DNA of 64,000 bases from a virus (lineage: Duplodnaviria; Heunggongvirae; Uroviricota; Caudoviricetes). Of the stretch, positions 1-64,000 are shown piece after piece. The stretch lies in IMG/VR virus record IMGVR_UViG_3300018432_000003, positions 19,394 through 83,393 of that record. One strand, written 5' to 3'. A program made the translations under genes and the position numbers. Within the stretch, counting starts at the first letter, position 1. Every line of letters starts with the position of its first letter. The notes under the pieces were generated by a model that was not told the origin of the DNA, made no database searches, and worked only from the letters and a program-made list of their open reading frames with translations.

Positions 1-47
1 TTAGTGCCTCGTCCTTTCGTCTGCTTTGCTGTCATATACTCTCCTAG

Positions 48-120
48 TAGACCACATAGGATTCGAACCTATACTGAGCGGTACTTAAAGCCGCTGCCTC
101 TGCCGTTGGGCTAGTGGTCC
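48..120 (-). tRNA. tRNA, anticodon UAA (Leu-like) but short variable arm; identity uncertain
   Basis: RC shows acceptor ggaccac/gtggtct, T-arm atagg-attcgaa-cctat, anticodon stem gcggt/gccgc around loop reading UUUAAGU on the - strand; C31.A39 mismatch. Confidence 0.6.
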
Positions 121-126
121 GAAAAG

Positions 127-209
127 TACCCACATTCGGAGTCGAACCGAAACGCACTAAGGGCACAGGGTTTTGAATCCTGCGTGTCTACCAATTCCAC
201 CATGCGGGC
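127..209 (-). tRNA. tRNA-Leu (CAA), type II
   Basis: T-arm ttcgg-agtcgaa-ccgaa, long variable region, anticodon loop UUCAAAA on - strand, 83 nt. Confidence 0.6.
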
Positions 210-220
210 ATATTGTGAAG

Positions 221-292
221 GGCGATGGACCGGACTCGAACCGGCACTTTAGCGGACACAACGCTAATTTCTGCCATTGAATTACCAACGCC
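221..292 (-). tRNA. tRNA-His (GUG)
   Basis: T-arm accgg-actcgaa-ccggc; anticodon stem tagcg/cgcta with loop UUGUGUC; extra 5' G(-1) opposite discriminator C as in His tRNAs. Confidence 0.65.
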
Positions 293-350
293 ATGATTGT
301 ACTTTGGGACGCGGGTACCGTTATAGCCACTGGACTTCTCCCAAAGTAAG

Positions 351-432
351 TACCGCCCACGAGAGTCGAACTCGTACGCCTGTGAAGCACTGACTCCTCA
401 AGCCAGCGTGTCTACCATTCCACCAGAGCGGC
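351..432 (-). tRNA. tRNA type II (long variable arm), anticodon tentatively GAG (Leu)
   Basis: T-arm acgag-agtcgaa-ctcgt, acceptor accgccc/gagcggc with G-U pairs, 82 nt; anticodon arm assignment ambiguous. Confidence 0.5.
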
Positions 433-483
433 ATATAGAGGTCAATAGCGGCGAAGGGGTTTCCTTAGCCGCCACTGCCCAAG

Positions 484-566
484 TACGAGTAGAGGGATTC
501 GAACCCACACGCCCGAAGGCACTGCGTTCTAAGCGCAGCCTGTCTACCAATTCCATGCATACTCGC
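484..566 (-). tRNA. tRNA-Leu (UAG), type II
   Basis: T-arm gaggg-attcgaa-cccac, variable hairpin gcc-cgaa-ggc, anticodon stem ctgcg/cgcag loop CUUAGAA on - strand. Confidence 0.65.
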
Positions 567-580
567 AAGTTGTGTAAAAG

Positions 581-669
581 CGGAGGTAGTAGGAGTCGAA
601 CCCACACGATGACACCTCTGCCACCATCACGGTTTTCAAGACCGATAAGCACGCCAATGCGTACCCCCG
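581..669 (-). tRNA. tRNA-Ser (UGA), type II
   Basis: T-arm gtagg-agtcgaa-cccac, 89 nt with long variable arm, anticodon loop CUUGAAA. Confidence 0.6.
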
Positions 670-673
670 TAAG

Positions 674-760
674 CGGAAAGCCTGGGACTTGAACCCAGAA
701 CGTGACGTTATGCACGCGCTTCCTTAGCAGGGAAGTTCCTCGTCCAGCCGGTCACTTTCC
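674..760 (-). tRNA. tRNA-Ser (GCU), type II
   Basis: T-arm ctggg-acttgaa-cccag, anticodon stem cttcc/ggaag loop CUGCUAA, 87 nt. Confidence 0.65.
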
Positions 761-874
761 ATATTGTCCAACGTGCCCCAACCAATCGCACGCCAGTTCG
801 GACGGCATAACGCGCCCTTACCATAATGTGCTGTGGAGCGAAGTCCACAGAGCGAGGGGGTTATGTTGTGTAAG

Positions 875-946
875 TGGGCCAGGAAGGATTCGAACCTACG
901 GCTTCCTCTTTGTAAGAGAGGCACTCTCCCGCTGAGTTACAAGCCC
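875..946 (-). tRNA. tRNA-Val (UAC)
   Basis: T-arm gaagg-attcgaa-cctac, anticodon stem cctct/agagg loop CUUACAA. Confidence 0.65.
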
Positions 947-954
947 ATTATAAG

Positions 955-1025
955 TACCGATACCCGGATTCGAACCGAGGCTACAACCTTGAGAGGGTTG
1001 CGTGCTACCGCTACACAATACCGGC
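955..1025 (-). tRNA. tRNA-Glu (CUC)
   Basis: T-arm cccgg-attcgaa-ccgag, anticodon stem caacc/ggttg loop CUCUCAA. Confidence 0.65.
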
Positions 1026-1031
1026 ATAAAG

Positions 1032-1102
1032 CTCCGGGCCGTGGAATCGAACCACGATTTCTGGATTCAGAGTCCAGCGTGCTGCCTTTACACCATCCCG
1101 AA
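1032..1102 (-). tRNA. tRNA-Gln (CUG)
   Basis: T-arm cgtgg-aatcgaa-ccacg, anticodon stem ctgga/tccag loop CUCUGAA; U1-A72 start as in Gln tRNAs. Confidence 0.65.
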
Positions 1103-1188
1103 ATAGATTGTTACCAACTGCGCTTTCCGAAGATACTCCAAGTGCGCTTAATCACCAGAATCTCCTTGTCATGTTGCCTCCTTTGTTG

Positions 1189-1262
1189 TGGACGTACTAG
1201 GACTCGAACCTAGGACTTCCTCTTTATGAGAGAGTTGCTCTAACCAACTGAACTATACGTCC
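1189..1262 (-). tRNA. tRNA with CAU anticodon (elongator Met or Ile-lysidine)
   Basis: Perfect acceptor ggacgta/tacgtcc, T-arm ctagg-actcgaa-cctag, anticodon loop CUCAUAA. Confidence 0.7.
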
Positions 1263-1267
1263 AAAAG

Positions 1268-1339
1268 AGACTCTAGTTGGATTCGAACCAACGTGTACGG
1301 GGTTGCAACCCGCTACCTCCACCACTCGGCCATAGAGTC
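1268..1339 (-). tRNA. tRNA-Cys (GCA)
   Basis: Perfect acceptor gactcta/tagagtc, T-arm gttgg-attcgaa-ccaac, anticodon loop UUGCAAC. Confidence 0.7.
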
Positions 1340-1351
1340 AATGAGATTATA

Positions 1352-1443
1352 CTTGGGGGCAGGGAATCGAACCGTGCCATTTGGAAGTAGCCTTCAACTA
1401 GAGGTTCCACGCATCCACGTTTTACCACTTAAACTACCCAAGT
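1352..1443 (-). tRNA. tRNA-like gene, type II length, anticodon not resolvable (possible aberrant or pseudo tRNA)
   Basis: T-arm caggg-aatcgaa-ccgtg and D-arm-like gttt-aagtggtaa-aaac present but acceptor stem has 2 mismatches and no clean anticodon stem found. Confidence 0.35.
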
Positions 1444-1538
1444 AAAATCATCTCGGATTTCCAGCCTCCAGGTCACCGAGGACTACGCCATGTAGCCATG
1501 CCTTGTTGTTTCATACCCTCGTGGTATGAACCCACCAG

Positions 1539-1612
1539 TCGGGAATGTTGGACTCGAACCAACGACCACTCGCATCCGAAGCGAGTACGCTACCAAACTG
1601 CGCCAATTCCCG
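1539..1612 (-). tRNA. tRNA-Pro (CGG)
   Basis: Perfect acceptor cgggaat/attcccg, T-arm gttgg-actcgaa-ccaac, anticodon stem ctcgc/gcgag loop UUCGGAU. Confidence 0.7.
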
Positions 1613-1646
1613 TTTGCGTGTTTTGGTGTGGTTGCACGCTCCACAG

Positions 1647-1720
1647 TTGGCGTGCTCGGACTCGAACCGAGAACCCCTGCGTTCCAAACGCAGCACTCTG
1701 ACCAATTGAGCTACACACCA
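1647..1720 (-). tRNA. tRNA-Pro (UGG)
   Basis: T-arm ctcgg-actcgaa-ccgag, anticodon stem ctgcg/cgcag loop UUUGGAA. Confidence 0.7.
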
Positions 1721-1729
1721 ATTGTAAAG

Positions 1730-1801
1730 TGGTTTCGGTAGGAATCGAACCTACGACACGATGGGCTTCAACCAACTGCTCTACCTCTGAGCTACGAAAC
1801 C
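1730..1801 (-). tRNA. tRNA-Phe (GAA)
   Basis: Perfect acceptor ggtttcg/cgaaacc, T-arm gtagg-aatcgaa-cctac, anticodon loop UUGAAGC (one stem mismatch). Confidence 0.6.
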
Positions 1802-1807
1802 ATGTTG

Positions 1808-1879
1808 CTCCCCGACTAGGATTCGAACCTAGGACATACGCATTAACAGTGCGCCGTTCTGCCGCTGAACTATCAGGGA
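1808..1879 (-). tRNA. tRNA-Asn (GUU)
   Basis: T-arm ctagg-attcgaa-cctag, anticodon stem acgca/tgcgc loop CUGUUAA, U1-A72. Confidence 0.65.
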
Positions 1880-1976
1880 ATGTTACCCGTTATCGCCCCC
1901 AACTGGTTTAGCCGATAGTGGGACTTCCGGCCTACGCAGCGGTCCCACAGGGCGTTGTAGCCACGGGTGGGGCTAG

Positions 1977-2058
1977 TGGATGCACTAGGATTCGAACCTA
2001 GGTAGCACATGGCAACAGGTTTACAGCCTGCCCTCGTTGTCCGCTTGAGTATACATCC
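1977..2058 (-). tRNA. tRNA-Tyr (GUA), type II
   Basis: T-arm ctagg-attcgaa-cctag, 82 nt with long variable arm, anticodon loop CUGUAAA. Confidence 0.65.
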
Positions 2059-2075
2059 ATATTGTATGCCCCAGA

Positions 2076-2117
2076 ACGCCAGTTCCAATGTTGGGAATCG
2101 AACCCGGAGCATATAGT
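2076..2117 (-). pseudogene. tRNA 3'-half remnant (acceptor 3' strand + T-arm only)
   Basis: ttggg-aatcgaa-cccgg T-arm-like motif but only ~40 nt before the next complete tRNA; no room for D/anticodon arms. Confidence 0.35.
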
Positions 2118-2191
2118 AATGACGGGTGGACTCGAACCACCGACGTACAGGATATGAGCCTGCTGTTCTGCCGACTGAACTACGCCATCAT
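2118..2191 (-). tRNA. tRNA with CAU anticodon (Met/Ile2-like; A1-U72, not initiator-like)
   Basis: Acceptor atgacgg/ccatcat, T-arm gtgg-actcgaa-ccac, anticodon stem acagg/cctgc loop CUCAUAU. Confidence 0.6.
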
Positions 2192-2196
2192 GTGAG

Positions 2197-2269
2197 CGGA
2201 AGTGACGAGAATCGAACTCGCTCTTGAACCGTGACAGGGTTCCGTGCAGGACCACCACACTACACCTCC
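2197..2269 (-). tRNA. tRNA-Asp (GUC)
   Basis: T-arm acgag-aatcgaa-ctcgc, anticodon stem gaacc/ggttc loop CUGUCAC, discriminator G. Confidence 0.7.
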
Positions 2270-2309
2270 GATGGGGCAGTTGTTTCAGGCACAGCTACCA
2301 AAGCCTCAT

Positions 2310-2378
2310 AGCGGGTTACAGAGTCGAACTGCAAACACGAGGACATGAACCTCGTATGTTACCTTTACACCAACCCGC
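2310..2378 (-). tRNA. tRNA with CAU anticodon (third CAU species: fMet/Met/Ile2 candidate)
   Basis: Perfect 7-bp acceptor gcgggtt/aacccgc, anticodon stem cgagg/cctcg loop UUCAUGU, weak T-stem. Confidence 0.55.
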
Positions 2379-2387
2379 ACGCTATAG

Positions 2388-2626
2388 TGGAACCGGCGGG
2401 GGTTGAACCCGCGTCTTGAATCGAATCATTGGGAGTAGTTCTTTGAGTGTTTCTATCCGTATTAGAGGGCTGCTACTAGTTCCCTTTCCTCTACGGTCAC
2501 AGTGTCAACGTCTGCGAGGAATGACTCAATCTCTGCCGCCAAGTCCTCAGCTTCCTGAGATACTACAATATCATTGCCGTGTGTTTGTTCTGCCCCTATC
2601 AATCCAATCGAAACCAGTACGGCCCC
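2388..2626 (-). ncRNA. ssrA: tmRNA (SsrA)-like RNA, compact ~239 nt; tag ORF at 2462-2536 (-) encoding AEIESFLADVDTVTVEERELVAAL
   Basis: The - strand 5' end GGGGCCGTACTGGTTTCGATTGG parallels E. coli ssrA GGGGCTGATTCTGGATTCGACGGG. The 3' end GACGCGGGTTCAACCCCCGCCGGTTCCA parallels GACGCGGGTTCAACTCCCGCCAGCTCCA. The 5' GGGGCCG pairs with 3' CGGTTCC and includes a G3.U70 wobble. An in-frame GCA resume codon lies ~90 nt from the 5' end and the ORF ends AAL-stop 45 nt before the T-arm. CCA is not encoded. Confidence 0.55.
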
Positions 2627-2915
2627 AAAAGGGTCGCCCCCGCTCCCCGAGAGAAGCGGGCACGATATAAGTTGGAAGGTGGGACTGTCATCCCACAACG
2701 AGAGGTAAAGCCTTGACATCGCAAGTCTGCTCTCGACCTCACACGCTCCCCGGTAAGGGTAACACAGTCTACTAACCCCTCGGCTTTCGGGCCTCACACG
2801 GTAATGTCCCGCTACATGGCACTCTTCTGCGTTGCACGTATGCGACATTATCCCCGACGCTTTACGGCAGGGATTTTTCTGCCACTTCCGGTAGCCAGCC
2901 GTCGCCAGCTACTAG

Positions 2916-2987
2916 TAGGACATGACGGATTCGAACCGACACCGGCCACCTTGAAAGGGTGGTGAGCTTCCGTTACTCCAATGTCCC
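2916..2987 (-). tRNA. tRNA-Glu (UUC)
   Basis: T-arm gacgg-attcgaa-ccgac, anticodon stem ccacc/ggtgg loop CUUUCAA. Confidence 0.65.
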
Positions 2988-3169
2988 AAGCGTACGTGGA
3001 GAGGGCGGGGCGGGTCGTCCACCCATCTTCTAATCCCACACGATTCCTAGCAGGACTCCACGTACAATCTTTATATACACTATCATTCAGTTGTCAATGT
3101 CCGTATAGCAGTTTCTCAACGCTATAATTACATTATACCACAGACTCGGCACTTTGTCAAGTCCGTCAG

Positions 3170-3237
3170 CACGGATGGTAGGAATCGAACCCACTTCCGC
3201 AGTTTTGGAGGCTGCGTAACCGCCTTGGCTCACCCGT
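3170..3237 (-). tRNA. tRNA-Trp (CCA), short D-region
   Basis: T-arm gtagg-aatcgaa-cccac, anticodon loop CUCCAAA with C31.A39 mismatch, acceptor acggatg/cacccgt. Confidence 0.5.
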
Positions 3238-3247
3238 ATATATCTTA

Positions 3248-3276
3248 ATTATACACCACATCGTGCAAGTTGTCAA
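3248..3276 (-). promoter_or_regulatory. sigma70-type promoter for the tRNA/tmRNA array (TTGACA-N17-TGTATAAT on - strand)
   Basis: RC of 3245-3280 reads gcacTTGACAacttgcacgatgtggtgTATAATtaa; predicted TSS ~3241, 4 nt upstream of tRNA-Trp 5' end. Confidence 0.6.
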
Positions 3277-3348
3277 GTGCTTCATGGGGTGTATAAAAAT
3301 TACCCCTCTACTTATAATGGAGACGATAGGTTCCGGGGGGTCCAAAAG

Positions 3349-3657
3349 TCAATCAGCAAAGTCGGGATTGTCTCCCCACATCTCCGCCCCGTACATATCA
3401 TCCACACTATTCTGCCACATCTTTCCTTTCTTCTGTCGCTCTCTGTGCCGTATGAGGAAGTTGGTTATCCCTCTCACTATATTATACCTCAGTTGGTCCT
3501 CATTGTCAACCTCTTTCTCCAAGGCGTTGATAAGACCCTCCTGCACGGCATCATCTATAACACTCATCTCCCCATTCTTACGGTCTATCCTACTCTCAGC
3601 TACAGTCCTAGCGTAAGGTATCAAGTCCAAGAGAAGGGCGTTCTTATCGCCATTCAC
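3349..3657 (-). CDS. hypothetical protein (102 aa)
   Basis: ORF in leftward operon, 14-nt overlap with upstream gene. Confidence 0.45.
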   Translation of the reverse strand: MNGDKNALLLDLIPYARTVAESRIDRKNGEMSVIDDAVQEGLINALEKEVDNEDQLRYNIVRGITNFLIRHRERQKKGKMWQNSVDDMYGAEMWGDNPDFAD

Positions 3658-4246
3658 TCGGCACCCTCTCCTTCACTATGGTTCGTATGCGCTTCTCACC
3701 GAAATCCTTCTCGTACTTGAGGAATAGGTTCCTGTGTGCATCTGCGGGTGCGATTCCACTTTCACGGTATCTAACAAACGCTGCTGCAACCTCATTGTAC
3801 TTGTCCTCCATCAGTGCTTCAGTGTGGGTTGTGTCTGCCACGGATGCACGACGAACGAAGATGTCCTCGTCGTTGATGAAGTCAGCCAGCCATGTTATCC
3901 CTTCATCTGCACACAGTAGGATGGTGTTCTTCGGGTTCTGCCGTCTAAGGAACTCCAAGTCACTGTGACCGGCTTCCGGGTGCATGAACACCGACAAGAT
4001 TCCATTATACCACTCTGGGTGCTCCCTGTCAAGTTCCGAGAGAGCGTACTCTAGTGTCGCGTAAGTCTCACCGATTACCGAGTTGCTGTCCATCCTAGCT
4101 TCCAACTCCGGGGTCATCGGCCAAGACTCTTCCGCACCGAAGTTGTCACCCGCTGGCACGTAGGCAGTCTGCGGCCCAGGTGGTAGGATGTTCATGTAAT
4201 CAGCAAGGAGCGTTGCTATATCCTTGCGTTTAATCTCGCTTGCCAT
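3644..4246 (-). CDS. hypothetical protein (200 aa), acidic
   Basis: First gene of leftward unit diverging from the 4247-4356 AT-rich promoter region. Confidence 0.5.
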   Translation of the reverse strand: MASEIKRKDIATLLADYMNILPPGPQTAYVPAGDNFGAEESWPMTPELEARMDSNSVIGETYATLEYALSELDREHPEWYNGILSVFMHPEAGHSDLEFLRRQNPKNTILLCADEGITWLADFINDEDIFVRRASVADTTHTEALMEDKYNEVAAAFVRYRESGIAPADAHRNLFLKYEKDFGEKRIRTIVKERVPSEWR

Positions 4247-4323
4247 CTAGTCTCCTGTTCTAAGGCGTGTAATTTATGACCATACTTACATTATAACACA
4301 CTAAGCATGTAATGTCAAGTCTC

Positions 4324-4352
4324 TTGACTTTTCGCAAGAGATGTGCTATAAT
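4324..4352 (+). promoter_or_regulatory. sigma70-type promoter TTGACT-N17-TGcTATAAT
   Basis: cTTGACTtttcgcaagagatgtgcTATAATg; 28 nt upstream of AGGAGG-ATG at 4381. Confidence 0.6.
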
Positions 4353-4380
4353 GTAAGTGTACCCTATAAACAGGAGGATA

Positions 4381-4746
4381 ATGAGTAAGAAGTCACGTAG
4401 AGCGGGACGGAGGAATCGCCCGAGTAGGGAAGAGCGTTTGCAGGCTAGGATTGAGGCAGGCGTCCCTCACGGAAGGCCGAAGGGTGGTAGCGTCCGTCAC
4501 AGGCTCCCAATGAACATGAACGAAGTGAGGCAGTTGCTCAGTGCGAAAGGCAAGCACAAGTATCTCCGACACCCTATCGGCGGTAAAGAGAATCGGTATT
4601 GGGATAAGCTATGGCAGTATAAAGGTCGTCCGTACAATAAGACACCTTATAAGGGCGACAGCAAGCGGCGTAAAATCCGTCAGGAGAGACAGAGCAAGTC
4701 GTGGAGGTTGAAGCGCGAGCGCAACAATCAGAAGAAGGTAGCGTGA
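4381..4746 (+). CDS. highly basic Arg/Lys-rich small protein (possible nucleic-acid binding)
   Basis: ATG at 4381 preceded by AGGAGGATA SD (ORF track starts at GTG 4357); about 30% R+K. Confidence 0.55.
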   Translation: MSKKSRRAGRRNRPSREERLQARIEAGVPHGRPKGGSVRHRLPMNMNEVRQLLSAKGKHKYLRHPIGGKENRYWDKLWQYKGRPYNKTPYKGDSKRRKIRQERQSKSWRLKRERNNQKKVA

Positions 4747-4752
4747 CCTATC

Positions 4753-5049
4753 ATGGTATGGATTGTATGTGGCGCGATGCTTATGTCGTCTTTATACCCA
4801 ATCCATCTGGCGGTGAACTATTTCCATTCACTATACACGTCAAGCAAAGGCCAATCAAATCAGGAGAGGTACCGGCACTATCGAGTCTCACTAGTTGCAC
4901 TCGGACAGCTTGTTCTGATAATGGGCCTTGCGATGTGTGCGTGGGGTGCAGCAAGCACGTACATACCGACCTCCGTGGTAGAAACTCGTTCGGCGGCAGA
5001 CTCGGATGGGAAAATCCCGGCGTATCCAGTCCATCCCATAGGTCCCTAG
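4753..5049 (+). CDS. hypothetical membrane protein (98 aa)
   Basis: ORF with two hydrophobic segments, start adjacent to upstream stop. Confidence 0.45.
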   Translation: MVWIVCGAMLMSSLYPIHLAVNYFHSLYTSSKGQSNQERYRHYRVSLVALGQLVLIMGLAMCAWGAASTYIPTSVVETRSAADSDGKIPAYPVHPIGP

Positions 5050-5065
5050 TGGAAGGACCGTTCAC

Positions 5066-5581
5066 ATGAAACCCAGATGGTTCTACGACTACATTGGCAT
5101 GGTAGCGAAGCACGACCATAAGCTAGGCTTGAAAGCGTGGGACGCTGAGCTTCTCGACCACGTTGCAATAGATGTAACGATAAAGCAGGAACACACTGAC
5201 ATATATGACCCTATTGACGGTATGGGCGGGAGTATAGCCACCTTACCAGGGTTCTCTCAGTTGTACGTTGATGTCAAGGACGTGCCAGTGGGGGATATAC
5301 CTCCAAGGTTTAATCCAATCAGGATGTGGGCGAGAGCCGATAGCTTGAACTACTACATCATCGACATGAACCCGGACAACGGTCAGTATCGACCGCTGTG
5401 CTTGTTCGAAAATATGTACATAGACTACGGCGCAGCGCAGCATTCATGGCGCGGTGGTAGGCTTGATGAAGAGTGGACACACTACGAGCGTTGGGTACCA
5501 GACGAGAAGTGGTACTTCATCTATCCGATGAACATGACTGTCAGTACAAAGAACAAGAGAAAGCAGATGGACCTGTGGTAA
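5066..5581 (+). CDS. hypothetical protein (171 aa)
   Basis: ORF, SD-like upstream, no recognisable motif. Confidence 0.5.
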   Translation: MKPRWFYDYIGMVAKHDHKLGLKAWDAELLDHVAIDVTIKQEHTDIYDPIDGMGGSIATLPGFSQLYVDVKDVPVGDIPPRFNPIRMWARADSLNYYIIDMNPDNGQYRPLCLFENMYIDYGAAQHSWRGGRLDEEWTHYERWVPDEKWYFIYPMNMTVSTKNKRKQMDLW

Positions 5582-5775
5582 TAACCCTAGTGTGCTTGGC
5601 GGTTGGTCTTGCCCTAGTGGGAGTAGGGTGTACCTCCCGAGCGAACAACATACGGTCGAACACTGAGTACAACTACTTGAAGTGGGTAGTGTACGACACG
5701 ATAGGTGTGATGTCCTTGAGCTTCGCAATGTTGGTGGCAGGGCTGTTGGCGTTCGTCCTCCTGTCCTTCTTATAG
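5575..5775 (+). CDS. small membrane protein (GTG start, ~66 aa)
   Basis: Two TM helices (VITLVCLAVGLALVGVG / VMSLSFAMLVAGLLAFVLL); start overlaps upstream stop. Confidence 0.35.
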   Translation: MVITLVCLAVGLALVGVGCTSRANNIRSNTEYNYLKWVVYDTIGVMSLSFAMLVAGLLAFVLLSFL

Positions 5776-5894
5776 TGAGAGAGGTTTCTTATCTATAGGT
5801 TAAAGAGAACCGTTAAATTAACAGTAGAAACATCCCTTATATATTACTATATAAAGATAAAGAGCGCGTGTGCGCACGCACGCACGAGGGTAAT

Positions 5895-6317
5895 ATGCGT
5901 AGATGGTTGACGGAGAAGATACTGGAAGCTGGATACAGTATGGACAATAGGGCGCTGAGTTGGTTGGAAGAGAACAACGAAAGGACGTTATCGAAAATGG
6001 GTTATCACGACAAGAACTTCGGAGTGCCTGGGCCGATACTCGGTGAGGTACCTAGCGGTGAGGAAGGCAGTTACGCCTTGACGCAGAAAGACCCTGAGAT
6101 TGCCAAGGTTAAGAGAGTTGCTGCCAGTAACGTACTGTGGGCGTACGCCGAAGGGTATACTTCAGGAGCGGCTGACTGCGAGAATGCGAATGCCGATAAG
6201 TTGCAGGATTACCTGAGAGCCATAGCAATCAATAACCCTAGCTTGAAGTTCATGGAGTACGGTGCTGTTGAGGACCTGATACGTCAGCAGTTGTATCGGT
6301 GCTACCCTGAGAGTTGA
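5895..6317 (+). CDS. hypothetical protein (~140 aa)
   Basis: ATG at 5895 after GAGGG SD (track start 5868); AT-rich leader upstream. Confidence 0.5.
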   Translation: MRRWLTEKILEAGYSMDNRALSWLEENNERTLSKMGYHDKNFGVPGPILGEVPSGEEGSYALTQKDPEIAKVKRVAASNVLWAYAEGYTSGAADCENANADKLQDYLRAIAINNPSLKFMEYGAVEDLIRQQLYRCYPES

Positions 6318-6342
6318 CAACGACCCCGATATGTGGTATAAT
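6314..6342 (+). promoter_or_regulatory. sigma70-type promoter TTGACA-N17-TGgTATAAT
   Basis: gTTGACAacgaccccgatatgtggTATAATg. Confidence 0.6.
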
Positions 6343-6385
6343 GTAATTATAACGGTTGACACCGAGCAGAAAGGACTGCACACAT

Positions 6386-7288
6386 ATGGGTTACTTGGAT
6401 GACTTCATCCATTGGTTGAATAACGAAGTCGGTGGGGAAGGACCCTTACCAGGGTTGGACCACGGTGACTTCGGACAGATTATGGGTGAGAGCCTCTCAA
6501 GGCACTACGCTGAGGACAGACAGAAGGGTGGCTTGCGAATGAGCAACATCGGCAAGCCTGCCGCAGTGCTCGCACTCGCCCACCTAGGGTACGTTGAACC
6601 TGAACCTAAAGGTAAGTCTCGCATAATCTTCCTGATGGGTGACATGTACGAGAACTGGTTGGAGGTCATGCTCAAGGTTTACGGATTTGAAATCATAGAG
6701 AGCCAGCCTGAGATGAACTTCATGGGTATTACAGGTCACGCCGACTTCGTGATTAAGAACCCTGAGAACGATGAACCACTCATCATTGAAGCTAAGACGA
6801 TGAGTGAAGGGTATGCGAGGATGTTCTCACGGGAACTCAACGACGACCGGGGGTACATATCACAGCTTGGCATGTACAGTCACGGTTATCGGAAGGAACC
6901 TACCGACTGTACTTGGGTGTGTTTCAATAAAGGGAATGCCGAGACATTCGAGTTGGTCCCACCGGAAGGGTTGATACTCCAAAGACTCGACCGCGCCGAA
7001 CAGGTCATCAAGAGGGTTCGGAGGGTTAAGTCCGTTGAGGACATCTTGGAACAGGTTAGGGTGCCCCCACCGAGGCCGGAAGTCTACCAGAAGAAGGAGA
7101 CTGGTAAGTTCCTCGTTCCAGGGTCCTTATCGTACAGTCCTTTCAAGCGTGCCCTCTACGTTACATCCGACGGAACTAACGGGTACGGTAAGCCTACCAC
7201 TTACGTGGATAGGGAAGCCGACAGTGCGCACTTGAAGAAGGAACTTGAACTACTAGTTGAGTCAGGTACGGTGATGCTCGATGGTTGA
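6386..7288 (+). CDS. PD-(D/E)XK nuclease, RecB/YqaJ-like exonuclease candidate
   Basis: GHADFVI...IIEAKT (D...ExK core) plus YISQLGMY; ATG 6386 after AAAGGA SD (track start 6356). Confidence 0.45.
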   Translation: MGYLDDFIHWLNNEVGGEGPLPGLDHGDFGQIMGESLSRHYAEDRQKGGLRMSNIGKPAAVLALAHLGYVEPEPKGKSRIIFLMGDMYENWLEVMLKVYGFEIIESQPEMNFMGITGHADFVIKNPENDEPLIIEAKTMSEGYARMFSRELNDDRGYISQLGMYSHGYRKEPTDCTWVCFNKGNAETFELVPPEGLILQRLDRAEQVIKRVRRVKSVEDILEQVRVPPPRPEVYQKKETGKFLVPGSLSYSPFKRALYVTSDGTNGYGKPTTYVDREADSAHLKKELELLVESGTVMLDG

Positions 7289-7583
7289 GCTTACGCATAC
7301 AGCATATGCGACGATTAGGGTTAATGACCCTAGGTATACTGAAAAACCTAGGTTCCTGCGTGCCGACGTTCTGAAGGCGCTGGCACTGATACACGCAACC
7401 CACAAGCAACTCTTTGGCGAGAAGTACGACGCCCCTTACGTTACAATCTACAAGGACAAGAAGAAGGTCACAATCAAGTACAGGTGGCCGCAGGATTGGA
7501 ACGGGCAAGACCCTATCTTTGGGGTTCTTCGGAAGGATGACATATACGAGCACGTCTTGGGGTTGGTGATGGATGGACGCTGA
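7281..7583 (+). CDS. hypothetical protein (100 aa)
   Basis: ORF, ATGGTTGA start-stop overlap. Confidence 0.45.
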   Translation: MVELTHTAYATIRVNDPRYTEKPRFLRADVLKALALIHATHKQLFGEKYDAPYVTIYKDKKKVTIKYRWPQDWNGQDPIFGVLRKDDIYEHVLGLVMDGR

Positions 7584-7890
7584 GAGGGCACAGACGTTCA
7601 GGGATACCATCAACGAGTATAGGGAGATACTGCTCACTAACGGAAAACCCAAGAAGGAAGAGAAGATTGAACTGTTCCTTAAATTCGACGAGACTTGGTA
7701 TGAGCCACTCTGCTTCGGGTACAACCTCATGGCCCCCTTCAACACGCCCCACCACATCAAGTCTCAGTGGCAGTTGGCTAAGGAAGTTGAGGAAGGTACG
7801 TTCTTCCTCTACCTCTCGCTAGGGTACGGGATTTGGATTGGACGTGAGCATCTGATGCACGCTATCGCAAACGCGGAGGATGAAGAATGA
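7573..7890 (+). CDS. hypothetical protein (105 aa)
   Basis: ORF. Confidence 0.45.
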   Translation: MDAERAQTFRDTINEYREILLTNGKPKKEEKIELFLKFDETWYEPLCFGYNLMAPFNTPHHIKSQWQLAKEVEEGTFFLYLSLGYGIWIGREHLMHAIANAEDEE

Positions 7891-8081
7891 TAGACCCGAT
7901 TAGTATTGATGATGCAGTTAACGACGCTATACGTTACATGAGAGATAACGAGGATGACATGTCTCAACGTCTTAACAGGGTTCTTAATGACCTCCTGCAC
8001 TCGATACACGTGCTGAAACTGCAACGGAAGGCGTTCGGTGATATGTACCTGGAGGAAGCTGAGAAGAATGAAAGGACTTGA
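7887..8081 (+). CDS. hypothetical protein (64 aa)
   Basis: ORF, 4-nt overlap with upstream. Confidence 0.4.
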   Translation: MIDPISIDDAVNDAIRYMRDNEDDMSQRLNRVLNDLLHSIHVLKLQRKAFGDMYLEEAEKNERT

Positions 8082-8388
8082 TATACTTGCAGCGCACATG
8101 GTGGGAGACTATATTCTCCAAACGAACGAAGAGGCAGTTGGCAAGACGGATTCACTTGTTCTACTTGCGAAGCACGTGGGTAAGTACACCCTCGCGCATG
8201 CCGTTGTGGGAGTGGTCCACGGACGTTCTCTCAGAAGAGGCATTGTCTATACTCTATCCGTTGGAGCCGTACATGCCATCACGGACTCCCGTAGGTGGGC
8301 TTCAGGACGCGAATGGCCCCCGAAACCCATCCTCGTTGACCAAGCACTGCATGCGGTGCAACTCGCAGCACTCGGAAGGTTGCTGTGA
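8068..8388 (+). CDS. hypothetical protein (106 aa)
   Basis: ATG 8068 (MKGLDIL...) preferred over overlapping R/S/P-rich alternative frame 8078-8395. Confidence 0.4.
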   Translation: MKGLDILAAHMVGDYILQTNEEAVGKTDSLVLLAKHVGKYTLAHAVVGVVHGRSLRRGIVYTLSVGAVHAITDSRRWASGREWPPKPILVDQALHAVQLAALGRLL

Positions 8389-8645
8389 TTACTAACACAG
8401 TAGACATGCTGATGGCAGAACCCTTCAAGATGCCTAGGGAGTATGCCCAGACGTACGGATACTACATCGACCAGATTGAGGAACGTCACCGTAACGACAT
8501 CCGTCACGTGGAGGAAGAGAAGAAAGAAGCCGACAAGAAAGCCCTAGAGTGGGAGAGATTGTACGACAGATTACTTACCAAAGTTGTAGAGTTGAGAGTC
8601 GAGAATAAGGTACTACAGAAGGAGTTGGAACAGTATGGCAATTAA
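8385..8645 (+). CDS. hypothetical coiled-coil protein (86 aa)
   Basis: ORF, charged heptad-like C-terminus. Confidence 0.45.
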   Translation: MITNTVDMLMAEPFKMPREYAQTYGYYIDQIEERHRNDIRHVEEEKKEADKKALEWERLYDRLLTKVVELRVENKVLQKELEQYGN

Positions 8646-8946
8646 CATTGAGTTCAACGCAGAGCAGACTCAGAGACTAGTGGATGCAGTGGAGAATGCC
8701 GCCTACGCATACGTGTACGCCACTGGTTACATGGGTCATGCACAGCAACTCATGGAACTTGAGAACGCCAAGAAAGGCCAGAGTTCCTATGCACTCAACG
8801 CTAGGGTTGATGCCAACAGCGAAGCATTCGTTAAGGCAACCCTCAATACGATAAAACAGATTATACAGGACCCTGAGTTTGATGAACTGACCAACCAGCA
8901 CATCGCAAAGAAGTTGGACTTCCAGAGTGAGGCAGCGAAGCGATGA
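8635..8946 (+). CDS. hypothetical protein (103 aa)
   Basis: ORF. Confidence 0.45.
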   Translation: MAINIEFNAEQTQRLVDAVENAAYAYVYATGYMGHAQQLMELENAKKGQSSYALNARVDANSEAFVKATLNTIKQIIQDPEFDELTNQHIAKKLDFQSEAAKR

Positions 8947-9197
8947 TTCTGTGTGATAACGGGTGTGGAACCGTTGTAGGCTCCACCGAAAACCCTTTTT
9001 ACCAACTAAGGGTCATTGATGCATTCGAATCTAGCGAGGCACACCACTTCTGCTCAGTAGGGTGCGCTTCTGATTGGTTGACCTTGACATCACAGGGGTT
9101 GAAGGCAATAAGGTGGGGGAATCTGCCTGGATTTGTATATGATTCGGGCACTGGTCAATATGAGGCCCGTTCTCGGGACCAAATGGTTACTGATTAG
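8943..9197 (+). CDS. small Cys-containing (putative zinc-binding) protein
   Basis: CDNGCG ... CSVGC motifs. Confidence 0.45.
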   Translation: MILCDNGCGTVVGSTENPFYQLRVIDAFESSEAHHFCSVGCASDWLTLTSQGLKAIRWGNLPGFVYDSGTGQYEARSRDQMVTD

Positions 9198-9233
9198 GAC
9201 TATACTTGGAATTCCATGTGAGAAAGGACTAGA

Positions 9234-9413
9234 ATGCCTAGAGATTCAACTAAGTACGGAGAGAACCCCGACGGCTCTCTGAAAGAGGGTGTGATTTTCC
9301 TAGACCCGACCGACGGCGAAGTGAAATCGGTACAGCCTGGGGAGAAGATTTGGTACCTTCATGGTGACCCCTTCACCGATGAACCGATACCGGATAGGGT
9401 CATCAAGGCTTAA
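9234..9413 (+). CDS. hypothetical small protein (59 aa)
   Basis: ATG after GAGAAAGGAC SD; below ORF-track cutoff. Confidence 0.35.
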   Translation: MPRDSTKYGENPDGSLKEGVIFLDPTDGEVKSVQPGEKIWYLHGDPFTDEPIPDRVIKA

Positions 9414-9889
9414 TGCCTCTTTGAAAAAACCTGTGGAGAGGTAGAGCATTCGTTGTAGGTATCAGGAAAAACTTAATGGGGGTGGGTGTATAGAATGGAC
9501 CTAGCCTTTGACATACTATGCCTCCCCTTGGGCTTTTTTACCCCCCCTACCCTTACTCAAACCGGGATACCTAAGCCACTCTGAGCGATTATGCGAACGG
9601 TTCTTGATTCGGTTGGAAGTATGCAATATACGGTAACATAGGAATGGTCTTTTGCCATAGTATGCGAGTTGGCAGTTCACTAGCCTCACCCAGAGTAATG
9701 AAACCCCACGAAATCCGCATACCTAAGCAACATATAGTCATCACTTGAAAAACATATAGTATCAGCATAATCCTAGCGTGATATCACGTACTATATGAAA
9801 TTAAAGTTCGAGCCTCACTCAACACGATGAGGCTAGACTGCCAGCATCGGTTTCATCGGTATCAGTGAGGCTATCATAACATCGCCTAT

Positions 9890-10075
9890 CATCTATACGC
9901 TTATCAGTATATATCAGTACATACCAACATATACGCTTAACAGTATGTATTGATGTATACGCTATATCGTATGTATATGTACTACCCTATGTATACGCTA
10001 TATCGTATGTATCTATAGCCCATGATGTATACGCTATACCGTATGTACTACCTATACGCTATACCGTATGTGTAC
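9890..10075. repeat. iteron array: ~6 direct copies (26-36 bp period) of dyad-symmetric core TATACGCT(A/T)TA(T/C)CGTATGTA
   Basis: Copies starting near 9894, 9930, 9956, 9992, 10027, 10053; core TACGCTATAYCGTA is an inverted repeat. Confidence 0.6.
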
Positions 10076-10133
10076 CCTTACTGTACTACCCTTACACTGT
10101 ACGTATACACTGTACAATACCCTTGATAACCCT

Positions 10134-10470
10134 TTGTTTTGCAATATCAAGAACTATTCCTATAATCGCTCTATCCCTGATACATATAGGCTATGATACT
10201 ACCGTTACACTTGACACTTTGTTTTGCAATTCGAGAGTAATAACTATTATTAGAATAGCTCAATCACTGATACTTATAGGCTATGATACTACCGTTACAG
10301 CTACCTTACCCTTGACAGATTGCGCCTATATTCCAAGAACAAGAACTATTCCTATAATCGCTCAACTTGGCTTATTTATCGGGAATAGTCCACTTTTACT
10401 ACCTTACTAGAATGATGTAACCCTTTACGGTGTAAGCTGAAATAAGAACTATTCGTGATTTCGCTCAATT
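10134..10470 (+). repeat. repeat cluster: TTGTTTTGCAAT (x3 + one at 10595), AAGAACTATTCCTATAATCGCT (x2 exact + variant), GATAC(A/T)TATAGGCTATGATACTACCGTTACA (x2)
   Basis: Direct repeats read from sequence; two copies form TTGCAA/TTCCAA-N16-TATAAT promoter-like units (10139-10166, 10331-10358). Confidence 0.55.
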
Positions 10471-11423
10471 CCCCCATTCTATCAGCATTCTGCCCACATC
10501 GCCGCTTGTAACATCATCGGGCTAGAAAAAAAGTTTGAAAGATTTCTCAAAAAGGCCGGATTTCAAGCCTATAGCGGCATCTGAGGCCATTTTGTTTTGC
10601 AATTCGGCCCTGCAAAAAGTGCTGTTTTGGCTTGTAACACCTTGCGGCATCCCGATTCTAGCTTTAAGGTTATACCCATGAAGTTGAGGCCGAGAGGGAC
10701 TCGGCGGCGAGGAAAGCGCCTAGACGCGAGAGCGAAGAACTTTCCGCTTGAAAATTGAATAGAGAGCGAATCGCCCGCAGGGAAGAAATTAAGCCCGCCA
10801 GCGGTACACTCCAAAGGGTTGAATAGCCCAAAGGTAACGCTCTCCCGGATGTTCAGCATAGGCGGCTGAAATAGGGTTGAAAGCCCGCTCACGTAGCGTC
10901 GTCACTGTTTAGCCTAGTGTGGCACATCTTAACGGGAGAACGCTCACGATAGCCCGCAAGCGCCACGGCGCAAGCGGTACCAGCATCGGCCAAGTAAGCT
11001 AAGAAATCACCGCTTGTAACAAAGAGGTTACAAAGAGGTACAAGCGGTTCAATCGGGAGAGCTAAAGGGTTAACGGTAGCTGATACCTAAGCGGTTCGTG
11101 GGAATGTAACCCTACGCAAAGGGTACAGTCTAAATCTCTATTCAAGGGTTACCTAATGTGGCTGGTAAGCACTTAGGGATACGGTAAAGGGTAACCCAAA
11201 ACATAGCGCCACGAACGGTTTTTAACCGCATTCTCGGAACGGTCTAGCGGCATGCTCCCGTTACTGTGGCGCGAAAAATGGGTGACGTTCGCCCAACATA
11301 GTCCCGAAAATCCCCAAGTAACTCCAGTTACTATATCCCACACTGATACGGTCCTACGGTAGTAATACCGTGGCACTTTTGCTCCCGTGGCACGGTATCA
11401 GTGCATGCTTCACAGTAACGTCT

Positions 11424-11699
11424 GAGGCGGAGCTATGTCCAATGTCCTCAGTTGCAGTACTTGATTGGCGCGGCCTTCGTACCCGCGCAAGGCGGAGCTA
11501 TGCAACAAATTAAGCAAGCATGCAGTACCGTAGGTACTCCGAAAGGCGGCACGGAGGATAATCCGTCGCATCTTTACACGTAAGGCGTGCGCATTCGGTT
11601 GGATGCCGAAAACGGCCATGTTCAATCATGGTGGCGAACCCGTTCGACTCGGGTATGCGTACCTACGCGCTCGTGGGTGGTCCACGAGGCGGAGCTATG
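11424..11699 (+). repeat. three copies of AGGCGGAGCTATG each preceded by a GC-rich palindrome, in a ~65% GC island
   Basis: Copies at 11424-11437, 11489-11502, 11686-11699. Confidence 0.5.
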
Positions 11700-11726
11700 C
11701 CCTAAAAGGGCAGAAAGGAGGGCCTC

Positions 11727-12143
11727 ATGGCTCTCAAGAACATCGAGGTTGCGGACCAGGGCACGAAGGTCGTTCTGTTCCCGAAGGCGAAGGAAGCGGG
11801 CACGCGGTTCACGCTCAACGCGAGCGAGAGCAAGCAGCTTCGCGCCCACGTCGCCCGCTACGTGGAGGCCGACTCCCGCGAGTTGCCGTACAACGACCGG
11901 CTTTCCGCCAACAAGCGCGTTGGCCTCAAGCGCAACAACGGCCTGCTCACGGGCGAGAACGCCCACGTGCTGGAGGCGCTCATGGCGGCGAAGGCTCGCG
12001 CCACGGGTAACGCCCCCGCGCAGTCCACGCCTGAGCCGCAGGCTGTCGCCGCTGGCAGCGGTCCTCGCAAGCGCACGAACAGCGACTTGACGAAGATGAC
12101 GAAGGCCGACTTGGTGAAGCTCATCCAGAAGCTCCAGTCGTAG
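11727..12143 (+). CDS. Ala/Arg-rich protein with C-terminal HeH/Rho-N-like motif (putative DNA binding)
   Basis: Strong SD AAAGGAGGG-ATG; C-terminus LTKMTKADLVKLIQKLQS; GC ~65% vs ~50% flanks. Confidence 0.5.
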   Translation: MALKNIEVADQGTKVVLFPKAKEAGTRFTLNASESKQLRAHVARYVEADSRELPYNDRLSANKRVGLKRNNGLLTGENAHVLEALMAAKARATGNAPAQSTPEPQAVAAGSGPRKRTNSDLTKMTKADLVKLIQKLQS

Positions 12144-12484
12144 CAACACGCACACGGGTGGTGCCCCGCGCATTGTGGGGCACTTCCCTCCCAACCGAAA
12201 GGATGCATCATGCAGATTCCCGCTCAGGAAGCCGCGTACACGTACTGCCGCACGGGTGTATGGATGGCATGGCTCGACGAGATGCCGATGTCGTACATGA
12301 AAGCGTTCTGGATGTGGGTCGATTCCTACGTGTAGACGCGCACGTTTTGGGGAAATTTCAACCGAAGCAAGGGGGTATGTTTTGAGGCATGCAACGCGGG
12401 AACGCAGGCACCCGCTAGGGGGTACGGGTAGGCGTCCGAACCGCATCTGGCGGGCACGTAGAGTGTTCAGCTACCGTTACAAGA

Positions 12485-12817
12485 ATGGGTTTTTCTTCTA
12501 GGAAGGTAGGGGGTATGCCTAACAAGCATGGGAGCAAGTGGATTCGCCCTGCAAAGCGCAGGCGCATATACGAGCGGGATGCATGGGAATGCTGCTACTG
12601 CTCGAAAAATCTGCACTTCGAGGTCGCGTCATCCCGCGAGAGGACGCTTGACCACATCGTGCCACGTGTACAAGGGGGTTCCAACGCAGAGACAAACCTC
12701 GTGACGGCATGCATAACGTGTAACAGCGCACGCGCTGACCGCGAACTGCCGAGCGAATTACTGGAAAAAGCCCTCGCATGGGCGGGGGTATGTCTACCGG
12801 GAGAGGCGGTTGCATGA
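12485..12817 (+). CDS. HNH endonuclease
   Basis: CxxC...LDHIVPRVQGGSNAETNLVTACITCNSAR; alternative start 12515 after AGGGGGT. Confidence 0.7.
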   Translation: MGFSSRKVGGMPNKHGSKWIRPAKRRRIYERDAWECCYCSKNLHFEVASSRERTLDHIVPRVQGGSNAETNLVTACITCNSARADRELPSELLEKALAWAGVCLPGEAVA

Positions 12818-13119
12818 TGCATTGCTTCGTGTGTGGTGAGGACAGCGCAGAACTGAAAGTCGATGGTGGTTGGAACAGGCACATCCATGCAGAATGCAAG
12901 GGGGTCTATCCGCTCGCGCAGGAGTATGCGGAGAGGTACACGTACCAGGAGACAGAGCAGGACGACGCCGTGCTGTATGGCATGGAGAAAGCCGCGCAGT
13001 TGATGGGGGTAGACTGGAACACTGAGGTAATCACGACGAGCCTACGCCTTGAGAACATGGCATACAACGAGTGGCGCAACGAGTCCATCGAAGAAAAACT
13101 CGCCAAAGGGGGTTGGTAG
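12790..13119 (+). CDS. hypothetical Cys-rich protein
   Basis: ATG after GGGGGT (track start 12778); CFVCGE ... HAEC. Confidence 0.45.
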   Translation: MSTGRGGCMMHCFVCGEDSAELKVDGGWNRHIHAECKGVYPLAQEYAERYTYQETEQDDAVLYGMEKAAQLMGVDWNTEVITTSLRLENMAYNEWRNESIEEKLAKGGW

Positions 13120-13120
13120 C

Positions 13121-13312
13121 ATGCACGAAACAGCCGACAGATTGATGCAACTGGCGGAGCAGAACGCACAGTGCGCCGTGAACAGGCTGCACGAACTCAA
13201 CAACCGAGTGTTCATCGTACCGGAGGAAGAACTCAGGAATGCGTTGGAGGACGTGCGTCGTGCAGAGCACCAGATACAGGGCGTCCTGTACATGATTGAA
13301 GGGGGTAGGTAA
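13121..13312 (+). CDS. hypothetical small protein (63 aa)
   Basis: ATG 13121 after AGGGGGTTGGTAGC (track frame starts 13049). Confidence 0.4.
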   Translation: MHETADRLMQLAEQNAQCAVNRLHELNNRVFIVPEEELRNALEDVRRAEHQIQGVLYMIEGGR

Positions 13313-13608
13313 TGCAGTTCAAGGACATCCCGAGTTACAGTGACCGTCTACGTCTACGTCAGGGCACGGTCGTCAGCGAGAACGGAGAGTCGTTGCTCGT
13401 CAGCACGATAGAGGTACCAGAGCCGTCCGAGTACGGGGGTTTCCGGTACGAGAGTGCAATCCTACTATGCGACGAGCAGGGGTTCGTACCTAGCTTCCCA
13501 GACACGAGGAAGGACATACTCCACTACATACGCACGAACGACGAGTTCGCAGCGAAGCTGTACCACATCGCCAACAAGCACAACGCGGCAGACCTGATAA
13601 GGGGGTAG
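13312..13608 (+). CDS. hypothetical protein (98 aa)
   Basis: GAAGGGGGTAGGTA-ATG, start overlaps upstream stop. Confidence 0.5.
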   Translation: MQFKDIPSYSDRLRLRQGTVVSENGESLLVSTIEVPEPSEYGGFRYESAILLCDEQGFVPSFPDTRKDILHYIRTNDEFAAKLYHIANKHNAADLIRG

Positions 13609-13612
13609 CAAC

Positions 13613-13783
13613 ATGACGTTCGTAATCGTCGAGTTCGACAAGGACACCATGCAGCAGAGGAACACGCGCCTAGAGTGCATGCTAATCCATGCAGCGTGGC
13701 GCATCGCCTCAACCATGAACAGGAACGAGAGGCGGAACGGCAACCGCAAGGCGTACACAATCCAGGCGTACTCATACGCATAG
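13613..13783 (+). CDS. hypothetical small protein (56 aa)
   Basis: AAGGGGGTAGCAAC-ATG; below track cutoff. Confidence 0.35.
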   Translation: MTFVIVEFDKDTMQQRNTRLECMLIHAAWRIASTMNRNERRNGNRKAYTIQAYSYA

Positions 13784-13793
13784 GGGGTTAGAC

Positions 13794-14066
13794 ATGCACC
13801 GCAGGGACTACGAAATCATGGACAGGGAAGGATGCACGTGCTGTGTATTTGACCCGTTCGTGATGGTTACACATCCACGCACAGGTGAAGTCGTAGACAC
13901 ATTCCCTGTGAATGTATGCGACAGAGGCGCAACGCTACGCTTGGCAGCAGGGTTGTTGGGCAGCAAGGTAGACAGTGCAGAAACCGTAGGCGAGAGGGAT
14001 GAGAGGCTGGAGAGGTTCTTCAAAGCACGTCACGCATACTTCGACCATGTACGGTACGGGAGGTAG
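13794..14066 (+). CDS. hypothetical protein (90 aa)
   Basis: TAGGGGGTTAGAC-ATG. Confidence 0.5.
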   Translation: MHRRDYEIMDREGCTCCVFDPFVMVTHPRTGEVVDTFPVNVCDRGATLRLAAGLLGSKVDSAETVGERDERLERFFKARHAYFDHVRYGR

Positions 14067-14133
14067 TCATGTGGGTAAGGGAACGAAGGGTTAACGGTTC
14101 GTGCGTGTTCTACGTCAGGGTTTGGAGGAAGGC

Positions 14134-14406
14134 ATGATTAGGGAAGCACACGAAGATTCACGCGACTTCGAAGGGATAAGCATGACCCCGGAGGATGTAC
14201 TCATCGGTTTCGTCACTGAACTAGAGAGCGGCATGCTTGCGAACGCGGTACTCGTGGCCGACAGCATGGGGGTTCGCTTGAACCTCACGAAGTACAGCAC
14301 AGTCATGGACATCGCCGCCCAGGTAATCGACGGCCTCGAAGAAATAGATGCATGGCGTGAGGCTGGCTACTGGCGTCGTAACTTCAACGTGATGGGGTGG
14401 CTGTAA
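14134..14406 (+). CDS. hypothetical acidic protein (90 aa)
   Basis: ATG 14134 after GGAGGAAGG (track start 14101). Confidence 0.45.
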   Translation: MIREAHEDSRDFEGISMTPEDVLIGFVTELESGMLANAVLVADSMGVRLNLTKYSTVMDIAAQVIDGLEEIDAWREAGYWRRNFNVMGWL

Positions 14407-14430
14407 CGTGCGCAGAGTATACAAGGTAAT

Positions 14431-14709
14431 GTGCTTGACCCGTGCAGTCATACGCATGGGTCGCATGACAGTACAATGGAAGGTAGGGGCATGAACGACA
14501 AGGTAATTCTGGACACGCAACGCCTGAACAACATCGTAGTAGAGTGTACAGCGAACATAGTCGTGGACGGCGAGGATGTAAGGCTGAGCGTAATGTCCTT
14601 CGGTGAAGGTGAGGTTGGTACGGAGAACGCATTCGGTAAGATGGAAAAGATACTCCCGAGCATAATGGGCGTCAAGTTCCAAGAGGTCGAAATTGTGAGG
14701 GTATACTAA
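14431..14709 (+). CDS. hypothetical protein (alt starts 14476/14491)
   Basis: ORF; internal ATG 14491 has better SD (AAGGTAGGGG). Confidence 0.4.
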   Translation: MLDPCSHTHGSHDSTMEGRGMNDKVILDTQRLNNIVVECTANIVVDGEDVRLSVMSFGEGEVGTENAFGKMEKILPSIMGVKFQEVEIVRVY

Positions 14710-14966
14710 TGCCTGACGTATTGATGGTAGCACACGACATAACGGAAGCATACCGTAAAGGCCACGAACTCCAACTGCAAGTGTGCATGGATGGGGGTTT
14801 CATTGACCTCTACAACATCACCACTGGCGAGCCTGTAACATCCTGGTCGGACGAGGAAATCATAGAGTACCAGGATGCAGAGAACAGGCTCCTACTCGCA
14901 GACATAATGCACACTGCGATAGAGTACGACGTGCCAATCAAGGTAGTGACGTGGGAGCAGACGTAA
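14709..14966 (+). CDS. hypothetical acidic protein (85 aa)
   Basis: ORF, TAATG overlap. Confidence 0.45.
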   Translation: MPDVLMVAHDITEAYRKGHELQLQVCMDGGFIDLYNITTGEPVTSWSDEEIIEYQDAENRLLLADIMHTAIEYDVPIKVVTWEQT

Positions 14967-14970
14967 AGGA

Positions 14971-15294
14971 GTGAATGTGAAATCTTCCCTAACAAAAATT
15001 GCGATTCTCATAATGGCGGCAACGCTGGCAATCACATTGCTGGCATACGTGCAGGAGGCCAACACCGCAACATTCCAAGACCGTTACATCATCTCGGCGG
15101 AGACATACAAGCAAGTCGTACCGACGAAGTACGGCAAGATTTATCGTCACGTCAAGCGTCACGACAAGAGTGCGGCGAGGACTATGGTTGACGCCGCGAG
15201 GGATGTATGCAAGAACACGGTCAATCGTGCGGTGTTCGTACAGCCAGGGAGTGAAAGCAATCACCCTGACTTCGACTGCTACACACGATTCTAA
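14971..15294 (+). CDS. secreted/membrane-anchored protein (N-terminal signal-like helix)
   Basis: GTG start after AAGGAG; LTKIAILIMAATLAITLLAYV hydrophobic N-terminus. Confidence 0.45.
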   Translation: MNVKSSLTKIAILIMAATLAITLLAYVQEANTATFQDRYIISAETYKQVVPTKYGKIYRHVKRHDKSAARTMVDAARDVCKNTVNRAVFVQPGSESNHPDFDCYTRF

Positions 15295-15462
15295 GGAGGA
15301 AGCATGACAGCATTCTACATTGCAATCTACCTCAACGAGTACAAAGGGGGTCAGGTAGGCCCCACGATATGGGCGAACACACTTGATGAGGCCCAACGTA
15401 AAGCAGAGAGCATGTTCGGCAACATCCCGGTGGTTGCCTGCTACGCATAATTATGCAGAAAG

Positions 15463-15837
15463 GTGAATAGAATGATTGACGAGCGCCTGTTCGGTTGGAC
15501 TGACGAGCAATGGAAGGAATGGAAGAAGCTCTGGCGTGAGAACGGTGCATACCTCGGAGACAGCAGGCGCAAGATGAGTGACGAGGAACGTGCAGAGTGG
15601 TACAGGAAGCAGGACGAAGTGACTGAGCGCAACCGTAGGGTAGAGCGTGCGTTGGAGGCTAAAGAGCAGGGGTTGGTAGGGAACAGCTACAGCGAGACTA
15701 CGCACGACAGGTTCTACGGGATTATACGTGAGAGTGAGCGTGTGATGGTACTGACCCCTGAACAGGAGGAAACGGCACAGAAATTCAACAGATGGTTGGA
15801 GCATGTTGAGGATGCAAGCGAAGTGACGGGAGAGTGA
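15463..15837 (+). CDS. hypothetical charged helical protein (124 aa)
   Basis: ORF. Confidence 0.5.
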   Translation: MNRMIDERLFGWTDEQWKEWKKLWRENGAYLGDSRRKMSDEERAEWYRKQDEVTERNRRVERALEAKEQGLVGNSYSETTHDRFYGIIRESERVMVLTPEQEETAQKFNRWLEHVEDASEVTGE

Positions 15838-16325
15838 GCATGTCTATCGAGCAAGCAGTTGACCGTGGTGCGCAGATGTTGTACGAGACTGTCGGCCCAC
15901 GTTGGGCTAACGGCATCGACTTGGAGACTCTGGACTTGGGTGACAGCACACTCTGTGTCCTCGGCCAGTTGTACGGCACATACGACAAGGGTGTTGAGGA
16001 ATTGTATGGCCCGAACTATTGGGAAGATTGGAAGGAAGGGTTCAACGTAGGACTGTTGGGTTGCAGTGCAGACGAACTCACTGATGAATGGAGGTATCGC
16101 ATCGACAATCTACAGAAGGCATACACTGGGTGGGATGACATACGAGAGGAAGGCTCCCACCTGTTCACTGTAAGTGCGAGGTTCACTGTACGAATCGGCC
16201 TGACGAAAGAGGAAATCGGTGGCCTGTACATTGAGGCGCAGAGGCAGAACACGACCCTGGAGGAACTGCTTGAAGATAAGATAGGACAGCAGGCAAGTGA
16301 AGCCAAGTATAGTCTGGAGGCATAG
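15834..16325 (+). CDS. hypothetical protein carrying one copy of a novel paralogous domain (..W.NG.DL.TLDLGD..C.LGQLYG.Y..G..)
   Basis: ANGIDLETLDLGDSTLCVLGQLYGTYDKGVEEL resembles domains in 16327-17106 and 53595-53975. Confidence 0.5.
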   Translation: MSMSIEQAVDRGAQMLYETVGPRWANGIDLETLDLGDSTLCVLGQLYGTYDKGVEELYGPNYWEDWKEGFNVGLLGCSADELTDEWRYRIDNLQKAYTGWDDIREEGSHLFTVSARFTVRIGLTKEEIGGLYIEAQRQNTTLEELLEDKIGQQASEAKYSLEA

Positions 16326-16326
16326 C

Positions 16327-17106
16327 ATGAGGTACGAGAACGAGGCAGTCAACAATGGTATCGAGCTACTGAACGAGTACTTCGGTAGCACGTCGTGGGT
16401 GAACGACGTTGACGTGGACAGGATAAACCAATACTCACTCACTGACTGTGTAATCACCCAGTTGTTCGGCGGATATAGTGACGGCATAGACATTCTCCTG
16501 TCGGACATCGACGAGGACAGTCAGGTGGATGTGCAGTACGACCACGGGTTCGATTGGGACGGTAGCTTCTCCCGACTGGACGACGAGTGGAAGTTGCGCA
16601 TACAAGACCTACAGGAAGGAAACATGGTCAGCGAAGTACCTAGCACTCACGCCGAAGCGGTGGACAACGGTGTTGAGAGGCTGAACGAGTACTTCGGCGG
16701 TACGCATTGGATTGATAACATCGACACGAGCATACTCGCTCAGCATAACCCACGCAAGTGTGTCATCGGACAGCAGTGGGATGGAGAGTTCATCATTGGT
16801 CTGGAGGCTCTCGGTATTCGGGACCATGCGAGTGACTACGGTTACTCCATCGGCATGTGGGGCAGTTACCAGGACTTGACGGATGAGTGGGTTGAGCGCA
16901 TTGAGAGTATGCGTGCTGAGAATCCTACCTCTCCTACCACGACACTCTCCCTGCACATCTGCACGACTGTCACGGTTGACGTGGATGACACTACGCTCGG
17001 TAGACTGTACCGTGAGGCTAGGGAGTACGGCGTTAACGTCGAGACTCTCTTGGAGGAACGATTCACTGAGGTTGCGATAGAGGCTACGCATGAGATTGAT
17101 GTCTAA
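16327..17106 (+). CDS. hypothetical protein with two tandem copies of the same paralogous domain
   Basis: NGIELLNEYFGSTSWVNDVDVDRINQYSLTDCVITQLFGGYSDG... and NGVERLNEYFGGTHWIDNIDTSILAQHNPRKCVIGQQWDG...; ATG 16327 (track 16297). Confidence 0.5.
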   Translation: MRYENEAVNNGIELLNEYFGSTSWVNDVDVDRINQYSLTDCVITQLFGGYSDGIDILLSDIDEDSQVDVQYDHGFDWDGSFSRLDDEWKLRIQDLQEGNMVSEVPSTHAEAVDNGVERLNEYFGGTHWIDNIDTSILAQHNPRKCVIGQQWDGEFIIGLEALGIRDHASDYGYSIGMWGSYQDLTDEWVERIESMRAENPTSPTTTLSLHICTTVTVDVDDTTLGRLYREAREYGVNVETLLEERFTEVAIEATHEIDV

Positions 17107-17134
17107 TCTAAAGCGTGCTGGCGAGTGGGGTCTG

Positions 17135-17163
17135 TTGACCCTGCTCGTCGGGTATGGTATACT
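17135..17163 (+). promoter_or_regulatory. sigma70-type promoter TTGACC-N17-TATACT
   Basis: gTTGACCctgctcgtcgggtatggTATACTc, 28 nt before AAGGAGG-ATG 17192. Confidence 0.5.
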
Positions 17164-17191
17164 CTGGTGGTACAGTCGATAAGGAGGCAAC

Positions 17192-17479
17192 ATGAACTGC
17201 GAGCATCGTCCCTGGCATGGTGTATGTTACGAGTGCATCGAGCTAAGGCAGGAGATTGAGGAAGCATACACTGAGATGGGCGAGATGCAGGCGTCACTGA
17301 ACACCGCACGTGAGACAATCGAACGGTTGCAGGAGGACAACAACGACAGCATGCATGACGTTCACACCCTAGCTATGCGTGAGGTTGAGACTATTGATGC
17401 TCTGAGGGAAGGGTTGAAGAACCCCAACCTCCTGCGTCTGGTCGTGCAGGGTATAATCTTCGACTACGAAGGAGAGTAA
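17192..17479 (+). CDS. hypothetical protein (95 aa), CxxC N-terminus, coiled coil
   Basis: ORF with SD AAGGAGG. Confidence 0.5.
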   Translation: MNCEHRPWHGVCYECIELRQEIEEAYTEMGEMQASLNTARETIERLQEDNNDSMHDVHTLAMREVETIDALREGLKNPNLLRLVVQGIIFDYEGE

Positions 17480-17647
17480 TGCTTACTGAGCAGACCATCA
17501 AAGATAACCTCAGCACAGCACAGCAGGGGCAGGATGCACTGTCGGAAGGAGGCATTGAGGAAGCATACGAAGCACTGGTGAGCATAAGAGAGGCTATGCA
17601 GTACATCCTTGAGAACTACAAGGTGCTGTTCATACCGAAAGGGGTAG

Positions 17648-17896
17648 GTGGTGAGTGATTATACTTGGGCGGAGATAGAGACTGCGAGAGACAAGCACCC
17701 AAGACCCTCGCGTGATGAGGAACTTGGCTGGCCGCGTAGAGTCGATGAGGCTGTCGATGAGATTGCCAGGGAGTTGGGGCTGACTCCTATAATGTATGCA
17801 GCTAAGCCTGACGCATACGCTAGGTACATCGCACCATACAGGCTTGAGATGTTGTTGGAGGCCATCAAAGCTGACAAGGAAGTGGGGCTGATATGA
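17648..17896 (+). CDS. hypothetical protein (82 aa)
   Basis: ORF (GTG start). Confidence 0.4.
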   Translation: MVSDYTWAEIETARDKHPRPSRDEELGWPRRVDEAVDEIARELGLTPIMYAAKPDAYARYIAPYRLEMLLEAIKADKEVGLI

Positions 17897-18273
17897 AGGT
17901 AACGACTGTAAACATGGCGGGTCCGAATAATGGGCTGGAACTCCCTGGCACGCACTTCAAGGGTACTGAGCAGACGCATCCTTCTTTGGAGGCTGCTATG
18001 GAGTACATCAATGAGCACGTGCAGGATTACTACCTAGGTAACATAACCTACATACCAGTCATCACGTCCGTCGAGGACACGGCGAGGGAGCAGTTCATAG
18101 AGGATGCGAAAGGTGCCATAGATGCCTTCGCTGGTGCGCTTAACCACATGAGTGACAACAACCCTCACTTGCGGAAAGTGAATGGAGTGTGGAGGTACAC
18201 CGACGCCCTAGACGGTACCAAGGTGAGGGCCGAAATCAAGGTAGAGCAGCGATATGGCACTGACTACCGCTGA
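17893..18273 (+). CDS. hypothetical protein (126 aa)
   Basis: ORF. Confidence 0.5.
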   Translation: MKVTTVNMAGPNNGLELPGTHFKGTEQTHPSLEAAMEYINEHVQDYYLGNITYIPVITSVEDTAREQFIEDAKGAIDAFAGALNHMSDNNPHLRKVNGVWRYTDALDGTKVRAEIKVEQRYGTDYR

Positions 18274-18508
18274 GCTAGAGTACGTGCAGTACGACTACGA
18301 ATTGGAGGACAGGATGACTGTACAGGAAGTGCTCGTATCTGCGGAGCGCATGGCTGACCATCTCGGCATTGACATCACAATCCCGGCAGTGTTGGAGTTC
18401 GGTGACTTGGAGGATATCACCTGGACGTTCGACCTGTACGGGTACGGCGAGTACGGTGAGGAAATCAAGAATCGTTACATACATGCAGAAGGGGCTATGG
18501 CCGCATGA
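18254..18508 (+). CDS. hypothetical acidic protein (84 aa)
   Basis: ORF. Confidence 0.45.
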   Translation: MALTTAELEYVQYDYELEDRMTVQEVLVSAERMADHLGIDITIPAVLEFGDLEDITWTFDLYGYGEYGEEIKNRYIHAEGAMAA

Positions 18509-18682
18509 CATTAGTATGGCTGGTCATGTTGGTGTCCTGCGTCCAGAGCATATGGGGGTTCCTGGTAGGAGTGCTGCTACTCTTCCTAGGCATACTCTCA
18601 GGGGCAGAGGAAGCGCCCATACTAGCTGTAATCCTGTTCGTCACAGGATGCATACTCGTAACGGTGAGCGTAGTTTCTTAGG
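18506..18682 (+). CDS. small two-TM membrane peptide (~58 aa)
   Basis: MTLVWLVMLVSCVQSIWGFLVGVLLLFLGIL...; preferred over overlapping R/S-rich track ORF 18369-18695. Confidence 0.3.
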
Positions 18683-18783
18683 AGGTGTTGTATGAGGTGG
18701 AGACTTTCCTTGTAATCTTAGCGTTAATCATACTGATGTTGCTCGCTTACTACGGGTCATCAACGAAGAAACAATAGGAGGTA

Positions 18784-19170
18784 ATGATGCTTAGGGTTTT
18801 AGACGATTTTGATTGGCAGGAGGCGTTCGAGTATGGGGTCAGCCCTCGCGGTGCAGTCCCTACTGAGGAATACGACCTCTCTGACGTTAAGATAGAGGAT
18901 GTTGCGGTCGTACTGTGGATGGATGAAGGCGAGAACGACGGTCCTGACTGGATAATCGCTGGCGTCCTGAATGACAACCGAGGGTTCTTCCTGTCGGCTG
19001 GCTGCGACTACACTGGTTGGGACTGTCAGGCTGGTGGTGAGGCTGTCGTATGCAACAGCATTGAAGAGATGCTGATGTTCGCTATAGACGACGGTAACAA
19101 GGACAGGTTCGGGATATACATGCTAGGGCATGAGTCCATCAACACGGAGGACATATACGATGTGGATTGA
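18784..19170 (+). CDS. hypothetical acidic protein (128 aa)
   Basis: ORF with AGGAGG SD. Confidence 0.5.
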   Translation: MMLRVLDDFDWQEAFEYGVSPRGAVPTEEYDLSDVKIEDVAVVLWMDEGENDGPDWIIAGVLNDNRGFFLSAGCDYTGWDCQAGGEAVVCNSIEEMLMFAIDDGNKDRFGIYMLGHESINTEDIYDVD

Positions 19171-19345
19171 GGAAGTGAGCAACTACGGCAAGGAAGTGAC
19201 GTTCGGCACTACTGGTTCGCTTGCGCCTGTGCTAACTGAGGCTGTTGAGTATGCAGTGAAGTGGAACTTCAACATCGACGGAGTGAGCACACACATGGGT
19301 AACACATACGATGAAACCCTAGTGTCAGTGACGTACACAGACTGA
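19160..19345 (+). CDS. hypothetical protein (61 aa)
   Basis: ATGTGGATTGA start-stop overlap (track frame 19130). Confidence 0.4.
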   Translation: MWIEEVSNYGKEVTFGTTGSLAPVLTEAVEYAVKWNFNIDGVSTHMGNTYDETLVSVTYTD

Positions 19346-19755
19346 TGCTAGAAAAAGCCTTACATAAAGGGGTTGTGATGACCATACCTGTAGTGAAGTG
19401 GAACATGTTCGGTAGCGCGAAGAAGGTTGCCGACTGGTTCAAGGAGCATGTGGGATTTTACGTTGGGGCTGTTGAGGAACCAGAGGACTGCCCGCTGAAG
19501 AATTACCTGAAGGAGACTCACCCGAACATCGACGACATATCCGTAGGTGACACGTACACTACGTACAGGAACAGCAGGGGTGAGACTGTACGCATACAAA
19601 ACCCACAGTGGGCTGGCAAGTTCGTCCGTACACTCGACCGTGAGTGTGGCACGTACATAGATGATGACGTGTACGGTGAGGAAGTGTTCGTACCGGATGT
19701 CACTGGTGGACAGGCGTTGAACATACTGAGGAAGGTGACTAACTACCGTGTTTGA
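19345..19755 (+). CDS. hypothetical protein (136 aa)
   Basis: ORF; alt start 19378. Confidence 0.45.
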   Translation: MLEKALHKGVVMTIPVVKWNMFGSAKKVADWFKEHVGFYVGAVEEPEDCPLKNYLKETHPNIDDISVGDTYTTYRNSRGETVRIQNPQWAGKFVRTLDRECGTYIDDDVYGEEVFVPDVTGGQALNILRKVTNYRV

Positions 19756-20056
19756 GCGTATAAGGCAGAGAACGCAGGAGTTGAAGGACTACCATTCCAT
19801 CATAGGATGGGACGACTATCCACTGGCAGCACGCACTGAGAACGGCTTGAAAGTGTTGGACTACGTGCCTAACGAGAACCCTGATTTCAGTGGTCAGGGT
19901 GGACTGATGTGGAAGGTGTACTACTACAAGAAGTCCGGTGAGTTCCAGACATTCGGCCCGATGGATACACGTGAACTCCGGCAGATGCATACCGAACTGT
20001 ACATGGCACCAATTGACTGGACCAACCACGGAGTAGACGCAAGGGAGGTAGGATGA
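19748..20056 (+). CDS. hypothetical protein (102 aa)
   Basis: ORF. Confidence 0.45.
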   Translation: MFERIRQRTQELKDYHSIIGWDDYPLAARTENGLKVLDYVPNENPDFSGQGGLMWKVYYYKKSGEFQTFGPMDTRELRQMHTELYMAPIDWTNHGVDAREVG

Positions 20057-20301
20057 GCGTCACGATAGAGGATGCCTATGCATTAGGCTACAAGTTTGCC
20101 TACATCAAAACCCCTGCTGGAGGGATTCTACGTAAGTTGATGATGCAACGCATACCAAACACTGGTGAGCGAGTTGCTTGGGGCAATCAATCATACAAGG
20201 TTGCTAACATAATGACTGTGGTTTCCCCGGAGGGTGAGGACAGGGTGGCAGGGTATGACTTGCCTGTAGCTACGTACATCATATTCGTGGAGATGCCATA
20301 A
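20053..20301 (+). CDS. hypothetical protein (82 aa)
   Basis: ORF. Confidence 0.45.
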   Translation: MSVTIEDAYALGYKFAYIKTPAGGILRKLMMQRIPNTGERVAWGNQSYKVANIMTVVSPEGEDRVAGYDLPVATYIIFVEMP

Positions 20302-20513
20302 TGCATAGAGTACACACTATAAACGGTGAAGTGTCCAACAAGGATATGGTGCTGAACGTGGCACGTAACCTACTCACGATTGCGGAGGTGGTAATCAGCG
20401 AGATTGAGGACTTCGACCAATTGGACGAGACTGACTTGCAATGGTTTGCCGAGAGAGTGAGCGAAGAGAACTACGTCATTGAACAGCTACATGAGGATTG
20501 GAAGGCACAGTAA
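20301..20513 (+). CDS. hypothetical acidic protein (70 aa)
   Basis: ORF. Confidence 0.45.
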   Translation: MHRVHTINGEVSNKDMVLNVARNLLTIAEVVISEIEDFDQLDETDLQWFAERVSEENYVIEQLHEDWKAQ

Positions 20514-20956
20514 TGGGTTATTACAGGGTAGAGTACAGCAGCAACAATAGTGGCGGCAGTTGGTGGCTCTCTGACAGTGATTGGAAGGCGTTGGAGGATG
20601 CCGGTTGGGACGTTGATTGGTTTAAGGACGACGACTACCACAGCGGTGACAGGTTCCTAGACGGACTGGCATCTAGGGCGAGCAAGACCTTAGAGGCACC
20701 CAGTGAGGGACTCGCTGAGAACTGGGCGATAGCAGAGTGGGAAGAGATTACCGGAGAGTACTCAGAGGACAGCGGTTGCTCATGCTGCGGCCCGCCCCAC
20801 TACTTCTACACTGACGCAGTGGACGAGCCTGAGAAGAGTGACGAGGAACTGCTCGCTGACTTCGATGCTGCGGTGCGTGCATTGTATGATGATGGTTTCA
20901 GTGACATACAACTTACCACTAGGGTAGAGAACATATTCTATCGGGAGGATGTTTGA
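20513..20956 (+). CDS. hypothetical acidic protein (~147 aa)
   Basis: ATG 20513 overlapping upstream stop (track 20498). Confidence 0.45.
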   Translation: MGYYRVEYSSNNSGGSWWLSDSDWKALEDAGWDVDWFKDDDYHSGDRFLDGLASRASKTLEAPSEGLAENWAIAEWEEITGEYSEDSGCSCCGPPHYFYTDAVDEPEKSDEELLADFDAAVRALYDDGFSDIQLTTRVENIFYREDV

Positions 20957-21207
20957 TAGTACAGGCGTTTGGACTGGTGGGCGCAAGCCTAGTGTTGCTG
21001 GCACACTGGATGATATCAAGCGGTAGGTTTGCCCCTGCCAGTATTCAAGCGGTAGGGGTGAACATCATGGGTTCTGTGACTTTACTTGGTGTCGCCATAG
21101 AGACGTTCCAGATAGGGTACATAATCCTGAATGCCGCATGGTTCTTCATATCGGCCAGGATATACCTGAGAAGGGATAAGATAGCGTTCGAGGAAAGGTA
21201 CAAGTGA
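20953..21207 (+). CDS. membrane protein (84 aa, 3 predicted TM)
   Basis: Hydrophobic segments throughout. Confidence 0.45.
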   Translation: MIVQAFGLVGASLVLLAHWMISSGRFAPASIQAVGVNIMGSVTLLGVAIETFQIGYIILNAAWFFISARIYLRRDKIAFEERYK

Positions 21208-21232
21208 TGGACACACAGTTGATTAGTGATGC

Positions 21233-21907
21233 ATGCCTGACGTGGGGCACGTACGCATACGGTATAGCATGCACAGGTGGTGGCGTAGCCATAGGGGTAG
21301 CGTGGTGCAAGTGGCGGTGGTAGATTATACTCAGACGGATTACACTCAGGCTACACGTTCAGAGCTAGAGTGGTGGTTGCTGTTCAGTATAGCGGTGGCT
21401 GGCACTGGCAGTGACATGACTGCGAAGGCGTTAGGGAGGTTCAAGTTCTACATCGACAGCCCTGAGTTCCCTCTGATGCACATTGCAGACGTGCTGGAGG
21501 ATGACCCTGAAGTGTACGATTGGGCCATCTTCAACGCGAGGTTCAGGTTCATACAGAGGACTAAGCGTGCATTCGCTGACGCAGCACGTAGGTTCTGGTG
21601 CCGTGACCTGAGAGAGTTGACCGTCGATGAACTGGAGGAATGCTATGGAGTCGGACCTAAGACAGCGAGGTTCTTCCTCTTTACCGCTACCCCTGGCGCT
21701 AGATATGCAGCACTTGACACGCATATCCTCAAGTGGCTCTCTGCCCTCGGGTACCCCAACATACCGAAGAGCACGCCTAGCGGTAAGAATTACAAACGCA
21801 TTGAGCAATACTTCCTACAGGAAGCTGACGAGAGAGGAATTGAACCTTCGAAGCTAGACTTGGCAGTGTGGACTGCCTACAAGAATGGAGGTGTGTATGA
21901 AGGCTAG
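21233..21907 (+). CDS. HhH-GPD superfamily protein (endonuclease III-like base-excision glycosylase)
   Basis: ECYGVGPKTARFFL (HhH-GPD hallmark) and LDTHILKWLSALGY (cf. Nth VDTHIFRV); real start probably downstream near 21416. Confidence 0.55.
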   Translation: MPDVGHVRIRYSMHRWWRSHRGSVVQVAVVDYTQTDYTQATRSELEWWLLFSIAVAGTGSDMTAKALGRFKFYIDSPEFPLMHIADVLEDDPEVYDWAIFNARFRFIQRTKRAFADAARRFWCRDLRELTVDELEECYGVGPKTARFFLFTATPGARYAALDTHILKWLSALGYPNIPKSTPSGKNYKRIEQYFLQEADERGIEPSKLDLAVWTAYKNGGVYEG

Positions 21908-22151
21908 TGTGCTTGAGTTCTTAGCGATACTGTTACTTGGTGTCATGCTTGCTGTTGCAGGGTTGGGGTTGTTATCCGGCGCTACGGTTAGGTTGGGTGA
22001 CCCGCATGACAAGATAACGATTGAGCGATGGGACAACGACGAGTGTATAGTATTGGTGGACAACGGTGAGGAAGTTGCGCCAGTAGAGCCGCCATTCAGT
22101 TGTGCAGAGGCGCAGGATGAGTACCCGCAAGCTAACTATAGGGAGCTTTAA
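21897..22151 (+). CDS. small membrane/secreted protein
   Basis: ATG 21897 after GGAGGTG; N-terminal TM VLEFLAILLLGVMLAVAGLGLL. Confidence 0.4.
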   Translation: MKASVLEFLAILLLGVMLAVAGLGLLSGATVRLGDPHDKITIERWDNDECIVLVDNGEEVAPVEPPFSCAEAQDEYPQANYREL

Positions 22152-22152
22152 G

Positions 22153-22314
22153 ATGGAACCGACACTAGCTGATTTCGTGTGGTGGTTGGAGGAAGTAGGG
22201 ATGGTGTGGGACGACTACATGATGGAGACAATAGGAGACTTCGAGAGGTACTGGTATGAGGACTACGAGAAACTCCCACAGTACCCGCCGAACAGTGTGC
22301 CGATGGACTGGTAA
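22153..22314 (+). CDS. hypothetical small protein (53 aa)
   Basis: ATG 22153 (track 22102). Confidence 0.35.
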   Translation: MEPTLADFVWWLEEVGMVWDDYMMETIGDFERYWYEDYEKLPQYPPNSVPMDW

Positions 22315-22389
22315 TGACCCCAGGGGTGTTCATAGTAGTCATCCTAATGATGGCATGTGCAGCGGAGTGTGTAAATCGACTGTTAGGAG

Positions 22390-22608
22390 ATGAGGATGAG
22401 CGAGACTAAAAGGCTTAATGTAAAATCCACCGTAAAAAATTCTGGACTGTACATTGGTCACCATCTTTGCACTGCCAAACTTGAGAGCGGTGAGGAAGTT
22501 GACATGATTGGAGGACCTTACGACCTGATTGTACAGGTGTATGGCAGTGACAAGTCCGTACTGATAAGCTACGAGGACATCATTAGGGAGGTACTGAAAG
22601 TTGCCTGA
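22390..22608 (+). CDS. hypothetical protein (72 aa)
   Basis: ORF. Confidence 0.45.
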   Translation: MRMSETKRLNVKSTVKNSGLYIGHHLCTAKLESGEEVDMIGGPYDLIVQVYGSDKSVLISYEDIIREVLKVA

Positions 22609-22843
22609 GAACAAGTGGGCAGAAGCAGCACAGGCGGATACACAGGAGGTAGCTGATAGACTGTTCCGAGAGTTGTACATTGAGATGGCGAACACTGACC
22701 CATACGTAGACACTGATGCAATCAAGGAACGGGTCGTGTCAAACATACTCTGGATGTCAGGGTACTACGGCGAGGAAGTAAGCAAGCGGGCTGGTAGGTT
22801 CTACAGTCACAAGTCACCATACAGGAGGCAGTATGTACGATAA
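22601..22843 (+). CDS. hypothetical protein (80 aa)
   Basis: ORF. Confidence 0.45.
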   Translation: MPENKWAEAAQADTQEVADRLFRELYIEMANTDPYVDTDAIKERVVSNILWMSGYYGEEVSKRAGRFYSHKSPYRRQYVR

Positions 22844-23141
22844 CAGGGCAGACAACGTGCAGAACGCGATGGAAGAGGCTGTAGCTCTCTTGGAGAGGTT
22901 GCAGCAGGAAGTAGGCATCGAGGAAGAGTATGGGAGTGATATCGAGCAAGTCCTGTCGGACATGAGGTATGCGGACAGTGACCTCGACGACCTCGACACT
23001 GACCTCTACAATGCTGCGGAGTCTGAGGACTACGAGGAACGCGCTTCTGAGTTGGAGGAATTCATCAGCACCACGTCATCCGACATCGACAGCGTGATAG
23101 CGGACCTGGAGACTATACGTAGGGACTTGGATTATGCCTAG
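22833..23141 (+). CDS. highly acidic protein (102 aa; possible DNA mimic)
   Basis: About 35% D+E, helical. Confidence 0.45.
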   Translation: MYDNRADNVQNAMEEAVALLERLQQEVGIEEEYGSDIEQVLSDMRYADSDLDDLDTDLYNAAESEDYEERASELEEFISTTSSDIDSVIADLETIRRDLDYA

Positions 23142-23301
23142 GGTTAGAGCAGAAGAATACCCGGAGGATTCATTCAGGAGGATGCATCTAAGTAATCTTG
23201 CACTACTCTTGGATGGAGAGTACGACGGCGACGAGGAAAGTTACTTCGCTCTCGCCGGTTTCGCTTCACACGAATGGTTTGAGGAAAGGGGCATTGATTA
23301 T

Positions 23302-23755
23302 GTCTAGGATGCTTAGTGATGTACTGCGGAGTGACGAGTACAATCAAGGGAATGGCATGCTCTTCTACAAGGACGGTGACACTCAGCTTAACTGTTGCCT
23401 TGGTGTCATGGAGTGTGAGATGGGGATGGAGTTCACTCACGACGGGTACGACCTATGGCGTGACAACTTCGGTGGCACTGAGATGCCTAGGACCCTGGTG
23501 CTTGAGATTACGGCACTCGACTTCCAGATAACCGACGAGGAAATCCGTTACATTGAAGATGCATACGATGTTATGGACCTCACCGTTGAGTACACTCGCG
23601 CTAATGTGCTCGCCACTCTGAACGATGATGGTGTCAGCTTCATAGGCATCGCTGAGGCACTGGAGATACTAGGGTGGGACGTTGACCTAGACTACGCAAA
23701 GAGGGCGTTCGAGTCGCATATTGCTGGCGTAGGAGGTGTGAGTGTTAGAGTGTAA
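23302..23755 (+). CDS. hypothetical protein (~150 aa)
   Basis: ATG 23302 after GGAAAGGGG (track 23198). Confidence 0.45.
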
Positions 23756-23787
23756 GGTTACAGTCAGTGGCGTTTGAGTAGAAAGGA

Positions 23788-24477
23788 TTGTACGTGGGAT
23801 TAATGATGGAGGACCTTCCCGTTGAAGGGAAGATGGTAGAGAACATCCTGCATGTGTGGGACTCAGCTAACGAGCGTGACATCACGAACGGAACGTCATG
23901 GTATGAGAATACCCTGGCGTTATGCTCTGCACTCGCTGACATGTTCGACTACCCTGCCACTAACGTGGTTGGGGCATATGCAGTGATTAGCCCCGCTCTC
24001 GACAAAGAGATGAACGACAAGGCAATCATCAAGATGCTACCAGTCCATAAAGCAGGGTTGGACTTCGAAGATTGGTGCAGGGTTGGCACATACGGCAAGC
24101 GTAACCGTGCGAAGGCATACCAATGTCTCTCCGGTGACCTGTCGTATGTACGTGGCGAGAAGGTGACTGCCTTCTTCAACAACATCCTCGGCCTGCCACA
24201 GCGACCGACCATCGACAGGTGGGCGGTTAGGGTTGCACTGTTGGACCCTACGTTGAATGGTGACAAGATTGCAGTAGGGAGCAAGCGAGTCTACAACCAG
24301 ATTGCTGACGCATACATTGAGGCTGCTGAGAGGCGTGGAGTGACCCCGGCAGTCATGCAGGCCGTGACATGGGAGACATACAGGAACAGGCACTACGGTG
24401 CTGGAAAGCGTGGTGATAACGCCAAGCTGTACGGAGAGAAGTACGAGCAGCTACGGAAGGACATAGGTTTACAATGA
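23788..24477 (+). CDS. hypothetical protein (229 aa)
   Basis: ORF, no motif recognised. Confidence 0.5.
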   Translation: MYVGLMMEDLPVEGKMVENILHVWDSANERDITNGTSWYENTLALCSALADMFDYPATNVVGAYAVISPALDKEMNDKAIIKMLPVHKAGLDFEDWCRVGTYGKRNRAKAYQCLSGDLSYVRGEKVTAFFNNILGLPQRPTIDRWAVRVALLDPTLNGDKIAVGSKRVYNQIADAYIEAAERRGVTPAVMQAVTWETYRNRHYGAGKRGDNAKLYGEKYEQLRKDIGLQ

Positions 24478-24677
24478 CAGAGGACACGGCAATAGTCAGT
24501 CTCACTAAGGTGTGCGACAGTGCTGCGGAAGCTGGTATGTTCGCTGACCACATGGAAGGATACATCGGAGGGCTGACTGTAGGTGAGTGCATAACACGAA
24601 CCGACTACGGTAAGTGGCAAGTGACACTTTACGCACAGGGTGAACTCATAGAAGCATGGGAGGCGAACGTCTGGTGA
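24474..24677 (+). CDS. hypothetical protein (67 aa)
   Basis: ORF. Confidence 0.4.
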   Translation: MTEDTAIVSLTKVCDSAAEAGMFADHMEGYIGGLTVGECITRTDYGKWQVTLYAQGELIEAWEANVW

Positions 24678-24976
24678 GAATAACGGTTCGGATACCAGCC
24701 GAGCCACGGTTTGCTGCGAGGACTCTGCGTTTCATCGTGGAGTCCTTCTCTTACATGTACGGTGGTTCTACCATCACAGAGGCGAGAGGCACGTGGCTTG
24801 ACAACAACTGTGAGATGGTATATAATCGAGTGTGGGTTGTAGAGGCGTACGAGAACTACAACAAGGACATCGGCATAGTCGGTTGGGAGGTCTACGAGTT
24901 AGCTGAGGAAGCAAAGACCATACTCGGTGAGGACACTATAATGTATACAATCAACGACAATGCATACTTTTCTTAG
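24656..24976 (+). CDS. hypothetical protein (106 aa)
   Basis: ORF. Confidence 0.4.
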   Translation: MGGERLVRITVRIPAEPRFAARTLRFIVESFSYMYGGSTITEARGTWLDNNCEMVYNRVWVVEAYENYNKDIGIVGWEVYELAEEAKTILGEDTIMYTINDNAYFS

Positions 24977-24985
24977 GAGGAAGTA

Positions 24986-25939
24986 ATGCCAGCACACTTT
25001 GAAAGTGGAGTGTTCAATCAAACAGGAGCATGGCATGGTATGGGAGTCGTGTTCGAGGGCGACGGTCCTTTGCATGCTGACATCGCCATCAAGCTCGCCA
25101 ACTTGGATTGGGAAGTCGAGAAACGCCCGTCGTACACTCTCAACAGCGAGGGTGAGTTCGTCGTAACCCCTGGTAGGTATGAGGTTGTCCGCAAGACTGA
25201 CGATAGGGTTCTCACTGATAAGTCAGTCGGCAAGAGGTATCAGGTAATCCAGAATGCACAAGGGTTCCAGTACCTCAATGACCTCGTGGACAATGACGGT
25301 CTTGAAATCGAGACTGCCATAAGCATCTATGATGGGTCTGTCGTGACCATCGTGGCTCGCTTGCCGGAGGACATGGTTATCGCAGGCGAGAGGGTTGCAC
25401 AGTACATTGTGTTCACTAACCCTCACACTGGCATCGGTAGTGCTAGGTTGCTCGCCACCCCTGTACGTATAGTCTGCGCCAACACCCAGAGGGCTGCATT
25501 GCAGGGTGCTAAGCGTTGGTACCCAATCCCCCACACTGCCGGTGGTGAGATTAAGTTGCAGGAGGCTCGTGATGCCATACAGTTGAGCTTCAAGTACAAC
25601 AACGAGTTGAAGGTACTCGGTGAGGAACTCGCCTCACAGAAGATTGGTGGCGGCAAGGGGTTCATGACTTTCCTCCGTCAGCTTGTACCTCTCCCGGATG
25701 CGGCAGACCATCCGAAGGCGTACGATAATGCGTTCGACATCATGCGCAGCATCGGCACGATATACAAGTACGAAGAGAACTTGAACGACATTCGTCCTAG
25801 CAAGTGGGGCGCGTATCAGGCAGTGTTGCAGCACGTTGACCACAACAAGAAGTACAGCACGCCTCAGCGTAGGTTCGAGAAGCTCATGGAAGGTGACGAC
25901 TTGATTAAGAGGGCGCAAGAGATACTGGTGGCCGCGTAA
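24986..25939 (+). CDS. DUF932-like (phage/plasmid-related protein family) protein
   Basis: N-terminal TGAWHGMG motif typical of the family, ~317 aa; SD GGAGGAAG. Confidence 0.5.
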   Translation: MPAHFESGVFNQTGAWHGMGVVFEGDGPLHADIAIKLANLDWEVEKRPSYTLNSEGEFVVTPGRYEVVRKTDDRVLTDKSVGKRYQVIQNAQGFQYLNDLVDNDGLEIETAISIYDGSVVTIVARLPEDMVIAGERVAQYIVFTNPHTGIGSARLLATPVRIVCANTQRAALQGAKRWYPIPHTAGGEIKLQEARDAIQLSFKYNNELKVLGEELASQKIGGGKGFMTFLRQLVPLPDAADHPKAYDNAFDIMRSIGTIYKYEENLNDIRPSKWGAYQAVLQHVDHNKKYSTPQRRFEKLMEGDDLIKRAQEILVAA

Positions 25940-26199
25940 TGTTGTACGGTGACAGCATACACATCTACGACATGGACTGCGGTGAGCTTCGGGATAAGGC
26001 GTGGGAAGTTGCCATCATGGTAGACGAGTTCGGGTTCGACTACATGCATAACGTCCTCGATGGTGACACAATCTACAGCAAGTACCACGGTCCCTCTCAG
26101 GAGGCTGAGGATGCAGCCAACGAGAAGCTCGCATCAATGACAGGGTATGGTCTTGACGGTGAGCCTTGGGCACCCGACCAGTCTGTAGAAATCTACTAG
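25939..26199 (+). CDS. hypothetical acidic protein (86 aa)
   Basis: ORF. Confidence 0.45.
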   Translation: MLYGDSIHIYDMDCGELRDKAWEVAIMVDEFGFDYMHNVLDGDTIYSKYHGPSQEAEDAANEKLASMTGYGLDGEPWAPDQSVEIY

Positions 26200-26241
26200 A
26201 CCACCGAATGTGGGGGTAGACCACCTGCCCCCACCTTATTT

Positions 26242-26628
26242 ATGGGAAGGCATGGAATGACCGACAAGATGGAAAGCCTGAAAGACATCAACGCAAAGAT
26301 TGTAGACTTGAAGGATGCATTCAAGGACTACCAGTACGACTATGGGTTGGTTGAAGCATTCGACGATGCTGACGCTACCTTGGCACGCGCTATAGCTACT
26401 GGTATACGTCTGGAGGAAGAAGAGAAAGAGAACAGTGCCGAAGTGTGGACTGTCAGCTTCATCGCTACTGACAGGCATCCTGCATTCTCCGCTGGACACG
26501 TCAGCAGTGGTACTCTCAGGTATAATCGAGAGACTGCACAGACGAAACTAGAGAAGGCCCGCACTACGTGGGACGACAGGCGTGGAACTCCGATATGGGT
26601 TCCCTTCATAGAGAGGGTTGTAGCATGA
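26242..26628 (+). CDS. hypothetical protein (128 aa)
   Basis: ORF. Confidence 0.5.
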   Translation: MGRHGMTDKMESLKDINAKIVDLKDAFKDYQYDYGLVEAFDDADATLARAIATGIRLEEEEKENSAEVWTVSFIATDRHPAFSAGHVSSGTLRYNRETAQTKLEKARTTWDDRRGTPIWVPFIERVVA

Positions 26629-26951
26629 TAAACATTGACGGGTTAGTGCAAGAGGTTGAACTTGAAATCCAGGCATCATTCGATGAGCATGTAGTCTCTG
26701 ACTTCCCTGAGATGGCGGATTGGGAGAACAGGCGTGAGTTTGATGCAGCATTGAATGAACTCACTGCCATACTCTACAACAAGCTGGAAGGGTTGCTTGA
26801 TTCCAAGCTGGAGAGAGCATTGGATGACTTGCATGATGTCTTGGGTGACTCCAGTGAGTTCTTCTTGCAAGACTTCGACGGAGATAACTTCTTCTTGCAG
26901 CATAAGGAAACTGGCATTGACCTTCGACTTGAGGTTGAGGAAGCTGATTGA
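26626..26951 (+). CDS. hypothetical acidic protein (~108 aa)
   Basis: ATGA overlap start 26626 (track 26568). Confidence 0.45.
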
Positions 26952-27095
26952 GCGGAGTAACGGAACCCATGTTTCGTGGGTACTTGCATGGTGCCTGGGC
27001 GAAGGAACACTTCTCTGAAATAGAGTACTACCAAGGCTTACGGCACCTACGCAAGAAGGAGTACTTGATAGGCTGGACTAGAGGAAGGAGTACAC

Positions 27096-27476
27096 GTGCA
27101 AGAATTAGAGTCCGTCTTGCCAAAACTCAAGGTGAAGATTGAGACTATACGTAAGGTTGACATCAACGACCTTGAGGAATGGCTGTCCTACACGTTCAAC
27201 GTACCTCGCAACTACATAAGCCTACAGGCGGACAATGAGTGGGGTAATGATGGCATATACACCATCTACGTTGAGGACCACAGCGATAGTGAGAGGGGAT
27301 TGAAGTACGAGATAGATTTGTGGGATAGTGTACCTAACTCATACGACAACATACATAGACTCCTGCGTGGTGAGCCTGTAGATGGTAGGGACATACCACG
27401 TGCATCCTCGCTGCTGGACTATGCAGCGACGGCTGGTTGGATAGACGAAGGCGAGTATGTGGTGGAGATATGGTGA
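27096..27476 (+). CDS. hypothetical protein (126 aa)
   Basis: GTG after GAGGAAGGAG. Confidence 0.45.
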   Translation: MQELESVLPKLKVKIETIRKVDINDLEEWLSYTFNVPRNYISLQADNEWGNDGIYTIYVEDHSDSERGLKYEIDLWDSVPNSYDNIHRLLRGEPVDGRDIPRASSLLDYAATAGWIDEGEYVVEIW

Positions 27477-27667
27477 TGGATTGGAGGCCAGTATACGAAG
27501 AAGGTAGGTATGTGAAAGGCCAGTTGGACGAGGATGATTTCTACTCCATAGTCTGTTTCCTTGAATGGTTGAGGGAGCGCGGCATAGTGAACTGCATAGC
27601 TACTGACGAAGAGTTGTTACATGACTATAACGTGAAGCAGATGAGGGAAGAGAGGGTGTACAGCTAA
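27476..27667 (+). CDS. hypothetical protein (~63 aa)
   Basis: ATG 27476 (track 27437). Confidence 0.4.
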   Translation: MDWRPVYEEGRYVKGQLDEDDFYSIVCFLEWLRERGIVNCIATDEELLHDYNVKQMREERVYS

Positions 27668-28167
27668 TGGATAACCCTTGCGCTGAGATTGCGATTGAGA
27701 ACGAGAGGTTCTCAGTGCCTACTCTCTTAGGTGCGACTGTCCGTGTTCACTGGCACTTGCGTGAGAAGAAGTGGAGTGTCAGTTACTACAGCCACCTAAA
27801 GAGAGGGTGGCGTGTAGTCAGGAACGCCCTAGGTGACCAGATATTGTATACAAAGGTGGTGTTGAGGGATGTCAAGTTCACGGTCAGGGAGAGCGGACGG
27901 CAGCGCGTCCTGGCAGAGCATCGCAAGAACGTACACGCATGGATGGAGGGTACACTCCTATCCGCCAGTACTACAGAGACAACCGCGAGTGTTCCGTGCG
28001 GTATTGCGGTAATGTATAGTCCCTATAAGTTCCACGCATTCTACCATGAGTGGCCTGACGATGACTACCCTACCGCTGTGGAGGGTGCTGAGTTCGTTGC
28101 CGCTGGCACTGAGAATGGTGTACTAGTACCGGAGTGGGCTTTCAAGTGGAGTAATGTACCAGACTAA
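27667..28167 (+). CDS. hypothetical protein (166 aa)
   Basis: ORF. Confidence 0.5.
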   Translation: MDNPCAEIAIENERFSVPTLLGATVRVHWHLREKKWSVSYYSHLKRGWRVVRNALGDQILYTKVVLRDVKFTVRESGRQRVLAEHRKNVHAWMEGTLLSASTTETTASVPCGIAVMYSPYKFHAFYHEWPDDDYPTAVEGAEFVAAGTENGVLVPEWAFKWSNVPD

Positions 28168-28176
28168 GGAGGTTAC

Positions 28177-28401
28177 ATGACGTATACTCTACCAGAATCA
28201 GGGGCGGGATTCACTGACGAAGAGTTCGAAGAGTATGGTGACGCTGTTCTAATGAATTGGAGGCATTGGAATAATTTGAGAGATATCGTACAGGAGAGGC
28301 ACGAGGAAGCAGCAAGTGATGGCATGGACCCTGCCGTGAGGTCAGGATACAGGGCTGCACTTAATTGGGTGATGCAAACTATGGATGAGACACTAGCATG
28401 A
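28177..28401 (+). CDS. hypothetical protein (74 aa)
   Basis: AAGGAGG SD. Confidence 0.5.
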   Translation: MTYTLPESGAGFTDEEFEEYGDAVLMNWRHWNNLRDIVQERHEEAASDGMDPAVRSGYRAALNWVMQTMDETLA

Positions 28402-28631
28402 CATACAGCATACTTGACAACTACTTGCACGACTTCGACAGGCATAAGAGGGAGGCTGATGAGGCGTTAGAGAATGGAGACTTGTACGCTATGGAGGATG
28501 CCATTGACAAGATGGACCAGTGCGTGCAGCCTGTCATGAGCGAAGCATCCGGCATGGAGTATGAGGTAGAAGAGTACTGGCAGAGATGGGACGAACTGGA
28601 GACTAGATTGGACGCTACGAATGAACTATAG
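28398..28631 (+). CDS. hypothetical acidic protein (77 aa)
   Basis: ORF. Confidence 0.45.
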   Translation: MTYSILDNYLHDFDRHKREADEALENGDLYAMEDAIDKMDQCVQPVMSEASGMEYEVEEYWQRWDELETRLDATNEL

Positions 28632-28723
28632 TCCGCCGTTAGACTTCGACATGGGGTTCTTGCCTGGAGACTTCTGGGATTACAACCCTGCATGGGACGT
28701 ACACCCTGAAGAGAAGGAGGGAC

Positions 28724-28752
28724 TTGACTTAGAGGGCGAAGTGTGGTATAAT
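28724..28752 (+). promoter_or_regulatory. sigma70-type promoter TTGACT-N17-TGgTATAAT
   Basis: cTTGACTtagagggcgaagtgtggTATAATg. Confidence 0.55.
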
Positions 28753-28790
28753 GGAAGTAGTGAAGATAAAGAGGAAGAAAGGAAGTCAGT

Positions 28791-29369
28791 ATGAATGTAC
28801 GCATGAATGAGGATGGGGTCGAGGTACAGGGCGGATTGAATGTAGTCGTAACTGACGAGTCCGTTGCAATTGAGGACGGTAAGCTCATCGTCAGCAAGAA
28901 AGGCGAAGGATATCTCGTCCAGGCGGAAGGGTTCGCCACGATTGAGGCCAACACGGACAGTGCTTCGTACAATGCTCCGCAGTACGACCAGCACTACTAC
29001 AGTGGTGGCAACAACTACCTGAGCATAACGCAGAGCGTGGCGCGTGCGATGTCTCGCATTGATGGCATGCTTGACGAGAAGTACCTCGAAGAGATTACTG
29101 ACGCTGAGTATGACCTCGTGGCTGACGTAGTGAAGGGCATCATCGAGGATACGGACACTCAGGGTCGTCACACAGTGTACAAGGTTGCCGGTGGAGTCCT
29201 CTCTGGTATGCATGACGGTACCTACGAGGGTGTTCCCTTCGCATGGCTGTTTAAGGGTGTTGTGGAGGGTCACATCACTCCCCCTGAGCAGTTCGCTCCC
29301 GCAGTACCGCAGGGCGGCGTAGCTGAGGCGTTGACTGCATACCCGATGTACTTCGGTCGGGGTGCCTAA
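28791..29369 (+). CDS. hypothetical protein (192 aa)
   Basis: ORF downstream of promoter. Confidence 0.5.
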   Translation: MNVRMNEDGVEVQGGLNVVVTDESVAIEDGKLIVSKKGEGYLVQAEGFATIEANTDSASYNAPQYDQHYYSGGNNYLSITQSVARAMSRIDGMLDEKYLEEITDAEYDLVADVVKGIIEDTDTQGRHTVYKVAGGVLSGMHDGTYEGVPFAWLFKGVVEGHITPPEQFAPAVPQGGVAEALTAYPMYFGRGA

Positions 29370-29829
29370 CAGGAGAAAACTCCCTAAGTTCCTCACGGCC
29401 AAGCAGTATGCTGCGAAGATAGGTAAGTCGAAAGAGTGGGTGTTGGGTATGTTAAGGGAGGAACGCATACCTGACGCCCAACTCCTTCCTGTCGGCTGGA
29501 TTATACCAGAGGATGCGCAGATTATACTTAGGCGGGCCGACATGTTGCTGCCCCCTGAATTCATCAAAGGCGTGAAGCCTAGGGAGGAACCTGTATATTC
29601 TCCACGTGGGAAGAACATGGACCCTGACAAGCCTTACCACACTGTGGAGGTACCGGGGTTCGAGCGTGTGGTGCTAGGGTACAGTCAGAGGGAAGTGTAC
29701 GAGAGGACTAAGGTGCATCCGATAACACAACGTAGAATCCGTGATGGCAAGCCGGTAGCTGTAGATGTAGTGCGCCGTCTAGCGTTCGGTATGGGTGTAC
29801 ACATTGACGAGCTACTCAGGAGGAAGTAG
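29362..29829 (+). CDS. DNA-binding protein with two helix-turn-helix-like segments (putative transcriptional regulator)
   Basis: N-terminal LTAKQYAAKIGKSKEWVLGMLRE (MerR/excisionase-like HTH); C-terminal second HTH-like stretch. Confidence 0.45.
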   Translation: MPNRRKLPKFLTAKQYAAKIGKSKEWVLGMLREERIPDAQLLPVGWIIPEDAQIILRRADMLLPPEFIKGVKPREEPVYSPRGKNMDPDKPYHTVEVPGFERVVLGYSQREVYERTKVHPITQRRIRDGKPVAVDVVRRLAFGMGVHIDELLRRK

Positions 29830-30048
29830 ATGCCAGAGCGTGTATTCGACGGGGTTCTCAACTTTGATGATGCCTACTTTGACTCACGATGTGTAGAGTG
29901 CAACTCAATCATTGATTGGGAGGAAGCTGGTGAGGGTTTCTGGTTCCACAAGTGTTGTGGTAGGTACTACCAGATTCAGATTTACACTGTACTGCGGACC
30001 ATAGAACAGGAGGGATTGTTAGATGCCGTTAAGCGAACCGGAGAGTAA
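29830..30048 (+). CDS. small Cys-rich (zinc-ribbon-like) protein
   Basis: CVECN ... HKCC. Confidence 0.45.
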   Translation: MPERVFDGVLNFDDAYFDSRCVECNSIIDWEEAGEGFWFHKCCGRYYQIQIYTVLRTIEQEGLLDAVKRTGE

Positions 30049-30316
30049 CCCTTTCGGCAGTGACGTATTGGAGTTCGACGTGTACCAGTCGCAAGTTAAC
30101 TGCTTGCGGGAGGCGATAGCGCAGTACCGTGAGGAAGCTATCCGCCCACTGGATTGGAGGGTTCAGCACGTACACATGCTAGTCTATCTAGGTGAGATGG
30201 AAACACACACCCTAATTGAAGCCTTGAATGGACAGGGTTTGAATGGTAGAATAGTGTGGCAGGAGACATTGAAGGCATTCCAACGGTTGCACGGGAAGGA
30301 TGACGATGAAGGCTAG
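30023..30316 (+). CDS. hypothetical protein (97 aa)
   Basis: ORF. Confidence 0.45.
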   Translation: MPLSEPESNPFGSDVLEFDVYQSQVNCLREAIAQYREEAIRPLDWRVQHVHMLVYLGEMETHTLIEALNGQGLNGRIVWQETLKAFQRLHGKDDDEG

Positions 30317-30485
30317 GGTTCTTAGTGGTCACCCAAGGAGTGTGAACGAGAGTCTCCCGGAATACCTGGAGAATGGGTGGAGAGTGACACACATGCACAG
30401 TTATGGACTGTCACACGTCACTGAACACAGCAGCAGTGTGAGCCATGTGGTCACGCTAGTGATAGAGAAGGAGGAAGATGATTGA
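30300..30485 (+). CDS. hypothetical protein (61 aa)
   Basis: ORF. Confidence 0.4.
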   Translation: MTMKARVLSGHPRSVNESLPEYLENGWRVTHMHSYGLSHVTEHSSSVSHVVTLVIEKEEDD

Positions 30486-31245
30486 AGAAGCTCGTGAATC
30501 CTATAAGCGTGGTTGGTCCCTCATTCCTCTCCACGAAGGCGATAAACGTCCTAATCTGGCTATTGGTCACCCATACCTCTCAAGGCGACCCACTAGAGAA
30601 GAGTATCAGGGCTTTACTTTCGGGAACTACGGAGTCGTATGTGGAGAACTATCAGGCATCTGTGTTCTCGATGTCGATGGAGAGAAAGGTGTTGAAGCTC
30701 TCAGAGCGAGGGATATAGAACCTGAGCACGACTTCTGGACTCCTACAGTGGTGACCCCTGGTGGGACTCACTACTACTTCAAGTATAACCCTAGGGTTCA
30801 GACTGGTGTACACATACTAGGGAAGGGTTCTCACGTTGACATACGTAGCGATGGTTCATACGTCGTTGGCCCAGGCAGTACCGTTGACGGTGTTGCTTAT
30901 CGTTGGGTTGAGGACCTTAACCCGGAAGAGGTAGACTTCCAAGAGCCACCGGACTTCATGTTCGAGCATAAGCGTGCATTGAAGTTGGAGGTCGCTGACG
31001 AGGATAACCCTTACATGCTCGCAGGGTTGATAACGGAGGGTTCTCGCAACCTGACGTTGCTGAGCGTCGGTGGTTTGCTTGTGAAGTACCGCTCAGTGCA
31101 GTATGAGGTCATGAGGGCATGTCTCCACTTCCTGAACGATAATCTGATGGAGACACCACTCCCTGACGATGAAGTGGACACGATAGCGAAGAACGCAGAG
31201 CGTTACAGGGAAGATAACTACGAAGGGATATACAATGCTCGGTGA
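30478..31245 (+). CDS. bifunctional primase-polymerase (Prim-Pol N-terminal domain + PriCT_1)
   Basis: VLDVDGEKG ... TPTVVTPGGTHYYF ... DIRSDGSYVVGPGS, then PriCT_1-like GSRNLTLLSVGGLLVKY...LPDDEVDTIAKNAERY. Confidence 0.6.
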   Translation: MIEEARESYKRGWSLIPLHEGDKRPNLAIGHPYLSRRPTREEYQGFTFGNYGVVCGELSGICVLDVDGEKGVEALRARDIEPEHDFWTPTVVTPGGTHYYFKYNPRVQTGVHILGKGSHVDIRSDGSYVVGPGSTVDGVAYRWVEDLNPEEVDFQEPPDFMFEHKRALKLEVADEDNPYMLAGLITEGSRNLTLLSVGGLLVKYRSVQYEVMRACLHFLNDNLMETPLPDDEVDTIAKNAERYREDNYEGIYNAR

Positions 31246-31528
31246 CCAACTGTACGATAGGGCCATGCGTATATGGATTGCACGGAGGGAGGGCTTGAAA
31301 GAGCCTGACAAGGTGTATGACATCACGTTCGAGGACATACACCACGGCTACTGTGAGACTTGTGACTTCACGACTGTAGGCATAACGTACGCCTACGAGG
31401 GTAAGGACGCGCCTAGGATGGGCGACGTTGACATAGAATACCTCGGGCCTGCCGTGTTGATACGGGAGGTCAGCCAGATTATACAAGAGCTTAGAGAGGA
31501 GGATAGCGGTAGGATATATCTAGCGTAG
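31235..31528 (+). CDS. hypothetical protein (97 aa)
   Basis: ORF. Confidence 0.45.
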   Translation: MLGDQLYDRAMRIWIARREGLKEPDKVYDITFEDIHHGYCETCDFTTVGITYAYEGKDAPRMGDVDIEYLGPAVLIREVSQIIQELREEDSGRIYLA

Positions 31529-31576
31529 TACCCAGAGAGGAAGTGTGTAAAAAGATGGTAGCGAAAGGAAAGTATA

Positions 31577-32443
31577 TTGGGTAAGGGACTAACGACACTC
31601 ATTGGGATTGCGGTGGCAGCACTGCTTGCCCTCATCATCGCCCTGTTCATCTTCACTTGGGGGTCAACGGAGCGGGATGAGTACGGTCTAGTGTACTCCG
31701 CAGGACCAATTGAGGGACAGCACTTCCAGAAGTTTGTCGCTCCTGGTAGCTCGCTCCAGTTCCTCGGTGTCCTCGACTACATGGACACCCTACCAGCCAA
31801 TCAGCGGACCTACATCGTAGGCGAGCGTGGAGATGATGTTGACCATCCTATCGTCGTAACTGACGGTGCGGGTGTGGAACTCGGCTTCAAGACTTCCAGC
31901 ACGTTCGAACTGGTGAGCAATCCTGACGAACTCAATACGTTGAACGTCGAGATTTGCACCAAGTACGACGGCTGTGATGACGAGGGCTGGACCTACATGC
32001 TTAACGACTACTATCGTAAGGCGCAGGAATCTGCTCTACAGACTGTCGCAAGGCAGTACACCACTGATGAACTCATGAAGGGTAACCTCACCGAGTTCAA
32101 TCAACAGGTTGCGGACGAAACGCAAGAGAGGGTCGCGGCTAACCTAGGCGGCAACTACCTCACTGACGTAACCTTCCAGATTCAGCGTCCGATAGCGCCA
32201 ACGAGCGTGCAGGACAGGTATGATGCAATCAAGGCTGCATCGTTGCAGACTGAGGTTAGGAAGCAGGAAGTCAAGCAGGCCGAACAGCAGGCTAACGCCG
32301 CTGAGAAGCTGCAAAAGACTCTTGAGAATAACCCTAGCTACATCGAGTGGCAGAAAACTGAGGCGCTCAAGGAGGCCGTGGACAACAAGAACATTGAGTT
32401 CTGGGTCCTCCCTTCTGACTCTCAGGTTGACATCAACAAGTAG
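31577..32443 (+). CDS. SPFH/band-7 (prohibitin/HflK-like) membrane protein
   Basis: N-terminal TM, SPFH-like core, C-terminal coiled coil QEVKQAEQQANAAEKLQ; TTG start after AGGAAAG. Confidence 0.55.
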   Translation: MGKGLTTLIGIAVAALLALIIALFIFTWGSTERDEYGLVYSAGPIEGQHFQKFVAPGSSLQFLGVLDYMDTLPANQRTYIVGERGDDVDHPIVVTDGAGVELGFKTSSTFELVSNPDELNTLNVEICTKYDGCDDEGWTYMLNDYYRKAQESALQTVARQYTTDELMKGNLTEFNQQVADETQERVAANLGGNYLTDVTFQIQRPIAPTSVQDRYDAIKAASLQTEVRKQEVKQAEQQANAAEKLQKTLENNPSYIEWQKTEALKEAVDNKNIEFWVLPSDSQVDINK

Positions 32444-32450
32444 CATCATT

Positions 32451-32492
32451 GCGGGTGTGTCTCTTCGCGGGGGCACACTCGCCTTTATTATA
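32451..32492 (+). terminator. rho-independent terminator
   Basis: 9-bp stem GCGGGTGTG/CACACTCGC (one G-U), 14-nt loop, then CTTTATTATA. Confidence 0.5.
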
Positions 32493-32500
32493 GGAGGTAA

Positions 32501-32830
32501 GTGATGTATGCACCGGGAGAGACAAACCTAATACGCAAGAGATTCCATCAGGCTATCCTAGACGGCAAGATGTCCAGACAGGAAGTCAACATTGCAATGG
32601 AGGCATTGGGCCTCAAGTATAATCCTCCGATAAAGGTGTCTGCCGAGGGTTATCTGTTCAACCAAGGCTCCACTAGGTTGTCCATATGCCAAGAGCCGTT
32701 CGGCACCAGAGAAACGCAACGTGAAGGTGATAAGTACGTTGACAAGTGGTTGCAGGACCAGATTGTAGAGCAGCACGGTCATGGTTGGGGTGGCACTAGG
32801 GTTAAGGTCACTATTGAAGAGGTCCTATAG
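32501..32830 (+). CDS. hypothetical protein (109 aa)
   Basis: ORF after AGGAGG. Confidence 0.5.
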   Translation: MMYAPGETNLIRKRFHQAILDGKMSRQEVNIAMEALGLKYNPPIKVSAEGYLFNQGSTRLSICQEPFGTRETQREGDKYVDKWLQDQIVEQHGHGWGGTRVKVTIEEVL

Positions 32831-33059
32831 TGAGCAATGACAACGACTTCCTCATACTGATACTCATAATCGGTGGAGCAGCCCTTCTATTCTTCGGAGG
32901 CATGTAAAAGTGTTGTATACAAAGAGGGACATACCTAGGTTGGAGAGGCAGTCGGAGGACAGCAACCTCGGACCTACGGTGAGACAGTACTACAAGGATT
33001 GCATCGCTGAGATACAGAAGAACGGTAAGGTGGACACACAGAGACTAAAGGAGCGTGAC

Positions 33060-33233
33060 AATGGCGACGAGTCGTAGTGTAGAGCAGATAAGGTGGAACG
33101 TGTCGAACGGCGTGTCATCTTACGAGGACCTGAAGGTGATTCTAACCCGTTACGACCAACTGATGGAGGACGTGAAGGAAATCGACAAGCTGACGTGGAA
33201 ACAGTACAAGCGAAGGGAGAAGGACCCAGAGTA
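33060..33233 (+). CDS. hypothetical small charged protein (57 aa)
   Basis: MATSRSVEQIRWN...; preferred over overlapping track ORF 33093-33290. Confidence 0.3.
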
Positions 33234-33319
33234 AAGTCCTTAATGTCACTTCTCCCGCAAAAAATTTGGGAATTGGACTTTTACCCTTAATCTTCCATTC
33301 GGAAAGGCGGTGATTTTCA

Positions 33320-33895
33320 GTGAGCGACTGGCCTGATAGGTTCCGGGAGCTAGACCTACAGGAGATGCAGTTCGACATACAGACCATTACATGCTATCTC
33401 CCCGACCCTTGGTACAGGATGCCTGTATGCTACGGCATCACTGCCATGATGTTCGGCGGGTTTGGGTTGATGGGTCTTGCAGCACTGTGTACAACTACGT
33501 TCGGACCAGTGTGGACGTTCTTTACGTGCGGCGTAGCAAGTATAGTCCTATCTATGATAATCCTGTGGAAGTACGACGACTGGACTGATGACCCTTGCAG
33601 TATAATCCTAGACAAGAAGATGTACAGGGAGACTGAGGCTGCTGGTGCTTTGTTCAGTTCACACTCGAAAGTGAATGACCATGTACTCGACCGTGCAGTA
33701 CAACAACTCGAACTCGAACGTATAATCCGGGAGGAAGAGGAAGCTAGAGGGGCTGAGATGGCTGCGGAGATAGAGAGATGGGAGTCACTAACCCCAGAGG
33801 AACGCAGGAGGGAGTTGCAGGAGGAAATCATAGACCACATTAAGAGGACCGCAATCGCAGGCAACATGCTTATCTATGGAAAGGAACCGTTCTAA
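33320..33895 (+). CDS. membrane protein (191 aa, 2 TM) with charged C-terminal coiled coil
   Basis: GTG start; TM segments GITAMMFGGFGLMGLAALC and FFTCGVASIVLSMIIL. Confidence 0.5.
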   Translation: MSDWPDRFRELDLQEMQFDIQTITCYLPDPWYRMPVCYGITAMMFGGFGLMGLAALCTTTFGPVWTFFTCGVASIVLSMIILWKYDDWTDDPCSIILDKKMYRETEAAGALFSSHSKVNDHVLDRAVQQLELERIIREEEEARGAEMAAEIERWESLTPEERRRELQEEIIDHIKRTAIAGNMLIYGKEPF

Positions 33896-34245
33896 TGAAT
33901 GTCATAGAAGAGTTGGAGGACATCTTCTCACTCGCTGAGCGTGACGAGCAGTGGCACATACGTAATGCCATCATCGAGATTGAGAAGGCGCACGCACGAA
34001 GGGTTGACCCCGATGATTTAACTGACCTCGACGGGTTGCAGGAAGAGTACGAGTGGCACATTGAAGAGGGTATTCCTCGTAGGGACTGGCCTAACAGTGT
34101 GCTGAACTATGAGGCGTACGAGGTTGTTGGTAATGTGAACGGTAGTGGTGGTGACCAGCCTATGGTGAACAGACCCATAAGACTGGACGCCCCGGAGCAT
34201 TGGGGTATCGCAGACGTTTACCCCATCACAGAAATGGAGGAATAA
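33895..34245 (+). CDS. hypothetical acidic protein (116 aa)
   Basis: ORF. Confidence 0.45.
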   Translation: MNVIEELEDIFSLAERDEQWHIRNAIIEIEKAHARRVDPDDLTDLDGLQEEYEWHIEEGIPRRDWPNSVLNYEAYEVVGNVNGSGGDQPMVNRPIRLDAPEHWGIADVYPITEMEE

Positions 34246-34508
34246 TGTACAACACTGACCGTTTGATAGGGTACGACGAGCACGGTGGTGTGGAATTCGT
34301 AGAGATTCCTGGGGTTTTCGAGCCGAGAGGTAAGGAATTCGCTCGGGGGTACGAGACTGATTACCCCAACCCTCTGTATGAGGTAGGTACTGGTTTCGGT
34401 AGGCATCCTTTCGATATAAGGAACATATTGAGGGCGTGGGACCTACTACCAGGGCTGCTTTATGACCTACACTACAACAGGAAGCGGGCGGGGGTAAAGC
34501 AGGGTTGA
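34245..34508 (+). CDS. hypothetical protein (~87 aa)
   Basis: ATG 34245 after GGAGGAATA (track 34200). Confidence 0.45.
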   Translation: MYNTDRLIGYDEHGGVEFVEIPGVFEPRGKEFARGYETDYPNPLYEVGTGFGRHPFDIRNILRAWDLLPGLLYDLHYNRKRAGVKQG

Positions 34509-34517
34509 CCCCCTGGC

Positions 34518-34546
34518 TTGACTTCTGCCGAAAAGTGTGCTATAAT
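34518..34546 (+). promoter_or_regulatory. sigma70-type promoter TTGACT-N17-TGcTATAAT with ~140-nt AT-rich leader
   Basis: cTTGACTtctgccgaaaagtgtgcTATAATg. Confidence 0.55.
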
Positions 34547-34685
34547 GTATATATAAGTTACACTACTTAAAGGAGAGTTTATTAGTATATTAATATACTT
34601 AACGGTTAAAGGTTACTTATCTATCTGTAAGTAGCAGGGCTTATTTACTAGTCCTAGACAAAGGTTATTGAGAGTAGGAGGTTGG

Positions 34686-35060
34686 GTGCAGAAGTTACGG
34701 CAGTTGAATGACGAGGACTGCTTCATAACATCAGTGGCGTGCATCACTGAGTTGGACAGGAGTGAACTCCCGCAGATAGTACCCACCAATGTACCCAACG
34801 ACATTGAGGGTGTGTGGACTGAGTGGGGTGATGAGTACGGGTATGCATTCGACATATACTCGGATGACCCTGGTGGTTTGAGTGTAGCACTCCTGAAGGT
34901 TGAAGGTGAGTGGGCACACGAGCAGACTAAGAAGTACGGTACGGATTACATTGTTCACGCCGTAGTGTGGCACTCAGGGTTGTATTGGGACCCTTACCGT
35001 GGCGTCACTGATTGGTTTGGTGACGTGGATAAGTTCGTTAAGATAGAGAGGGCGAGATGA
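34686..35060 (+). CDS. hypothetical protein with conserved Cys/His (possible papain-fold/permuted peptidase)
   Basis: GTG after AGGAGG; DEDCFITSVACITE ... VHAVVWHSGLYWDP. Confidence 0.4.
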   Translation: MQKLRQLNDEDCFITSVACITELDRSELPQIVPTNVPNDIEGVWTEWGDEYGYAFDIYSDDPGGLSVALLKVEGEWAHEQTKKYGTDYIVHAVVWHSGLYWDPYRGVTDWFGDVDKFVKIERAR

Positions 35061-35235
35061 CTACACTTGATAGGGAAGAGGTAGTGGAGACACTGGACGA
35101 GGTACTATCCGCGTTTGAACTCTTCACGGATAAGGTTGATTGGGGTAAGGCATTCTTGGATGCGGAGACTATACGTAGGACGAACAATGCCTTCGTGCAT
35201 GGTAACTTCGTGTTGAGGGAGGAAGGTAAGCGGTA

Positions 35236-35562
35236 ATGGCAATCATCGCTGAGTTCGTGATAATGTCATTGATACTCATGTTCGTCGCCTACTTCGTTGT
35301 GGTCAAGGTTGTGCAGCCTAAGTTGAAGGCAAGGAAACAGGACAACACACTGATAGACAGTCTGCATGACTCCTTGGAGGAAGCGCAGAGCAGGCGTGCG
35401 AGGGCTGACAGGGAGATGGAAGGCATGTCGTGGACCCACCCTGATTTCGTTAGGTGGAACCAGCTTAGGATACGTGCCAACGCCGACGTGCGTAGATATG
35501 AGGATGCTATAGAAGAGTACCACATACAACAGGAGGAAGAGAGGATGCTGAATGGCAGCTAA
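35236..35562 (+). CDS. membrane-anchored protein (N-terminal TM)
   Basis: MAIIAEFVIMSLILMFVAYFVVV then charged domain. Confidence 0.45.
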   Translation: MAIIAEFVIMSLILMFVAYFVVVKVVQPKLKARKQDNTLIDSLHDSLEEAQSRRARADREMEGMSWTHPDFVRWNQLRIRANADVRRYEDAIEEYHIQQEEERMLNGS

Positions 35563-35827
35563 GACGATAGATGAATACCTCTGGAACGTGAAGGAGTACG
35601 ACGAGTGGAAGCACAGGTACATCGCGGAGACTGACGACGAGAAGATTAAGCAGGACAGCTACATGACTGCGCACGAGAGGGCAGCTAAGGCAGCGTGGAG
35701 TGCCCTGGCACCGCTGAAAGGCCGAAGGGTTATCGTAGATGGTATTGTATACCTTATACGTGAAGATGATGAGAAGTACGACTGGAATGAACTGATAGTG
35801 GAACAGAAGGAGGGAGTGCTTGCATGA
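35552..35827 (+). CDS. hypothetical protein (91 aa)
   Basis: ORF. Confidence 0.45.
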   Translation: MAAKTIDEYLWNVKEYDEWKHRYIAETDDEKIKQDSYMTAHERAAKAAWSALAPLKGRRVIVDGIVYLIREDDEKYDWNELIVEQKEGVLA

Positions 35828-37887
35828 GCGAGCGTTACTATGGATTATCTTTCAGACTGGATGACGATTTCGTTGAGTCTTACATCAATCGTGATGTCCC
35901 TTGGGGCTTTGGTGTTCTCTCTGAAGTCTCTTTCTTACGTTCGTACTCTCGACAGAAAGACGTACGAACTGGAACGTCATGGCCCTACGACACGGGAAAC
36001 CTTGAAGATTTCCAGTACGGAGGGAAGGAAGCATGGTGGGAGACATGCGAGCGAGTAATCTGTGGCATGTACAGCATACAGAAGGACCACGTGCTGAACA
36101 TGAGGATGGAGTGGGACGAGGATAAGGCACAGAAGTCTGCACGTGAGGCGTACGACAGACTGTTCAATCTAAAGTGGAGTCCTGCTGGCCGTGGTCTGTG
36201 GGCGATGGGTACGTACCTAGTCAACTACAAGAAGGATAGCAGTGCGCTCTACAACTGCTTCTTCGTGTCCACAAAGGACATTGACAAGGACTTCACTGAA
36301 CCGTTCACATTCTTGATGGATGCAAGCATGATGGGAGGCGGAGTTGGATTCGACACTCGCGGAGAGTACGCGGGAGTTACGCTGGAAGAACCTGTTGGGG
36401 CCTTTGGATACAAGATACCCGACTCTAGGACAGGTTGGGTCAAGTCAGTTGAGCTTCTGCTTCGAGCTTACCTTGGCGGACCCATCCCGAGGTTCGACTA
36501 CTCTGACATACGACCAGAGGGCGCTCCTATCATTACTTTCGGAGGGACAGCCCCCGGACCCAAGCCCCTCAAAGTCCTTCACAGAAAACTTAAAATCCTA
36601 CTCGATGCCTACGTGGGGCAGGCGGTAGACTCACGTCTAATCGTTGACATAATGAACCTGATTGGTGTCGCAGTGGTGTCCGGTAACGTACGGCGCAGTG
36701 CTGAGTTGGCCTTGGGGGAGTATGAGGACGGTGAGTTCTGGCACTTGAAGGATTACAGTGCGAAGAACAGCTACCGTAAGAAGCACGGTTGGATGTCCAA
36801 CAACTCCTTGATAGTCACGCACGCAACACAGGTTGACTACGATAAGATTGCAAAGAGGATTGCAAGGGAGGGCGAACCAGGGTTATTCTACATTGAGAAC
36901 GCCCGCAACTACGGAAGGATGAAGAATGGTCCTGACTATGCGGACATTGATATCGAAGGTGCGAACCCTTGCGTTGAGATTGGGTTGGAGGACCACGAAG
37001 CCTGCAACCTCATCGAGCAGTTCATCAACAACGCCAATAACCTGGAGGACTTTCTCCGCACGCAGAAATTCGTATACCTATACGGAAAGACGGTTACCCT
37101 CCTGCCGACACACTGGCCGAAGGTAAACCAGAAGCAACTGCGTAACAGGCGAATAGGTGCAAGCCTGACTGGTGTCGCACAGTTCGTGGACGGCAACAGT
37201 TATGACGAGCTAAAGCATTGGATGGAGTTAGGATATGAGACTCTCCGTGAGTGGGATGAGGAATACTCCCGTTGGCTTTGTGTCCGAGAGTCGATTAAGG
37301 TCACTGCAATCAAGCCATCCGGTACTGTATCACTCCTGGCAGGCTCGACTGCCGGAGTACATTGGCCTACATCCAACTCTTACATTAGGCGAATCACCCT
37401 CCCGAAAGACTCGGCCCTTGTGGGTCCGCTTACGGAGGCTGGATACCGCATTGAGAAATCAGCGTATAGCCCCGATACCTCCGTTGTTGCAGAAATTCCC
37501 ATACTTGTTGGCGATGCGCGTTCTGAGGACGAAGTTAGTATCTTCGAGAAGATTGGCCTCGTTGCGCTCGCACAGGAGTATTGGGCGGACAACATGGTTA
37601 GCAACACACAAGTTTTCGACCCGTACCACGAGGTTGAATCGCTCGCGGCTGCACTACGACTTAATGCAGACAAACTCAAGTCGGTGTCCGCACTACCCAG
37701 AAGCAATGGAGTATACGCACAGATGCCTGAGCAGCCGTTTCCAGAGGGAGCAATTAGGCATATCCTAGAGAACGACCTGAAACCAGTGGACTTCTCTGAC
37801 ATATATGCAGGGAGGGTTCTCTCTGACGACGCACAGCGGAGCCTAGGTTGCGACACTGACGTGTGTGAAATCCCGAGCAGAAAGTAG
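35824..37887 (+). CDS. ribonucleotide reductase catalytic subunit (no beta subunit seen; possibly class II B12-dependent)
   Basis: NCFFVS...SMMGGGVGFD and ANPCVEI...EACNL motifs, 687 aa. Confidence 0.65.
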   Translation: MSERYYGLSFRLDDDFVESYINRDVPWGFGVLSEVSFLRSYSRQKDVRTGTSWPYDTGNLEDFQYGGKEAWWETCERVICGMYSIQKDHVLNMRMEWDEDKAQKSAREAYDRLFNLKWSPAGRGLWAMGTYLVNYKKDSSALYNCFFVSTKDIDKDFTEPFTFLMDASMMGGGVGFDTRGEYAGVTLEEPVGAFGYKIPDSRTGWVKSVELLLRAYLGGPIPRFDYSDIRPEGAPIITFGGTAPGPKPLKVLHRKLKILLDAYVGQAVDSRLIVDIMNLIGVAVVSGNVRRSAELALGEYEDGEFWHLKDYSAKNSYRKKHGWMSNNSLIVTHATQVDYDKIAKRIAREGEPGLFYIENARNYGRMKNGPDYADIDIEGANPCVEIGLEDHEACNLIEQFINNANNLEDFLRTQKFVYLYGKTVTLLPTHWPKVNQKQLRNRRIGASLTGVAQFVDGNSYDELKHWMELGYETLREWDEEYSRWLCVRESIKVTAIKPSGTVSLLAGSTAGVHWPTSNSYIRRITLPKDSALVGPLTEAGYRIEKSAYSPDTSVVAEIPILVGDARSEDEVSIFEKIGLVALAQEYWADNMVSNTQVFDPYHEVESLAAALRLNADKLKSVSALPRSNGVYAQMPEQPFPEGAIRHILENDLKPVDFSDIYAGRVLSDDAQRSLGCDTDVCEIPSRK

Positions 37888-37893
37888 GAGAGA

Positions 37894-38766
37894 ATGGCTA
37901 CAAAGAACCTGATAATCTACGACGCTGACCCTGATGGATTCGGGTGTGCGTACGCTGCGTGGAAAGCCCTGCCTGACGGCGAGACTGACTTCATGGAGAT
38001 ACTCCACGGTTCGGATATACCTCCTGGGTGCTCAGCGTATGAGAACGTGTACATACTAGACCTGTCGTTCAGCAGGGATGAGATGGAGTCACTAGCCTCT
38101 TTCAGTAAGGTGACGGTCATAGACCACCACCCGAGTGCGAAGGAGGATGTAGAGAAGCTGAGGCTGAACCCCTTCCCCTTCAACACTGAGGAAGCCGCCT
38201 GCGTACAGTCCTGGGACTTCTTCCATCCGTACGAGCCTCGCCCTAAGATACTACAGTACGTTGGGGATAGGGACACGTGGACTTTCGAGTTGCCTGCGAG
38301 TGAAGCAATCAACCAGTACATCTACACTGTGGACCAGACGTTCCTTGAGTGGAGTTGTGCGAACGAGGTCATAGAAACACAGTGGGAGTATGCCATGTCG
38401 GTAGGGAATCGCCTGCTCAAGTACCGCGACAGGCTAGTGGACGAGATTGTAAAGGAAGCCACGACCCCAAACAACTGGCAGGGTGCGTACTCAATCTACG
38501 GCATACCGTTCGTGTCGGCACCAGTCCTCCACAGTGAAGTCGGCCACAGGTTGCTGGACGAACACCCGAATGCCCCCTTCGCAGTCACATTCTATGACGA
38601 GAAGGATAAAGGGACCCGCAAGTACAGTCTCCGTAGCGAGGACCATAGGGTTGATGTAGGGAAGTTCGCTTCAGAGAGGGGCGGTGGCGGTCACCACAAC
38701 GCCGCAGGATTCAGGAGGTCACTGGACGACATCTGGAAGGAAGGACATGCGGCAGTACGAGGATAA
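37894..38766 (+). CDS. DHH-DHHA1 phosphoesterase (NrnA/RecJ-like)
   Basis: IIYDADPDGFGC ... VIDHH ... GGGGHHNAAGF. Confidence 0.65.
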   Translation: MATKNLIIYDADPDGFGCAYAAWKALPDGETDFMEILHGSDIPPGCSAYENVYILDLSFSRDEMESLASFSKVTVIDHHPSAKEDVEKLRLNPFPFNTEEAACVQSWDFFHPYEPRPKILQYVGDRDTWTFELPASEAINQYIYTVDQTFLEWSCANEVIETQWEYAMSVGNRLLKYRDRLVDEIVKEATTPNNWQGAYSIYGIPFVSAPVLHSEVGHRLLDEHPNAPFAVTFYDEKDKGTRKYSLRSEDHRVDVGKFASERGGGGHHNAAGFRRSLDDIWKEGHAAVRG

Positions 38767-39073
38767 CGTAGGCGAGAGGGTCATTGCGGGTGATAACATT
38801 GTAGGCTTGCAGGACGGTCAGTGTACAGCATACAAGATGGACTGGCCGATGTACGAACAGAACCCTGTGTACATGTTCGTAGTGGAGGTACTCAGTACGG
38901 GTGAGCAGCATGCATTCACTCGCCCGTTCACCATATACTTCCGCAATGGATGGCCTAGCTTAGTGTGGGAGATTAGTAATGGACAACTAGTAGCCGTACC
39001 TATCACCAGGGCTGCACTGAAGCAGGCCGGTAGCGTGTGGCTTGTGGAGGAAGCTAATGAGAACGTCAACTAA
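38747..39073 (+). CDS. hypothetical protein (~108 aa)
   Basis: ATG 38747 (track 38684). Confidence 0.4.
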   Translation: MRQYEDNVGERVIAGDNIVGLQDGQCTAYKMDWPMYEQNPVYMFVVEVLSTGEQHAFTRPFTIYFRNGWPSLVWEISNGQLVAVPITRAALKQAGSVWLVEEANENVN

Positions 39074-39080
39074 CTTCAAG

Positions 39081-40472
39081 ATGACCCCGAGGTTATACAG
39101 CCTTGCGGGTGCCTTCGAGAGTAGGGGGTATGAGTTCTACTTCGTCGGTGGTTTCGTCAGGGACACACTGATGATAAGCTCTTCGAAGGATGTAGACGCC
39201 ACAACCAACGCACCCCCGAGCGAGATAAAGGCCATACTCCGACAGCACTTTGGGGATAGCCTCGACGCAATGTACACCGTAGGCGAGAAGTATGGTACCA
39301 TCGGTCTGAAGATTGGTGTCCTCGACGTTGAGATTACGACGTACAGGACTGAGCAGTATGAGGATGGGAGTCGAAAGCCGGAGGTTGCGTTCGGTAGTAG
39401 TCTCTATGAGGACCTGTCGCGTAGGGATTTCACCATCAATGCCATCGCATGCGATAAGGATGCAAACATAATCGACCCTTACGGCGGGTTGGATGATATA
39501 CAGGAAGGAGTTGTTCGCTTTGTCGGTAAGCCTTATGAGCGCATATTGGAGGACCCACTGCGCCTTCTACGGGCAGTTCGCTTTGCAGCCCGTTATGACT
39601 TCGCTCTACCTCAACTGTTTGCTATACGAGTCGATTCGTCCGCGCTCCTTGAAGTCTCGAAGGAGAGGATAAGGGACGAACTCTGCAAGATGCTGGTGGA
39701 CGAGAAGCCCTCACGTGCAATCCGCATGCTGAAGGAGGCTTGGCTGCTGAGGTACGTAACCCGTGAGGTTGACAGGCTTGACACTGTTGAGCAGATAAGC
39801 CCCTACCACTATGAGAACGCCTTCGACCACACCATGAGGGTCCTTGACGAGAGCTACCCTGAACTAGACCAGAGGCTTGCTGCACTACTGCACGATACTG
39901 GTAAGTTCGACACGATAGAGTACCACAACGACCCTGACGAACGCACCACGTTCTACGGGCATGAGGAAGCGTCTGCGAGGTTTGCACATCGCATGCTGCA
40001 CAGGCTCAGGTTCCCTCACGTGATAGTGAACAAGGTCACCCACATGGTGGCGTGTCACATGCGTCCACTCCAACTCTACAATGAACTGGATGCTGGTAAG
40101 ACCCCTTCCAACCGTGCAATCCGCAGATTCATCAAAGCATGTCAGGCAGACAACTGCACTGTGGAGGACGTGTTGGAGCTTAACTACGCTGACATGAAGG
40201 GCCATGCAGAGCCGAACATGGACAACTTCTATCAGCTTGAGCGTCTAGTCAAGACTGTACGCACCGACGACAACTTCCAGCCGGAGGAAGCAGACAGCCC
40301 GCTGGATGGTAACGAGTTGATGGAACTCTTCAACGGAAAGGCAGGCCCAGGACCGTGGATTGGAGCTACTAAGGCACACTTGACAAACCTCGTAGTTGAT
40401 GGTATAATAGAGGTAGACGATAAAGAAGGTGCCAAGAGGGAGGCCCTAGACTATTGGAATCGAAGAAAGTAA
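39081..40472 (+). CDS. cca: tRNA nucleotidyltransferase (CCA-adding enzyme) with C-terminal HD domain
   Basis: GGFVRD ... DVD ... RRDFTINAIA ... EDPLRLLRAVRFAARY head domain; LLHDTGK HD motif; track start 39042. Confidence 0.65.
   Translation: MTPRLYSLAGAFESRGYEFYFVGGFVRDTLMISSSKDVDATTNAPPSEIKAILRQHFGDSLDAMYTVGEKYGTIGLKIGVLDVEITTYRTEQYEDGSRKPEVAFGSSLYEDLSRRDFTINAIACDKDANIIDPYGGLDDIQEGVVRFVGKPYERILEDPLRLLRAVRFAARYDFALPQLFAIRVDSSALLEVSKERIRDELCKMLVDEKPSRAIRMLKEAWLLRYVTREVDRLDTVEQISPYHYENAFDHTMRVLDESYPELDQRLAALLHDTGKFDTIEYHNDPDERTTFYGHEEASARFAHRMLHRLRFPHVIVNKVTHMVACHMRPLQLYNELDAGKTPSNRAIRRFIKACQADNCTVEDVLELNYADMKGHAEPNMDNFYQLERLVKTVRTDDNFQPEEADSPLDGNELMELFNGKAGPGPWIGATKAHLTNLVVDGIIEVDDKEGAKREALDYWNRRK
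40380..40408 (+). promoter_or_regulatory. sigma70-type promoter TTGACA-N17-TGgTATAAT inside 3' end of cca
   Basis: cTTGACAaacctcgtagttgatggTATAATa. Confidence 0.5.
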
Positions 40473-40858
40473 TCATAGCGGGGAGCAGGGACATCACACT
40501 TGCTCCCTTCGCTATCTCTGAGATTATACGATTGGCGGGGTACGAAACCTCGTCAACCCTCGCTGAGATAGACGACAAGCCGGTGATAACGGAGGTAGTG
40601 TGCGGTAAGGCAAGAGGCATCGACACGTCCGGGGAAGAGTGGGCGCACACTGCTGGAGTACACGTGATGGAGTTCCCTGCAAATTGGGGGTTCCACGGTA
40701 AGGCTGCTGGTCCGATACGCAACAAAGAGATGGCTGACTACGCCGACGACTTGGTGTTGATATGGAACGGGCGTAGTACTGGCAGTGGCAGCATGAAGTC
40801 TATAATGTTGGGGGTTGGTAAGCCAGTGTACGAGGTCATAATCAAAGGGTGGTCATGA
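40454..40858 (+). CDS. DprA-like SLOG-superfamily Rossmann protein (DUF2493/YspA-like)
   Basis: VIIAGSRDIT ... VVCGKARGIDTSGEEWAH ... IRNKEMADYADDLVLIWNGRSTGSGSM; TTG start. Confidence 0.5.
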   Translation: MESKKVIIAGSRDITLAPFAISEIIRLAGYETSSTLAEIDDKPVITEVVCGKARGIDTSGEEWAHTAGVHVMEFPANWGFHGKAAGPIRNKEMADYADDLVLIWNGRSTGSGSMKSIMLGVGKPVYEVIIKGWS

Positions 40859-41031
40859 GAGCAGTAGAGCTAAACAAGCAAGACTTGCAGACGTGTGGGG
40901 AGTGTGGTAGGTTATTCACAGCGGCAGTACCGATGGCCTTCTGCCCTCCGTGCCACGTCTACATGGAGTTCATGGTACTGTGGAATGCATACCTATACAA
41001 CAGATGGAAGGTGTTACCGTACAATGATTAA
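40855..41031 (+). CDS. small zinc-ribbon protein (58 aa)
   Basis: CGECG ... CPPC; ATGA overlap. Confidence 0.4.
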   Translation: MRAVELNKQDLQTCGECGRLFTAAVPMAFCPPCHVYMEFMVLWNAYLYNRWKVLPYND

Positions 41032-41386
41032 GTGGTTCTGCCAGTGGTATCTGAGGAAGTTCCCTCCGCGTACACCGGAAGGTAAGCACCCCGCACTCGA
41101 ACCGTGGGTTGTGGCGGTGACCCTCACCACTGACTCTGGCAGCAAGGAAGTCAGGTACGTTGAGTTCAAGAAGGATAGCCTGATGTACTGGAGTGGTCAT
41201 GAGGACTGGACTACGGCTAGGGAGTACGCACTCAGCAGGGCCGACAGCATAAAGAAGAACGGTTTCACTGAGTGGGTTGATGACCTAAAAAACCACTACC
41301 CTGTGCATCGAGTCCATCTAGTGCAGGCGTTCCCTAAGCCTACACAGCCGAAGGTGAGTGTTGCAGTTGACGACACCAACGTATAG
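41023..41386 (+). CDS. hypothetical protein (121 aa)
   Basis: ATG 41023 (MIKWFCQ...); upstream part of track ORF 40895 looks non-coding. Confidence 0.45.
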
Positions 41387-41873
41387 TTTCAGTGAACAGC
41401 TTGAGCGTGGTCAGCATTGGGAGGGTATATTAGACGAGTACTTTGAGCGTTGGTACAACATAAGGGAAGCTACTAGGGACGAACAGCGGAGGGGCATTGA
41501 CAGGTGGTTCAGGTACATCCCAGGCCCCGGTGGTCAGGACATAACCCGCACTCACCCTGCACAGATACCTGTAGAGTATAAGGCCGACGATAAGACCTCC
41601 ACAACTGGTAATGTGTTCATCGAGACTGACAGTATAGTTGAGAAGGACAAACCAGGGTGGGCTTGGAAGAGTGAGGCTGAGATATTAGTGTACCTCGCTA
41701 TACCCGACACTCTCTACATCGCAAAGATGAAGAACGTGCGCAGGAGAATACGCCAGTGGAGAGGACTGTACGGCAGCAGGAGAGTGAAGAACGAGTACTG
41801 GACTTCACGTGGGATTCCAGTACCGGAGGAAGAATTTGCAAGGGTATGCGACAGCGTTAGGAGACTACCGTAA
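41358..41873 (+). CDS. hypothetical protein, possible PD-(D/E)XK nuclease
   Basis: GIDRWF ... IPVEYKAD core; TTG start after AAGGTGAG. Confidence 0.35.
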   Translation: MLQLTTPTYSFSEQLERGQHWEGILDEYFERWYNIREATRDEQRRGIDRWFRYIPGPGGQDITRTHPAQIPVEYKADDKTSTTGNVFIETDSIVEKDKPGWAWKSEAEILVYLAIPDTLYIAKMKNVRRRIRQWRGLYGSRRVKNEYWTSRGIPVPEEEFARVCDSVRRLP

Positions 41874-42103
41874 TGTACACTAAGATGGCGAACACCTACA
41901 TACCTAATCAGGCAGTTGAGGCCATAACCCTCGACCCTGACAAGGGTAATGGTAAGGTGATAATAAGGCTCCTGAGCGGGCATAGTTTCGAGAAGAGGGT
42001 TACCCACACCACCTTCACTGAGTTGCAGGAGTTGTTGGAGAGTCACGTAGACTACGACCTGAATGGAGTGGGGCTTAATGAAGCTGATAAAGATTCAAGC
42101 TGA
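41873..42103 (+). CDS. hypothetical protein (76 aa)
   Basis: ORF. Confidence 0.45.
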   Translation: MYTKMANTYIPNQAVEAITLDPDKGNGKVIIRLLSGHSFEKRVTHTTFTELQELLESHVDYDLNGVGLNEADKDSS

Positions 42104-42305
42104 CGCTGGTGATGCATTCGTCAACCTTGAAGCCGTGGCGGAGACAGCCATACAGGGGAGGTATGTATACATAGAGAAGGTGAGTGGGACTGTACTTAAA
42201 CTGAACTTGGCCTCCGAGCAGGAGGCTGCGAGACTGAACAGGTTGCTGACGAACAGCATGGAGTCGTACAGCAACCATAAATTCAACGGAAAGGTGTTGG
42301 TATAA
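42078..42305 (+). CDS. hypothetical protein (~75 aa)
   Basis: ATG 42078 (track 42063). Confidence 0.4.
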   Translation: MKLIKIQADAGDAFVNLEAVAETAIQGRYVYIEKVSGTVLKLNLASEQEAARLNRLLTNSMESYSNHKFNGKVLV

Positions 42306-42541
42306 TGGCAGAAATAGCGGAGATTACACAGGTCATCAAGTTCCTCAAGCGCGGACAGCAGCGGGAGGCGATGGATTACATGCACGACGTGTTGGATGGT
42401 GCTGACCTCACTGAGATTTCTCAGATGGGTACTCGCATCACTGCGTTGGCTGACAGCGTGAGCAACATCAAGTCTCGTGAGCGTGAAGCATCAAGGCGCT
42501 CCGTAGGAGGTCGCACGGCGAGTGACTGGACAGCAGTATAA
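42305..42541 (+). CDS. hypothetical protein (78 aa)
   Basis: ORF. Confidence 0.45.
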   Translation: MAEIAEITQVIKFLKRGQQREAMDYMHDVLDGADLTEISQMGTRITALADSVSNIKSREREASRRSVGGRTASDWTAV

Positions 42542-42794
42542 CAGTTGGAAACCTGAAAAGATAGACCAGGAGAAGGTACGGGACCTCACTAATCATGTGA
42601 GGTTCTACCTTACTCGGATACAGAATGCGGTATCACTGCGTAGTTACATGACGGAGGACTACTACGGTGACATGTTCGAGTGTGTTGAGGAATTATACAA
42701 CGTACTGGATATTAATGCACTGGCGCAGGACAACCGTCGTCGATTCGAGACTGAGAAGAAGAGGGTGAGGAAGCACTATGGCTCAGGTAGTTAA
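42522..42794 (+). CDS. hypothetical protein (90 aa)
   Basis: ORF. Confidence 0.4.
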   Translation: MTGQQYNSWKPEKIDQEKVRDLTNHVRFYLTRIQNAVSLRSYMTEDYYGDMFECVEELYNVLDINALAQDNRRRFETEKKRVRKHYGSGS

Positions 42795-42972
42795 CAACTA
42801 CTGTGATAACCCTGTATGTGGTAAAGTAATGAGAACTAGTCGCAGGGTTAGGGTTAGGCAGGAGTGGGATAGTAGGTGCCACTTCGGTAGGGAGTACTGT
42901 TCCACGCAGTGCGCTATGGAGAACATGGCTGACTTCGCTTTCGAGTCACAACAGAGAAGCAGGAGTTGCTAG
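42778..42972 (+). CDS. small zinc-ribbon protein
   Basis: CDNPVCGK ... CSTQC. Confidence 0.45.
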   Translation: MAQVVNNYCDNPVCGKVMRTSRRVRVRQEWDSRCHFGREYCSTQCAMENMADFAFESQQRSRSC

Positions 42973-43232
42973 TGTACGAGATGAACATAGTAGAGTTCAA
43001 CGACGGGGAGTGGGTCAACCTATACTGGATGGCCTACACCACAAGCCGCAGAGTTTTCGTGGAAGAGACTGGCGACAGTTACATAGACATCACATTCCAC
43101 TTCGCAGACGGTAGGGGTACGAAGTACCACACTAAGACTACCGACGAGGGTCTTGACATCATACGGGAGGCAATGTATAATGGAAGTGAGACACTGCCCG
43201 AGTTGCAGCAGCACGAAGCTGAGGAAGGCTAG
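42966..43232 (+). CDS. hypothetical protein (88 aa)
   Basis: ORF. Confidence 0.45.
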   Translation: MLVYEMNIVEFNDGEWVNLYWMAYTTSRRVFVEETGDSYIDITFHFADGRGTKYHTKTTDEGLDIIREAMYNGSETLPELQQHEAEEG

Positions 43233-43605
43233 GAAAAAGCAGGAGCACGTTAATGTAGACTACGAGACTTACCAGGGATACTACCGTGCAATTTGCGACA
43301 AGTGTGGTTGGGCTGGTAACATATTCCCTGACGACGAGAAGGATGTGCCTAAGACGGACTGGCCTATACATGTGACTGTAGGGTTGCACGGGAGTAAGGA
43401 TGGTGTGGCTGAGGAATTCTACGAGACATTCGCAGACGAGGATGTGAATGAGGACGAGTTCGAGGCGTGGGAAGGAAGGAACCAGTACAACTACGTGTAC
43501 GTCGGTAATGAGGTCATCATGCACATCGCAGCGTATGAGGACGGCACCACTAGGGTGACAGCCTTGGAATGCAACGGGAAGATGTACTACGAGCCACAGA
43601 GGTAA
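43183..43605 (+). CDS. zinc-ribbon protein (~140 aa)
   Basis: ATG 43183; HCPSCSS ... CDKCG. Confidence 0.45.
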   Translation, partial: EVRHCPSCSSTKLRKARKKQEHVNVDYETYQGYYRAICDKCGWAGNIFPDDEKDVPKTDWPIHVTVGLHGSKDGVAEEFYETFADEDVNEDEFEAWEGRNQYNYVYVGNEVIMHIAAYEDGTTRVTALECNGKMYYEPQR

Positions 43606-43620
43606 CAGGAAAGGGGGCAC

Positions 43621-45372
43621 ATGCCAGTATATGTAGACGTTGAGACTACGGGGCTAGACCCCCGTCAGGATAAGCTGCGTCTGGTGCAATTCGCTTGGCA
43701 AGGGTTCAGTGGTGTGTTTGACGTGTGGGAGGATGAAGCCAGGGAGTACGTCACCAGACACTTAGGTTATGCTAACGAGCGAGGGGAGACATTCGTAGCA
43801 CACAACGCACAGTTCGACCTCGACTTCCTACAGGAGCACCTTGGCATCAAGTGGGAGGGTAAAGTCTTTGACACTATGGTGGCCTTCCAGATACTCACCA
43901 ACGGTATACACGAACTGCGTCCTACTAAAGAGGGTCCTAAGATGCTCCCTCTCAAGAACGGCTTGGATGATGTAGTTGTGCGGCTTCGTCCGAAGGTACC
44001 AGTGTTCCAGCGTCACGGTGAGTGGGAACCCTACACTATGGACAAGACGTACCAGAAGCCTGAGTGGTATGCAGACCCATACTTCCAAGGTGAGCGCAGC
44101 AGGGTTATGCAGTACGCTGGTGAGGATACCGCTGTCTTGGAACTGATACATCCGGTGTTGGAGGACACCCTGAAAGAGAACCCTAAGCTGTACGACCTCT
44201 TCAAGTTGGAGATGCGGGTACTGCCGATTATACTTGAGGCGACACGGAAGGGTATACGGATAGACGAGGAACGTGCCTCGGAGATTGCACGTACACTCCA
44301 AGGTGAAGTCGATTGGCTGGAAGAGTTCGAAGTGATACCTAACGTGCCGGAGGATGACATCGACGAGTTCAACCCACGCTCGCCAACTGAGATGTCTCGG
44401 TACTTCGACCTCCCTGACGCAACGGAGGATACGTTTAGGGAGTACGTGAAGAACACTAAGGATGCCTTGGCGGAGGCAGTGATGGAGATGAAGAAGAGGA
44501 TGAAGAAGCAGTCCTCTGTGGAGAAGCAGCTACTTGAGAGGATAGCATACGATGGACGTATACATCCCCGGTTCAATCAAACGGGTACGGAGACTGGTCG
44601 CTTTAGCTCTAGCGGTCCCAATCTTCAGAATCAGGACAGGGGTGCTGACATTCGGGGGTTGTTTGTTCCCGCCCCTGGCTGTAAGTTTGTCATTGCTGAT
44701 TATTCTCAGCTTGAACTGAGGCTTGCAGCACTGTTCAGTCGTGACGAGGTAATGCTGGAGGCGTACCAGAAGGCGGAGTCAGACCTACACGGTGAGACAC
44801 AAAGGAGAATCTTTGGCGACCCTGATAAGATGGATAAAGAGACAGCAAAGAAAACTAGAACACTCAGCAAGAACATCAATTTCGGCTTGGTCTTTGGCGG
44901 TGGACATGGTACGCTTATTAAGTTCGCTGCTAAGATGGGCGTTGAAATAGGGGAGGATGAGGCGATTGAGTACAAGGAAGCCTTCCGACAGACCTACCCA
45001 GGACTCTACAGGTGGCAGCGAATTCAAGGGAATGTCAAACCTAACCATGTCACCACGGTCAAGGGACGCCGCCGCTTCATCGAGAGTGGTAAAGCGTATT
45101 GTACGAGGATTAATCACCCTGTACAGGGCAGTGCGGCGGACGGTATGAAGTCAGCACTGATACGTGTCTACCAGGAGGGTATACTCCCGTTGGTGAACGT
45201 CCACGACGAGTTGCTGTGCGAGGTTCCGGCTGAGTATGCGGAAGAGGCAGCGGCGACAGTGATACGTTGCATGGAAGAGGGCATGTACAGTGCTACCGAG
45301 ATGAACCCGGATAACCCTATAGTACCTATCGTAGTTGAAGGAGGCGTGGCAGATTCATGGGCAGAAAAATAG
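43621..45372 (+). CDS. family A DNA polymerase with 3'-5' exonuclease domain
   Basis: Exo motifs VDVETTGLDP and HNAQFDLDFL; pol motifs KKTRTLSKNINFGLVFGGG, RRFIESGK...HPVQGSAADGMK, VHDELLCEVP. Confidence 0.75.
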   Translation: MPVYVDVETTGLDPRQDKLRLVQFAWQGFSGVFDVWEDEAREYVTRHLGYANERGETFVAHNAQFDLDFLQEHLGIKWEGKVFDTMVAFQILTNGIHELRPTKEGPKMLPLKNGLDDVVVRLRPKVPVFQRHGEWEPYTMDKTYQKPEWYADPYFQGERSRVMQYAGEDTAVLELIHPVLEDTLKENPKLYDLFKLEMRVLPIILEATRKGIRIDEERASEIARTLQGEVDWLEEFEVIPNVPEDDIDEFNPRSPTEMSRYFDLPDATEDTFREYVKNTKDALAEAVMEMKKRMKKQSSVEKQLLERIAYDGRIHPRFNQTGTETGRFSSSGPNLQNQDRGADIRGLFVPAPGCKFVIADYSQLELRLAALFSRDEVMLEAYQKAESDLHGETQRRIFGDPDKMDKETAKKTRTLSKNINFGLVFGGGHGTLIKFAAKMGVEIGEDEAIEYKEAFRQTYPGLYRWQRIQGNVKPNHVTTVKGRRRFIESGKAYCTRINHPVQGSAADGMKSALIRVYQEGILPLVNVHDELLCEVPAEYAEEAAATVIRCMEEGMYSATEMNPDNPIVPIVVEGGVADSWAEK

Positions 45373-45665
45373 ACTCTACTTGGACGGCGCGGGAGTTGGA
45401 GATGCTGTCGGAGATGCGGGAAGTTGAGGACACACTAGCACACGTACTGCACTACCCGTTCACTGATTACGGGTATGCTATTGGCGACCACACCGCTGTG
45501 ACGTTGGCGAAGGAAGCTGCACGTAAGCTGAGAGAGAACGACAGCCTAATCACTGACATCGTTGGTGACATGGAGAGTGAGGCGATAGGGGAGTGTGGCA
45601 AGTGCGGCACTCTCCTGTTCTCTGAAGGTGACATGTGTGCCTGCGACATGTTCGAGGGGGAGTAA
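45357..45665 (+). CDS. hypothetical Cys-rich protein (102 aa)
   Basis: ECGKCG ... CAC. Confidence 0.45.
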   Translation: MGRKIDSTWTARELEMLSEMREVEDTLAHVLHYPFTDYGYAIGDHTAVTLAKEAARKLRENDSLITDIVGDMESEAIGECGKCGTLLFSEGDMCACDMFEGE

Positions 45666-46033
45666 TGGCTGTAGTGTGGCCGTGGAGCGGTAAGCAAGAG
45701 CACATCGAGAACATGGACCCTGACATGTACGTGTGGACTATACGTGCTAACGAGCCTGACCCTACGAGCATATACACTAGCATCGACGGGTTATTGTGTG
45801 ACTGTGCGTGGACTAAGAGGAAGGAAATCTACTCCCACCACTGGTTCGAGAAGGGCAAACCCCAACCCCACATACTGAGCATGACTCTCTTGGAATACTT
45901 GAAGCTGAACTTGGCAGAGGTTGAGGGCATGAACCCCTTCTGGACTATCGGCAGGCATGAGTTCTTGGATGCCTGGACGGGACACCACGGACACCACGGG
46001 GAGATAGCGACAGCCCTAGCGAGTAGGTTGTAG
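45665..46033 (+). CDS. hypothetical protein (~122 aa)
   Basis: ATG 45665 (track 45635). Confidence 0.45.
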   Translation: MAVVWPWSGKQEHIENMDPDMYVWTIRANEPDPTSIYTSIDGLLCDCAWTKRKEIYSHHWFEKGKPQPHILSMTLLEYLKLNLAEVEGMNPFWTIGRHEFLDAWTGHHGHHGEIATALASRL

Positions 46034-46191
46034 ATGCCGTGTGAGACTTGTCAGATGGATACGTGCGTGTGTGGCAGAGAGCCGTACAGCGAAGAAGAGG
46101 AATACGTACAGGTCATCGACCACACGACTGCCTGCATAATGGATGGCATGCCGGAGTGTAGTTGTCCAGCGAGCACTGTGAGGATAAGGAT

Positions 46192-46575
46192 ATGATTATA
46201 CCCAACGGTACGGAAGTGAACGTGACTTACGAGGACCTCGGAGTTGGTGAGGTAATCAAGCACGGCAAGAACGTAATCAACCAGGACAGGTACCTAGTTG
46301 AGTTTAGTGACGGTGAGAGGCGGTGGCTGCACTGGAGCCATATAGACCAGCCCTTGCCAAACCTAAAAGAGTATGGTACAATAAGACTGTACGACAAACT
46401 GGATGTAATCGAGACTGAGGATTGGACAGTCATTAAGGTGAATGGTTTGACGCAGTACAGTGGGCATAACATAGATGGTAGGGACTTGTTGAACGTGCTG
46501 AAGATAAAGCACAACTACCTGTACGTTGATGACCCTGAGCAGTTCGACTACATAGTGGAGAGCATGTATGGCTGA
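46192..46575 (+). CDS. hypothetical protein (~127 aa)
   Basis: ATG 46192 (track 46162). Confidence 0.45.
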   Translation: MIIPNGTEVNVTYEDLGVGEVIKHGKNVINQDRYLVEFSDGERRWLHWSHIDQPLPNLKEYGTIRLYDKLDVIETEDWTVIKVNGLTQYSGHNIDGRDLLNVLKIKHNYLYVDDPEQFDYIVESMYG

Positions 46576-47059
46576 GTATGATACGTACGTAACTGGCGCT
46601 GGTGAGGTCTTGCGTTACTGTCACACATCGGACAAGTGTGCCGGTGACTACTGCCCGATACACAACCCTTCCCCACATGCGGAGTCGATTGGTTACACGA
46701 GTTGGCGTTACGACCGCAAGATAATGGAGAGGATATGTGAGCATGGAGTCGGACACCCCGACCCTGACGACATTAATATACGTGAGGGCGGGTACTATGC
46801 GGGTGTGCATGGGTGTGACGGTTGCTGCAACGTCCTGCACATGGCGCAGGACGAGAGCGGCACGTACGGTATACCTCCTGCCCTAGACGAGAACGGAGAT
46901 GTGATAAGGGTGGACAATGGTAGTCCAGTCAGTTACAAGGAATCTTGGAATGATTTGAAGTCCGCCATCAAGGGGGTGAAGCAACTGTACGGTGATGACG
47001 AAGTGAGCATCGAACTACTCTTGGCATACATGGAGAAGAAGGAGAAGCGAATGCAATGA
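46568..47059 (+). CDS. Cys/His-rich putative metal-binding protein (163 aa)
   Basis: CHTSDKCAGDYCPIHNP ... CEHGVGHPD ... HGCDGCCN. Confidence 0.45.
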   Translation: MAEYDTYVTGAGEVLRYCHTSDKCAGDYCPIHNPSPHAESIGYTSWRYDRKIMERICEHGVGHPDPDDINIREGGYYAGVHGCDGCCNVLHMAQDESGTYGIPPALDENGDVIRVDNGSPVSYKESWNDLKSAIKGVKQLYGDDEVSIELLLAYMEKKEKRMQ

Positions 47060-47283
47060 ACCCTGAAATCAAGCTACCAGAGAGTGAACTGTCGGAAGTC
47101 AAGATAAACGTGCTACAGACGTGGGGTGATTTAGAGCACATCCTAAAGTACAGCGACCAGGAGGATACCGTTGAGGCCCTCGCGTGGTGTGCGAAGAATC
47201 ACGTTGACTACCTGTGGTGCCTAGTAACTGGAGAGCATCTGCATGAAAAAGGCGGACGAGGCGCTATTAGAGAGTCGCATTAG
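47056..47283 (+). CDS. hypothetical protein (75 aa)
   Basis: ORF. Confidence 0.4.
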   Translation: MNPEIKLPESELSEVKINVLQTWGDLEHILKYSDQEDTVEALAWCAKNHVDYLWCLVTGEHLHEKGGRGAIRESH

Positions 47284-47425
47284 CACAATCAATGTGGCGT
47301 TGATACAACTGAAGAAGGACGTGGAGGACGAGTGTCTCCCGTGCTTGGAACACCACCAGAAGGTGATAACTGACACGTTGTATGAGATATCCTTCGACCT
47401 GGAGGAAAAACTTGAGCAGCAATAA
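47243..47425 (+). CDS. hypothetical coiled-coil protein (60 aa)
   Basis: ORF. Confidence 0.35.
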   Translation: MKKADEALLESRISTINVALIQLKKDVEDECLPCLEHHQKVITDTLYEISFDLEEKLEQQ

Positions 47426-48014
47426 GACGCTCTACATCGACATAGACTCCACGATATGGGCACCCGAGCCTGAGTATGACAAGGTGGAGTATGCGATGTA
47501 CGGCACCACTCGCTTGAGTAAGGAGTGGTTCGAGCCTGACGAGTTGGTGGAGATATACGGCCCTGACTTCAAGCAGATATTCTGGAAGGCCCTCGCGCCT
47601 GAGAAGGTTGCAGAGAGGGAGATGTTCCCACACGTCGGGGAGACTCTGGACCAACTGAACTTCATGGGGTACAACATCCACTTCCTGACCCACACCCACT
47701 TCCCTGACGAGATGCGTAAGCCTCTACATGCGTGGATAAGTGAATGTACGTTAGCACCCTTCGAGATAACCCCTACGGAGGAAGCGAACGACAAGATTGA
47801 CATAATTGCAGAGGACCCATCTGCGTGGGGGGTTATTGAGGATAGGGTGTCCACACTCACAAAGGCAGTGGAGGAAGGATACTACGCCTTCGGTAAGCGC
47901 ACCCACGTGAACGACGTGGACATCCCAGGTGTTCGTTGGTTCGACGATTGGAGGCTAATCCCTAGCAAAGTGAGGTTCGCTGAGGCGCAGGACGCATGGA
48001 GGGTACCGGCTTGA
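47412..48014 (+). CDS. HAD-superfamily hydrolase (putative nucleotidase/phosphatase)
   Basis: Motif I LYIDIDSTIW (DxDxT); TTG start after GGAGGA (track 47382). Confidence 0.45.
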   Translation: MSSNKTLYIDIDSTIWAPEPEYDKVEYAMYGTTRLSKEWFEPDELVEIYGPDFKQIFWKALAPEKVAEREMFPHVGETLDQLNFMGYNIHFLTHTHFPDEMRKPLHAWISECTLAPFEITPTEEANDKIDIIAEDPSAWGVIEDRVSTLTKAVEEGYYAFGKRTHVNDVDIPGVRWFDDWRLIPSKVRFAEAQDAWRVPA

Positions 48015-48039
48015 CATTGACGGCGGAACGTGGTATAAT
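48011..48039 (+). promoter_or_regulatory. sigma70-type promoter TTGACA-N17-TGgTATAAT
   Basis: cTTGACAttgacggcggaacgtggTATAATg. Confidence 0.55.
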
Positions 48040-48073
48040 GGAAGGTAGTTTAGTCGAAGTAAAAGGAGAGAGT

Positions 48074-48607
48074 GTGACGGATTTCAAAGAAGCGCAGAGG
48101 TTCGGTGGTTCTGACTTCACGCCAGCGCCAGGGGTTTTCCTCACTGAGCCGGAGGAAGAGGACCTGAACCAGTTGGTTGAGTTGCTGTTGAGTATCGACA
48201 TCGACCCCGCCGACTTGCAGGAACTCGATACGTTCGAACAGATGTTCGCTGCGTTGTATGCGTGGAAGTTCAAGACTATGATTTCCAAGCAGAAGGACTA
48301 CGGTCCTGAGAACATATCCAAGGCTGGCGAGAAGGGTATAATCACACGGACGCAGGATAAGCTCGAAAGGAATAAGGTACTCATTGGTGACGAGGAACAG
48401 CAGATTAAGCGCATCAAGCGCCTGCTCTCTGAGGACGAGCCTGAGACTCTCACTGAGATGAACAACTTCCTCAACACCCTGGACAGTATAATCTACCCGG
48501 AGGCCCAGAACGAGAGCATCCTCGACACTTGGGGTGACATGGGTAACTACGGAGACATCGGTGTGACTGTACACGTCGGTGCGTGGCCTAAGCCTCTCGC
48601 GTCATGA
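48074..48607 (+). CDS. hypothetical protein (possible DUF1599/MazG-like nucleotide-metabolism helper)
   Basis: GTG after AAAGGAGAG; QKDYGPENISKAGEKGIITRTQDKLERNKVL segment. Confidence 0.35.
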   Translation: MTDFKEAQRFGGSDFTPAPGVFLTEPEEEDLNQLVELLLSIDIDPADLQELDTFEQMFAALYAWKFKTMISKQKDYGPENISKAGEKGIITRTQDKLERNKVLIGDEEQQIKRIKRLLSEDEPETLTEMNNFLNTLDSIIYPEAQNESILDTWGDMGNYGDIGVTVHVGAWPKPLAS

Positions 48608-48840
48608 ACGAAGAACCTAAGTACGAGTTGACGAACCACAGAGCGAGAGAGTACTCAGCACCTTGGACGGAGGGTAACATGACGAAGAACGCCGCACCAC
48701 TGACTGGTGACTTCGAAGAGTTCACGAAGAAGAAGGACCGCAACTTTAGGTTCGGCTTGGAAGTAACCAGGAACGAATGGGTAATGATTGCGTGGGCCTT
48801 GGGTGCCACCATCCTCGGTGGGATAATCACAGGGCTGTAA
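48604..48840 (+). CDS. small membrane protein (C-terminal TM)
   Basis: WVMIAWALGATILGGIITGL. Confidence 0.45.
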   Translation: MNEEPKYELTNHRAREYSAPWTEGNMTKNAAPLTGDFEEFTKKKDRNFRFGLEVTRNEWVMIAWALGATILGGIITGL

Positions 48841-48943
48841 ACAGGGGCCTAGAATCCTCTCTCCCGTTTGGGGGGTGTCTAACTACCTAGACGCCCTCCA
48901 ATCGCGTCAGTGAGGCCAGGAGAGGGGCTACAGAGGACGTGAC

Positions 48944-49144
48944 ATGATTGAAGTCAGGGACTACAAGGATAATCTCATTGCTACGGTGCATTCTGACAGA
49001 CCTGTGCCTAGGAAGGATGAGACTTTCATCAATAACACATCAATGTACCTAGTGAATGCTGTACACCATGAGTACAAGAGTGGTTATTACCACCGTACTG
49101 TCATACTGGTGTCGTTCACTGCTGATATAGGATACGGAGGTTAA
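48944..49144 (+). CDS. hypothetical protein (66 aa)
   Basis: ORF. Confidence 0.4.
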   Translation: MIEVRDYKDNLIATVHSDRPVPRKDETFINNTSMYLVNAVHHEYKSGYYHRTVILVSFTADIGYGG

Positions 49145-49145
49145 C

Positions 49146-49430
49146 GTGGAGGGAATGTTCCTGGTGACTGGTGGGTATGACTACGAGGGTGAAGTCCCTC
49201 TGATGCCCACCAGCACCTTAGAGGGTGCCGTTGAAACGTGTGTGCGGTACGCTGAGTACGACTATCACGACAGCTACCAGATATACCTCATGGAGTTGGA
49301 CGAGGAAGTGGAAGAGTTGTGGTGGTTCCGACCGAGTAACCTCAGAGGCGTTGGACTGGAGGCAGTGGATTACATAGTACAGAATATACTTGCCGAGAGG
49401 GATAAGTCTGCACCTGGATGGAGGGCGTGA
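49146..49430 (+). CDS. hypothetical acidic protein (94 aa)
   Basis: ORF. Confidence 0.45.
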   Translation: MEGMFLVTGGYDYEGEVPLMPTSTLEGAVETCVRYAEYDYHDSYQIYLMELDEEVEELWWFRPSNLRGVGLEAVDYIVQNILAERDKSAPGWRA

Positions 49431-49636
49431 TGGTGAAAGCCATAGTGATAGGTACTGGTATAGTCGGCGTCTTTGTAGCGGTTAGGGCGCTGAGGAAGAA
49501 CGTACAGGATAGTGTTGAGAGACAGGAGAGGTATGAGCAGGCGGTGAGGACCAGGAAGCACCAGCCAGTTAGGAGAAGGGAGAGCACATACACTAGTCCT
49601 GGCAGCATGCTCGCTCCCGGAATGGGGATGGGATAA
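49418..49636 (+). CDS. small membrane protein (N-terminal TM)
   Basis: VKAIVIGTGIVGVFVAV. Confidence 0.4.
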   Translation: MEGVMVKAIVIGTGIVGVFVAVRALRKNVQDSVERQERYEQAVRTRKHQPVRRRESTYTSPGSMLAPGMGMG

Positions 49637-49911
49637 TGTACAAGAAGTTACTGGCCGTAGTGATGACCCTGGTGGTTGCACTCACCATGTCACTCGCAAC
49701 ACCTGAGCCTGCACATGCGAGCATCAGTTGTTACGGGAACACGCACTACCATAGACACTGGCACCCACCTGTGAAGCACGTCAACACTGGTGCCACATAC
49801 TCACCTGACCGTGTAGTGTACCGCATATGGGATAAGAAGGTGGACCGCAACCGCGACGGCAACTACAAGCACCAGAAGTACTTGCTCGCATCCTGTGGGT
49901 ACCCAACATGA
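49636..49911 (+). CDS. secreted small protein (signal peptide ... AHA)
   Basis: MYKKLLAVVMTLVVALTMSLATPEPAHA. Confidence 0.45.
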   Translation: MYKKLLAVVMTLVVALTMSLATPEPAHASISCYGNTHYHRHWHPPVKHVNTGATYSPDRVVYRIWDKKVDRNRDGNYKHQKYLLASCGYPT

Positions 49912-50015
49912 TTAGGCATAAGATACAACTCGGGTGGCAGTGGTGGACTGTAGGTGTTGGTTTACTCATAGGACTCGCTGCTATACATGATGTATTCTAC
50001 ATGTAGGAGGTATTA

Positions 50016-51368
50016 GTGGCACAGATACAACGACCTAATGAGGTAGACGGTGAACGCGAACTTCTTACTGCGTGTTTCAGGAGCGAGAACCCCAACTTCG
50101 ACAAAGAGGATTGCATCAAGTATACTCTTTCCGGGTTGGATGCTAACCACTTCGCACACCCGTGGTATCAGAAGATATACGTGTCATTGCAGGAGGCTGT
50201 AGCTGACGCTGGTAAGGGGGAGGTATCCTGGGCTGACGTACTAGGTTACATTGCAAAGGAATCACAGGCTAGGACTGTACTTAGGGAGATGGCTACGGCT
50301 ACGGATGTCAAGCCGGTCACCCCTAAGAGAGTTGAACGTATAATCGGTAACATCCAGACTGCCTACCAGAACCGGCGTGTGGCTACGCTGGCGAAACAGG
50401 TTGAGGCTAGGGCGGAGGTCAACGACAGTACTGCCATCGAGATAATGATGGATGGACTGTACGAGATTACACGTAATAGGTTCACTGCCGGTGCTCAGCC
50501 TATCGAGCACTACATTGATGGTGTTAAGGAAGAGGTTACACGTAGACGGAACACGTCCGGTGTTGTGGGTATCCCCACTGGAATGACCCCCTTCGATGAC
50601 GTAATCGGTGGGTTGCAGAAGAAGATGCTAGTGTATATCGGGGCACGCCCTGGTATGCGTAAGAGTGTCGTCGTGAATGAGTTAGCGTACAACATCGCAG
50701 AGCATGTGGGCAAGCGTTCCCTGATTGCAAGCCCTGAGATGGCAGCAGAGCAGTACATTATGCGGAATGCATGCCACCTTGCTGGCGTTGACTACGACCT
50801 CTACAACAAAGGTACGTACACTGAGGAACAGGAGGCTAAGATACAGTCTGTCCTTGAGCATCTCAGGGGCAAGAACATAATCATCAATGAGGCTGGCGAG
50901 CAGGGTATTCACAGTATACGACAGGACCTCATTCGGTACCAGCCGGATGTACTGTTGGTGGACTACGCACAGTTGTTCCTACCTTCACGCCCGTCATACA
51001 ACGAGTACAAGGATGTCAGCATGTTCAGCCGGGAGTTGAATGCCTTGAAGAAGGATTTCAACATACCCATCGTAGCTGCTGTGCAGTTGTCGAGGAAGGT
51101 CGAGGAACGTAACCCTCCCCGTCCGATTGCAAGTGACCTCCGTGCCACTGGACAGCTTGAGCAGGATGCCGACGCAATCTTCATGCTCTACCATGCAGCA
51201 TTCTACGCTGACGTTGACGACTTCGGGAACTACACGTTGGGTGGGGAGACTGTAGACCCGACTATACTTGAGTTCATCTGCGCGAAGAACCGTCACGGGA
51301 AGCCGATTGACACTGACATGTATGTGAAAGATGGCGAGATGTGGCTCTACAATGAGTACCCCGAGTGA
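50016..51368 (+). CDS. dnaB: replicative DNA helicase, DnaB-like
   Basis: GIPTGMTPFDDVIGGLQ ... GARPGMRKS (Walker A) ... SPEMAAEQYIMR ... VQLSR ... DLRATGQLEQDAD; GTG start after AGGAGG. Confidence 0.75.
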   Translation: MAQIQRPNEVDGERELLTACFRSENPNFDKEDCIKYTLSGLDANHFAHPWYQKIYVSLQEAVADAGKGEVSWADVLGYIAKESQARTVLREMATATDVKPVTPKRVERIIGNIQTAYQNRRVATLAKQVEARAEVNDSTAIEIMMDGLYEITRNRFTAGAQPIEHYIDGVKEEVTRRRNTSGVVGIPTGMTPFDDVIGGLQKKMLVYIGARPGMRKSVVVNELAYNIAEHVGKRSLIASPEMAAEQYIMRNACHLAGVDYDLYNKGTYTEEQEAKIQSVLEHLRGKNIIINEAGEQGIHSIRQDLIRYQPDVLLVDYAQLFLPSRPSYNEYKDVSMFSRELNALKKDFNIPIVAAVQLSRKVEERNPPRPIASDLRATGQLEQDADAIFMLYHAAFYADVDDFGNYTLGGETVDPTILEFICAKNRHGKPIDTDMYVKDGEMWLYNEYPE

Positions 51369-51882
51369 CACTCCTTTGAGGCGTTGTTGCGGTGATGGCC
51401 CGTCCGGGACACCGCCTCACTTTACTGACCCTAAGAAGTTTAGCAAGGACAAGACTACTGGCAACAGGCGGGGTCAGTGTAAGGACTGCAACAAGATTGT
51501 GAACACACGGAGGAACCCTAGGACTAACGCAGACCCTAAGTATGACCCTGCGAGGGCTAGGGCGAGGGAACGTCGTCAACAGTTGGAGGAACGTGCGTGG
51601 ATTGAACCAGGGTGGAACAAACCGAAGTCACTAGCATTCTGGGGCAGGCGTTGTTACATCTGCGGACAGGAGATTGAGGGCCTGATACACTACGACCACG
51701 TTATACCAGTGACGAAAGGGGGAGAGTGGAGTGTAGCTAACGTGCGTCCAACACACGAGCCTTGCAACCTGTGGAAGAGTGACACACTGTTGCAGGATTT
51801 AGACTGGTCACAGGTGCCCTTGACAAGTGAACAGAAGTGTGGTATAATGTATATAGAAGGTCAGAAAACGGAGGGAGTTTGA
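51331..51882 (+). CDS. HNH endonuclease
   Basis: CYICGQ ... HYDHVIPVTKGGEWSVANVRPTHEPCNLWKSD; 38-nt overlap with dnaB 3' end. Confidence 0.65.
   Translation: MARCGSTMSTPSDTPLRRCCGDGPSGTPPHFTDPKKFSKDKTTGNRRGQCKDCNKIVNTRRNPRTNADPKYDPARARARERRQQLEERAWIEPGWNKPKSLAFWGRRCYICGQEIEGLIHYDHVIPVTKGGEWSVANVRPTHEPCNLWKSDTLLQDLDWSQVPLTSEQKCGIMYIEGQKTEGV
51820..51848 (+). promoter_or_regulatory. sigma70-type promoter TTGACA-N17-TGgTATAAT inside HNH gene 3' end
   Basis: cTTGACAagtgaacagaagtgtggTATAATg. Confidence 0.5.
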
Positions 51883-52034
51883 TGGTATACTTGGTGTTTG
51901 ATGCAGACGGGAAGTTCGTCGCAGCACACAGGAATCAGCAGAAGGCTGAGGACATCGAGGACATGGAAGTGGGCGGTACCGGAGAGGTAATACCCTTCGA
52001 GAGCGCACTAGTGTACAACGACAGGGAGGCGTAA
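51882..52034 (+). CDS. hypothetical small protein (50 aa)
   Basis: ATG after GGAGGGAG. Confidence 0.35.
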   Translation: MVYLVFDADGKFVAAHRNQQKAEDIEDMEVGGTGEVIPFESALVYNDREA

Positions 52035-52036
52035 AG

Positions 52037-52426
52037 TTGGGTGAGTTCAATGCCAACGACAGTAAGCACCTAGTACGGCTGCAAGGTACACCGTACATCA
52101 CAGTCGTGGGTTTGCAGGCACGCCTTGCAGACCAGAAGAAGGTTGTATCCAGAACCGACTCTGACTTGATTCAGATTCCCGACGACACCAACGAGAATGT
52201 TGCTATCGTCCGTTACAAGGTCTGGGTTGCTTTCAAGAACGACCAGGGCGAGGTCATAGAGCGTGGTCCTTACACCGCACTAGGTGATGCAAGCCCGAAG
52301 AACGTGAACAGCAAGCTGTCGAGCGCACTGATTCGTATGGCTGAGACTCGCGGTTATGGCCGTGGGTTGAGGGTAGCTACTAGGGCGGACTACACCGCAC
52401 TGGAGGAACTACCGCCTAGTGAATGA
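52037..52426 (+). CDS. hypothetical protein, possible ssDNA-binding/recombination protein (context with SSB)
   Basis: ORF; RMAETRGYGRGLRVA segment; function inferred only from neighbourhood. Confidence 0.35.
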   Translation: MGEFNANDSKHLVRLQGTPYITVVGLQARLADQKKVVSRTDSDLIQIPDDTNENVAIVRYKVWVAFKNDQGEVIERGPYTALGDASPKNVNSKLSSALIRMAETRGYGRGLRVATRADYTALEELPPSE

Positions 52427-52703
52427 CGAGAAACTGATTCAGGAGTTCCTAGAGGAACATGAGCAACGGAAAGGAGTGTACGACAAGGAACAGTATCAGG
52501 CGCTTGTGAATGTAGTGAAGGAGTTGGAAGGATACCTCGCAGACGACGAGGGAGATGCCATCCTGATTGCAGGGAGGCGTCTTGAGAATGCCGGTAAGAG
52601 TCTACAGCAGCATGGTGACAATGTGTGGACTCGCTACAAGACCGCAGAGATACTAACTGAGGTGGCTCAGCAGGAGTCGTCTATACAGAAAGAGAGTGAC
52701 TGA
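52419..52703 (+). CDS. hypothetical protein (94 aa)
   Basis: ORF. Confidence 0.45.
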   Translation: MNDEKLIQEFLEEHEQRKGVYDKEQYQALVNVVKELEGYLADDEGDAILIAGRRLENAGKSLQQHGDNVWTRYKTAEILTEVAQQESSIQKESD

Positions 52704-53078
52704 ATGGCTTACAGCAAGACGATAATTGAGGGCAACATTGCACGGATGGACGAACTGACTCAGACGAAGGGTGGGCATGATGTCCTCAACTTCTCAGTGG
52801 CAGTTGACAGGGACTTCAACAAGGATGGAGTCACTGACTTCTTCCCTGTGACCGCGTGGAGGAAGCTCGCGGAGAATGTTGCAAGGCTCAAGAACGTCGG
52901 TGACCCAGTGTTGGTTGAGGGTCGCTTGCAGTTTGACCCGTACGAGAAGGACGGCCAGAAGCGTATATCGACTTCCCTCGTAGCCGATAGGGTCGTGTTC
53001 CTTCGCGGTGGTAAGAACGAGGGTGGTGGAGGCAACGCAACTACGACTAGCGGTGACACTGAAGATGTCCCGTTCTAA
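52704..53078 (+). CDS. ssb: single-stranded DNA-binding protein
   Basis: OB-fold pattern IEGNIARMDELTQTKGG ... DFFPVTAWRKLAENV ... GRLQFDPYEKDGQKR; Gly-rich linker and acidic tail TEDVPF. Confidence 0.7.
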   Translation: MAYSKTIIEGNIARMDELTQTKGGHDVLNFSVAVDRDFNKDGVTDFFPVTAWRKLAENVARLKNVGDPVLVEGRLQFDPYEKDGQKRISTSLVADRVVFLRGGKNEGGGGNATTTSGDTEDVPF

Positions 53079-53595
53079 AGCAGAACTGCTTAGTGACTGG
53101 CTGGAGCTATTACGCTCCGGCCAGTACGAGCAGACACGTGGAGAACTACACAACAGGCAGGGTTATTGCTGCCTTGGGGTTGCAGCCGAAGGGTTGTTCA
53201 ACGTCGAGTGGGAATTTGACAGCACTAATGAGTGGTACGAGTACCAGGATGGCGAAGAGTACGCCTGCGACAACACCCTGATTCCGTCACACGCAGAGGC
53301 TATGGGTCTTGACCAGGACATTGGTTTCGATGAACTCGAAGTGTACAACGGCATAGTCAAGTACATCGCGCAGGACTGGAACGAGGAAGAGCAGCACGAC
53401 CTCTTCGACGCCGTGTTTGGTCTGGTAGCCGGGGCGTCAAGAGAGAACTACCTGATACACCTTAACGACCACGGGTTCTCTTTCAAGGATATCGCAATGT
53501 TCGTACAGCTTGCGGGTTGGATACCGGAGGCGAGAGCACAGGAACGCATTGCAGAGTTGGAAGCATTCACACAAGAGATAGAAGGGAAGGTATAA
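53068..53595 (+). CDS. hypothetical acidic protein, possibly a divergent copy of the 15.8-kb paralogous domain
   Basis: ATG 53068 overlapping ssb end; LELLRSGQYEQTRGELHNRQGYCCLGVAAEG. Confidence 0.4.
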   Translation, partial: SRSKAELLSDWLELLRSGQYEQTRGELHNRQGYCCLGVAAEGLFNVEWEFDSTNEWYEYQDGEEYACDNTLIPSHAEAMGLDQDIGFDELEVYNGIVKYIAQDWNEEEQHDLFDAVFGLVAGASRENYLIHLNDHGFSFKDIAMFVQLAGWIPEARAQERIAELEAFTQEIEGKV

Positions 53596-53975
53596 TGACA
53601 CCAGCAGAGAAGATTGCAACCCTCTTGGACGAGGTACGTCCGAACTGGTACAACGAAGTTGACCTGAAAACCCTGGACATGGACAACAGCCAGGAGTGTC
53701 TCATGGGCCAGCTTTACGGCCAGTACAATGTCGGCATGCATGCAGTCGGCCTGAATGTTAAGGACGGCGAGGCGTACGGCGTGTGTGTGAGTGATGTGGA
53801 GTCTACGGACCCGAACACCACTGACGACATGCTGGAGGCATACTTCGATGCCGAGAATGAGCGCCTGATGTTTGCCATCGCTGACGAGGTAAACGCTCGC
53901 CGTAGGTTCGACGCTGAGGTTGATTCCATGAGAGCCGAGGAACGAGAGCTTGAGTTGGTGGCTGAGTATGCCTGA
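53595..53975 (+). CDS. hypothetical protein carrying the paralogous W.N.VDL.TLD...C.LGQLYG.Y..G domain
   Basis: PNWYNEVDLKTLDMDNSQECLMGQLYGQYNVGMH; GGTATAATG at start. Confidence 0.45.
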   Translation: MTPAEKIATLLDEVRPNWYNEVDLKTLDMDNSQECLMGQLYGQYNVGMHAVGLNVKDGEAYGVCVSDVESTDPNTTDDMLEAYFDAENERLMFAIADEVNARRRFDAEVDSMRAEERELELVAEYA

Positions 53976-54225
53976 GAAGGTAGACATCCTAGATGCCCAA
54001 GAAGAATCCCAGGAGAAGTGGACTGAACTAGATACTCGCAGGCTTGTCCATCGGAATAGGATTAATAAGGTCACTGACTTGGTGGAGGACCTATCGTTCG
54101 CACTGAAGCAGGACTTCTACTACGACGAGGACGTTCGCGGTACTGCTTACGACGCACTGAAACTGATTGACGACATAGAGGGTAGACTGGATGACATACG
54201 GGCGGAGGTATTCGCCCAAGTATAA
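53971..54225 (+). CDS. hypothetical coiled-coil protein
   Basis: ATG 53971 (track 53950). Confidence 0.4.
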   Translation, partial: PEKVDILDAQEESQEKWTELDTRRLVHRNRINKVTDLVEDLSFALKQDFYYDEDVRGTAYDALKLIDDIEGRLDDIRAEVFAQV

Positions 54226-54313
54226 TCATGGCCCCCCTTCCTTCTGTGCCCTGCCAGCATGACACCGCTCCCTCTCTACGCTGGCGGGGCACACTTTCAT
54301 GTGAAAGGAGAAT

Positions 54314-54520
54314 GTGAATACCAAGTACAGGGGATTGATATTCCTAGAGAACGGCAAGACCATCGAGATGCTGTCTCATGAGGAAATCAAGAAGCACACT
54401 GCAAAGGAGTTGAACAGCGACTTCGACTGGTACTACTACAAGTACGAAGGGCAGAGTATAACCGTTAAGGTGCGACCAGAGAGCGTGCAGGCTGTGATAC
54501 AGAATGTGAGGGAAGAATGA
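54314..54520 (+). CDS. hypothetical protein (68 aa)
   Basis: AAAGGAGAATG SD. Confidence 0.45.
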   Translation: MNTKYRGLIFLENGKTIEMLSHEEIKKHTAKELNSDFDWYYYKYEGQSITVKVRPESVQAVIQNVREE

Positions 54521-54792
54521 ACATAACAGCAGGGGAGAAGGTAACACTTAACCCCAAGAATAGGGACGAGAGGATTGCGCTTAGGGTGGCTGCATTCCTT
54601 CTCGGTAGTGAGAAGTTGCAAACCCTAGTTGACAAGTACACAGGGAAGGGAGAGGGTACTGCCGACAGCGCCACTCATGACCCTAATGAGCCTATCCCTA
54701 GGGACAAGTTCCTAGACTTCTTCAACGAAGAGTCCGAGTTTGCCGATGTAATGGTGGTATTCAGAGATAGGAGGGACCATGCCAAGAACTGA
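54517..54792 (+). CDS. hypothetical protein (91 aa)
   Basis: ORF. Confidence 0.45.
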   Translation: MNITAGEKVTLNPKNRDERIALRVAAFLLGSEKLQTLVDKYTGKGEGTADSATHDPNEPIPRDKFLDFFNEESEFADVMVVFRDRRDHAKN

Positions 54793-54970
54793 CAGGAAGG
54801 TTGAGGACGAGTTCGCGTTCCTTGTTAGACAGTGGTTGAAGCGTAAGAAGTACACTGACGACGCCCGTGATAAAGGTGACCACGCTGAGTTGGACACCCA
54901 GGTGAGGCGTCTGAAGGACACTGCACGCAGGATGAAGGCCATGCTGGAAGGCAAGCGAGTATTGCGATGA
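54779..54970 (+). CDS. hypothetical basic protein (63 aa)
   Basis: ORF. Confidence 0.4.
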   Translation: MPRTDRKVEDEFAFLVRQWLKRKKYTDDARDKGDHAELDTQVRRLKDTARRMKAMLEGKRVLR

Positions 54971-55149
54971 CGAACCGGCAGAAGATTGCAGGGTTCTTGC
55001 GTTGGCTTGAGAATAAGAAGTGGATTGAACTCGTTGAGATGATGAACGAGTACGGTGAGGAAGGTAATATAAAGAGGACCTACGACACGGACGAGGTGAT
55101 GGAATTGTACGAAGAGTACTTGGAAGATATGGCGGGGTTCAACGTATGA
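54967..55149 (+). CDS. hypothetical protein (60 aa)
   Basis: ORF. Confidence 0.4.
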   Translation: MTNRQKIAGFLRWLENKKWIELVEMMNEYGEEGNIKRTYDTDEVMELYEEYLEDMAGFNV

Positions 55150-55910
55150 AGTACACATTGCGTTGGTCCATCATAATCCTGTTCATCGTAGCTATGGCCC
55201 TCCTGCTGACTAACGTAGCGTCAGCTAAGGAGTGGGGTCAGTTCGACGTTACGAATGCAGGACAGATTGCCAAGGTGTGGGAACACACTAGGTACGACGA
55301 GGCGTGGAACAAGACCAGGAAGCAGTTGAACAACCTTGCGCGTGAGCGCGGTGTTACATTCAACGAGCAGGGTCATAGGGGAACCCCCGGTATCGCGTAC
55401 GAAGTTGAAATCAAGGATGCCCTCCTTGTCATGGGCATCGGTGGTACTGACTACAATCACATATTCTGTGAGGATGGCAAGTGCCGTTCTTGGTCAACCG
55501 TCACGATAAGTACTAGGTACCCTGGTCAGCTTCCCACTATGCGACACGAGTTAGGTCACGTACTGTCAGCCCCACACCACAGGTGCAGGGTCCACACTGT
55601 CATGGTTGGTGCCCCTTACGTACCATGCACTGGCGTCAACAACCGAGAGTCATATTACACTAGGCACGACAAGCGTGACTACGCAGAGAACAGGCGTGAA
55701 GGAGTGTACGACGACCGACTCGGACTTAGAGTGTCAGGTGTGAGCATGGAGGCGTCAAACCTATCGGAAGCTAAGGAGATTGCATACTTCCACAGTAATG
55801 CAGACTACGTAACTGAGACAAAGAAAAATGGTGGCACCCTGTTAACCATGAAGTACATCCCCCACAATGGGTTGGACAGACTTCACGAGAGTACAGAGCA
55901 CCACCACTAA
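55146..55910 (+). CDS. secreted zinc metalloprotease-like protein (signal peptide + HExxH)
   Basis: Signal peptide MKYTLRWSIIILFIVAMALLLTNVASA; zincin motif HELGHVLSAPHH; last gene of the + block. Confidence 0.5.
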   Translation: MKYTLRWSIIILFIVAMALLLTNVASAKEWGQFDVTNAGQIAKVWEHTRYDEAWNKTRKQLNNLARERGVTFNEQGHRGTPGIAYEVEIKDALLVMGIGGTDYNHIFCEDGKCRSWSTVTISTRYPGQLPTMRHELGHVLSAPHHRCRVHTVMVGAPYVPCTGVNNRESYYTRHDKRDYAENRREGVYDDRLGLRVSGVSMEASNLSEAKEIAYFHSNADYVTETKKNGGTLLTMKYIPHNGLDRLHESTEHHH

Positions 55911-55918
55911 TATACCTC

Positions 55919-55973
55919 GTAGGACTGTACATGGGGCGGCATGGCAAGTACTGACCCACACGTACAGTCCTAC
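55919..55973. terminator. bidirectional terminator-like hairpin between convergent + and - blocks
   Basis: Perfect 12-bp inverted repeat GTAGGACTGTAC ... GTACAGTCCTAC with 31-nt loop, lying between the stops at 55910 (+) and 55991 (-). Confidence 0.4.
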
Positions 55974-55990
55974 CCCCTTCTATCTATCTG

Positions 55991-56221
55991 TTACCTCCTC
56001 GGCGGACGCCACAGATTCTCCGGCTCCTGTGAGCCTTCCAAGAATTTTCTAACAGTCTGTCTACTGTACACGAACTGTCTCACTGCCCCGAATCCACCAG
56101 CTAGTACGAACGCCTCTACGATGAACGATACGGCCTCATACTGCTCTGGAACCAGGGTGAAATTGAGTAGTGTCAAGACAGCCGTGATAACACCCATGAT
56201 TAGGGCTGCTTCCTTGTTCAT
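55991..56221 (-). CDS. small membrane protein (2 TM; holin-like)
   Basis: ALIMGVITAVLTLLNFTLV and FIVEAFVLAGGFGAV. Confidence 0.4.
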   Translation of the reverse strand: MNKEAALIMGVITAVLTLLNFTLVPEQYEAVSFIVEAFVLAGGFGAVRQFVYSRQTVRKFLEGSQEPENLWRPPRR

Positions 56222-56289
56222 GTATAATCCTTTCGTTAAAAAGTGTGTGGGGGAAGGCCACAGCTTCCCTCCCCCACGGTAAAGGTAGT

Positions 56290-56526
56290 TTACGCGAAGT
56301 ACGCTGCTTCTCCTGAGAGCGGTGCAGGGTATCCCTTCGCCGCCTCATCCAAGCGGTTCTCCAGTGAAGCACTGAATACGCCTGCGTCACGTAGTGATGC
56401 CGCCTCTGCCGGGGTTACGTAAACTGCTACACGCCCCTCAGCAGCACTTAGGTTACCCTTGTCCACATTCTTGCTGAACGTATGGGTACCCGCTACGTTG
56501 AAGTTCTGGTTTGGTCTATTAGCCAT
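56290..56526 (-). CDS. hypothetical protein (78 aa)
   Basis: ORF in late leftward operon. Confidence 0.4.
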   Translation of the reverse strand: MANRPNQNFNVAGTHTFSKNVDKGNLSAAEGRVAVYVTPAEAASLRDAGVFSASLENRLDEAAKGYPAPLSGEAAYFA

Positions 56527-56577
56527 GTTCTACCTCCTTCCTATTCACTATGCATAGTGTACAATTGCTGTGGTGGG

Positions 56578-57276
56578 TTAGTTATTGCCTGCGATGAATG
56601 GTGAGTCAACTTGGAAGTGACCGTGGTCAAGGTGACGTGACGGCACTAGTGCCTGAGAGCCACCACTCCACTGGCGACGGATAGGCTCGTAATCGAACCA
56701 ACCCTGCCCGTGGTTCATCCAGTTCCACCATATGATGTAGTTAAGGTTGAGCTTACCCCAATTACGGAGTGCCCAATTAACTAGCCTGTCGCCCGCATTC
56801 TCTTCTGCATTGTTAGCCTTCTGGCCGAACTTGCTGACCATCGCATCAATGCCGAACTTGATACCAGTCGTGCCGTGACCGATGTAGGTTGCGCACACAA
56901 TCGGCCTACCACTCTTGCTCTGCGCCTTGCGCCTGATAAGCCCAACAGTACGCCTAGTTCTGTCGTGCCACGCATGACCGTTCCTAGCCCCCGCGTAGGG
57001 AGGCCAGCCAGTCGGCGTAGAGTCAGGTAGGATAATCTTCCTTCCCACCTTGAACGATGCCGTCAGGTTTACCTCCGCATCCTCGCCAGTTATTGCACCT
57101 ACGAGGTTCTCAGCGGCGTCAGTGAGGGGGTTCTCTAATATAGGGTCGGCAGGCTCAAGACCCACCTGGATTGCCTTCTCACTGTCAGGGATGTGGTCGA
57201 ATACTTCGATGTTGTTCTTGTCAATGAAGTCTAGTACAACTTCCTTGTCCGGGAATGCTCCACAGATATTACTCAT
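56578..57276 (-). CDS. putative peptidoglycan endopeptidase (M23/LytM-like HxxxD ... HxH motifs)
   Basis: HAWHD ... HLDHGHF; adjacent to GH25 muramidase; assignment tentative. Confidence 0.4.
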   Translation of the reverse strand: MSNICGAFPDKEVVLDFIDKNNIEVFDHIPDSEKAIQVGLEPADPILENPLTDAAENLVGAITGEDAEVNLTASFKVGRKIILPDSTPTGWPPYAGARNGHAWHDRTRRTVGLIRRKAQSKSGRPIVCATYIGHGTTGIKFGIDAMVSKFGQKANNAEENAGDRLVNWALRNWGKLNLNYIIWWNWMNHGQGWFDYEPIRRQWSGGSQALVPSRHLDHGHFQVDSPFIAGNN

Positions 57277-57278
57277 GA

Positions 57279-57950
57279 TTACCCCGCAATACGGTCGAGT
57301 GCTGCCTTGTCGAATGTGTAGTTCACGTCAACGTAGAGGTTTGACACCTTACCAGTGCTGGTGAACTGACCCATAACCCTCGGCGGTGGCTCATTACCAC
57401 CGAACCATGAAGTGCGCTTCCACCAAGCCTCTAAGTTACGGAAGTACTTCTTCGGTGCGTTGTGCTTCTTCATGTCAGCGTAGTGTGCGCTCCAGATGCC
57501 GTCAACGCCATACTGTGAGGCGTCACCACTCGGGTCGCCACCCTCCCAGAACCCTGGTCCACTGTAGAGTAGGACCTTCTTGCCTGGGAACCTCTTCTTC
57601 ACGCTCGCAACGAACCTCTTCAACTGTGAGTTGCTTGGGGTCTTGTGCGGTGCGTTGTTGTACTCTTCGAAGTCTACGATTAGGACGCGGCCTTTAGCGC
57701 CACCTACCTTACGCACTTGCTTCTCGAAGTTCGCAGCCTGCCTGATTGGGTCGCTGTTAGTCAGGAAGTGGTAGTAACCTACGTACTTGAACTTCTGCTT
57801 CTTGATTCTACGTACGAAGAACCTCAACCCTTTCGGGATGTATCCAGTGCCTTCCGACACCTTAACGAATACGAAGTCGTAACCTTCCCTCTTAACGCCC
57901 TTGAACCTCAATAGCAATTGATATACTGGATGTACGTCAATGCCAAACAT
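57279..57950 (-). CDS. GH25-family muramidase (lysozyme)
   Basis: FGIDVHPVYQ ... YDFVFVKVSEGTGY ... typical GH25 N-terminus. Confidence 0.65.
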   Translation of the reverse strand: MFGIDVHPVYQLLLRFKGVKREGYDFVFVKVSEGTGYIPKGLRFFVRRIKKQKFKYVGYYHFLTNSDPIRQAANFEKQVRKVGGAKGRVLIVDFEEYNNAPHKTPSNSQLKRFVASVKKRFPGKKVLLYSGPGFWEGGDPSGDASQYGVDGIWSAHYADMKKHNAPKKYFRNLEAWWKRTSWFGGNEPPPRVMGQFTSTGKVSNLYVDVNYTFDKAALDRIAG

Positions 57951-57960
57951 GCTTACCTCC

Positions 57961-58656
57961 TTATGCTGCTCTCGTCTGTACTGCCGTCACTGCCTCAAAT
58001 TGTCCGAAATTCCACAGTGCCTTCAATCCATTCAAAGACATGTAGAAGCTGCCGCCATCACCGTAGTCGTCACCCCAACTGTTCTGGAAGTAGTACCTGT
58101 TCTGCTCATCCTTCCCATACAGTAGGTAGCAGTGCCCACCACGGACCCCACTGTTGACATCCACTTGCACGAAGTTGCTGGAAGTCAGTGTGTCCATGCT
58201 CCTGTACCAGTTGCTTGCGACTACGACTGGTCCTTTAGTGAGCAACCATGCATCTAACTCGTCGAGGCTCCTAGCCCACAAGTATGTGTCCAAGAGGAAC
58301 CTCTCAAGCATGGTCTTAGCGCCAGCCCTCACACTGGTTCCTTCATAGTCAGTCCCAGGCCATGCATCATTCTCCTGCGCACGCCTGTATATGCCGAAGC
58401 AGTACGTGTTGTCAACCTGATTCATGTACCCTTTAGGCTTGCAGTTGTGCCAGTTACCCCAACCGAACCCAACGCAGGCACCCTCCCTACCTTGGTCGGT
58501 GGAATCCCCTCGCTCCCACACTGTGGCGTCAGGTACCTCAATTACATCATTAAGGTTGTCACCCATAGTGAATAGTGCATCTCTACTGTCTTTATGAGGA
58601 AAGTGGCCTAACCCTTTACTCATGTGACCTCCTGTTGTTAATGAAGTTACGTACAA
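57961..58656 (-). CDS. papain-like cysteine peptidase (C1 family)
   Basis: QGREGACVGFGW (Q ... C), GGHCYLLYG (His), NSWGDDYGDGGSFYM (Asn-Ser-Trp-Gly). Confidence 0.6.
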   Translation of the reverse strand: MYVTSLTTGGHMSKGLGHFPHKDSRDALFTMGDNLNDVIEVPDATVWERGDSTDQGREGACVGFGWGNWHNCKPKGYMNQVDNTYCFGIYRRAQENDAWPGTDYEGTSVRAGAKTMLERFLLDTYLWARSLDELDAWLLTKGPVVVASNWYRSMDTLTSSNFVQVDVNSGVRGGHCYLLYGKDEQNRYYFQNSWGDDYGDGGSFYMSLNGLKALWNFGQFEAVTAVQTRAA

Positions 58657-58939
58657 TCTTAATCCACCCTAGGGTTATGAATGTGCTGTACAGTGCGTTA
58701 GTGAACCACACTGACCAAAACATAGTCTCCGGCAGACTGTTTGCGAGCGCACCACCAAGGAAGCTGACGCCTCCCCAGAAGAGTGCAATCCCAAGTGCCC
58801 CGAATGCCCCGACGAGTAAGACCCTATCAAAGAAGTCCGTCGTTTCAGGTGGCTCTTTCTGCATGATTACGAAAATCAGCAGTATTAACGTCAGCGTTGC
58901 CCCAATCAACAACAGACCCGTAATTGATAGTCCTACCAC
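58616..58939 (-). CDS. holin-like membrane protein (3 TM)
   Basis: LSITGLLLIGATLTLILLIFVI, VLLVGAFGALGIALFWGGVSFLGGAL, LYSTFITLGWIKIV. Confidence 0.5.
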   Translation of the reverse strand: MVGLSITGLLLIGATLTLILLIFVIMQKEPPETTDFFDRVLLVGAFGALGIALFWGGVSFLGGALANSLPETMFWSVWFTNALYSTFITLGWIKIVRNFINNRRSHE

Positions 58940-58943
58940 GCGC

Positions 58944-59453
58944 TCATCCCCTCTCTATAATGTCCTTACAACGCTTGTCAGATAGTGGTAGTACCTTTAT
59001 GGTTTCGTCACCGACCTCATTAATGTTCTGGTAAGTCGGTACGACGTAGAACATCCTCCCATCTAGTTTACCCTGCAACCCGAAGTGGTAAACCCCAGGC
59101 TCCAACGGTGCTGACCTCACGGCAACTGATGACTTGATTGTTCTAGGGTACGGCTCCAAGTCAAGAGGCTCATACTCCCATGAATCAACCACTTCCTCGT
59201 TCTCGTTCAGCATCAATGCAGCCCCTTCCTCCAGGTGACCGATGCTGTAAGGACCACTACGCACCTCAGACACGTAGCTGCTGTCGAACGCCTCCAGCGG
59301 ACATACTTCCGGGGGTACGTTCTTCCACCCGTAGAACTCGAATGGATGGTATGGGGTTATGAACCCCGCCAACGATATTGCGAACACTAGAACCGCAAGG
59401 GTTATCCCGTATGCATTGAATCTAACGTACCAAGGCTGTTCCTTCAAAGCCAT
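58944..59453 (-). CDS. membrane-anchored protein (N-terminal TM)
   Basis: GITLAVLVFAISLAGFI. Confidence 0.45.
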   Translation of the reverse strand: MALKEQPWYVRFNAYGITLAVLVFAISLAGFITPYHPFEFYGWKNVPPEVCPLEAFDSSYVSEVRSGPYSIGHLEEGAALMLNENEEVVDSWEYEPLDLEPYPRTIKSSVAVRSAPLEPGVYHFGLQGKLDGRMFYVVPTYQNINEVGDETIKVLPLSDKRCKDIIERG

Positions 59454-59719
59454 TAACTACCACCACCTATCCAAAGTGACAGAACGACCGAAAGTACCGT
59501 CAGGACTAGGTTGGACCCCATCACAGTGAATATAAGTTTCCAGGCGTACTCCCTCTTGTCCCACTTCAACATGAATTCCTTCACGATAGCCATGTCTTTC
59601 ACTAGGCCAGCGTGGTTAATCTGCGCATCACCGAAAACCGCCTGTTCAATCCTCTGCACTGCGCCCCACGCCTCGATGAGCGTAGGTTCTTTTCTTTGCT
59701 CACTCATCGACATCCACAT
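59453..59719 (-). CDS. small C-terminally anchored membrane protein (holin/antiholin-like)
   Basis: LIFTVMGSNLVLTVLSVVLSLWIGG. Confidence 0.4.
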   Translation of the reverse strand: MWMSMSEQRKEPTLIEAWGAVQRIEQAVFGDAQINHAGLVKDMAIVKEFMLKWDKREYAWKLIFTVMGSNLVLTVLSVVLSLWIGGGS

Positions 59720-59722
59720 CCT

Positions 59723-60151
59723 TTACCAAACTATTGCTGCTATGTTCTCCAAGGTTAGGGGCGGTCTACCGTTCCTACCGAGGTCATTAAGTGCATTAGT
59801 CTTGTTGATGAAGTTGGTCCTCGCTGCCGTCACTGCAACTGTTCTAGGGTCTGACTTGAACTCAAAGTACAACACTAGCCCGACAGCTATCTGCGTACCA
59901 TACTGAGTGTCCCAGACGTTTTGGAATGCAGCCTCCAGTTCTTTCTGCTTCCGCTGCTTTGCCACGGGTACAGCTTGACCGTCTGCCCAAGCCTGTAGTG
60001 CCTCGTAACTAGCGGGTCTAGGCCCAAGTAAAGTCTCATTCCATAGTATAATCTCTAGGTTACCATCCCCGTCCTCGTCATCGAAACTAAAATCTACCCC
60101 AGGAATTGCTTCCGGGTGCTGCATCTTTATCACTGTTCCTATGTCAACCAT
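59723..60151 (-). CDS. hypothetical protein (142 aa)
   Basis: ORF. Confidence 0.45.
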   Translation of the reverse strand: MVDIGTVIKMQHPEAIPGVDFSFDDEDGDGNLEIILWNETLLGPRPASYEALQAWADGQAVPVAKQRKQKELEAAFQNVWDTQYGTQIAVGLVLYFEFKSDPRTVAVTAARTNFINKTNALNDLGRNGRPPLTLENIAAIVW

Positions 60152-62025
60152 TATATTACGTTATCTCCTAAGTACGTTATCATTAACCTACATGCCGTCA
60201 CTGTTCTCAAGGCGGACTCACTCGTGTTTGCACACCTTACGAATATCCTGTGACCGACTCCACCAGACGCCTCGATACCCTGCAACGGCAACTGTATGCT
60301 GCCGCTAATACCACCATCACCGCTGATTGCCGGGGCTATCTGAGATGCCAACTGGTACTCGGTGTTCACACCTGAAAGCTGAGAACGTATGTACAGGATT
60401 AGCCTGTTATTACCGTCAACACCTGATAGGGTCCACAGTACGTTACTTGATATCAAGTACAGTCCCTTGCGGTATATCTGTACGTAGTTCACTGAGGACA
60501 TGTTCTGCGAGCCACCGAAGTTGTAGTCATACACCATCGTGTCAAGGTTGATGGTACCTGTCACACCATTACCTATGTTCTGATTAGTGCTCTGCCGTAC
60601 GTGTACCGCTGGTGTTATCTCAATCTGCCCGAACTCTAGCTCGTTACGTGCTATGTTCGGTATACTGTACTTCGAAGGTGCAGTGCTGATAGGGTCTACT
60701 TCCTCCACCATGTAGTTGTCTACCCGCATGGTGTTGGTAGTACCAGAGCCTATTGTCCTGCGACCCTTAGCCTCCAGGCGGGGTCCTATTGCACCTACAG
60801 TAGAGTCTGACGCTATTGCATCGTGCTGGAACTTCACGAACACACGCTTGCTCTCTCCAGGGTCCAACGATACTTCCGCACCAGTGGCCTTCACTTGCCA
60901 CGTGCCGGTCCTAGTGTTGATGTCCGATGCATTGTCCGCAGTACCTACACGAATCTGTGCGTACTGCCTGTTAGCCGTCTGCAAGTTCGTAACGTATACC
61001 GACGCAATGTACCACTGTCCTGGTTTCAACCTGTCTGCGGTAGGATTATTGGAGGTCGTACCTATATTAGAGGCTGGTGTCCACCAAGCATTATCTCCGT
61101 TCGCCAGGAAGTAATAACCTAGACCGTTAGTGGTACCGTTTACAGTACCCTGAGCCACACCGTTTACTGTGATAGGACCCTCGAATGCTGCCAGTGATGC
61201 CTTACTGAACGGTAGTACGTTGGCACCCTCACCGAAGGCAAGCTGTGCTGGTGTCAACTCACCCGCACGTGGGGTCGGTGCCGCATACTTGCTCGGGAAG
61301 CTGCGACTGTCATTCACAATCTCAAGCATGTTCCAGTTGTACCCTGTGTACGGGTACTGAATTATATCGTACAGTATCCTGTGATGTATCCTAATCCAAG
61401 GCTTGCCAATCGGTACCGTAAACTTTGCATATATCCTAGCCTGATTCCCTGCTTTACCCTCCAGCGGGGTTAGTCCTGCGGGGGTATTAGTGTTAGTGAA
61501 GATGTTACTGTTGCCAGCACCAGCAGCATCACTAGCCGCCTGCACCCTCAAACCAAGGTATCTGGTTGCACTATTATCATCCCACGGTGGTACTATTGCA
61601 CTGTAACTGTAGATGTACGTCTGACCTTCAACCAACTTTATGTATGCATCTGTTAGTTTATCCAAGTACGGTAGGTGGAATGTAGCAGGGTCACCACCGG
61701 CAGGGTCTACGACAAGCATGTTGAACCCTAGTGTATTCTCAACCCACGAGTCTCCCTCACCACCAGTGTCGTACAGCACGTCAAAGTCGTCAGGGTAACC
61801 TTCATACTCAGCCCACTTTGCAGGGAGTAGGTTTGGACTCATCCCGTTAGGGAGGTACTCCTGCCCAACAGCACCTTCCTCTGCGAACGTACCGTAACGC
61901 ACCTCGTTAATACGCCTGTCTGCACCGACGGCCTGCTGCACAGCCTCCGCCATCGCACGACCACCTAACTCCTGCTGTACCATCTCTTTAATAGAGCTAC
62001 CAGAACCCCTACGTCTACCCATCAC
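60151..62025 (-). CDS. tail fibre / receptor-binding-like structural protein (624 aa)
   Basis: Large Gly/Thr/Asn-rich ORF upstream of lysis genes; beta-rich composition. Confidence 0.45.
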   Translation of the reverse strand: MMGRRRGSGSSIKEMVQQELGGRAMAEAVQQAVGADRRINEVRYGTFAEEGAVGQEYLPNGMSPNLLPAKWAEYEGYPDDFDVLYDTGGEGDSWVENTLGFNMLVVDPAGGDPATFHLPYLDKLTDAYIKLVEGQTYIYSYSAIVPPWDDNSATRYLGLRVQAASDAAGAGNSNIFTNTNTPAGLTPLEGKAGNQARIYAKFTVPIGKPWIRIHHRILYDIIQYPYTGYNWNMLEIVNDSRSFPSKYAAPTPRAGELTPAQLAFGEGANVLPFSKASLAAFEGPITVNGVAQGTVNGTTNGLGYYFLANGDNAWWTPASNIGTTSNNPTADRLKPGQWYIASVYVTNLQTANRQYAQIRVGTADNASDINTRTGTWQVKATGAEVSLDPGESKRVFVKFQHDAIASDSTVGAIGPRLEAKGRRTIGSGTTNTMRVDNYMVEEVDPISTAPSKYSIPNIARNELEFGQIEITPAVHVRQSTNQNIGNGVTGTINLDTMVYDYNFGGSQNMSSVNYVQIYRKGLYLISSNVLWTLSGVDGNNRLILYIRSQLSGVNTEYQLASQIAPAISGDGGISGSIQLPLQGIEASGGVGHRIFVRCANTSESALRTVTACRLMITYLGDNVI

Positions 62026-63092
62026 TCGCCATCCTTTATAGTTATGGCATCACCGCTGACTGCCATGTTTGCAACACCAGGGTTGTCCCTAGTAGCAGCC
62101 TGATAGTTGACCGTGATATCCCCACTGATAACCCCTTTGTAGGTGTATATCAAGTCACGGTGGTGTGCCTTAACCTGTAATGTGTCGTACAACTCCAAAG
62201 TAGGGTTCATCGGCAACTCGAACGTGAAACCGAAGTCTCCCAATCTCAACCAACGTGCAGTCTCCGCAGCCTCCTGCTGTGCTGACGCTGCATCCCCCAT
62301 GAAACCAAGCACCGGATAGATACTCTTCGGGGGCGGCTGGAACAACTGCCTCTTGCCAATCCTCTGAGAGTACAATCCAAGTTCAGTCCCATCCTTGGCA
62401 ACCCTCTGCACTGTCACCTTCGCATACGATACCTCAGTTGAGGGGGTTAACGTGAAGGAGTCAACCCTATACTCTGACGGGTCGTAACTCTCCTTGAACG
62501 TACCGCCGACGCCAGGACGCGGACGCTTCCTGAACAGCCTCTTGCCAACCGGCTGGTCCATTCCAATGTACTGCGCCTGCTCGCACAGTGATGATGCAAT
62601 CTCACCGAGGGTATTATTCCAAACGTACAGTTCATCCCCTTCAATGGTGAACTCACCACCACCCTTAATCTCAACCTCACCACGCTTGTATGCAGCCTTG
62701 CGTATCAAGTCCTCCAATGCATCACGGAGGGTGAATCCGCTGTAGGTTTTCTCTTCCTCCAACGACTGGTCTGCCATCAGCCTGTACGGGCCGAAGGCGT
62801 TGCTTGAAGTGTAATCCAGCCTAGGGAAGTACTGTGGACGCATCATCCTACCAGTGAAGTACGGCACGAAGTCATTCCCATACCCCAACGAAAGTACAAT
62901 CGGAGCATTATCGTACGCCTGTAGGTTCCCGCGCAGCACCATCTGACAGCCACTCCCACCACCATCTGACGTGTAGGTGATATCCGCAGTCCGTAAGTTC
63001 TCCGTGAAGTTCTCACCACCAATCCACAGGCGATGCGTGGGAGCGTACTCTGCGCCCTTCCTTGGCAACTTGCTAATCTCACTCAAGTTCAT
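62022..63092 (-). CDS. structural (tail/baseplate-like) protein (356 aa)
   Basis: ORF in late operon, 4-nt overlap. Confidence 0.4.
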   Translation of the reverse strand: MNLSEISKLPRKGAEYAPTHRLWIGGENFTENLRTADITYTSDGGGSGCQMVLRGNLQAYDNAPIVLSLGYGNDFVPYFTGRMMRPQYFPRLDYTSSNAFGPYRLMADQSLEEEKTYSGFTLRDALEDLIRKAAYKRGEVEIKGGGEFTIEGDELYVWNNTLGEIASSLCEQAQYIGMDQPVGKRLFRKRPRPGVGGTFKESYDPSEYRVDSFTLTPSTEVSYAKVTVQRVAKDGTELGLYSQRIGKRQLFQPPPKSIYPVLGFMGDAASAQQEAAETARWLRLGDFGFTFELPMNPTLELYDTLQVKAHHRDLIYTYKGVISGDITVNYQAATRDNPGVANMAVSGDAITIKDGE

Positions 63093-63093
63093 G

Positions 63094-63987
63094 TTATAAG
63101 TCCTGTATTCCGATTACCTCAGCCCTTGGCATTGTCACGACGAACCTGTAGAAGTCCTCATCCTCGTCAGGTATCGCAATGTGACTGGCGCGGCGAGTCT
63201 CAAACTCAATCGGTTCGATGATACGTACCTCGTATATCACGTCGTCGTACTCAATCATGAACGTACTGTCACCCTTACCTATGTTGTTACTGATGTCGTC
63301 CAGCACACTCTCCCTGAACACGTTAAGCTCGAACGGCTCAATCCATGCAGTAGGGTTGTCACTACCCCACGTGGTGAACCCTCCGCTGCCGTCGTCCATC
63401 TGGTGAACCTCCACCAGCCTCCTGTCAACTGGCGGTGACATGTTATTTATCAGCGTACCACCGAGGTACTCTTCCCCGTTAGGCTTGAGCAACGTCGGGT
63501 ACTGGCGCTTGACGTTCAAGTATACTCCCTTGAGGATAGGTGAAGTGTCAACGTCAGTGGTCGTCAAGGTCGCCTTGATTTCATACCATCTGTTCTTAGG
63601 TACGTCCTCCAAGTCGGTGAAGTATGCACTGTACGTGCCGTTCTTCGTGGCTGCTGATGCAATCTCCAGGGTTATGCTAGTGTTGTCATCCTCATCGCCA
63701 GTGAAACCGTACGCCAGTAGGTCAATAGGCGCACCCAGGATGTCAGTCGGCAAGTCCTTGTCGCACCCTGCCGTGATACTGTCGAACCTAACCTTAGTGT
63801 ATCCGGTAGTAGAGTGTCTTGTTGTGAATGCCGTGGCACTCGCAGCCTTCTCAAACTGTAGTGCCTGGAATCTGTAAGTACCCTGCCCTACATTGTTCCT
63901 GTCGTACGTGATGTACGCAGCGTCATCGGGTGTGGTGAACGTCTTGCTGTACCTCTTCCACTCAGTCTCGATATCATCGAAGTCCAC
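63094..63987 (-). CDS. structural protein (297 aa)
   Basis: ORF in late operon; further upstream - gene continues past window end. Confidence 0.4.
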   Translation of the reverse strand: MDFDDIETEWKRYSKTFTTPDDAAYITYDRNNVGQGTYRFQALQFEKAASATAFTTRHSTTGYTKVRFDSITAGCDKDLPTDILGAPIDLLAYGFTGDEDDNTSITLEIASAATKNGTYSAYFTDLEDVPKNRWYEIKATLTTTDVDTSPILKGVYLNVKRQYPTLLKPNGEEYLGGTLINNMSPPVDRRLVEVHQMDDGSGGFTTWGSDNPTAWIEPFELNVFRESVLDDISNNIGKGDSTFMIEYDDVIYEVRIIEPIEFETRRASHIAIPDEDEDFYRFVVTMPRAEVIGIQDL

Positions 63988-64000
63988 TAGGTATGCCTTC

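Follow-up and report, generated by a model that had tools for sequence, protein, structure and literature searches.

A stripped-down tmRNA gene lacking the canonical pseudoknots in the tRNA array of a large tailed phage

The window, i.e. the whole stretch of 64,000 nucleotides of a tailed-phage genome that was analysed, carries an array of tRNA genes in which an element of 239 nt resembling a tmRNA (ssrA) gene is embedded, here called the mini-tmRNA. All positions are window coordinates, and the mini-tmRNA reads on the minus strand. The features considered are the following, those of the RNA being given from its 5' to its 3' end.

3132–4318, minus strand: five perfect TTGACA-N17-TATAAT promoters facing the array (3160–3132, 3276–3248, 3509–3481, 4032–4004 and 4318–4290)
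2915–2987, minus strand: tRNA-Glu(UUC), the upstream neighbour kept in all related arrays
2388–2626, minus strand: whole mini-tmRNA, 239 nt before CCA addition (nucleotide 1 at 2626, discriminator A at 2388)
2620–2626, minus strand: acceptor stem P1, 5' strand GGGGCCG including G3, with 7/7 positions paired in all five homologues
2610–2619, minus strand: D-loop analogue UACUGGUUUC, within the conserved CUGGUUUCGA motif, fitting the Rfam tmRNA consensus ucuGGaUUCGA
2599–2609, minus strand: helix P2a, 5' strand GAUUGGAUUGA, a tandem G.A/A.G followed by 9 bp, partner 2414–2424
2593–2596, minus strand: helix P2b, 5' strand GGGG, partner UCCC at 2431–2434
2545–2560, minus strand: simple hairpin UCUCAG-GAAG-CUGAGG at the PK1 site, ending 5 nt before the proposed resume codon
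2462–2539, minus strand: tag frame of 25 codons, AAEIESFLADVDTVTVEERELVAAL, with proposed resume codon GCG (2539–2537) and stop UAA (2464–2462)
2457–2496, minus strand: helix 5 around tag end and stop codon (H5a CCGUA/UACGG, 2496–2492/2461–2457; H5b GAGG/CCUC, 2491–2488/2468–2465)
2437–2456, minus strand: A-rich single-stranded linker of about 20 nt at the usual PK2–PK4 site
2431–2434, minus strand: helix P2b, 3' strand UCCC, partner GGGG at 2593–2596
2414–2424, minus strand: helix P2a, 3' strand UCGAUUCAAGA, partner 2599–2609
2396–2412, minus strand: T-arm with stem GCGGG/CCCGC and loop UUCAACC, fitting the Rfam consensus
2389–2395, minus strand: acceptor stem P1, 3' strand CGGUUCC, pairing with 2626–2620 and followed by the discriminator A2388 and the bases CUA
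2380–2387, minus strand: 3' trailer CUAUAGCG of 8 nt, between the mini-tmRNA and tRNA-Met (2309–2379)
39042–40472, plus strand: CCA-adding-type tRNA nucleotidyltransferase of 476 aa, with Pfam domains PolyA_pol, PolyA_pol_RNAbd and HD

The Rfam tmRNA model RF00023 matches positions 2385–2626 with 47.4 bits, which is only 0.4 bits above the gathering threshold of 47; the match is nevertheless far beyond chance, since the E-value of 1.1e-15 holds for the entire 64-kb window. The alignment is restricted to P1, P2 and the T-arm, and 172 interior nucleotides are skipped. ARAGORN, which the first-pass annotation had proposed as a check next to the Rfam models, did not call the window copy a tmRNA, but it did call the homologue in contig L012. 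The RNA starts with GGGGCCGUACUGGUUUCGAUUGG (at 2626) and ends with GACGCGGGUUCAACCCCCGCCGGUUCCA (at 2388), both termini reading as that annotation had given them and its other statements on the sequence being likewise verified, and the 19-mer at the 5' end is the same as in bona fide tmRNAs of 350–420 nt.

Homologues of 221–240 nt occupy the same position of the tRNA array in four related uncultured phage contigs (L012, L014, L080 and the more distant L021), and an identical copy is present in L081. The comparative set is accordingly small, with five distinct sequences of which four are close. The order tRNA-Trp, tRNA-Glu, manA-like RNA, tmRNA, tRNA-Met, tRNA-Asp holds in the relatives, whose neighbouring 200-aa protein is only 41–86% identical. 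RF00023 gave 51.0 bits for L014 and 56.1 bits for L012, so that the scores including that of the window have E-values of 1e-15 to 1e-19, while the L021 copy was undetected at E ≤ 0.01; ARAGORN missed the window, L014 and L080 copies, i.e. 3/4 of the close ones. When base pairs were counted per sequence by script, every pair of P1, P2a, P2b, H5 and the T-stem was found to form in the five sequences, with double compensatory changes at two positions in P1, three in P2a, three in H5a and four in the T-stem (the MAFFT alignment A4 shifts the 3' strand of helix 5 by one column). The family was not met elsewhere. Neither the locus itself nor 20 kb of the window had a nucleotide match among GenBank phages, and a related-locus search using the CCA enzyme found nothing. 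Actinomycetia phage DSL-LC01, to which the RNR is closest at the protein level, showed features of neither tRNA nor tmRNA over the 49 kb that were inspected and is of little use for comparison. IMG/VR was scanned with a 21-mer of the T-arm, the 19-mer of the 5' end and the conserved pattern of the tag end, and no family member appeared, the matches being an ordinary tRNA, full-size tmRNAs, a host tmRNA at a prophage border and chance matches in protein genes; three loci from a short-spacing scan (L099, L100 and L101) proved to be pairs of tRNA-like pieces and not tmRNAs. In a single JGI metagenome scan with the tag end and 3' acceptor, on data that do not include the source contig, all 11 matches were chance matches in coding regions.

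In the tRNA-like domain, the earlier reading of a 7-bp acceptor with the alanine identity pair was borne out. The pairing of 2626–2620 with 2395–2389 yields G3.U70 plus G4.U69; G3.U70 is invariant in 5/5 sequences, and acceptor positions 4 and 6 vary with compensatory changes, so the pairing of the two ends, a further proposed check, is also seen in the comparison. The sequence GGUUUCGA is unchanged throughout the close clade of homologues. There is no D-stem and no anticodon arm. Compensatory changes occur at 4/5 positions of the T-stem across the homologues, and the L021 T-loop is non-canonical (GGCGGUG), an exception to the 7-nt UUCRANY loop. CCA is not templated after A2388, as had been claimed, the next bases being CUA. 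The trailer of only 8 nt before tRNA-Met would imply co-transcription and tRNA-type end processing.

Helix P2a shows double compensatory changes at three positions (U-A/C-G, U-A/G-C and G-C/U-A), which fixes its register. In the Rfam alignment, the tandem G.A/A.G that opens P2 sits beside the UUCGA and GAC motifs of the SmpB-binding region. The fourth pair of P2b is G-U in the window and A-U in the relatives, and L021 has CGAG/CUCG. The minimum-free-energy fold of the window RNA is no more stable than that of shuffled sequence (z = +0.3), and its P2 register was dropped in favour of the Rfam register, the only one backed by covariation. In H5a three double compensatory changes separate the window from its relatives, and L021 has a 7-bp equivalent. 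The hairpin at the PK1 site is invariant in the four close homologues and thus gives no covariation evidence; L021 has a different hairpin of 5 bp.

Among tmRNAs, PK1 is nearly universal, though not strictly a defining feature, while PK2–PK4 are typical but variable. In E. coli, PK1 is considered the most important of the pseudoknots. A search for a conserved H-type pseudoknot with both stems of at least 4 bp found none in the mini-tmRNAs, whereas the tmRNA of Streptomyces phage Stanimal, included as a positive control, shows a clear PK1. One weak possibility in the window, CGGC/GCUG with CAGG/CUUG, was discarded, because it could form only at the expense of the strong hairpin and L012 has lost it. 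Only 25–27 nt separate the stop codon from the 3' strand of P2b in all close homologues, which excludes PK2–PK4 for lack of room. The absence of PK2–PK4 and the minimal size of 239 nt had already been pointed out, to which the absence of PK1 has now to be added; the short gap between stop and T-arm was also recognised, although it measures 49 nt to the T-stem at 2412 and not about 45 nt. Judged from the sequences, all four canonical pseudoknots are gone, with a hairpin in place of PK1 and a 20-nt linker in place of PK2–PK4. There is precedent for such losses: in vitro, the E. coli tmRNA can do without PK2–4, and in plastids tmRNAs retain few pseudoknots or none (PMC3985003).

The tag frame is the sole frame open in all homologues, and neither a start codon nor an SD sequence is conserved (the TTG at nt 85 of the window RNA is CTC in L012). 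The first-pass annotation had the frame open at a GCA about 90 nt from the 5' end. The frame GCA GAG AUU ... GCC CUC UAA is indeed present, with this GCA at 2536–2534, and both frame and stop stand; as the first codon, however, GCG at 2539–2537, one codon upstream, is more likely, because this codon is GCG or GCA in 5/5 sequences whereas the GCA position is AGU in L012. The tag frames of L014 and L012 differ by three synonymous and two conservative changes, and the tag end GAA CUA GUA GCA GCC UAA differs only synonymously from that of L021 (GAA CUG GUA GCU GCU UAG). The frame has 24–25 codons in the close homologues and 17 in L021, where the tag begins with ANE as in classical AND/ANE tags. 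The AAL ending described earlier is correct for the window, but the relatives end in ...ELVAA and only the window and the identical L081 in ELVAAL; an extra CTC accounts for the difference and was found in two independent samples. In this comparison the AAL ending is specific to the window phage, the ...LVAA of the relatives being more conventional. Tags of tmRNAs typically, though not universally, finish with a hydrophobic ...[LV]AA-COOH degron for proteases, and a tag ending in AAL rather than AA may be no protease degron. The bases just upstream of the resume codon are poorly conserved (ACUUG in the window and L021, CGCUC in L012) and unlike the A-rich context of E. coli and Stanimal, which weighs against the functional reading.

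None of the 21 tRNAs of the array encodes CCA, and 20/21 have the same 'discriminator-C' context. The window contains 11 perfect TTGACA-N17-TATAAT promoters against 0 expected, and no terminator-like sites were predicted in 1–5000. That the same genome encodes a CCA-adding enzyme, as had been proposed, holds at the family level from the domains of the 39042–40472 product; it aligns end-to-end with TIGR02692 ('tRNA_CCA_actino') at 279 bits, under the equivalog cutoff of 439 bits, and may be the enzyme that supplies the tRNAs and the tmRNA with CCA. An SmpB gene was found neither in the window nor in L012 or L021, so that the phage would have to rely on host SmpB.

The Rfam match, the syntenic homologues and the covariation together uphold the initial assignment of a compact tmRNA-like gene inside a phage tRNA array, and on this evidence the RNA is a real, unusually stripped-down tmRNA. 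We further consider it probable that it is a functional, maximally reduced one-piece tmRNA of a large tailed phage, whose host is probably an actinobacterium. In the model that we propose, strong promoters of the host type would drive transcription of the mini-tmRNA together with the array of roughly 21 tRNA genes, its ends would be cut by tRNA-processing enzymes (RNase P at the 5' end, an endo- or exonuclease at the 3' end), and CCA, as none is templated, would be added post-transcriptionally by the phage's own or the host CCA-adding enzyme. G3.U70 would then direct alanine charging by the host alanyl-tRNA synthetase, and host SmpB and EF-Tu would bring the RNA to ribosomes stalled on broken mRNAs. 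Translation would resume on the internal frame, probably at GCG 2539–2537, appending a tag of about 25 acidic residues to the nascent protein, and the UAA within helix 5 would terminate translation and free the ribosome. What the model says about expression, processing and charging, about dependence on SmpB and about the exact resume codon, as well as what becomes of tagged proteins, is inferred here from sequence.

An RNA with these properties could also act as a decoy or inhibitor of host trans-translation, its tRNA-like domain titrating host SmpB, and perhaps AlaRS and EF-Tu, without any tagging. The canonical resemblance is limited to P2 and the tRNA-like domain that SmpB and AlaRS bind, the RNA has neither PK1 nor the A-rich stretch that usually precedes the resume codon, the window has no SmpB of its own, and there is precedent in mycobacteriophage DS6A, for whose tmRNA such a role has been proposed, and in inhibitors consisting of the tRNA-like domain only (PMC4131195, PMC11915505). 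A pure decoy would, however, find the reading frame superfluous, and yet the frame, helix 5 and the ELVAA-stop end are conserved as far as the distant L021, synonymous and compensatory changes included; moreover, RNAs of the DS6A type consist of little beyond the tRNA-like domain, whereas the mini-tmRNA keeps about 170 interior nucleotides. We therefore regard the decoy as unlikely. A classification as a tmRNA of the DS6A type was itself rejected on the conserved frame of 24–25 codons (17 in L021) and these interior nucleotides.

The marginal Rfam score, the loss of every pseudoknot, the altered degron end of the window copy, the aberrant T-loop of L021 and the unremarkable folding stability would all suit a decaying relic, i.e. 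a host-derived or ancestral phage tmRNA that has become nonfunctional and is kept only owing to its place inside the tRNA transcription unit. Neutral decay would bring unpaired changes, stops and indels, but the length of 221–240 nt and the position have been kept while the flanking protein fell to 41% identity, compensatory substitutions have preserved the helices and all five sequences keep an unbroken frame, and this makes a relic very unlikely in our view.

It is hardly credible that the locus is an ordinary small protein gene, either of 45 aa from a TTG inside P2 or of 128 aa at 2462–2848, with tRNA-like ends that are coincidental or belong to a degenerate tRNA. Gene callers do predict such ORFs (L012 11685–11822, P0012 and P0013), the window has a 128-codon ATG ORF in the tag frame, and two upstream differences in the close homologues (GAU/GAC and AUU/AUA) are synonymous in it; this longer ORF is, however, shut by TGA in L012, L014 and L080 and crosses the structured manA-like RNA, and was rejected as a gene on both counts. 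The TTG at nt 25 has no SD sequence and lies in a covarying helix, and ahead of the proposed resume codon the L021 peptide bears no resemblance to the others. When the tag-frame peptides were used in a profile search against 5.8 billion proteins, only two matches came up, both of them gene calls on the mini-tmRNA itself, and since these are calls on the same RNA the peptide is not a protein family; the tRNA-like ends, in addition, covary and match tmRNA at E 1e-15. Almost no weight can be given to a tRNA-Ala-like gene split by an intron or other insertion, or to a tmRNA of the permuted, two-piece kind, for which the G3.U70 acceptor and canonical T-arm about 200 nt apart and a weak tmRNA_permuted match (18 bits, E 0.14) might speak, as there is no anticodon arm or D-stem and no call by ARAGORN or the Rfam tRNA model, no group I intron or other family was found in 2380–2920 at E ≤ 1, the acceptor halves are in standard order, and the partial 18-bit match is far under the 47-bit threshold (RF04321 and clade models).

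As a tmRNA, it can be compared to several known systems. With the E. coli-type one-piece tmRNA (RF00023) it shares the 7-bp acceptor with G3.U70, the CUGGNUUCGA D-loop analogue, the tandem G.A/A.G opening a long P2, the GAC-N5-UUCRANY-N5 T-arm, a stop codon in helix 5 and a start-codon-less internal frame from near nt 88–90 (nt 90 in E. coli). It differs in its length of 239 nt against about 350 (363 nt in E. coli), in the 6-bp hairpin for PK1 and the 20-nt linker for PK2–4, in an acidic tag of 24–25 residues ending in VAAL here and LVAA in the relatives, and in having no A-rich pre-resume motif, no templated CCA and no smpB in the available phage sequence. The most frequent tag length among tmRNAs is 10 (PMC11915505).

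That phages can carry a tmRNA within a tRNA array is established (PMC4131195, PMC11237712). The tmRNAs of the Streptomyces cluster BE phages (Stanimal, OP021680.1 97493–97771; also Amabiko, PMC11237712) are likewise compact (279 nt), annotated as tmRNA and without encoded CCA, and their genomes are large, of actinophage type, with a GC content of about 50% and dozens of tRNAs. The Stanimal RNA differs by a textbook PK1 and further downstream structure, a score of 92.7 bits, the canonical tag ANSNVASAYALAA and a place among protein genes and not between tRNAs; its nucleotide similarity to the mini-tmRNA is confined to the T-arm. Compact tmRNAs of 242–253 nt are known from viral contigs, and three from IMG/VR (L096, about 245 nt; L097, 253 nt; L098, about 243 nt) have nearly the same length, but they score 111–125 bits with RF00023, those called by ARAGORN carry short canonical tags (ANKNQFALAA, ANDNVAISLAA), and, judged by eye, a PK1-like sequence is kept upstream of a AAUAAAUGCA-type resume context. 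The tmRNA of mycobacteriophage DS6A, which has only the tRNA-like domain, is also phage-encoded, drastically reduced and dependent on host factors (PMC4131195, PMC11915505); it is described as little beyond that domain and without a tag CDS, whereas the mini-tmRNA keeps the tag frame and helix 5. Pseudoknots have also been lost, with tRNA-like domain and tag frame kept, in those tmRNAs of plastids that have few or none and in the Oenococcus oeni tmRNA, which lacks PK1 helix 4 (PMC3985003, PMC1168896); these genes are organellar or cellular and have a cognate SmpB, whereas that of the mini-tmRNA is viral and sits among tRNA genes. In a 2005 census, no tmRNA with an ORF was shorter than 250 nt (PMC1168896), a length below which the present family falls. 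Since phage, compact and pseudoknot-poor tmRNAs are all documented, the mini-tmRNA opens no new category and is an extreme form of a known element.

If active, the family would represent a natural minimal tmRNA consisting of tRNA-like domain, P2, one hairpin, tag frame and helix 5, in which none of the four pseudoknots, PK1 included, is needed in vivo, and its small size would make it a useful scaffold for studying the structure of the trans-translation system and for engineering it. It is tempting to go further and propose that a pseudoknot-free tmRNA supports trans-translation with host SmpB while its long acidic tag, which in this phage ends in ...VAAL and not in ...VAA, is no degradation signal, although we rate this combination as rather improbable. 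If the tag were indeed no degron, the phage could free stalled ribosomes and outcompete the host tmRNA while its products are spared from ClpXP, or the tagged proteins could have another fate, and the mini-tmRNA, the tRNA array and the CCA-adding enzyme would together form a phage 'translation repair kit' against RNA-cleaving defences of the host. With this locus, a further large actinophage-like genome is seen to combine tRNAs, a tmRNA and a CCA-adding enzyme. Such genes are overlooked by standard annotation, in which ARAGORN misses most close copies and Rfam barely passes the window copy and misses L021, and at these loci gene callers emit spurious 'proteins' of 45–128 aa.

On the minus strand of the window, the 239-nt RNA within the phage tRNA array starts at 2626 with GGGGCCGUACUGGUUUCGAUUGG and ends at 2388 with GACGCGGGUUCAACCCCCGCCGGUUCCA, exactly the termini quoted in the first-pass annotation, which had proposed a compact tmRNA here and named an Rfam tmRNA model and ARAGORN as checks. 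When the whole window was searched, the Rfam one-piece tmRNA model RF00023 matched 2385-2626 (minus strand) with 47.4 bits (gathering threshold 47, E = 1.1e-15); the alignment spans the acceptor stem, the CUGGUUUCGA D-loop analogue, helix P2 and the T-arm, and skips 172 interior nucleotides. ARAGORN did not call this copy, though between 47 and 2987 it called 21 tRNAs on this strand. The minimum-free-energy fold is not more stable than that of shuffled sequence (z = +0.3), and the 5' 19-mer is shared without change by genuine tmRNAs of 350-420 nt on viral contigs. The tmRNA-like match at 2388-2626 is real, and from the window alone the tmRNA assignment depends solely on the tRNA-like domain.

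Homologues were found in metagenome assemblies through relatives of a 200-aa protein encoded upstream of the array (3644-4246; 41-100% identity), and these contigs keep the same order: tRNA-Trp, tRNA-Glu(UUC), the tmRNA-like RNA, tRNA-Met, tRNA-Asp and onward. RF00023 matched the related phage contigs L012 (56.1 bits) and L014 (51.0 bits), and the L012 homologue is called a tmRNA by ARAGORN as well. A protein profile of the tag-frame peptides, searched against 5.8 billion proteins, matched only two gene calls, both lying on this RNA, which gave contigs L080 and L081; the latter, recovered from an independent sample, does not differ from the window in this region. The most distant locus, L021, has an unannotated 221-nt homologue (8139-8359) with acceptor stem, P2, helix 5 and tag all intact, and L017 has a partial copy. 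The family thus comprises five distinct full-length sequences of 221-240 nt, and pattern scans of IMG/VR and JGI metagenomes added no further members. The T-arm of L021 (8335-8351) has a 5-bp T-stem and a T-loop GGCGGUG instead of UUCRANY, without the U54-A58-type signature, which is probably why Rfam missed this copy.

Helices were set in each of the five sequences separately and the pairs then counted. The 7-bp acceptor stem P1 has an invariant G3.U70, position 4 being G.U, C-G or A-U and position 6 C-G or U-A. In the connector, P2a opens with tandem G.A/A.G and continues for 9 bp; double compensatory changes at three positions led to the Rfam register being chosen for P2 and the minimum-free-energy register rejected. 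P2b adds 4 bp. The tag end and the stop codon lie within helix 5, whose H5a part is CCGUA/UACGG in the window versus CCUAU/GUAGG in the relatives (three double changes), with a 7-bp equivalent in L021. In the T-stem, four of five positions have changed in a compensatory way. All pairs of P1, P2a, P2b, helix 5 and the T-stem are standard in every sequence. The 6-bp hairpin at 2560-2545, between P2b and the tag, does not vary within the close clade and therefore gives no covariation information.

All five sequences keep a single open frame across the interior, the two other frames being full of stops. The GCA (2536-2534) earlier taken to open this frame is AGU in L012, and the codon before it (2539-2537, nt 88) is GCG throughout the close clade (four sequences) and GCA in L021; as this position is kept throughout and the other is not, GCG is the best resume-codon candidate. 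The resume codon of E. coli tmRNA is at nt 90. The L021 tag, ANETTGTRTAERELVAA, has the classical opening ANE, and the window tag would read AAEIESFLADVDTVTVEERELVAAL if resumed at GCG. Between L014 and L012 the tag differs by three synonymous and two conservative (A/S) codon changes, and the three replacements between window and relatives fall where helix 5 has compensatory changes. Over the final six codons, the close clade and L021 show only synonymous differences (CUA/CUG, GCA/GCU, GCC/GCU, stop UAA/UAG). The AAL ending noted previously is present in the window and L081 (...ELVAAL*, through an extra CTC), but the relatives end in ...ELVAA*, and it is therefore lineage-specific.

When H-type pseudoknots were sought explicitly in the PK1 region, none proved conserved, and the classical PK1 of the Streptomyces phage Stanimal was recovered as positive control. 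Only 25-27 nt lie between the stop codon and the returning P2b strand, so that PK2-4, whose apparent absence had been remarked, cannot exist. The RNA is thus free of pseudoknots. In substance the first-pass annotation holds, and three of its details are amended: a different resume codon is favoured, PK1 is lacking too, and the AAL ending belongs to one lineage.

A working tmRNA is the best-supported reading of these comparisons, and we regard it as probable. The RNA would mature in the same way as the neighbouring tRNAs, receive CCA from a phage or host enzyme, be charged by host AlaRS via G3.U70 and, during infection, serve with host SmpB in the rescue of stalled ribosomes. A decoy that titrates SmpB, of the kind proposed for phage DS6A, is unlikely, since the tag frame and helix 5 are conserved. 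More doubtful still is a decaying relic, because diverged phages have kept the frame intact and their substitutions are compensatory. A small protein gene of the ordinary kind is very improbable: the 128-aa ATG ORF at 2462-2848 crosses a structured RNA and is closed by a TGA inside P2 in L012, L014 and L080, and is thus a chance extension; the tag frame of the homologues has no conserved start codon or properly spaced Shine-Dalgarno sequence (TTG at nt 85 is CTC in L012), and the tag-frame profile matched nothing beyond the two gene calls on this RNA. Readings as an interrupted tRNA or a permuted tmRNA fail specific tests and are scarcely credible.

Phage ssrA genes are documented in Bxz1-like mycobacteriophages, Wildcat, Bacillus phage G and, as tRNA-like domain only, DS6A (PMC4131195, PMC11915505), and are routinely annotated in Streptomyces cluster BE phages (~131 kb, ~50% GC, 45 tRNAs; PMC11237712). 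The annotated tmRNA of the cluster BE phage Stanimal has 279 nt, 92.7 bits, a PK1 and the tag ANSNVASAYALAA, and a motif-spacing scan of IMG/VR gave three unrelated viral tmRNAs of 242-253 nt (111-125 bits), two with canonical tags according to ARAGORN. Small size by itself is therefore not new; in a 2005 census the shortest ORF-bearing tmRNA had 250 nt (PMC1168896). Pseudoknot loss also has precedents in plastid tmRNAs with few or no pseudoknots, in E. coli, where PK2-4 are dispensable in vitro (PMC3985003), and in Oenococcus, which lacks helix 4 of PK1 (PMC1168896). Distinctive of the present family is the combination of zero pseudoknots, an acidic tag that is long at 24-25 residues, a context before the resume codon that is not A-rich, and a site inside a phage tRNA array, which places it at the detection limit of standard tools. 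It is an extreme form, itself new, of an already known element.

In Mycobacterium phage MrMagoo (L095, NC_053515.1) a 344-nt tmRNA at 1501-1844 (RF00023, 101.5 bits), between tRNA-Trp and tRNA-Asn, and 600 nt downstream a GOLLD RNA at 2444-2861 (RF02032, 182.4 bits) are unannotated in GenBank; the tmRNA match is also present in Estes, GardenSalsa and SlimJimmy. An unrelated 134-kb IMG/VR viral contig (L001) has YrlA (Y RNA-like) matches among its tRNA genes at 9679-9793 and 2858-2967, sub-threshold at 41 and 31 bits (cutoff 69).

A nucleotide search of 50,697 GenBank phage records gave no match to the window. It codes for class II RNR, PolA, DnaB, prim-pol, a GH25 lysin and other phage-type genes, the nearest proteins to the RNR being from actinophages (identity 46% or less). 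Perfect TTGACA-N17-TATAAT promoters number 11, versus 0 expected from shuffles, and in most of them the -10 is TG-extended; a stack of five falls within 1.2 kb immediately upstream of the array.

Perfect promoters and CCA-adding-type enzyme in the window
3132-3160, 3248-3276, 3481-3509, 4004-4032, 4290-4318, minus strand: five array-facing promoters
6314-6342, 24798-24826, 40380-40408, 43153-43181, 48011-48039, 51820-51848, plus strand: six remaining promoters
39042-40472: CCA-adding-type enzyme (PolyA_pol head, RNA-binding and HD domains)

Terminator prediction in window 1-5000 gave no terminator-like site, and a query verified as SmpB found no homologue in the window or the relatives' loci. 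The putative CCA-adding enzyme noted earlier in this genome has the domains of its family and aligns end-to-end with TIGR02692 (actinobacterial CCA-adding enzyme) at a score of 279 bits, which is below the equivalog cutoff of 439 bits. None of the 21 array tRNAs (47-2987, minus strand) encodes CCA, and in 20 of them a C directly follows the discriminator, then mostly T-rich sequence. The tmRNA, likewise recognised as lacking an encoded CCA, is alike (A-C-U-A), and this shared context fits a uniform 3'-processing and CCA-addition route for both.

Between the RNR and CCA-adding enzyme genes, a 290-aa ORF (37894-38766, plus strand) has weak DHH/DHHA1 phosphoesterase matches below Pfam cutoffs, and could be an NrnA/RecJ-like nuclease adjoining an RNA-repair gene. 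The ARAGORN call 'tRNA-???' with a 2-nt anticodon (11588-11663, plus strand) is probably a false positive, as it is without Rfam support and runs across ORFs of either strand. Next after the tmRNA, tRNA-Met(CAU) (2309-2379, minus strand) appears by eye to have a U1.U72 mismatch atop the acceptor stem; with those at 1188-1262 and 2116-2189 it makes three CAU tRNAs, which could be of initiator, elongator and tRNA-Ile2 types.

The arrays of L012 (insert 13020-15314) and L014 (2542-4748) contain an NlpC/P60 peptidase gene and, as does L021 (10045-11535), a sulfatase gene of 478-496 aa; the window array has neither, its tRNA-Pro to tRNA-Cys gap being only ~200 nt. Directly downstream of the L021 homologue, a 138-aa ORF (8396-8812) with CxxC ... 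EHIEPW ... motifs looks, by eye, like a putative HNH endonuclease.

Between tRNA-Glu and the tmRNA lies a structured RNA resembling the manA motif (RF01745), with 43.9 bits in the window and 37.6-49.9 in relatives, below the gathering threshold of 55.2 (E-values 1e-6 to 1e-10).

manA-like RNA (RF01745) at five syntenic loci
Window 2669-2910, minus strand
L021 7873-8130
L017 1512-1750
L018 1437-1682
L022 2103-2353

L012 is without it. Its location inside the tRNA/tmRNA array suggests a processed stable RNA and not a 5'-UTR regulator. A conserved hairpin rich in G and C (CCCGCUUCUC...GGGGAGCGGG; 2630-2665, minus strand) separates this element from the 5' end of the tmRNA and recurs in L080 and L017 with covarying bases. 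Since GGCGACCCUUUU follows it, it does not qualify as a classical terminator, and it may either form the 3' end of the manA-like module or act as a processing signal.

Follow-up and report, generated by a model that had tools for sequence, protein, structure and literature searches.

The replication origin of phage lambda consists of four dyad-containing repeats of 18-19 bp that bind the O protein, together with an AT-rich region, and the iterons of plasmids and of P1 oriR are found with repeated AT-rich 13-mers. Repeated sites also characterize the lambda operators OR and OL, which overlap promoter hexamers and flank the repressor gene, and the left end of the T7 genome, where a terminal repeat and a short-repeat array with 7-bp units (SRL) occur with the tandem host promoters A1-A3. 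The middle promoters of T4, with their MotA boxes, exemplify an architecture that depends on an activator. The origins of the Ceduovirus c2, as PMC7150918 presents them, are non-coding, are bounded by the first early promoters and are diverse in sequence while being conserved in function, and repeat region 3 of phage T5 packs nine DRD repeats and many palindromes into 1.2 kb (10.1101/866236). The origins and early control regions of uncultured large phages are essentially unmapped, and we describe here a concrete and testable candidate for such a region in a lineage with no cultured relative, based on the analysis of one stretch of phage DNA of 64 kb, referred to below as the window.

The candidate region is centred on six plus-strand copies of a 20-bp unit, TATACGCT..GTATGTA, at 9894-10072:

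9894-9913, 9930-9949 and 9956-9975, plus strand: A-type iterons 1 to 3, 20 bp each.
9992-10011, 10028-10047 and 10053-10072, plus strand: A-type iterons 4 to 6, 20 bp each.

The preliminary description of this DNA had reported six copies at 26-36 bp spacing, and both statements hold, the measured start-to-start distances being 36, 26, 36, 36 and 25 bp, with spacers of 5-16 bp. The consensus is TATACGCTataccGTATgTa (capitals denote residues invariant in 6/6 copies); copies 3-6 are 90-100% identical to one another, and copies 1-2 form a sub-type, TATACGCTTAWCAGTATRTA. A search of the 64-kb window with up to 3 mismatches allowed returned 5 matches, all within the array, as compared with an expectation of 0.00 from shuffled sequences, and the unit was not found in the other parts of the contig that were searched. 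Because the units are far more alike (84-94% identity over all copies) than spacers of equal length (31-50%), selection on the unit itself is indicated. These observations fit a locus-specific array under selection that would be compatible with sequence-specific binding of a protein. The six repeats are a cis-acting DNA element, neither a gene nor a known RNA, and form a lineage-specific set of short, partly palindromic sites that has been selectively kept. On the strength of their sequence they look like the protein-binding and unwinding module of either an origin or an early-gene control region.

The unit core, TACGCTATAYCGTA, had been described as an inverted repeat. Such symmetry exists in copies 3-6, where 12 of 14 positions agree with the reverse complement; the corresponding figure for copies 1-2 is only ~8/14, and Monte-Carlo trials yielded P=0.047 with mononucleotide shuffling and P=0.11 when the purine/pyrimidine pattern was kept. 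A dyad in this range (0.05-0.11) is no better than the composition predicts. It would be largely a by-product of the alternating purine-pyrimidine (R-Y) composition, and the direct-repeat character of the array is a much stronger signal. The suggestion that a dimeric protein binds the sites is weakened, since the dyad on which it was founded is non-significant once composition is allowed for.

The array is also physically distinct from its surroundings. In a nearest-neighbour free-energy scan, the least stable 200 bp of duplex in the 64 kb were at 9887-10086 (+4.8 sd) and the least stable 400 bp at 9891-10290 (z=+5.7 sd), which delimits the following feature:

9891-10290, no strand assigned: candidate unwinding element of lowest duplex stability, comprising the array and the first two of the promoter-like P-units described below.

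The GC content of the array region is 35-37% (35% for the array itself) as compared with ~51% elsewhere, and the R-Y alternation of the array, 0.79-0.80 against 0.51 +/- 0.047, is the maximum for the window. Folded as single-stranded DNA, the array does no better than its shuffles (z=-0.6), and a hairpin or cruciform potential of the array itself was rejected on these grounds, only a block upstream of it (9681-9873, below) reaching significance.

The surrounding gap in the coding sequence, at 9414-11726, bears out the earlier mention of a 2.3-kb region devoid of ORFs; it contains only short ORFs of low complexity and is the sole large non-coding stretch of the window outside the tRNA cluster, in a genome that is densely coding. 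To its left is an immediate-early module (4.4-9.4 kb) encoding 13 proteins, and to its right a 13-kb block of small genes that lacks a consensus promoter of its own. At least seven families of direct and inverted repeats, all specific to the locus, are present in the gap, and such crowding of repeats into the one large non-coding stretch is what usually marks a nucleoprotein site of the origin type. Apart from the A-type iterons, the repeats and motifs to the left of and next to the array are:

9460-9589, plus strand: conserved block CB1 at the left edge of the gap, with a weak terminator-like hairpin and T-run (GCCTCCCCTTGGGCTTTTTT).
9583-9608, minus strand: inverted promoter-like unit (AAGAACCGTTCGCATAAT), recognized by inverted repeats I1/I2 and a pattern match, and specific to the window.
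9681-9873, no strand assigned: block of nested inverted repeats (I4-I6) with the motif (A)GTGAGGCTA.
10077-10116, plus strand: three B-type units (CTTACTGTAC, CTTACACTGTACGTA and TACACTGTACA) with the palindromic core TACASTGTA.
10133-10145, and also 10218-10230 and 10591-10603, plus strand: copies of the motif TTTGTTTTGCAAT.

Several of these elements could be compared with the loci of L004 and L005, two relatives whose nuclease is 73-77% identical to that of the window. CB1, which could be aligned across five phages, is 82% identical to its counterparts in L004 and L005 and 76% identical to that of L008; the minus-strand unit at 9583-9608 is not conserved in L004 or L005. The nested block has copies of (A)GTGAGGCTA at 9681-9690 and 9810-9819 on the minus strand and at 9828-9834 and 9864-9873 on the plus strand. 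It further includes the palindrome CGTGATATCACG and the AGCCTCA/TGAGGCT hairpin of the preliminary description, whose arms are at 9811-9817 and 9828-9834, and none of 200 shuffles was as stable as its DNA fold (z=-3.36). Copies of AGTGAGGCTA occur five times in the gap of L005 and once in that of L004. The ACTGTAC repeats that had been noted beside the array were likewise recovered, at 10077-10116, with two copies of the palindrome TACACTGTA among them, and this B-type repeat is the type that is amplified in the relatives, as TACGTACAGTGTAAGT in L005 (7-8 copies) and as ACACTGTA in L004 (4 copies). A distant TACACTGTA site at 29983 was considered as a dispersed operator and rejected, as it is inside an ORF and of a kind expected at chance frequency. 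The motif TTTGTTTTGCAAT is kept in L005 and is inverted in L004, at 13190-13204.

To the right of the array, the gap continues with a series of putative transcription signals and a long leader that ends at the next gene:

10149-10466, plus strand: four tandem 23-bp P-units (AAGAACTATTCCTATAATCGCTC), starting at 10149, 10239, 10341 and 10444.
10470-11726, plus strand: 1.25-kb leader without ORFs, leading from the P-units to the first downstream gene and patchily conserved with L004.
11588-11726, plus strand: conserved, structured end of the leader, with a tRNA-like element first and a Shine-Dalgarno sequence last.
11727-12143, plus strand: first gene after the gap, encoding 138 aa and present in all relatives.

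The P-units are spaced 90, 102 and 103 bp apart, are confined to the gap and are conserved in L004, L005 and L120. They carry a conserved AAGAAC(AAGAAC) box, a perfect TATAAT in P1 and P3, and a -35 region that departs from consensus; P1 reads TTGCAA-16-TATAAT, and its sigma-70 score of 10/12 is by itself not above chance. Perfect promoters of the form TTGACA-17-TATAAT are otherwise the habit of this phage, with eleven 12/12 matches in the window where ~0.008 would be expected, and its relatives use them likewise. Between 6314 and 24798 of the window there is no 12/12 match, and the gene block at 11.7-24.8 kb has no candidate promoters other than the P-units. The structured end of the leader consists, in order, of the tRNA-like element (11588-11663, labelled 'tRNA-???' by ARAGORN in the window and in L004 alike), a hairpin (GCTCGTGGGTGGTCCACGAG), GGCGGAGCTATG, a GCCC-N5-GGGC hairpin and the Shine-Dalgarno sequence. 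Compensatory changes are found in the T-arm and hairpin of this segment, where 8 of 24 pairs are changed on both sides. A known RNA family was rejected for the gap, where Rfam searches at both gathering and permissive thresholds gave nothing real, the only signals over the array being sub-threshold noise from miRNA models. The 138-aa protein, considered as a candidate binder and predicted by AF2 with a moderate pLDDT of 67, had no match in Foldseek or among PDB sequences.

The relatives retain the gap and its flanking motifs and differ in what lies between them. At the position of the array, L004 and L005 have a different repeat flanked by the same conserved elements, and in both phages this array again ranks first in its locus for R-Y alternation and last for stability. 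L005 has two perfectly identical 31-bp tandem copies and L004 a (CA)11 tract; the contrast in identity between unit and spacer is present in L005 as well. An unwinding element whose binding sites co-evolve would be expected to retain a physical property in this way while its sequence turns over. The more distant L007 and L008 have quite different repeats at the site (C/A-rich 9-mers and GCAGAG-type), which are not DNA of low stability. Nuclease-bearing relatives number roughly 36. Searches of INPHARED and IMG/VR for close DNA or protein relatives gave none, whether for the gap or the iteron, for the downstream gene, or for the nuclease used as a single query; a profile search of IMG/VR gave only relatives of at most 37% identity in unrelated contexts, and a scan of genome contigs for relatives found nothing. 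A degenerate P-unit pattern applied metagenome-wide produced 83 matches, which we rejected as chance, none having similarity to the window.

The origin-or-operator interpretation of the preliminary description survives in part. The array is real, selected and of low stability, and it sits in a conserved gap beside promoter-like repeats, properties that would agree with an origin and with a control region alike; the dimeric binder has lost ground as explained above, and the sites are not classical operators, because they do not overlap promoter hexamers and end, at 10072, 66 bp upstream of P1, with the nearest promoter-like -35 at 10139. Two observations that had been named in advance as adverse to this interpretation were in fact made. 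The exact repeat is absent from related phages, which is not decisive, as a different array occupies this position in them. The cumulative GC-skew minimum lies at ~4.0-4.4 kb, at the strand switch, rather than at 9.9 kb, where there is only a small local dip (10.0-10.8 kb), and this too is not decisive, as the transcribed strand changes at 4.3 kb and the skew changes with it.

The reading that we favour, tentatively and without considering it probable, is that the array is the iteron and unwinding module of a transcription-activated replication origin. A phage or host protein would bind the repeated units, and transcription from the adjacent tandem TATAAT units would send negative supercoiling back into the array while also yielding a long untranslated transcript. 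The array, being of low stability, might then melt and offer an entry point for the DnaB-type helicase, Prim-Pol primase and family-A polymerase of the phage. The phage encodes its own replisome (DnaB, a Prim-Pol with PriCT, and PolA) and therefore needs an entry site of some kind, and since the gap is no more than 6 kb from the strand switch and the skew minimum, forks that started there would run mostly co-directionally with transcription. Two of the marks of iteron origins, at least three direct repeats of ~17-22 bp that are better kept than their spacers and adjacent AT-rich, unwinding DNA of low stability, are present in the array and at 9891-10290, respectively.

A number of findings count against an origin at this site. 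Helical phasing of the units at ~11 or 22 bp was not found, and their irregular 25-36 bp spacing differs from the ~22-bp phasing of classical iterons. The genes for the replisome are 20-40 kb from the gap, the skew minimum is elsewhere, and DnaA boxes (TTWTNCACA) are absent from the gap, the 3 in the 64 kb being at chance level. No initiator or origin-binding protein was recognized near the gap or in the window, the genes flanking the gap having no informative Pfam or PHROG match and none to a replication initiator; the HTH protein at 29362-29829, which had been put forward as a candidate binder, has only a weak PHROG match (E 8.5e-4) and is 19 kb away. As single-stranded DNA the array folds no better than its shuffles, the repeats of L007 and L008 are not of low stability, and a competing origin-like site exists at 34518-34630, where the 100 bp of lowest stability in the window come after a consensus promoter, nearer to the genes for Prim-Pol (30478-31245) and RNR than the array is. 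Finally, a comparably repeat-rich untranslated region in T5 is not an origin (10.1101/866236).

A close rival, possible though in our estimation unlikely, is that the array provides upstream control, of an operator or enhancer-like kind, for delayed-early promoters. An immediate-early phage protein would bind the six sites cooperatively and switch the P-units, deficient in their -35 regions, on or off. The combination of a perfect -10, a poor -35 and an AAGAAC box in the P-units is, by analogy, the architecture expected of activator-dependent promoters, and it stands out in a phage that otherwise uses 12/12 promoters; on the other side are the score of P1, by itself not above chance, and the absence of the array motif from every other promoter. 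The short distance between the array and P1 is suggestive, but the sites miss the promoter hexamers and lie ahead of just one of the four P-units, P1. Variation of the array sequence among relatives at a constant position resembles that of immunity or specificity regions, and a candidate binder might be the fast-evolving 84-aa Cys-rich protein encoded directly before the gap (8943-9197), which has only two homologues and no family match and is confined to the three phages whose arrays are of the R-Y type. Against this, the neighbouring genes showed no HTH, RHH or repressor-like family, and the dyad is not significant in the trials that keep the R-Y pattern. A non-coding region of 2.3 kb with seven repeat families also far exceeds what promoter control usually needs.

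We think it improbable that the gap is a signal region for the genome end, packaging or DNA entry, similar to the left end of T7 or the injection stop of T5. The order of elements, in which 5 kb of small early genes with strong host-type promoters is followed by a repeat-rich untranslated region and then by the remaining early genes, parallels the first-step-transfer region of T5 with its repeat region 3 (10.1101/866236), but the paired DnaA boxes of T5 are lacking. An array followed by 3-4 tandem promoters ~100 bp apart resembles T7 SRL with A1-A3; no terminase gene, however, is nearby, the terminase being probably carried by another ~10 kb of the 85,983-bp contig, and the structural genes are on the other strand and more than 45 kb away. 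Several metagenomic contigs break within the gap, that of L120 beginning exactly at a P-unit and that of L119 beginning 243 nt before the downstream gene, and the contig of L005 has a run of N there. Such breaks are equally well explained by the repeats themselves, and four contigs of 81-96 kb run straight through the gap at differing distances from their ends.

It is similarly doubtful that the array is merely a hypervariable minisatellite, generated and replaced by replication slippage in a flexible, AT-rich R-Y spacer upstream of promoters, whose sequence would have no specific function and which would have at most a physical role (as an insulator, as a bendable segment, or in Z-DNA formation or supercoil absorption). 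In favour of this view, close relatives do not share the repeat sequence, the identical tandem copies of L005 and the (CA)11 of L004 are hallmarks of slippage, it is the composition (R-Y alternation and low stability) that has been conserved, and composition may account for the dyad. Recent tandem duplication, however, would conserve units and spacers alike, whereas here the units are 90-100% identical and the 16-bp spacers 31-50%; the same contrast recurs in L005, and the spacing is irregular rather than head-to-tail.

Quite improbable, in our judgement, is the more ambitious proposal that the whole 2.3-kb gap is an undescribed composite element of an uncultured, tRNA-rich phage lineage. Its four parts would be a hypervariable R-Y-alternating iteron and unwinding array, its sequence swapped between close relatives and its physics kept; the conserved flanking motifs; four activator-type promoters; and a long untranslated transcript cut at the tRNA-like element. 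In a new kind of transcription-primed origin, this RNA would act as primer or R-loop; alternatively, the element would be a T5-like checkpoint of DNA entry between immediate-early and later genes. A CRISPR or anti-CRISPR repeat array was rejected on geometry, units of 20 bp with 5-16-bp spacers being set against repeats of 23-47 bp with unique spacers of similar length, and the Rfam search of the array gave no CRISPR-type match.

For the prediction of origins, the significance of the locus is that a repeat sequence has been replaced while instability and R-Y alternation have been conserved at the same site. These genomes offer a clear case of selection acting on a physical property of DNA, together with putative lineage-specific binding sites. 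If the array is part of an origin, the element could, given a host, seed shuttle vectors or Per-type interference tools. If it is instead a control region, it would define the switch from immediate-early to delayed-early expression in a phage that for the rest depends on textbook-perfect sigma-70 promoters.

Comparison with the known systems places the locus near several of them. With the lambda operators OR and OL it shares multiple sites of 17-20 bp that have partial dyad symmetry, are close to promoters and vary in specificity among relatives; it departs from them in having six upstream sites, long spacers and no repressor gene. The phage looks lytic, neither an integrase nor a repressor having been found among the genes scanned. 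As at the left end of T7, a short-repeat array is followed within ~100-300 bp by three or four promoter-like elements ~100 bp apart that lead into early genes, but the T7 repeats are 7 bp long and at a physical end, whereas here genes of the same strand lie upstream and the P-units are further from consensus than the eleven perfect promoters of the phage itself. The proteins have no homology to those of T5. The locus nevertheless resembles T5 repeat region 3 as a large, repeat-packed untranslated region that comes after small early genes in a tRNA-rich genome of siphovirus size. The sequence of that region, however, is highly conserved among the T5-like phages and carries paired DnaA boxes, whereas the array here is hypervariable and free of DnaA boxes.

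The iteron origins offer a closer parallel, with several direct repeats of ~20 bp, partial symmetry, DNA of low stability and transcription nearby, and the difference in repeat sequence between related phages is also a property of the lambdoid phages. Unlike those origins, the array is neither in nor beside an initiator gene, its units are spaced at 25-36 bp without DnaA boxes, and the repeats are themselves the least stable DNA instead of being flanked by it. With respect to the c2 origins, position and size differ: according to PMC7150918, the c2 origin occupies a few hundred bp between divergent early and late modules, whereas the present gap extends over 2.3 kb some 5 kb inside a plus-strand block, starting at 9.4 kb when the point of divergence is at 4.3 kb. 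The same paper describes features that may recur here, namely a non-coding region with neither ORF nor RBS, tandem early promoters (putative in our case) and an untranslated transcript, to which correspond the four tandem TATAAT units, whose candidate promoter P1 scores 10/12 against the usual 12/12, and the ORF-free leader. In both groups of phages, close relatives carry unrelated sequence types at the site.

The comparisons reported here establish that the ORF-free gap at 9414-11726 is a cis-acting, lineage-conserved non-coding region, and that the six repeats within it constitute a selected array on the most easily unwound DNA. The DNA is that of a tailed phage, and searches found no close relative of it among cultured phages or in IMG/VR. 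The window lies within Logan assembly contig SRR6958552_156708 (85,983 bp; subtract 2846 from a record position to obtain the window position), which is probably an incomplete copy of a genome of roughly 96 kb, because a JGI contig of 95,940 bp encodes a protein identical to the 138-aa product of the conserved first gene past the gap (cluster record P0042). The genome is densely coding and, as the preliminary description had it, the gap is free of ORFs; it is the only large non-coding stretch outside of the tRNA cluster in the 64 kb. Relatives carry 18-27 tRNAs, and L004, a metagenomic contig of a related phage, also has a tmRNA with a long tag peptide.

Gene layout of the window and anatomy of the gap
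47-2987, minus strand: cluster of 21 tRNAs plus tmRNA (Rfam match at 2385-2626)
4.4 to 56 kb, plus strand: genes including class II RNR, PolA, CCA-adding enzyme (39042-40472), DnaB and Prim-Pol/PriCT
beyond 56 kb, minus strand: lysis and tail genes
9460-9589: CB1, the conserved block at the gap's left edge, with a weak terminator-like hairpin
9583-9608, minus strand: inverted copy of the promoter-like unit
9681-9873: GAGGCTA inverted-repeat block, between the inverted promoter-like unit and the iterons
9894-10072: six A-type iterons
10077-10116: three B-type units with the palindromic core TACASTGTA
10149, 10239, 10341 and 10444: four tandem 23-bp promoter-like P-units, AAGAACTATTCCTATAATCGCTC, interleaved with TTTGTTTTGCAAT
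P-units to first gene (11727): ORF-free leader, 1.25 kb
11588-11663: tRNA-like element at the leader's 3' end, with two hairpins, GGCGGAGCTATG and a strong Shine-Dalgarno sequence before 11727

All of the repeat families listed for the gap are confined to it. The six-copy repeat is real: 20-bp units start at 9894, 9930, 9956, 9992, 10028 and 10053, that is, 25-36 bp from start to start (36, 26, 36, 36 and 25 bp), and the consensus at three or fewer mismatches has five matches in the array and none elsewhere, against 0.00 in shuffles; no copies were found in the other ~12 kb of contig examined. The neighboring hairpin (9811-9834) and ACTGTAC repeats (10077-10116) that had been described are likewise present. 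Copies 3-6 are 90-100% identical to each other, copies 1-2 form a sub-type that differs in the center, and the invariant positions are TATACGCT....C.GTAT.T. The units average 84% identity (94% for copies 3-6) versus 31-50% for three 16-bp spacers. Since a recent tandem duplication would keep spacers and units alike, this contrast speaks for selection acting on the 20-bp unit, the simplest route being sequence-specific recognition, and the array is probably bound by a protein. The dyad symmetry from which a dimeric protein had been proposed fared less well: TACGCTATAYCGTA is self-complementary at 12/14 positions in four copies and degraded in copies 1-2, and it is not clearly significant given the composition (P=0.047 by mononucleotide shuffle, P=0.11 with the purine/pyrimidine pattern kept). 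A binding-site character is likely; a dimer is weakly indicated.

The fraction of R-Y/Y-R steps in the array, 0.79-0.80 versus 0.51 +/- 0.047 window-wide, is the maximum of the 64 kb, and its GC content is 35%. By a nearest-neighbor scan of duplex stability across the window, 9887-10086 is the least stable 200 bp (+4.8 sd) and 9891-10290 the least stable 400 bp (+5.7 sd). The single-stranded form of the array has no more folding potential than shuffled sequence (z=-0.6); the nest of inverted repeats just upstream (9681-9873; motif (A)GTGAGGCTA) has a significant fold (z=-3.4).

The PD-(D/E)XK nuclease gene (6455-7288), 2 kb upstream, has about 36 metagenomic homologues of 44-86% identity, of which five were compared for genomic context. 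In all of the long contigs the syntenic position is occupied by a large, gene-poor gap, and several shorter contigs break off inside this gap.

Counterparts in related phages (coordinates of each contig)
CB1: L004 12076-12157; L005 4718-4847; L008 12410-12476; L007 about 11925-12000
gap: L004 11892-14165; L005 4735-6453; L008 13590-14730; L007 about 14382-15350
extra repeat tract: L007 12440-12830
conserved structured 5' leader end: window 11588-11726; L004 14065-14220; L005 6390-6455; L120 1270-1356; L008 15020-15113
HNH endonuclease: window 12485-12817; L004 14685-15197; L005 7339-7635; L007 16510-16719

BLASTN comparison of the gap with L004 and L005 revealed patchy conservation, which takes in CB1 (82% identity; 76% in L008), the GAGGCTA flank at 9850-9889 (87%), the P-units (86-90%), part of the leader and the leader's 3' end. 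No other non-coding block of the gap is conserved as widely as CB1 (CTTAATGGGGG ... CCTAGCCTTTGNCATACTATGCC ... GGGCTTTTTT), which was found in 5/5 phages compared and could be a terminator plus some signal, or a small RNA. The iteron stretch itself, which might have been expected to recur in related phages, is not conserved in L004 or L005 although its flanks are kept; other arrays lie between them. In L005, TACGTACAGTGTAAGT recurs seven or eight times at intervals of about 30 bp, with two copies of 31 bp that match perfectly, and two fragments of the window's iteron unit are present as well; L004 has ACACTGTATATAC/TATACACACT repeats followed by (CA)11. Since reverse-complementing the L005 unit gives the three B-type units of the window, the window and L005 arrays are, as judged from their sequences, related and differently amplified. 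R-Y alternation in the relatives' arrays is the highest in their loci (0.73 in L005, 0.83 in L004), and both arrays are among the least stable DNA there. In L007 and L008, which are more distant, the repeats are unrelated and not low-stability DNA: about 40 copies of C/A-rich 9-nt CACCATGAG/TACC-type units (L007 12440-12830) and GCAGAG-rich repeats (L008 12680-14570). These strongly strand-asymmetric tracts are located at the syntenic site or close to it, and are in part interspersed with an extra gene that shares a KPRTNRDVKP motif.

Downstream of the P-units, the GC-richer leader at 10470-11590 (about 1.1 kb, ORF-free) is a candidate long non-coding transcript. It had no match in Rfam and is conserved in parts only (10751-11021 is 76% identical to L004; the middle is unrelated in L120). 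ARAGORN reports the tRNA-like element as 'tRNA-???'; its T-arm is CCCGTTCGACTCGGG, with compensatory swaps in relatives, and on its 3' side are a covarying hairpin, GGCGGAGCTATG, a GCCC-N5-GGGC hairpin and the Shine-Dalgarno sequence. This leader end may be an RNase P/Z-type processing site that splits the long leader from the mRNA. The first genes past the gap (11727-12400) have 60-64% GC versus about 51% for the genome, an indication that they have another origin or a strong codon bias. For the 138-aa protein, AlphaFold produced a model of moderate confidence to which no structural neighbor was found; in our reading, its C-terminal helix, KMTKADLVKLI, may resemble a SAP/HeH-type motif. An 84-aa Cys-rich protein (8943-9197) adjoining the gap is confined to the three R-Y-array phages, evolves fast (40-60% identity) and matched no recognizable family in a family search; as an array-related candidate it is a lead, not evidence. 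The HNH endonuclease is syntenic, about 0.8 kb 3' of the gap, in four phages (58-79% identity); a mobile homing endonuclease would not usually keep its place in this way.

A sigma-70 scan of the window detected eleven 12/12 promoters (TTGACA-17-TATAAT, many with extended TG; about 0.008 expected by chance) and three at 11/12. These promoters lie at 3160-4352, 6314, 24798, 28724, 34518, 40380, 43153, 48011 and 51820.

Consensus promoters by region
4318, 4032, 3509, 3276 and 3160, minus strand: five tandem promoters reading into the tRNA cluster
4324 and 6314, plus strand: two promoters serving the 4.4-9.4-kb module
24.8-51.8 kb: remaining consensus promoters

The relatives have the same pattern, and the structural module is without such promoters. 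The scan found no consensus promoter between 6314 and 24798; transcription of the small-gene block at 11.7-24.8 kb must therefore either start in the gap or reach the block by read-through. Of the P-units, P1 and P3 carry a perfect -10; the -35 is poor (P1 scores 10/12, which alone is not above chance), and by sequence the units are a distinct, locus-specific class of element. Their TATAAT box, position and conservation in four phages point to putative promoters.

For the function of the gap we have a slight preference for an origin-type module over an operator cluster, the two roles initially proposed. A transcription-activated origin, although its probability is well short of even, is ranked first because it would jointly explain the many locus-specific repeat families, the helix instability kept while sequence turns over, the tandem promoter-like units beside the array, and the long untranslated transcript; the phage has a helicase, primase and polymerase of its own. 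Against it are the missing initiator, the irregular spacing, the skew and a rival site. No DnaA boxes or Rfam families were found in the gap, and scans of the flanking genes and of the larger genes turned up no initiator, repressor, ParB-like or other DNA-binding families. The cumulative GC-skew minimum, which an origin at the array might be expected to place there, is at 4.0-4.4 kb, with only a small local dip in the gap. It coincides with the switch between minus- and plus-strand genes, and as skew cannot be told apart here from the effect of transcription direction, the result weakens the origin reading without refuting it. The rival site, at 34518-34650 between the Prim-Pol and RNR genes, has a near-consensus promoter (TTGACT-17-TGcTATAAT), 3' of which lie the window's 100 bp of lowest duplex stability (34531-34630, z 5.6) and a perfect palindrome of 16 bp, AGTATATTAATATACT, at 34584-34599; it is a candidate alternative origin or operator.

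Next in rank, and somewhat less probable than an origin, the array might serve as upstream control for the -35-deficient, delayed-early promoters. The promoter census backs such a role; the array's upstream-only position, the occurrence of its motif nowhere else and a region this large weaken it. That the gap is a genome end or a T5-type injection stop we consider unlikely: its architecture resembles T5 repeat region 3 (10.1101/866236) and the T7 left end, but the gap lacks the paired DnaA boxes characteristic of the T5 element. An equally improbable reading, ranked last, is that of a pure slippage product or minisatellite, which would account for the turnover of repeats, for the perfectly duplicated copies and for the (CA)n tract but would leave the contrast between units and spacers unexplained.

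Phage origin or control regions rich in repeats are a known class, to which the gap belongs, here in a lineage with no cultured representative. For the reading as a transcription-activated origin, the Ceduovirus c2 origins are a direct precedent, being non-coding, bounded by the first early promoters and of unrelated sequence types among close relatives (PMC7150918). More unusual is that close relatives have a different array in its place while the physical properties are conserved, and that a tRNA-like leader element lies near it.
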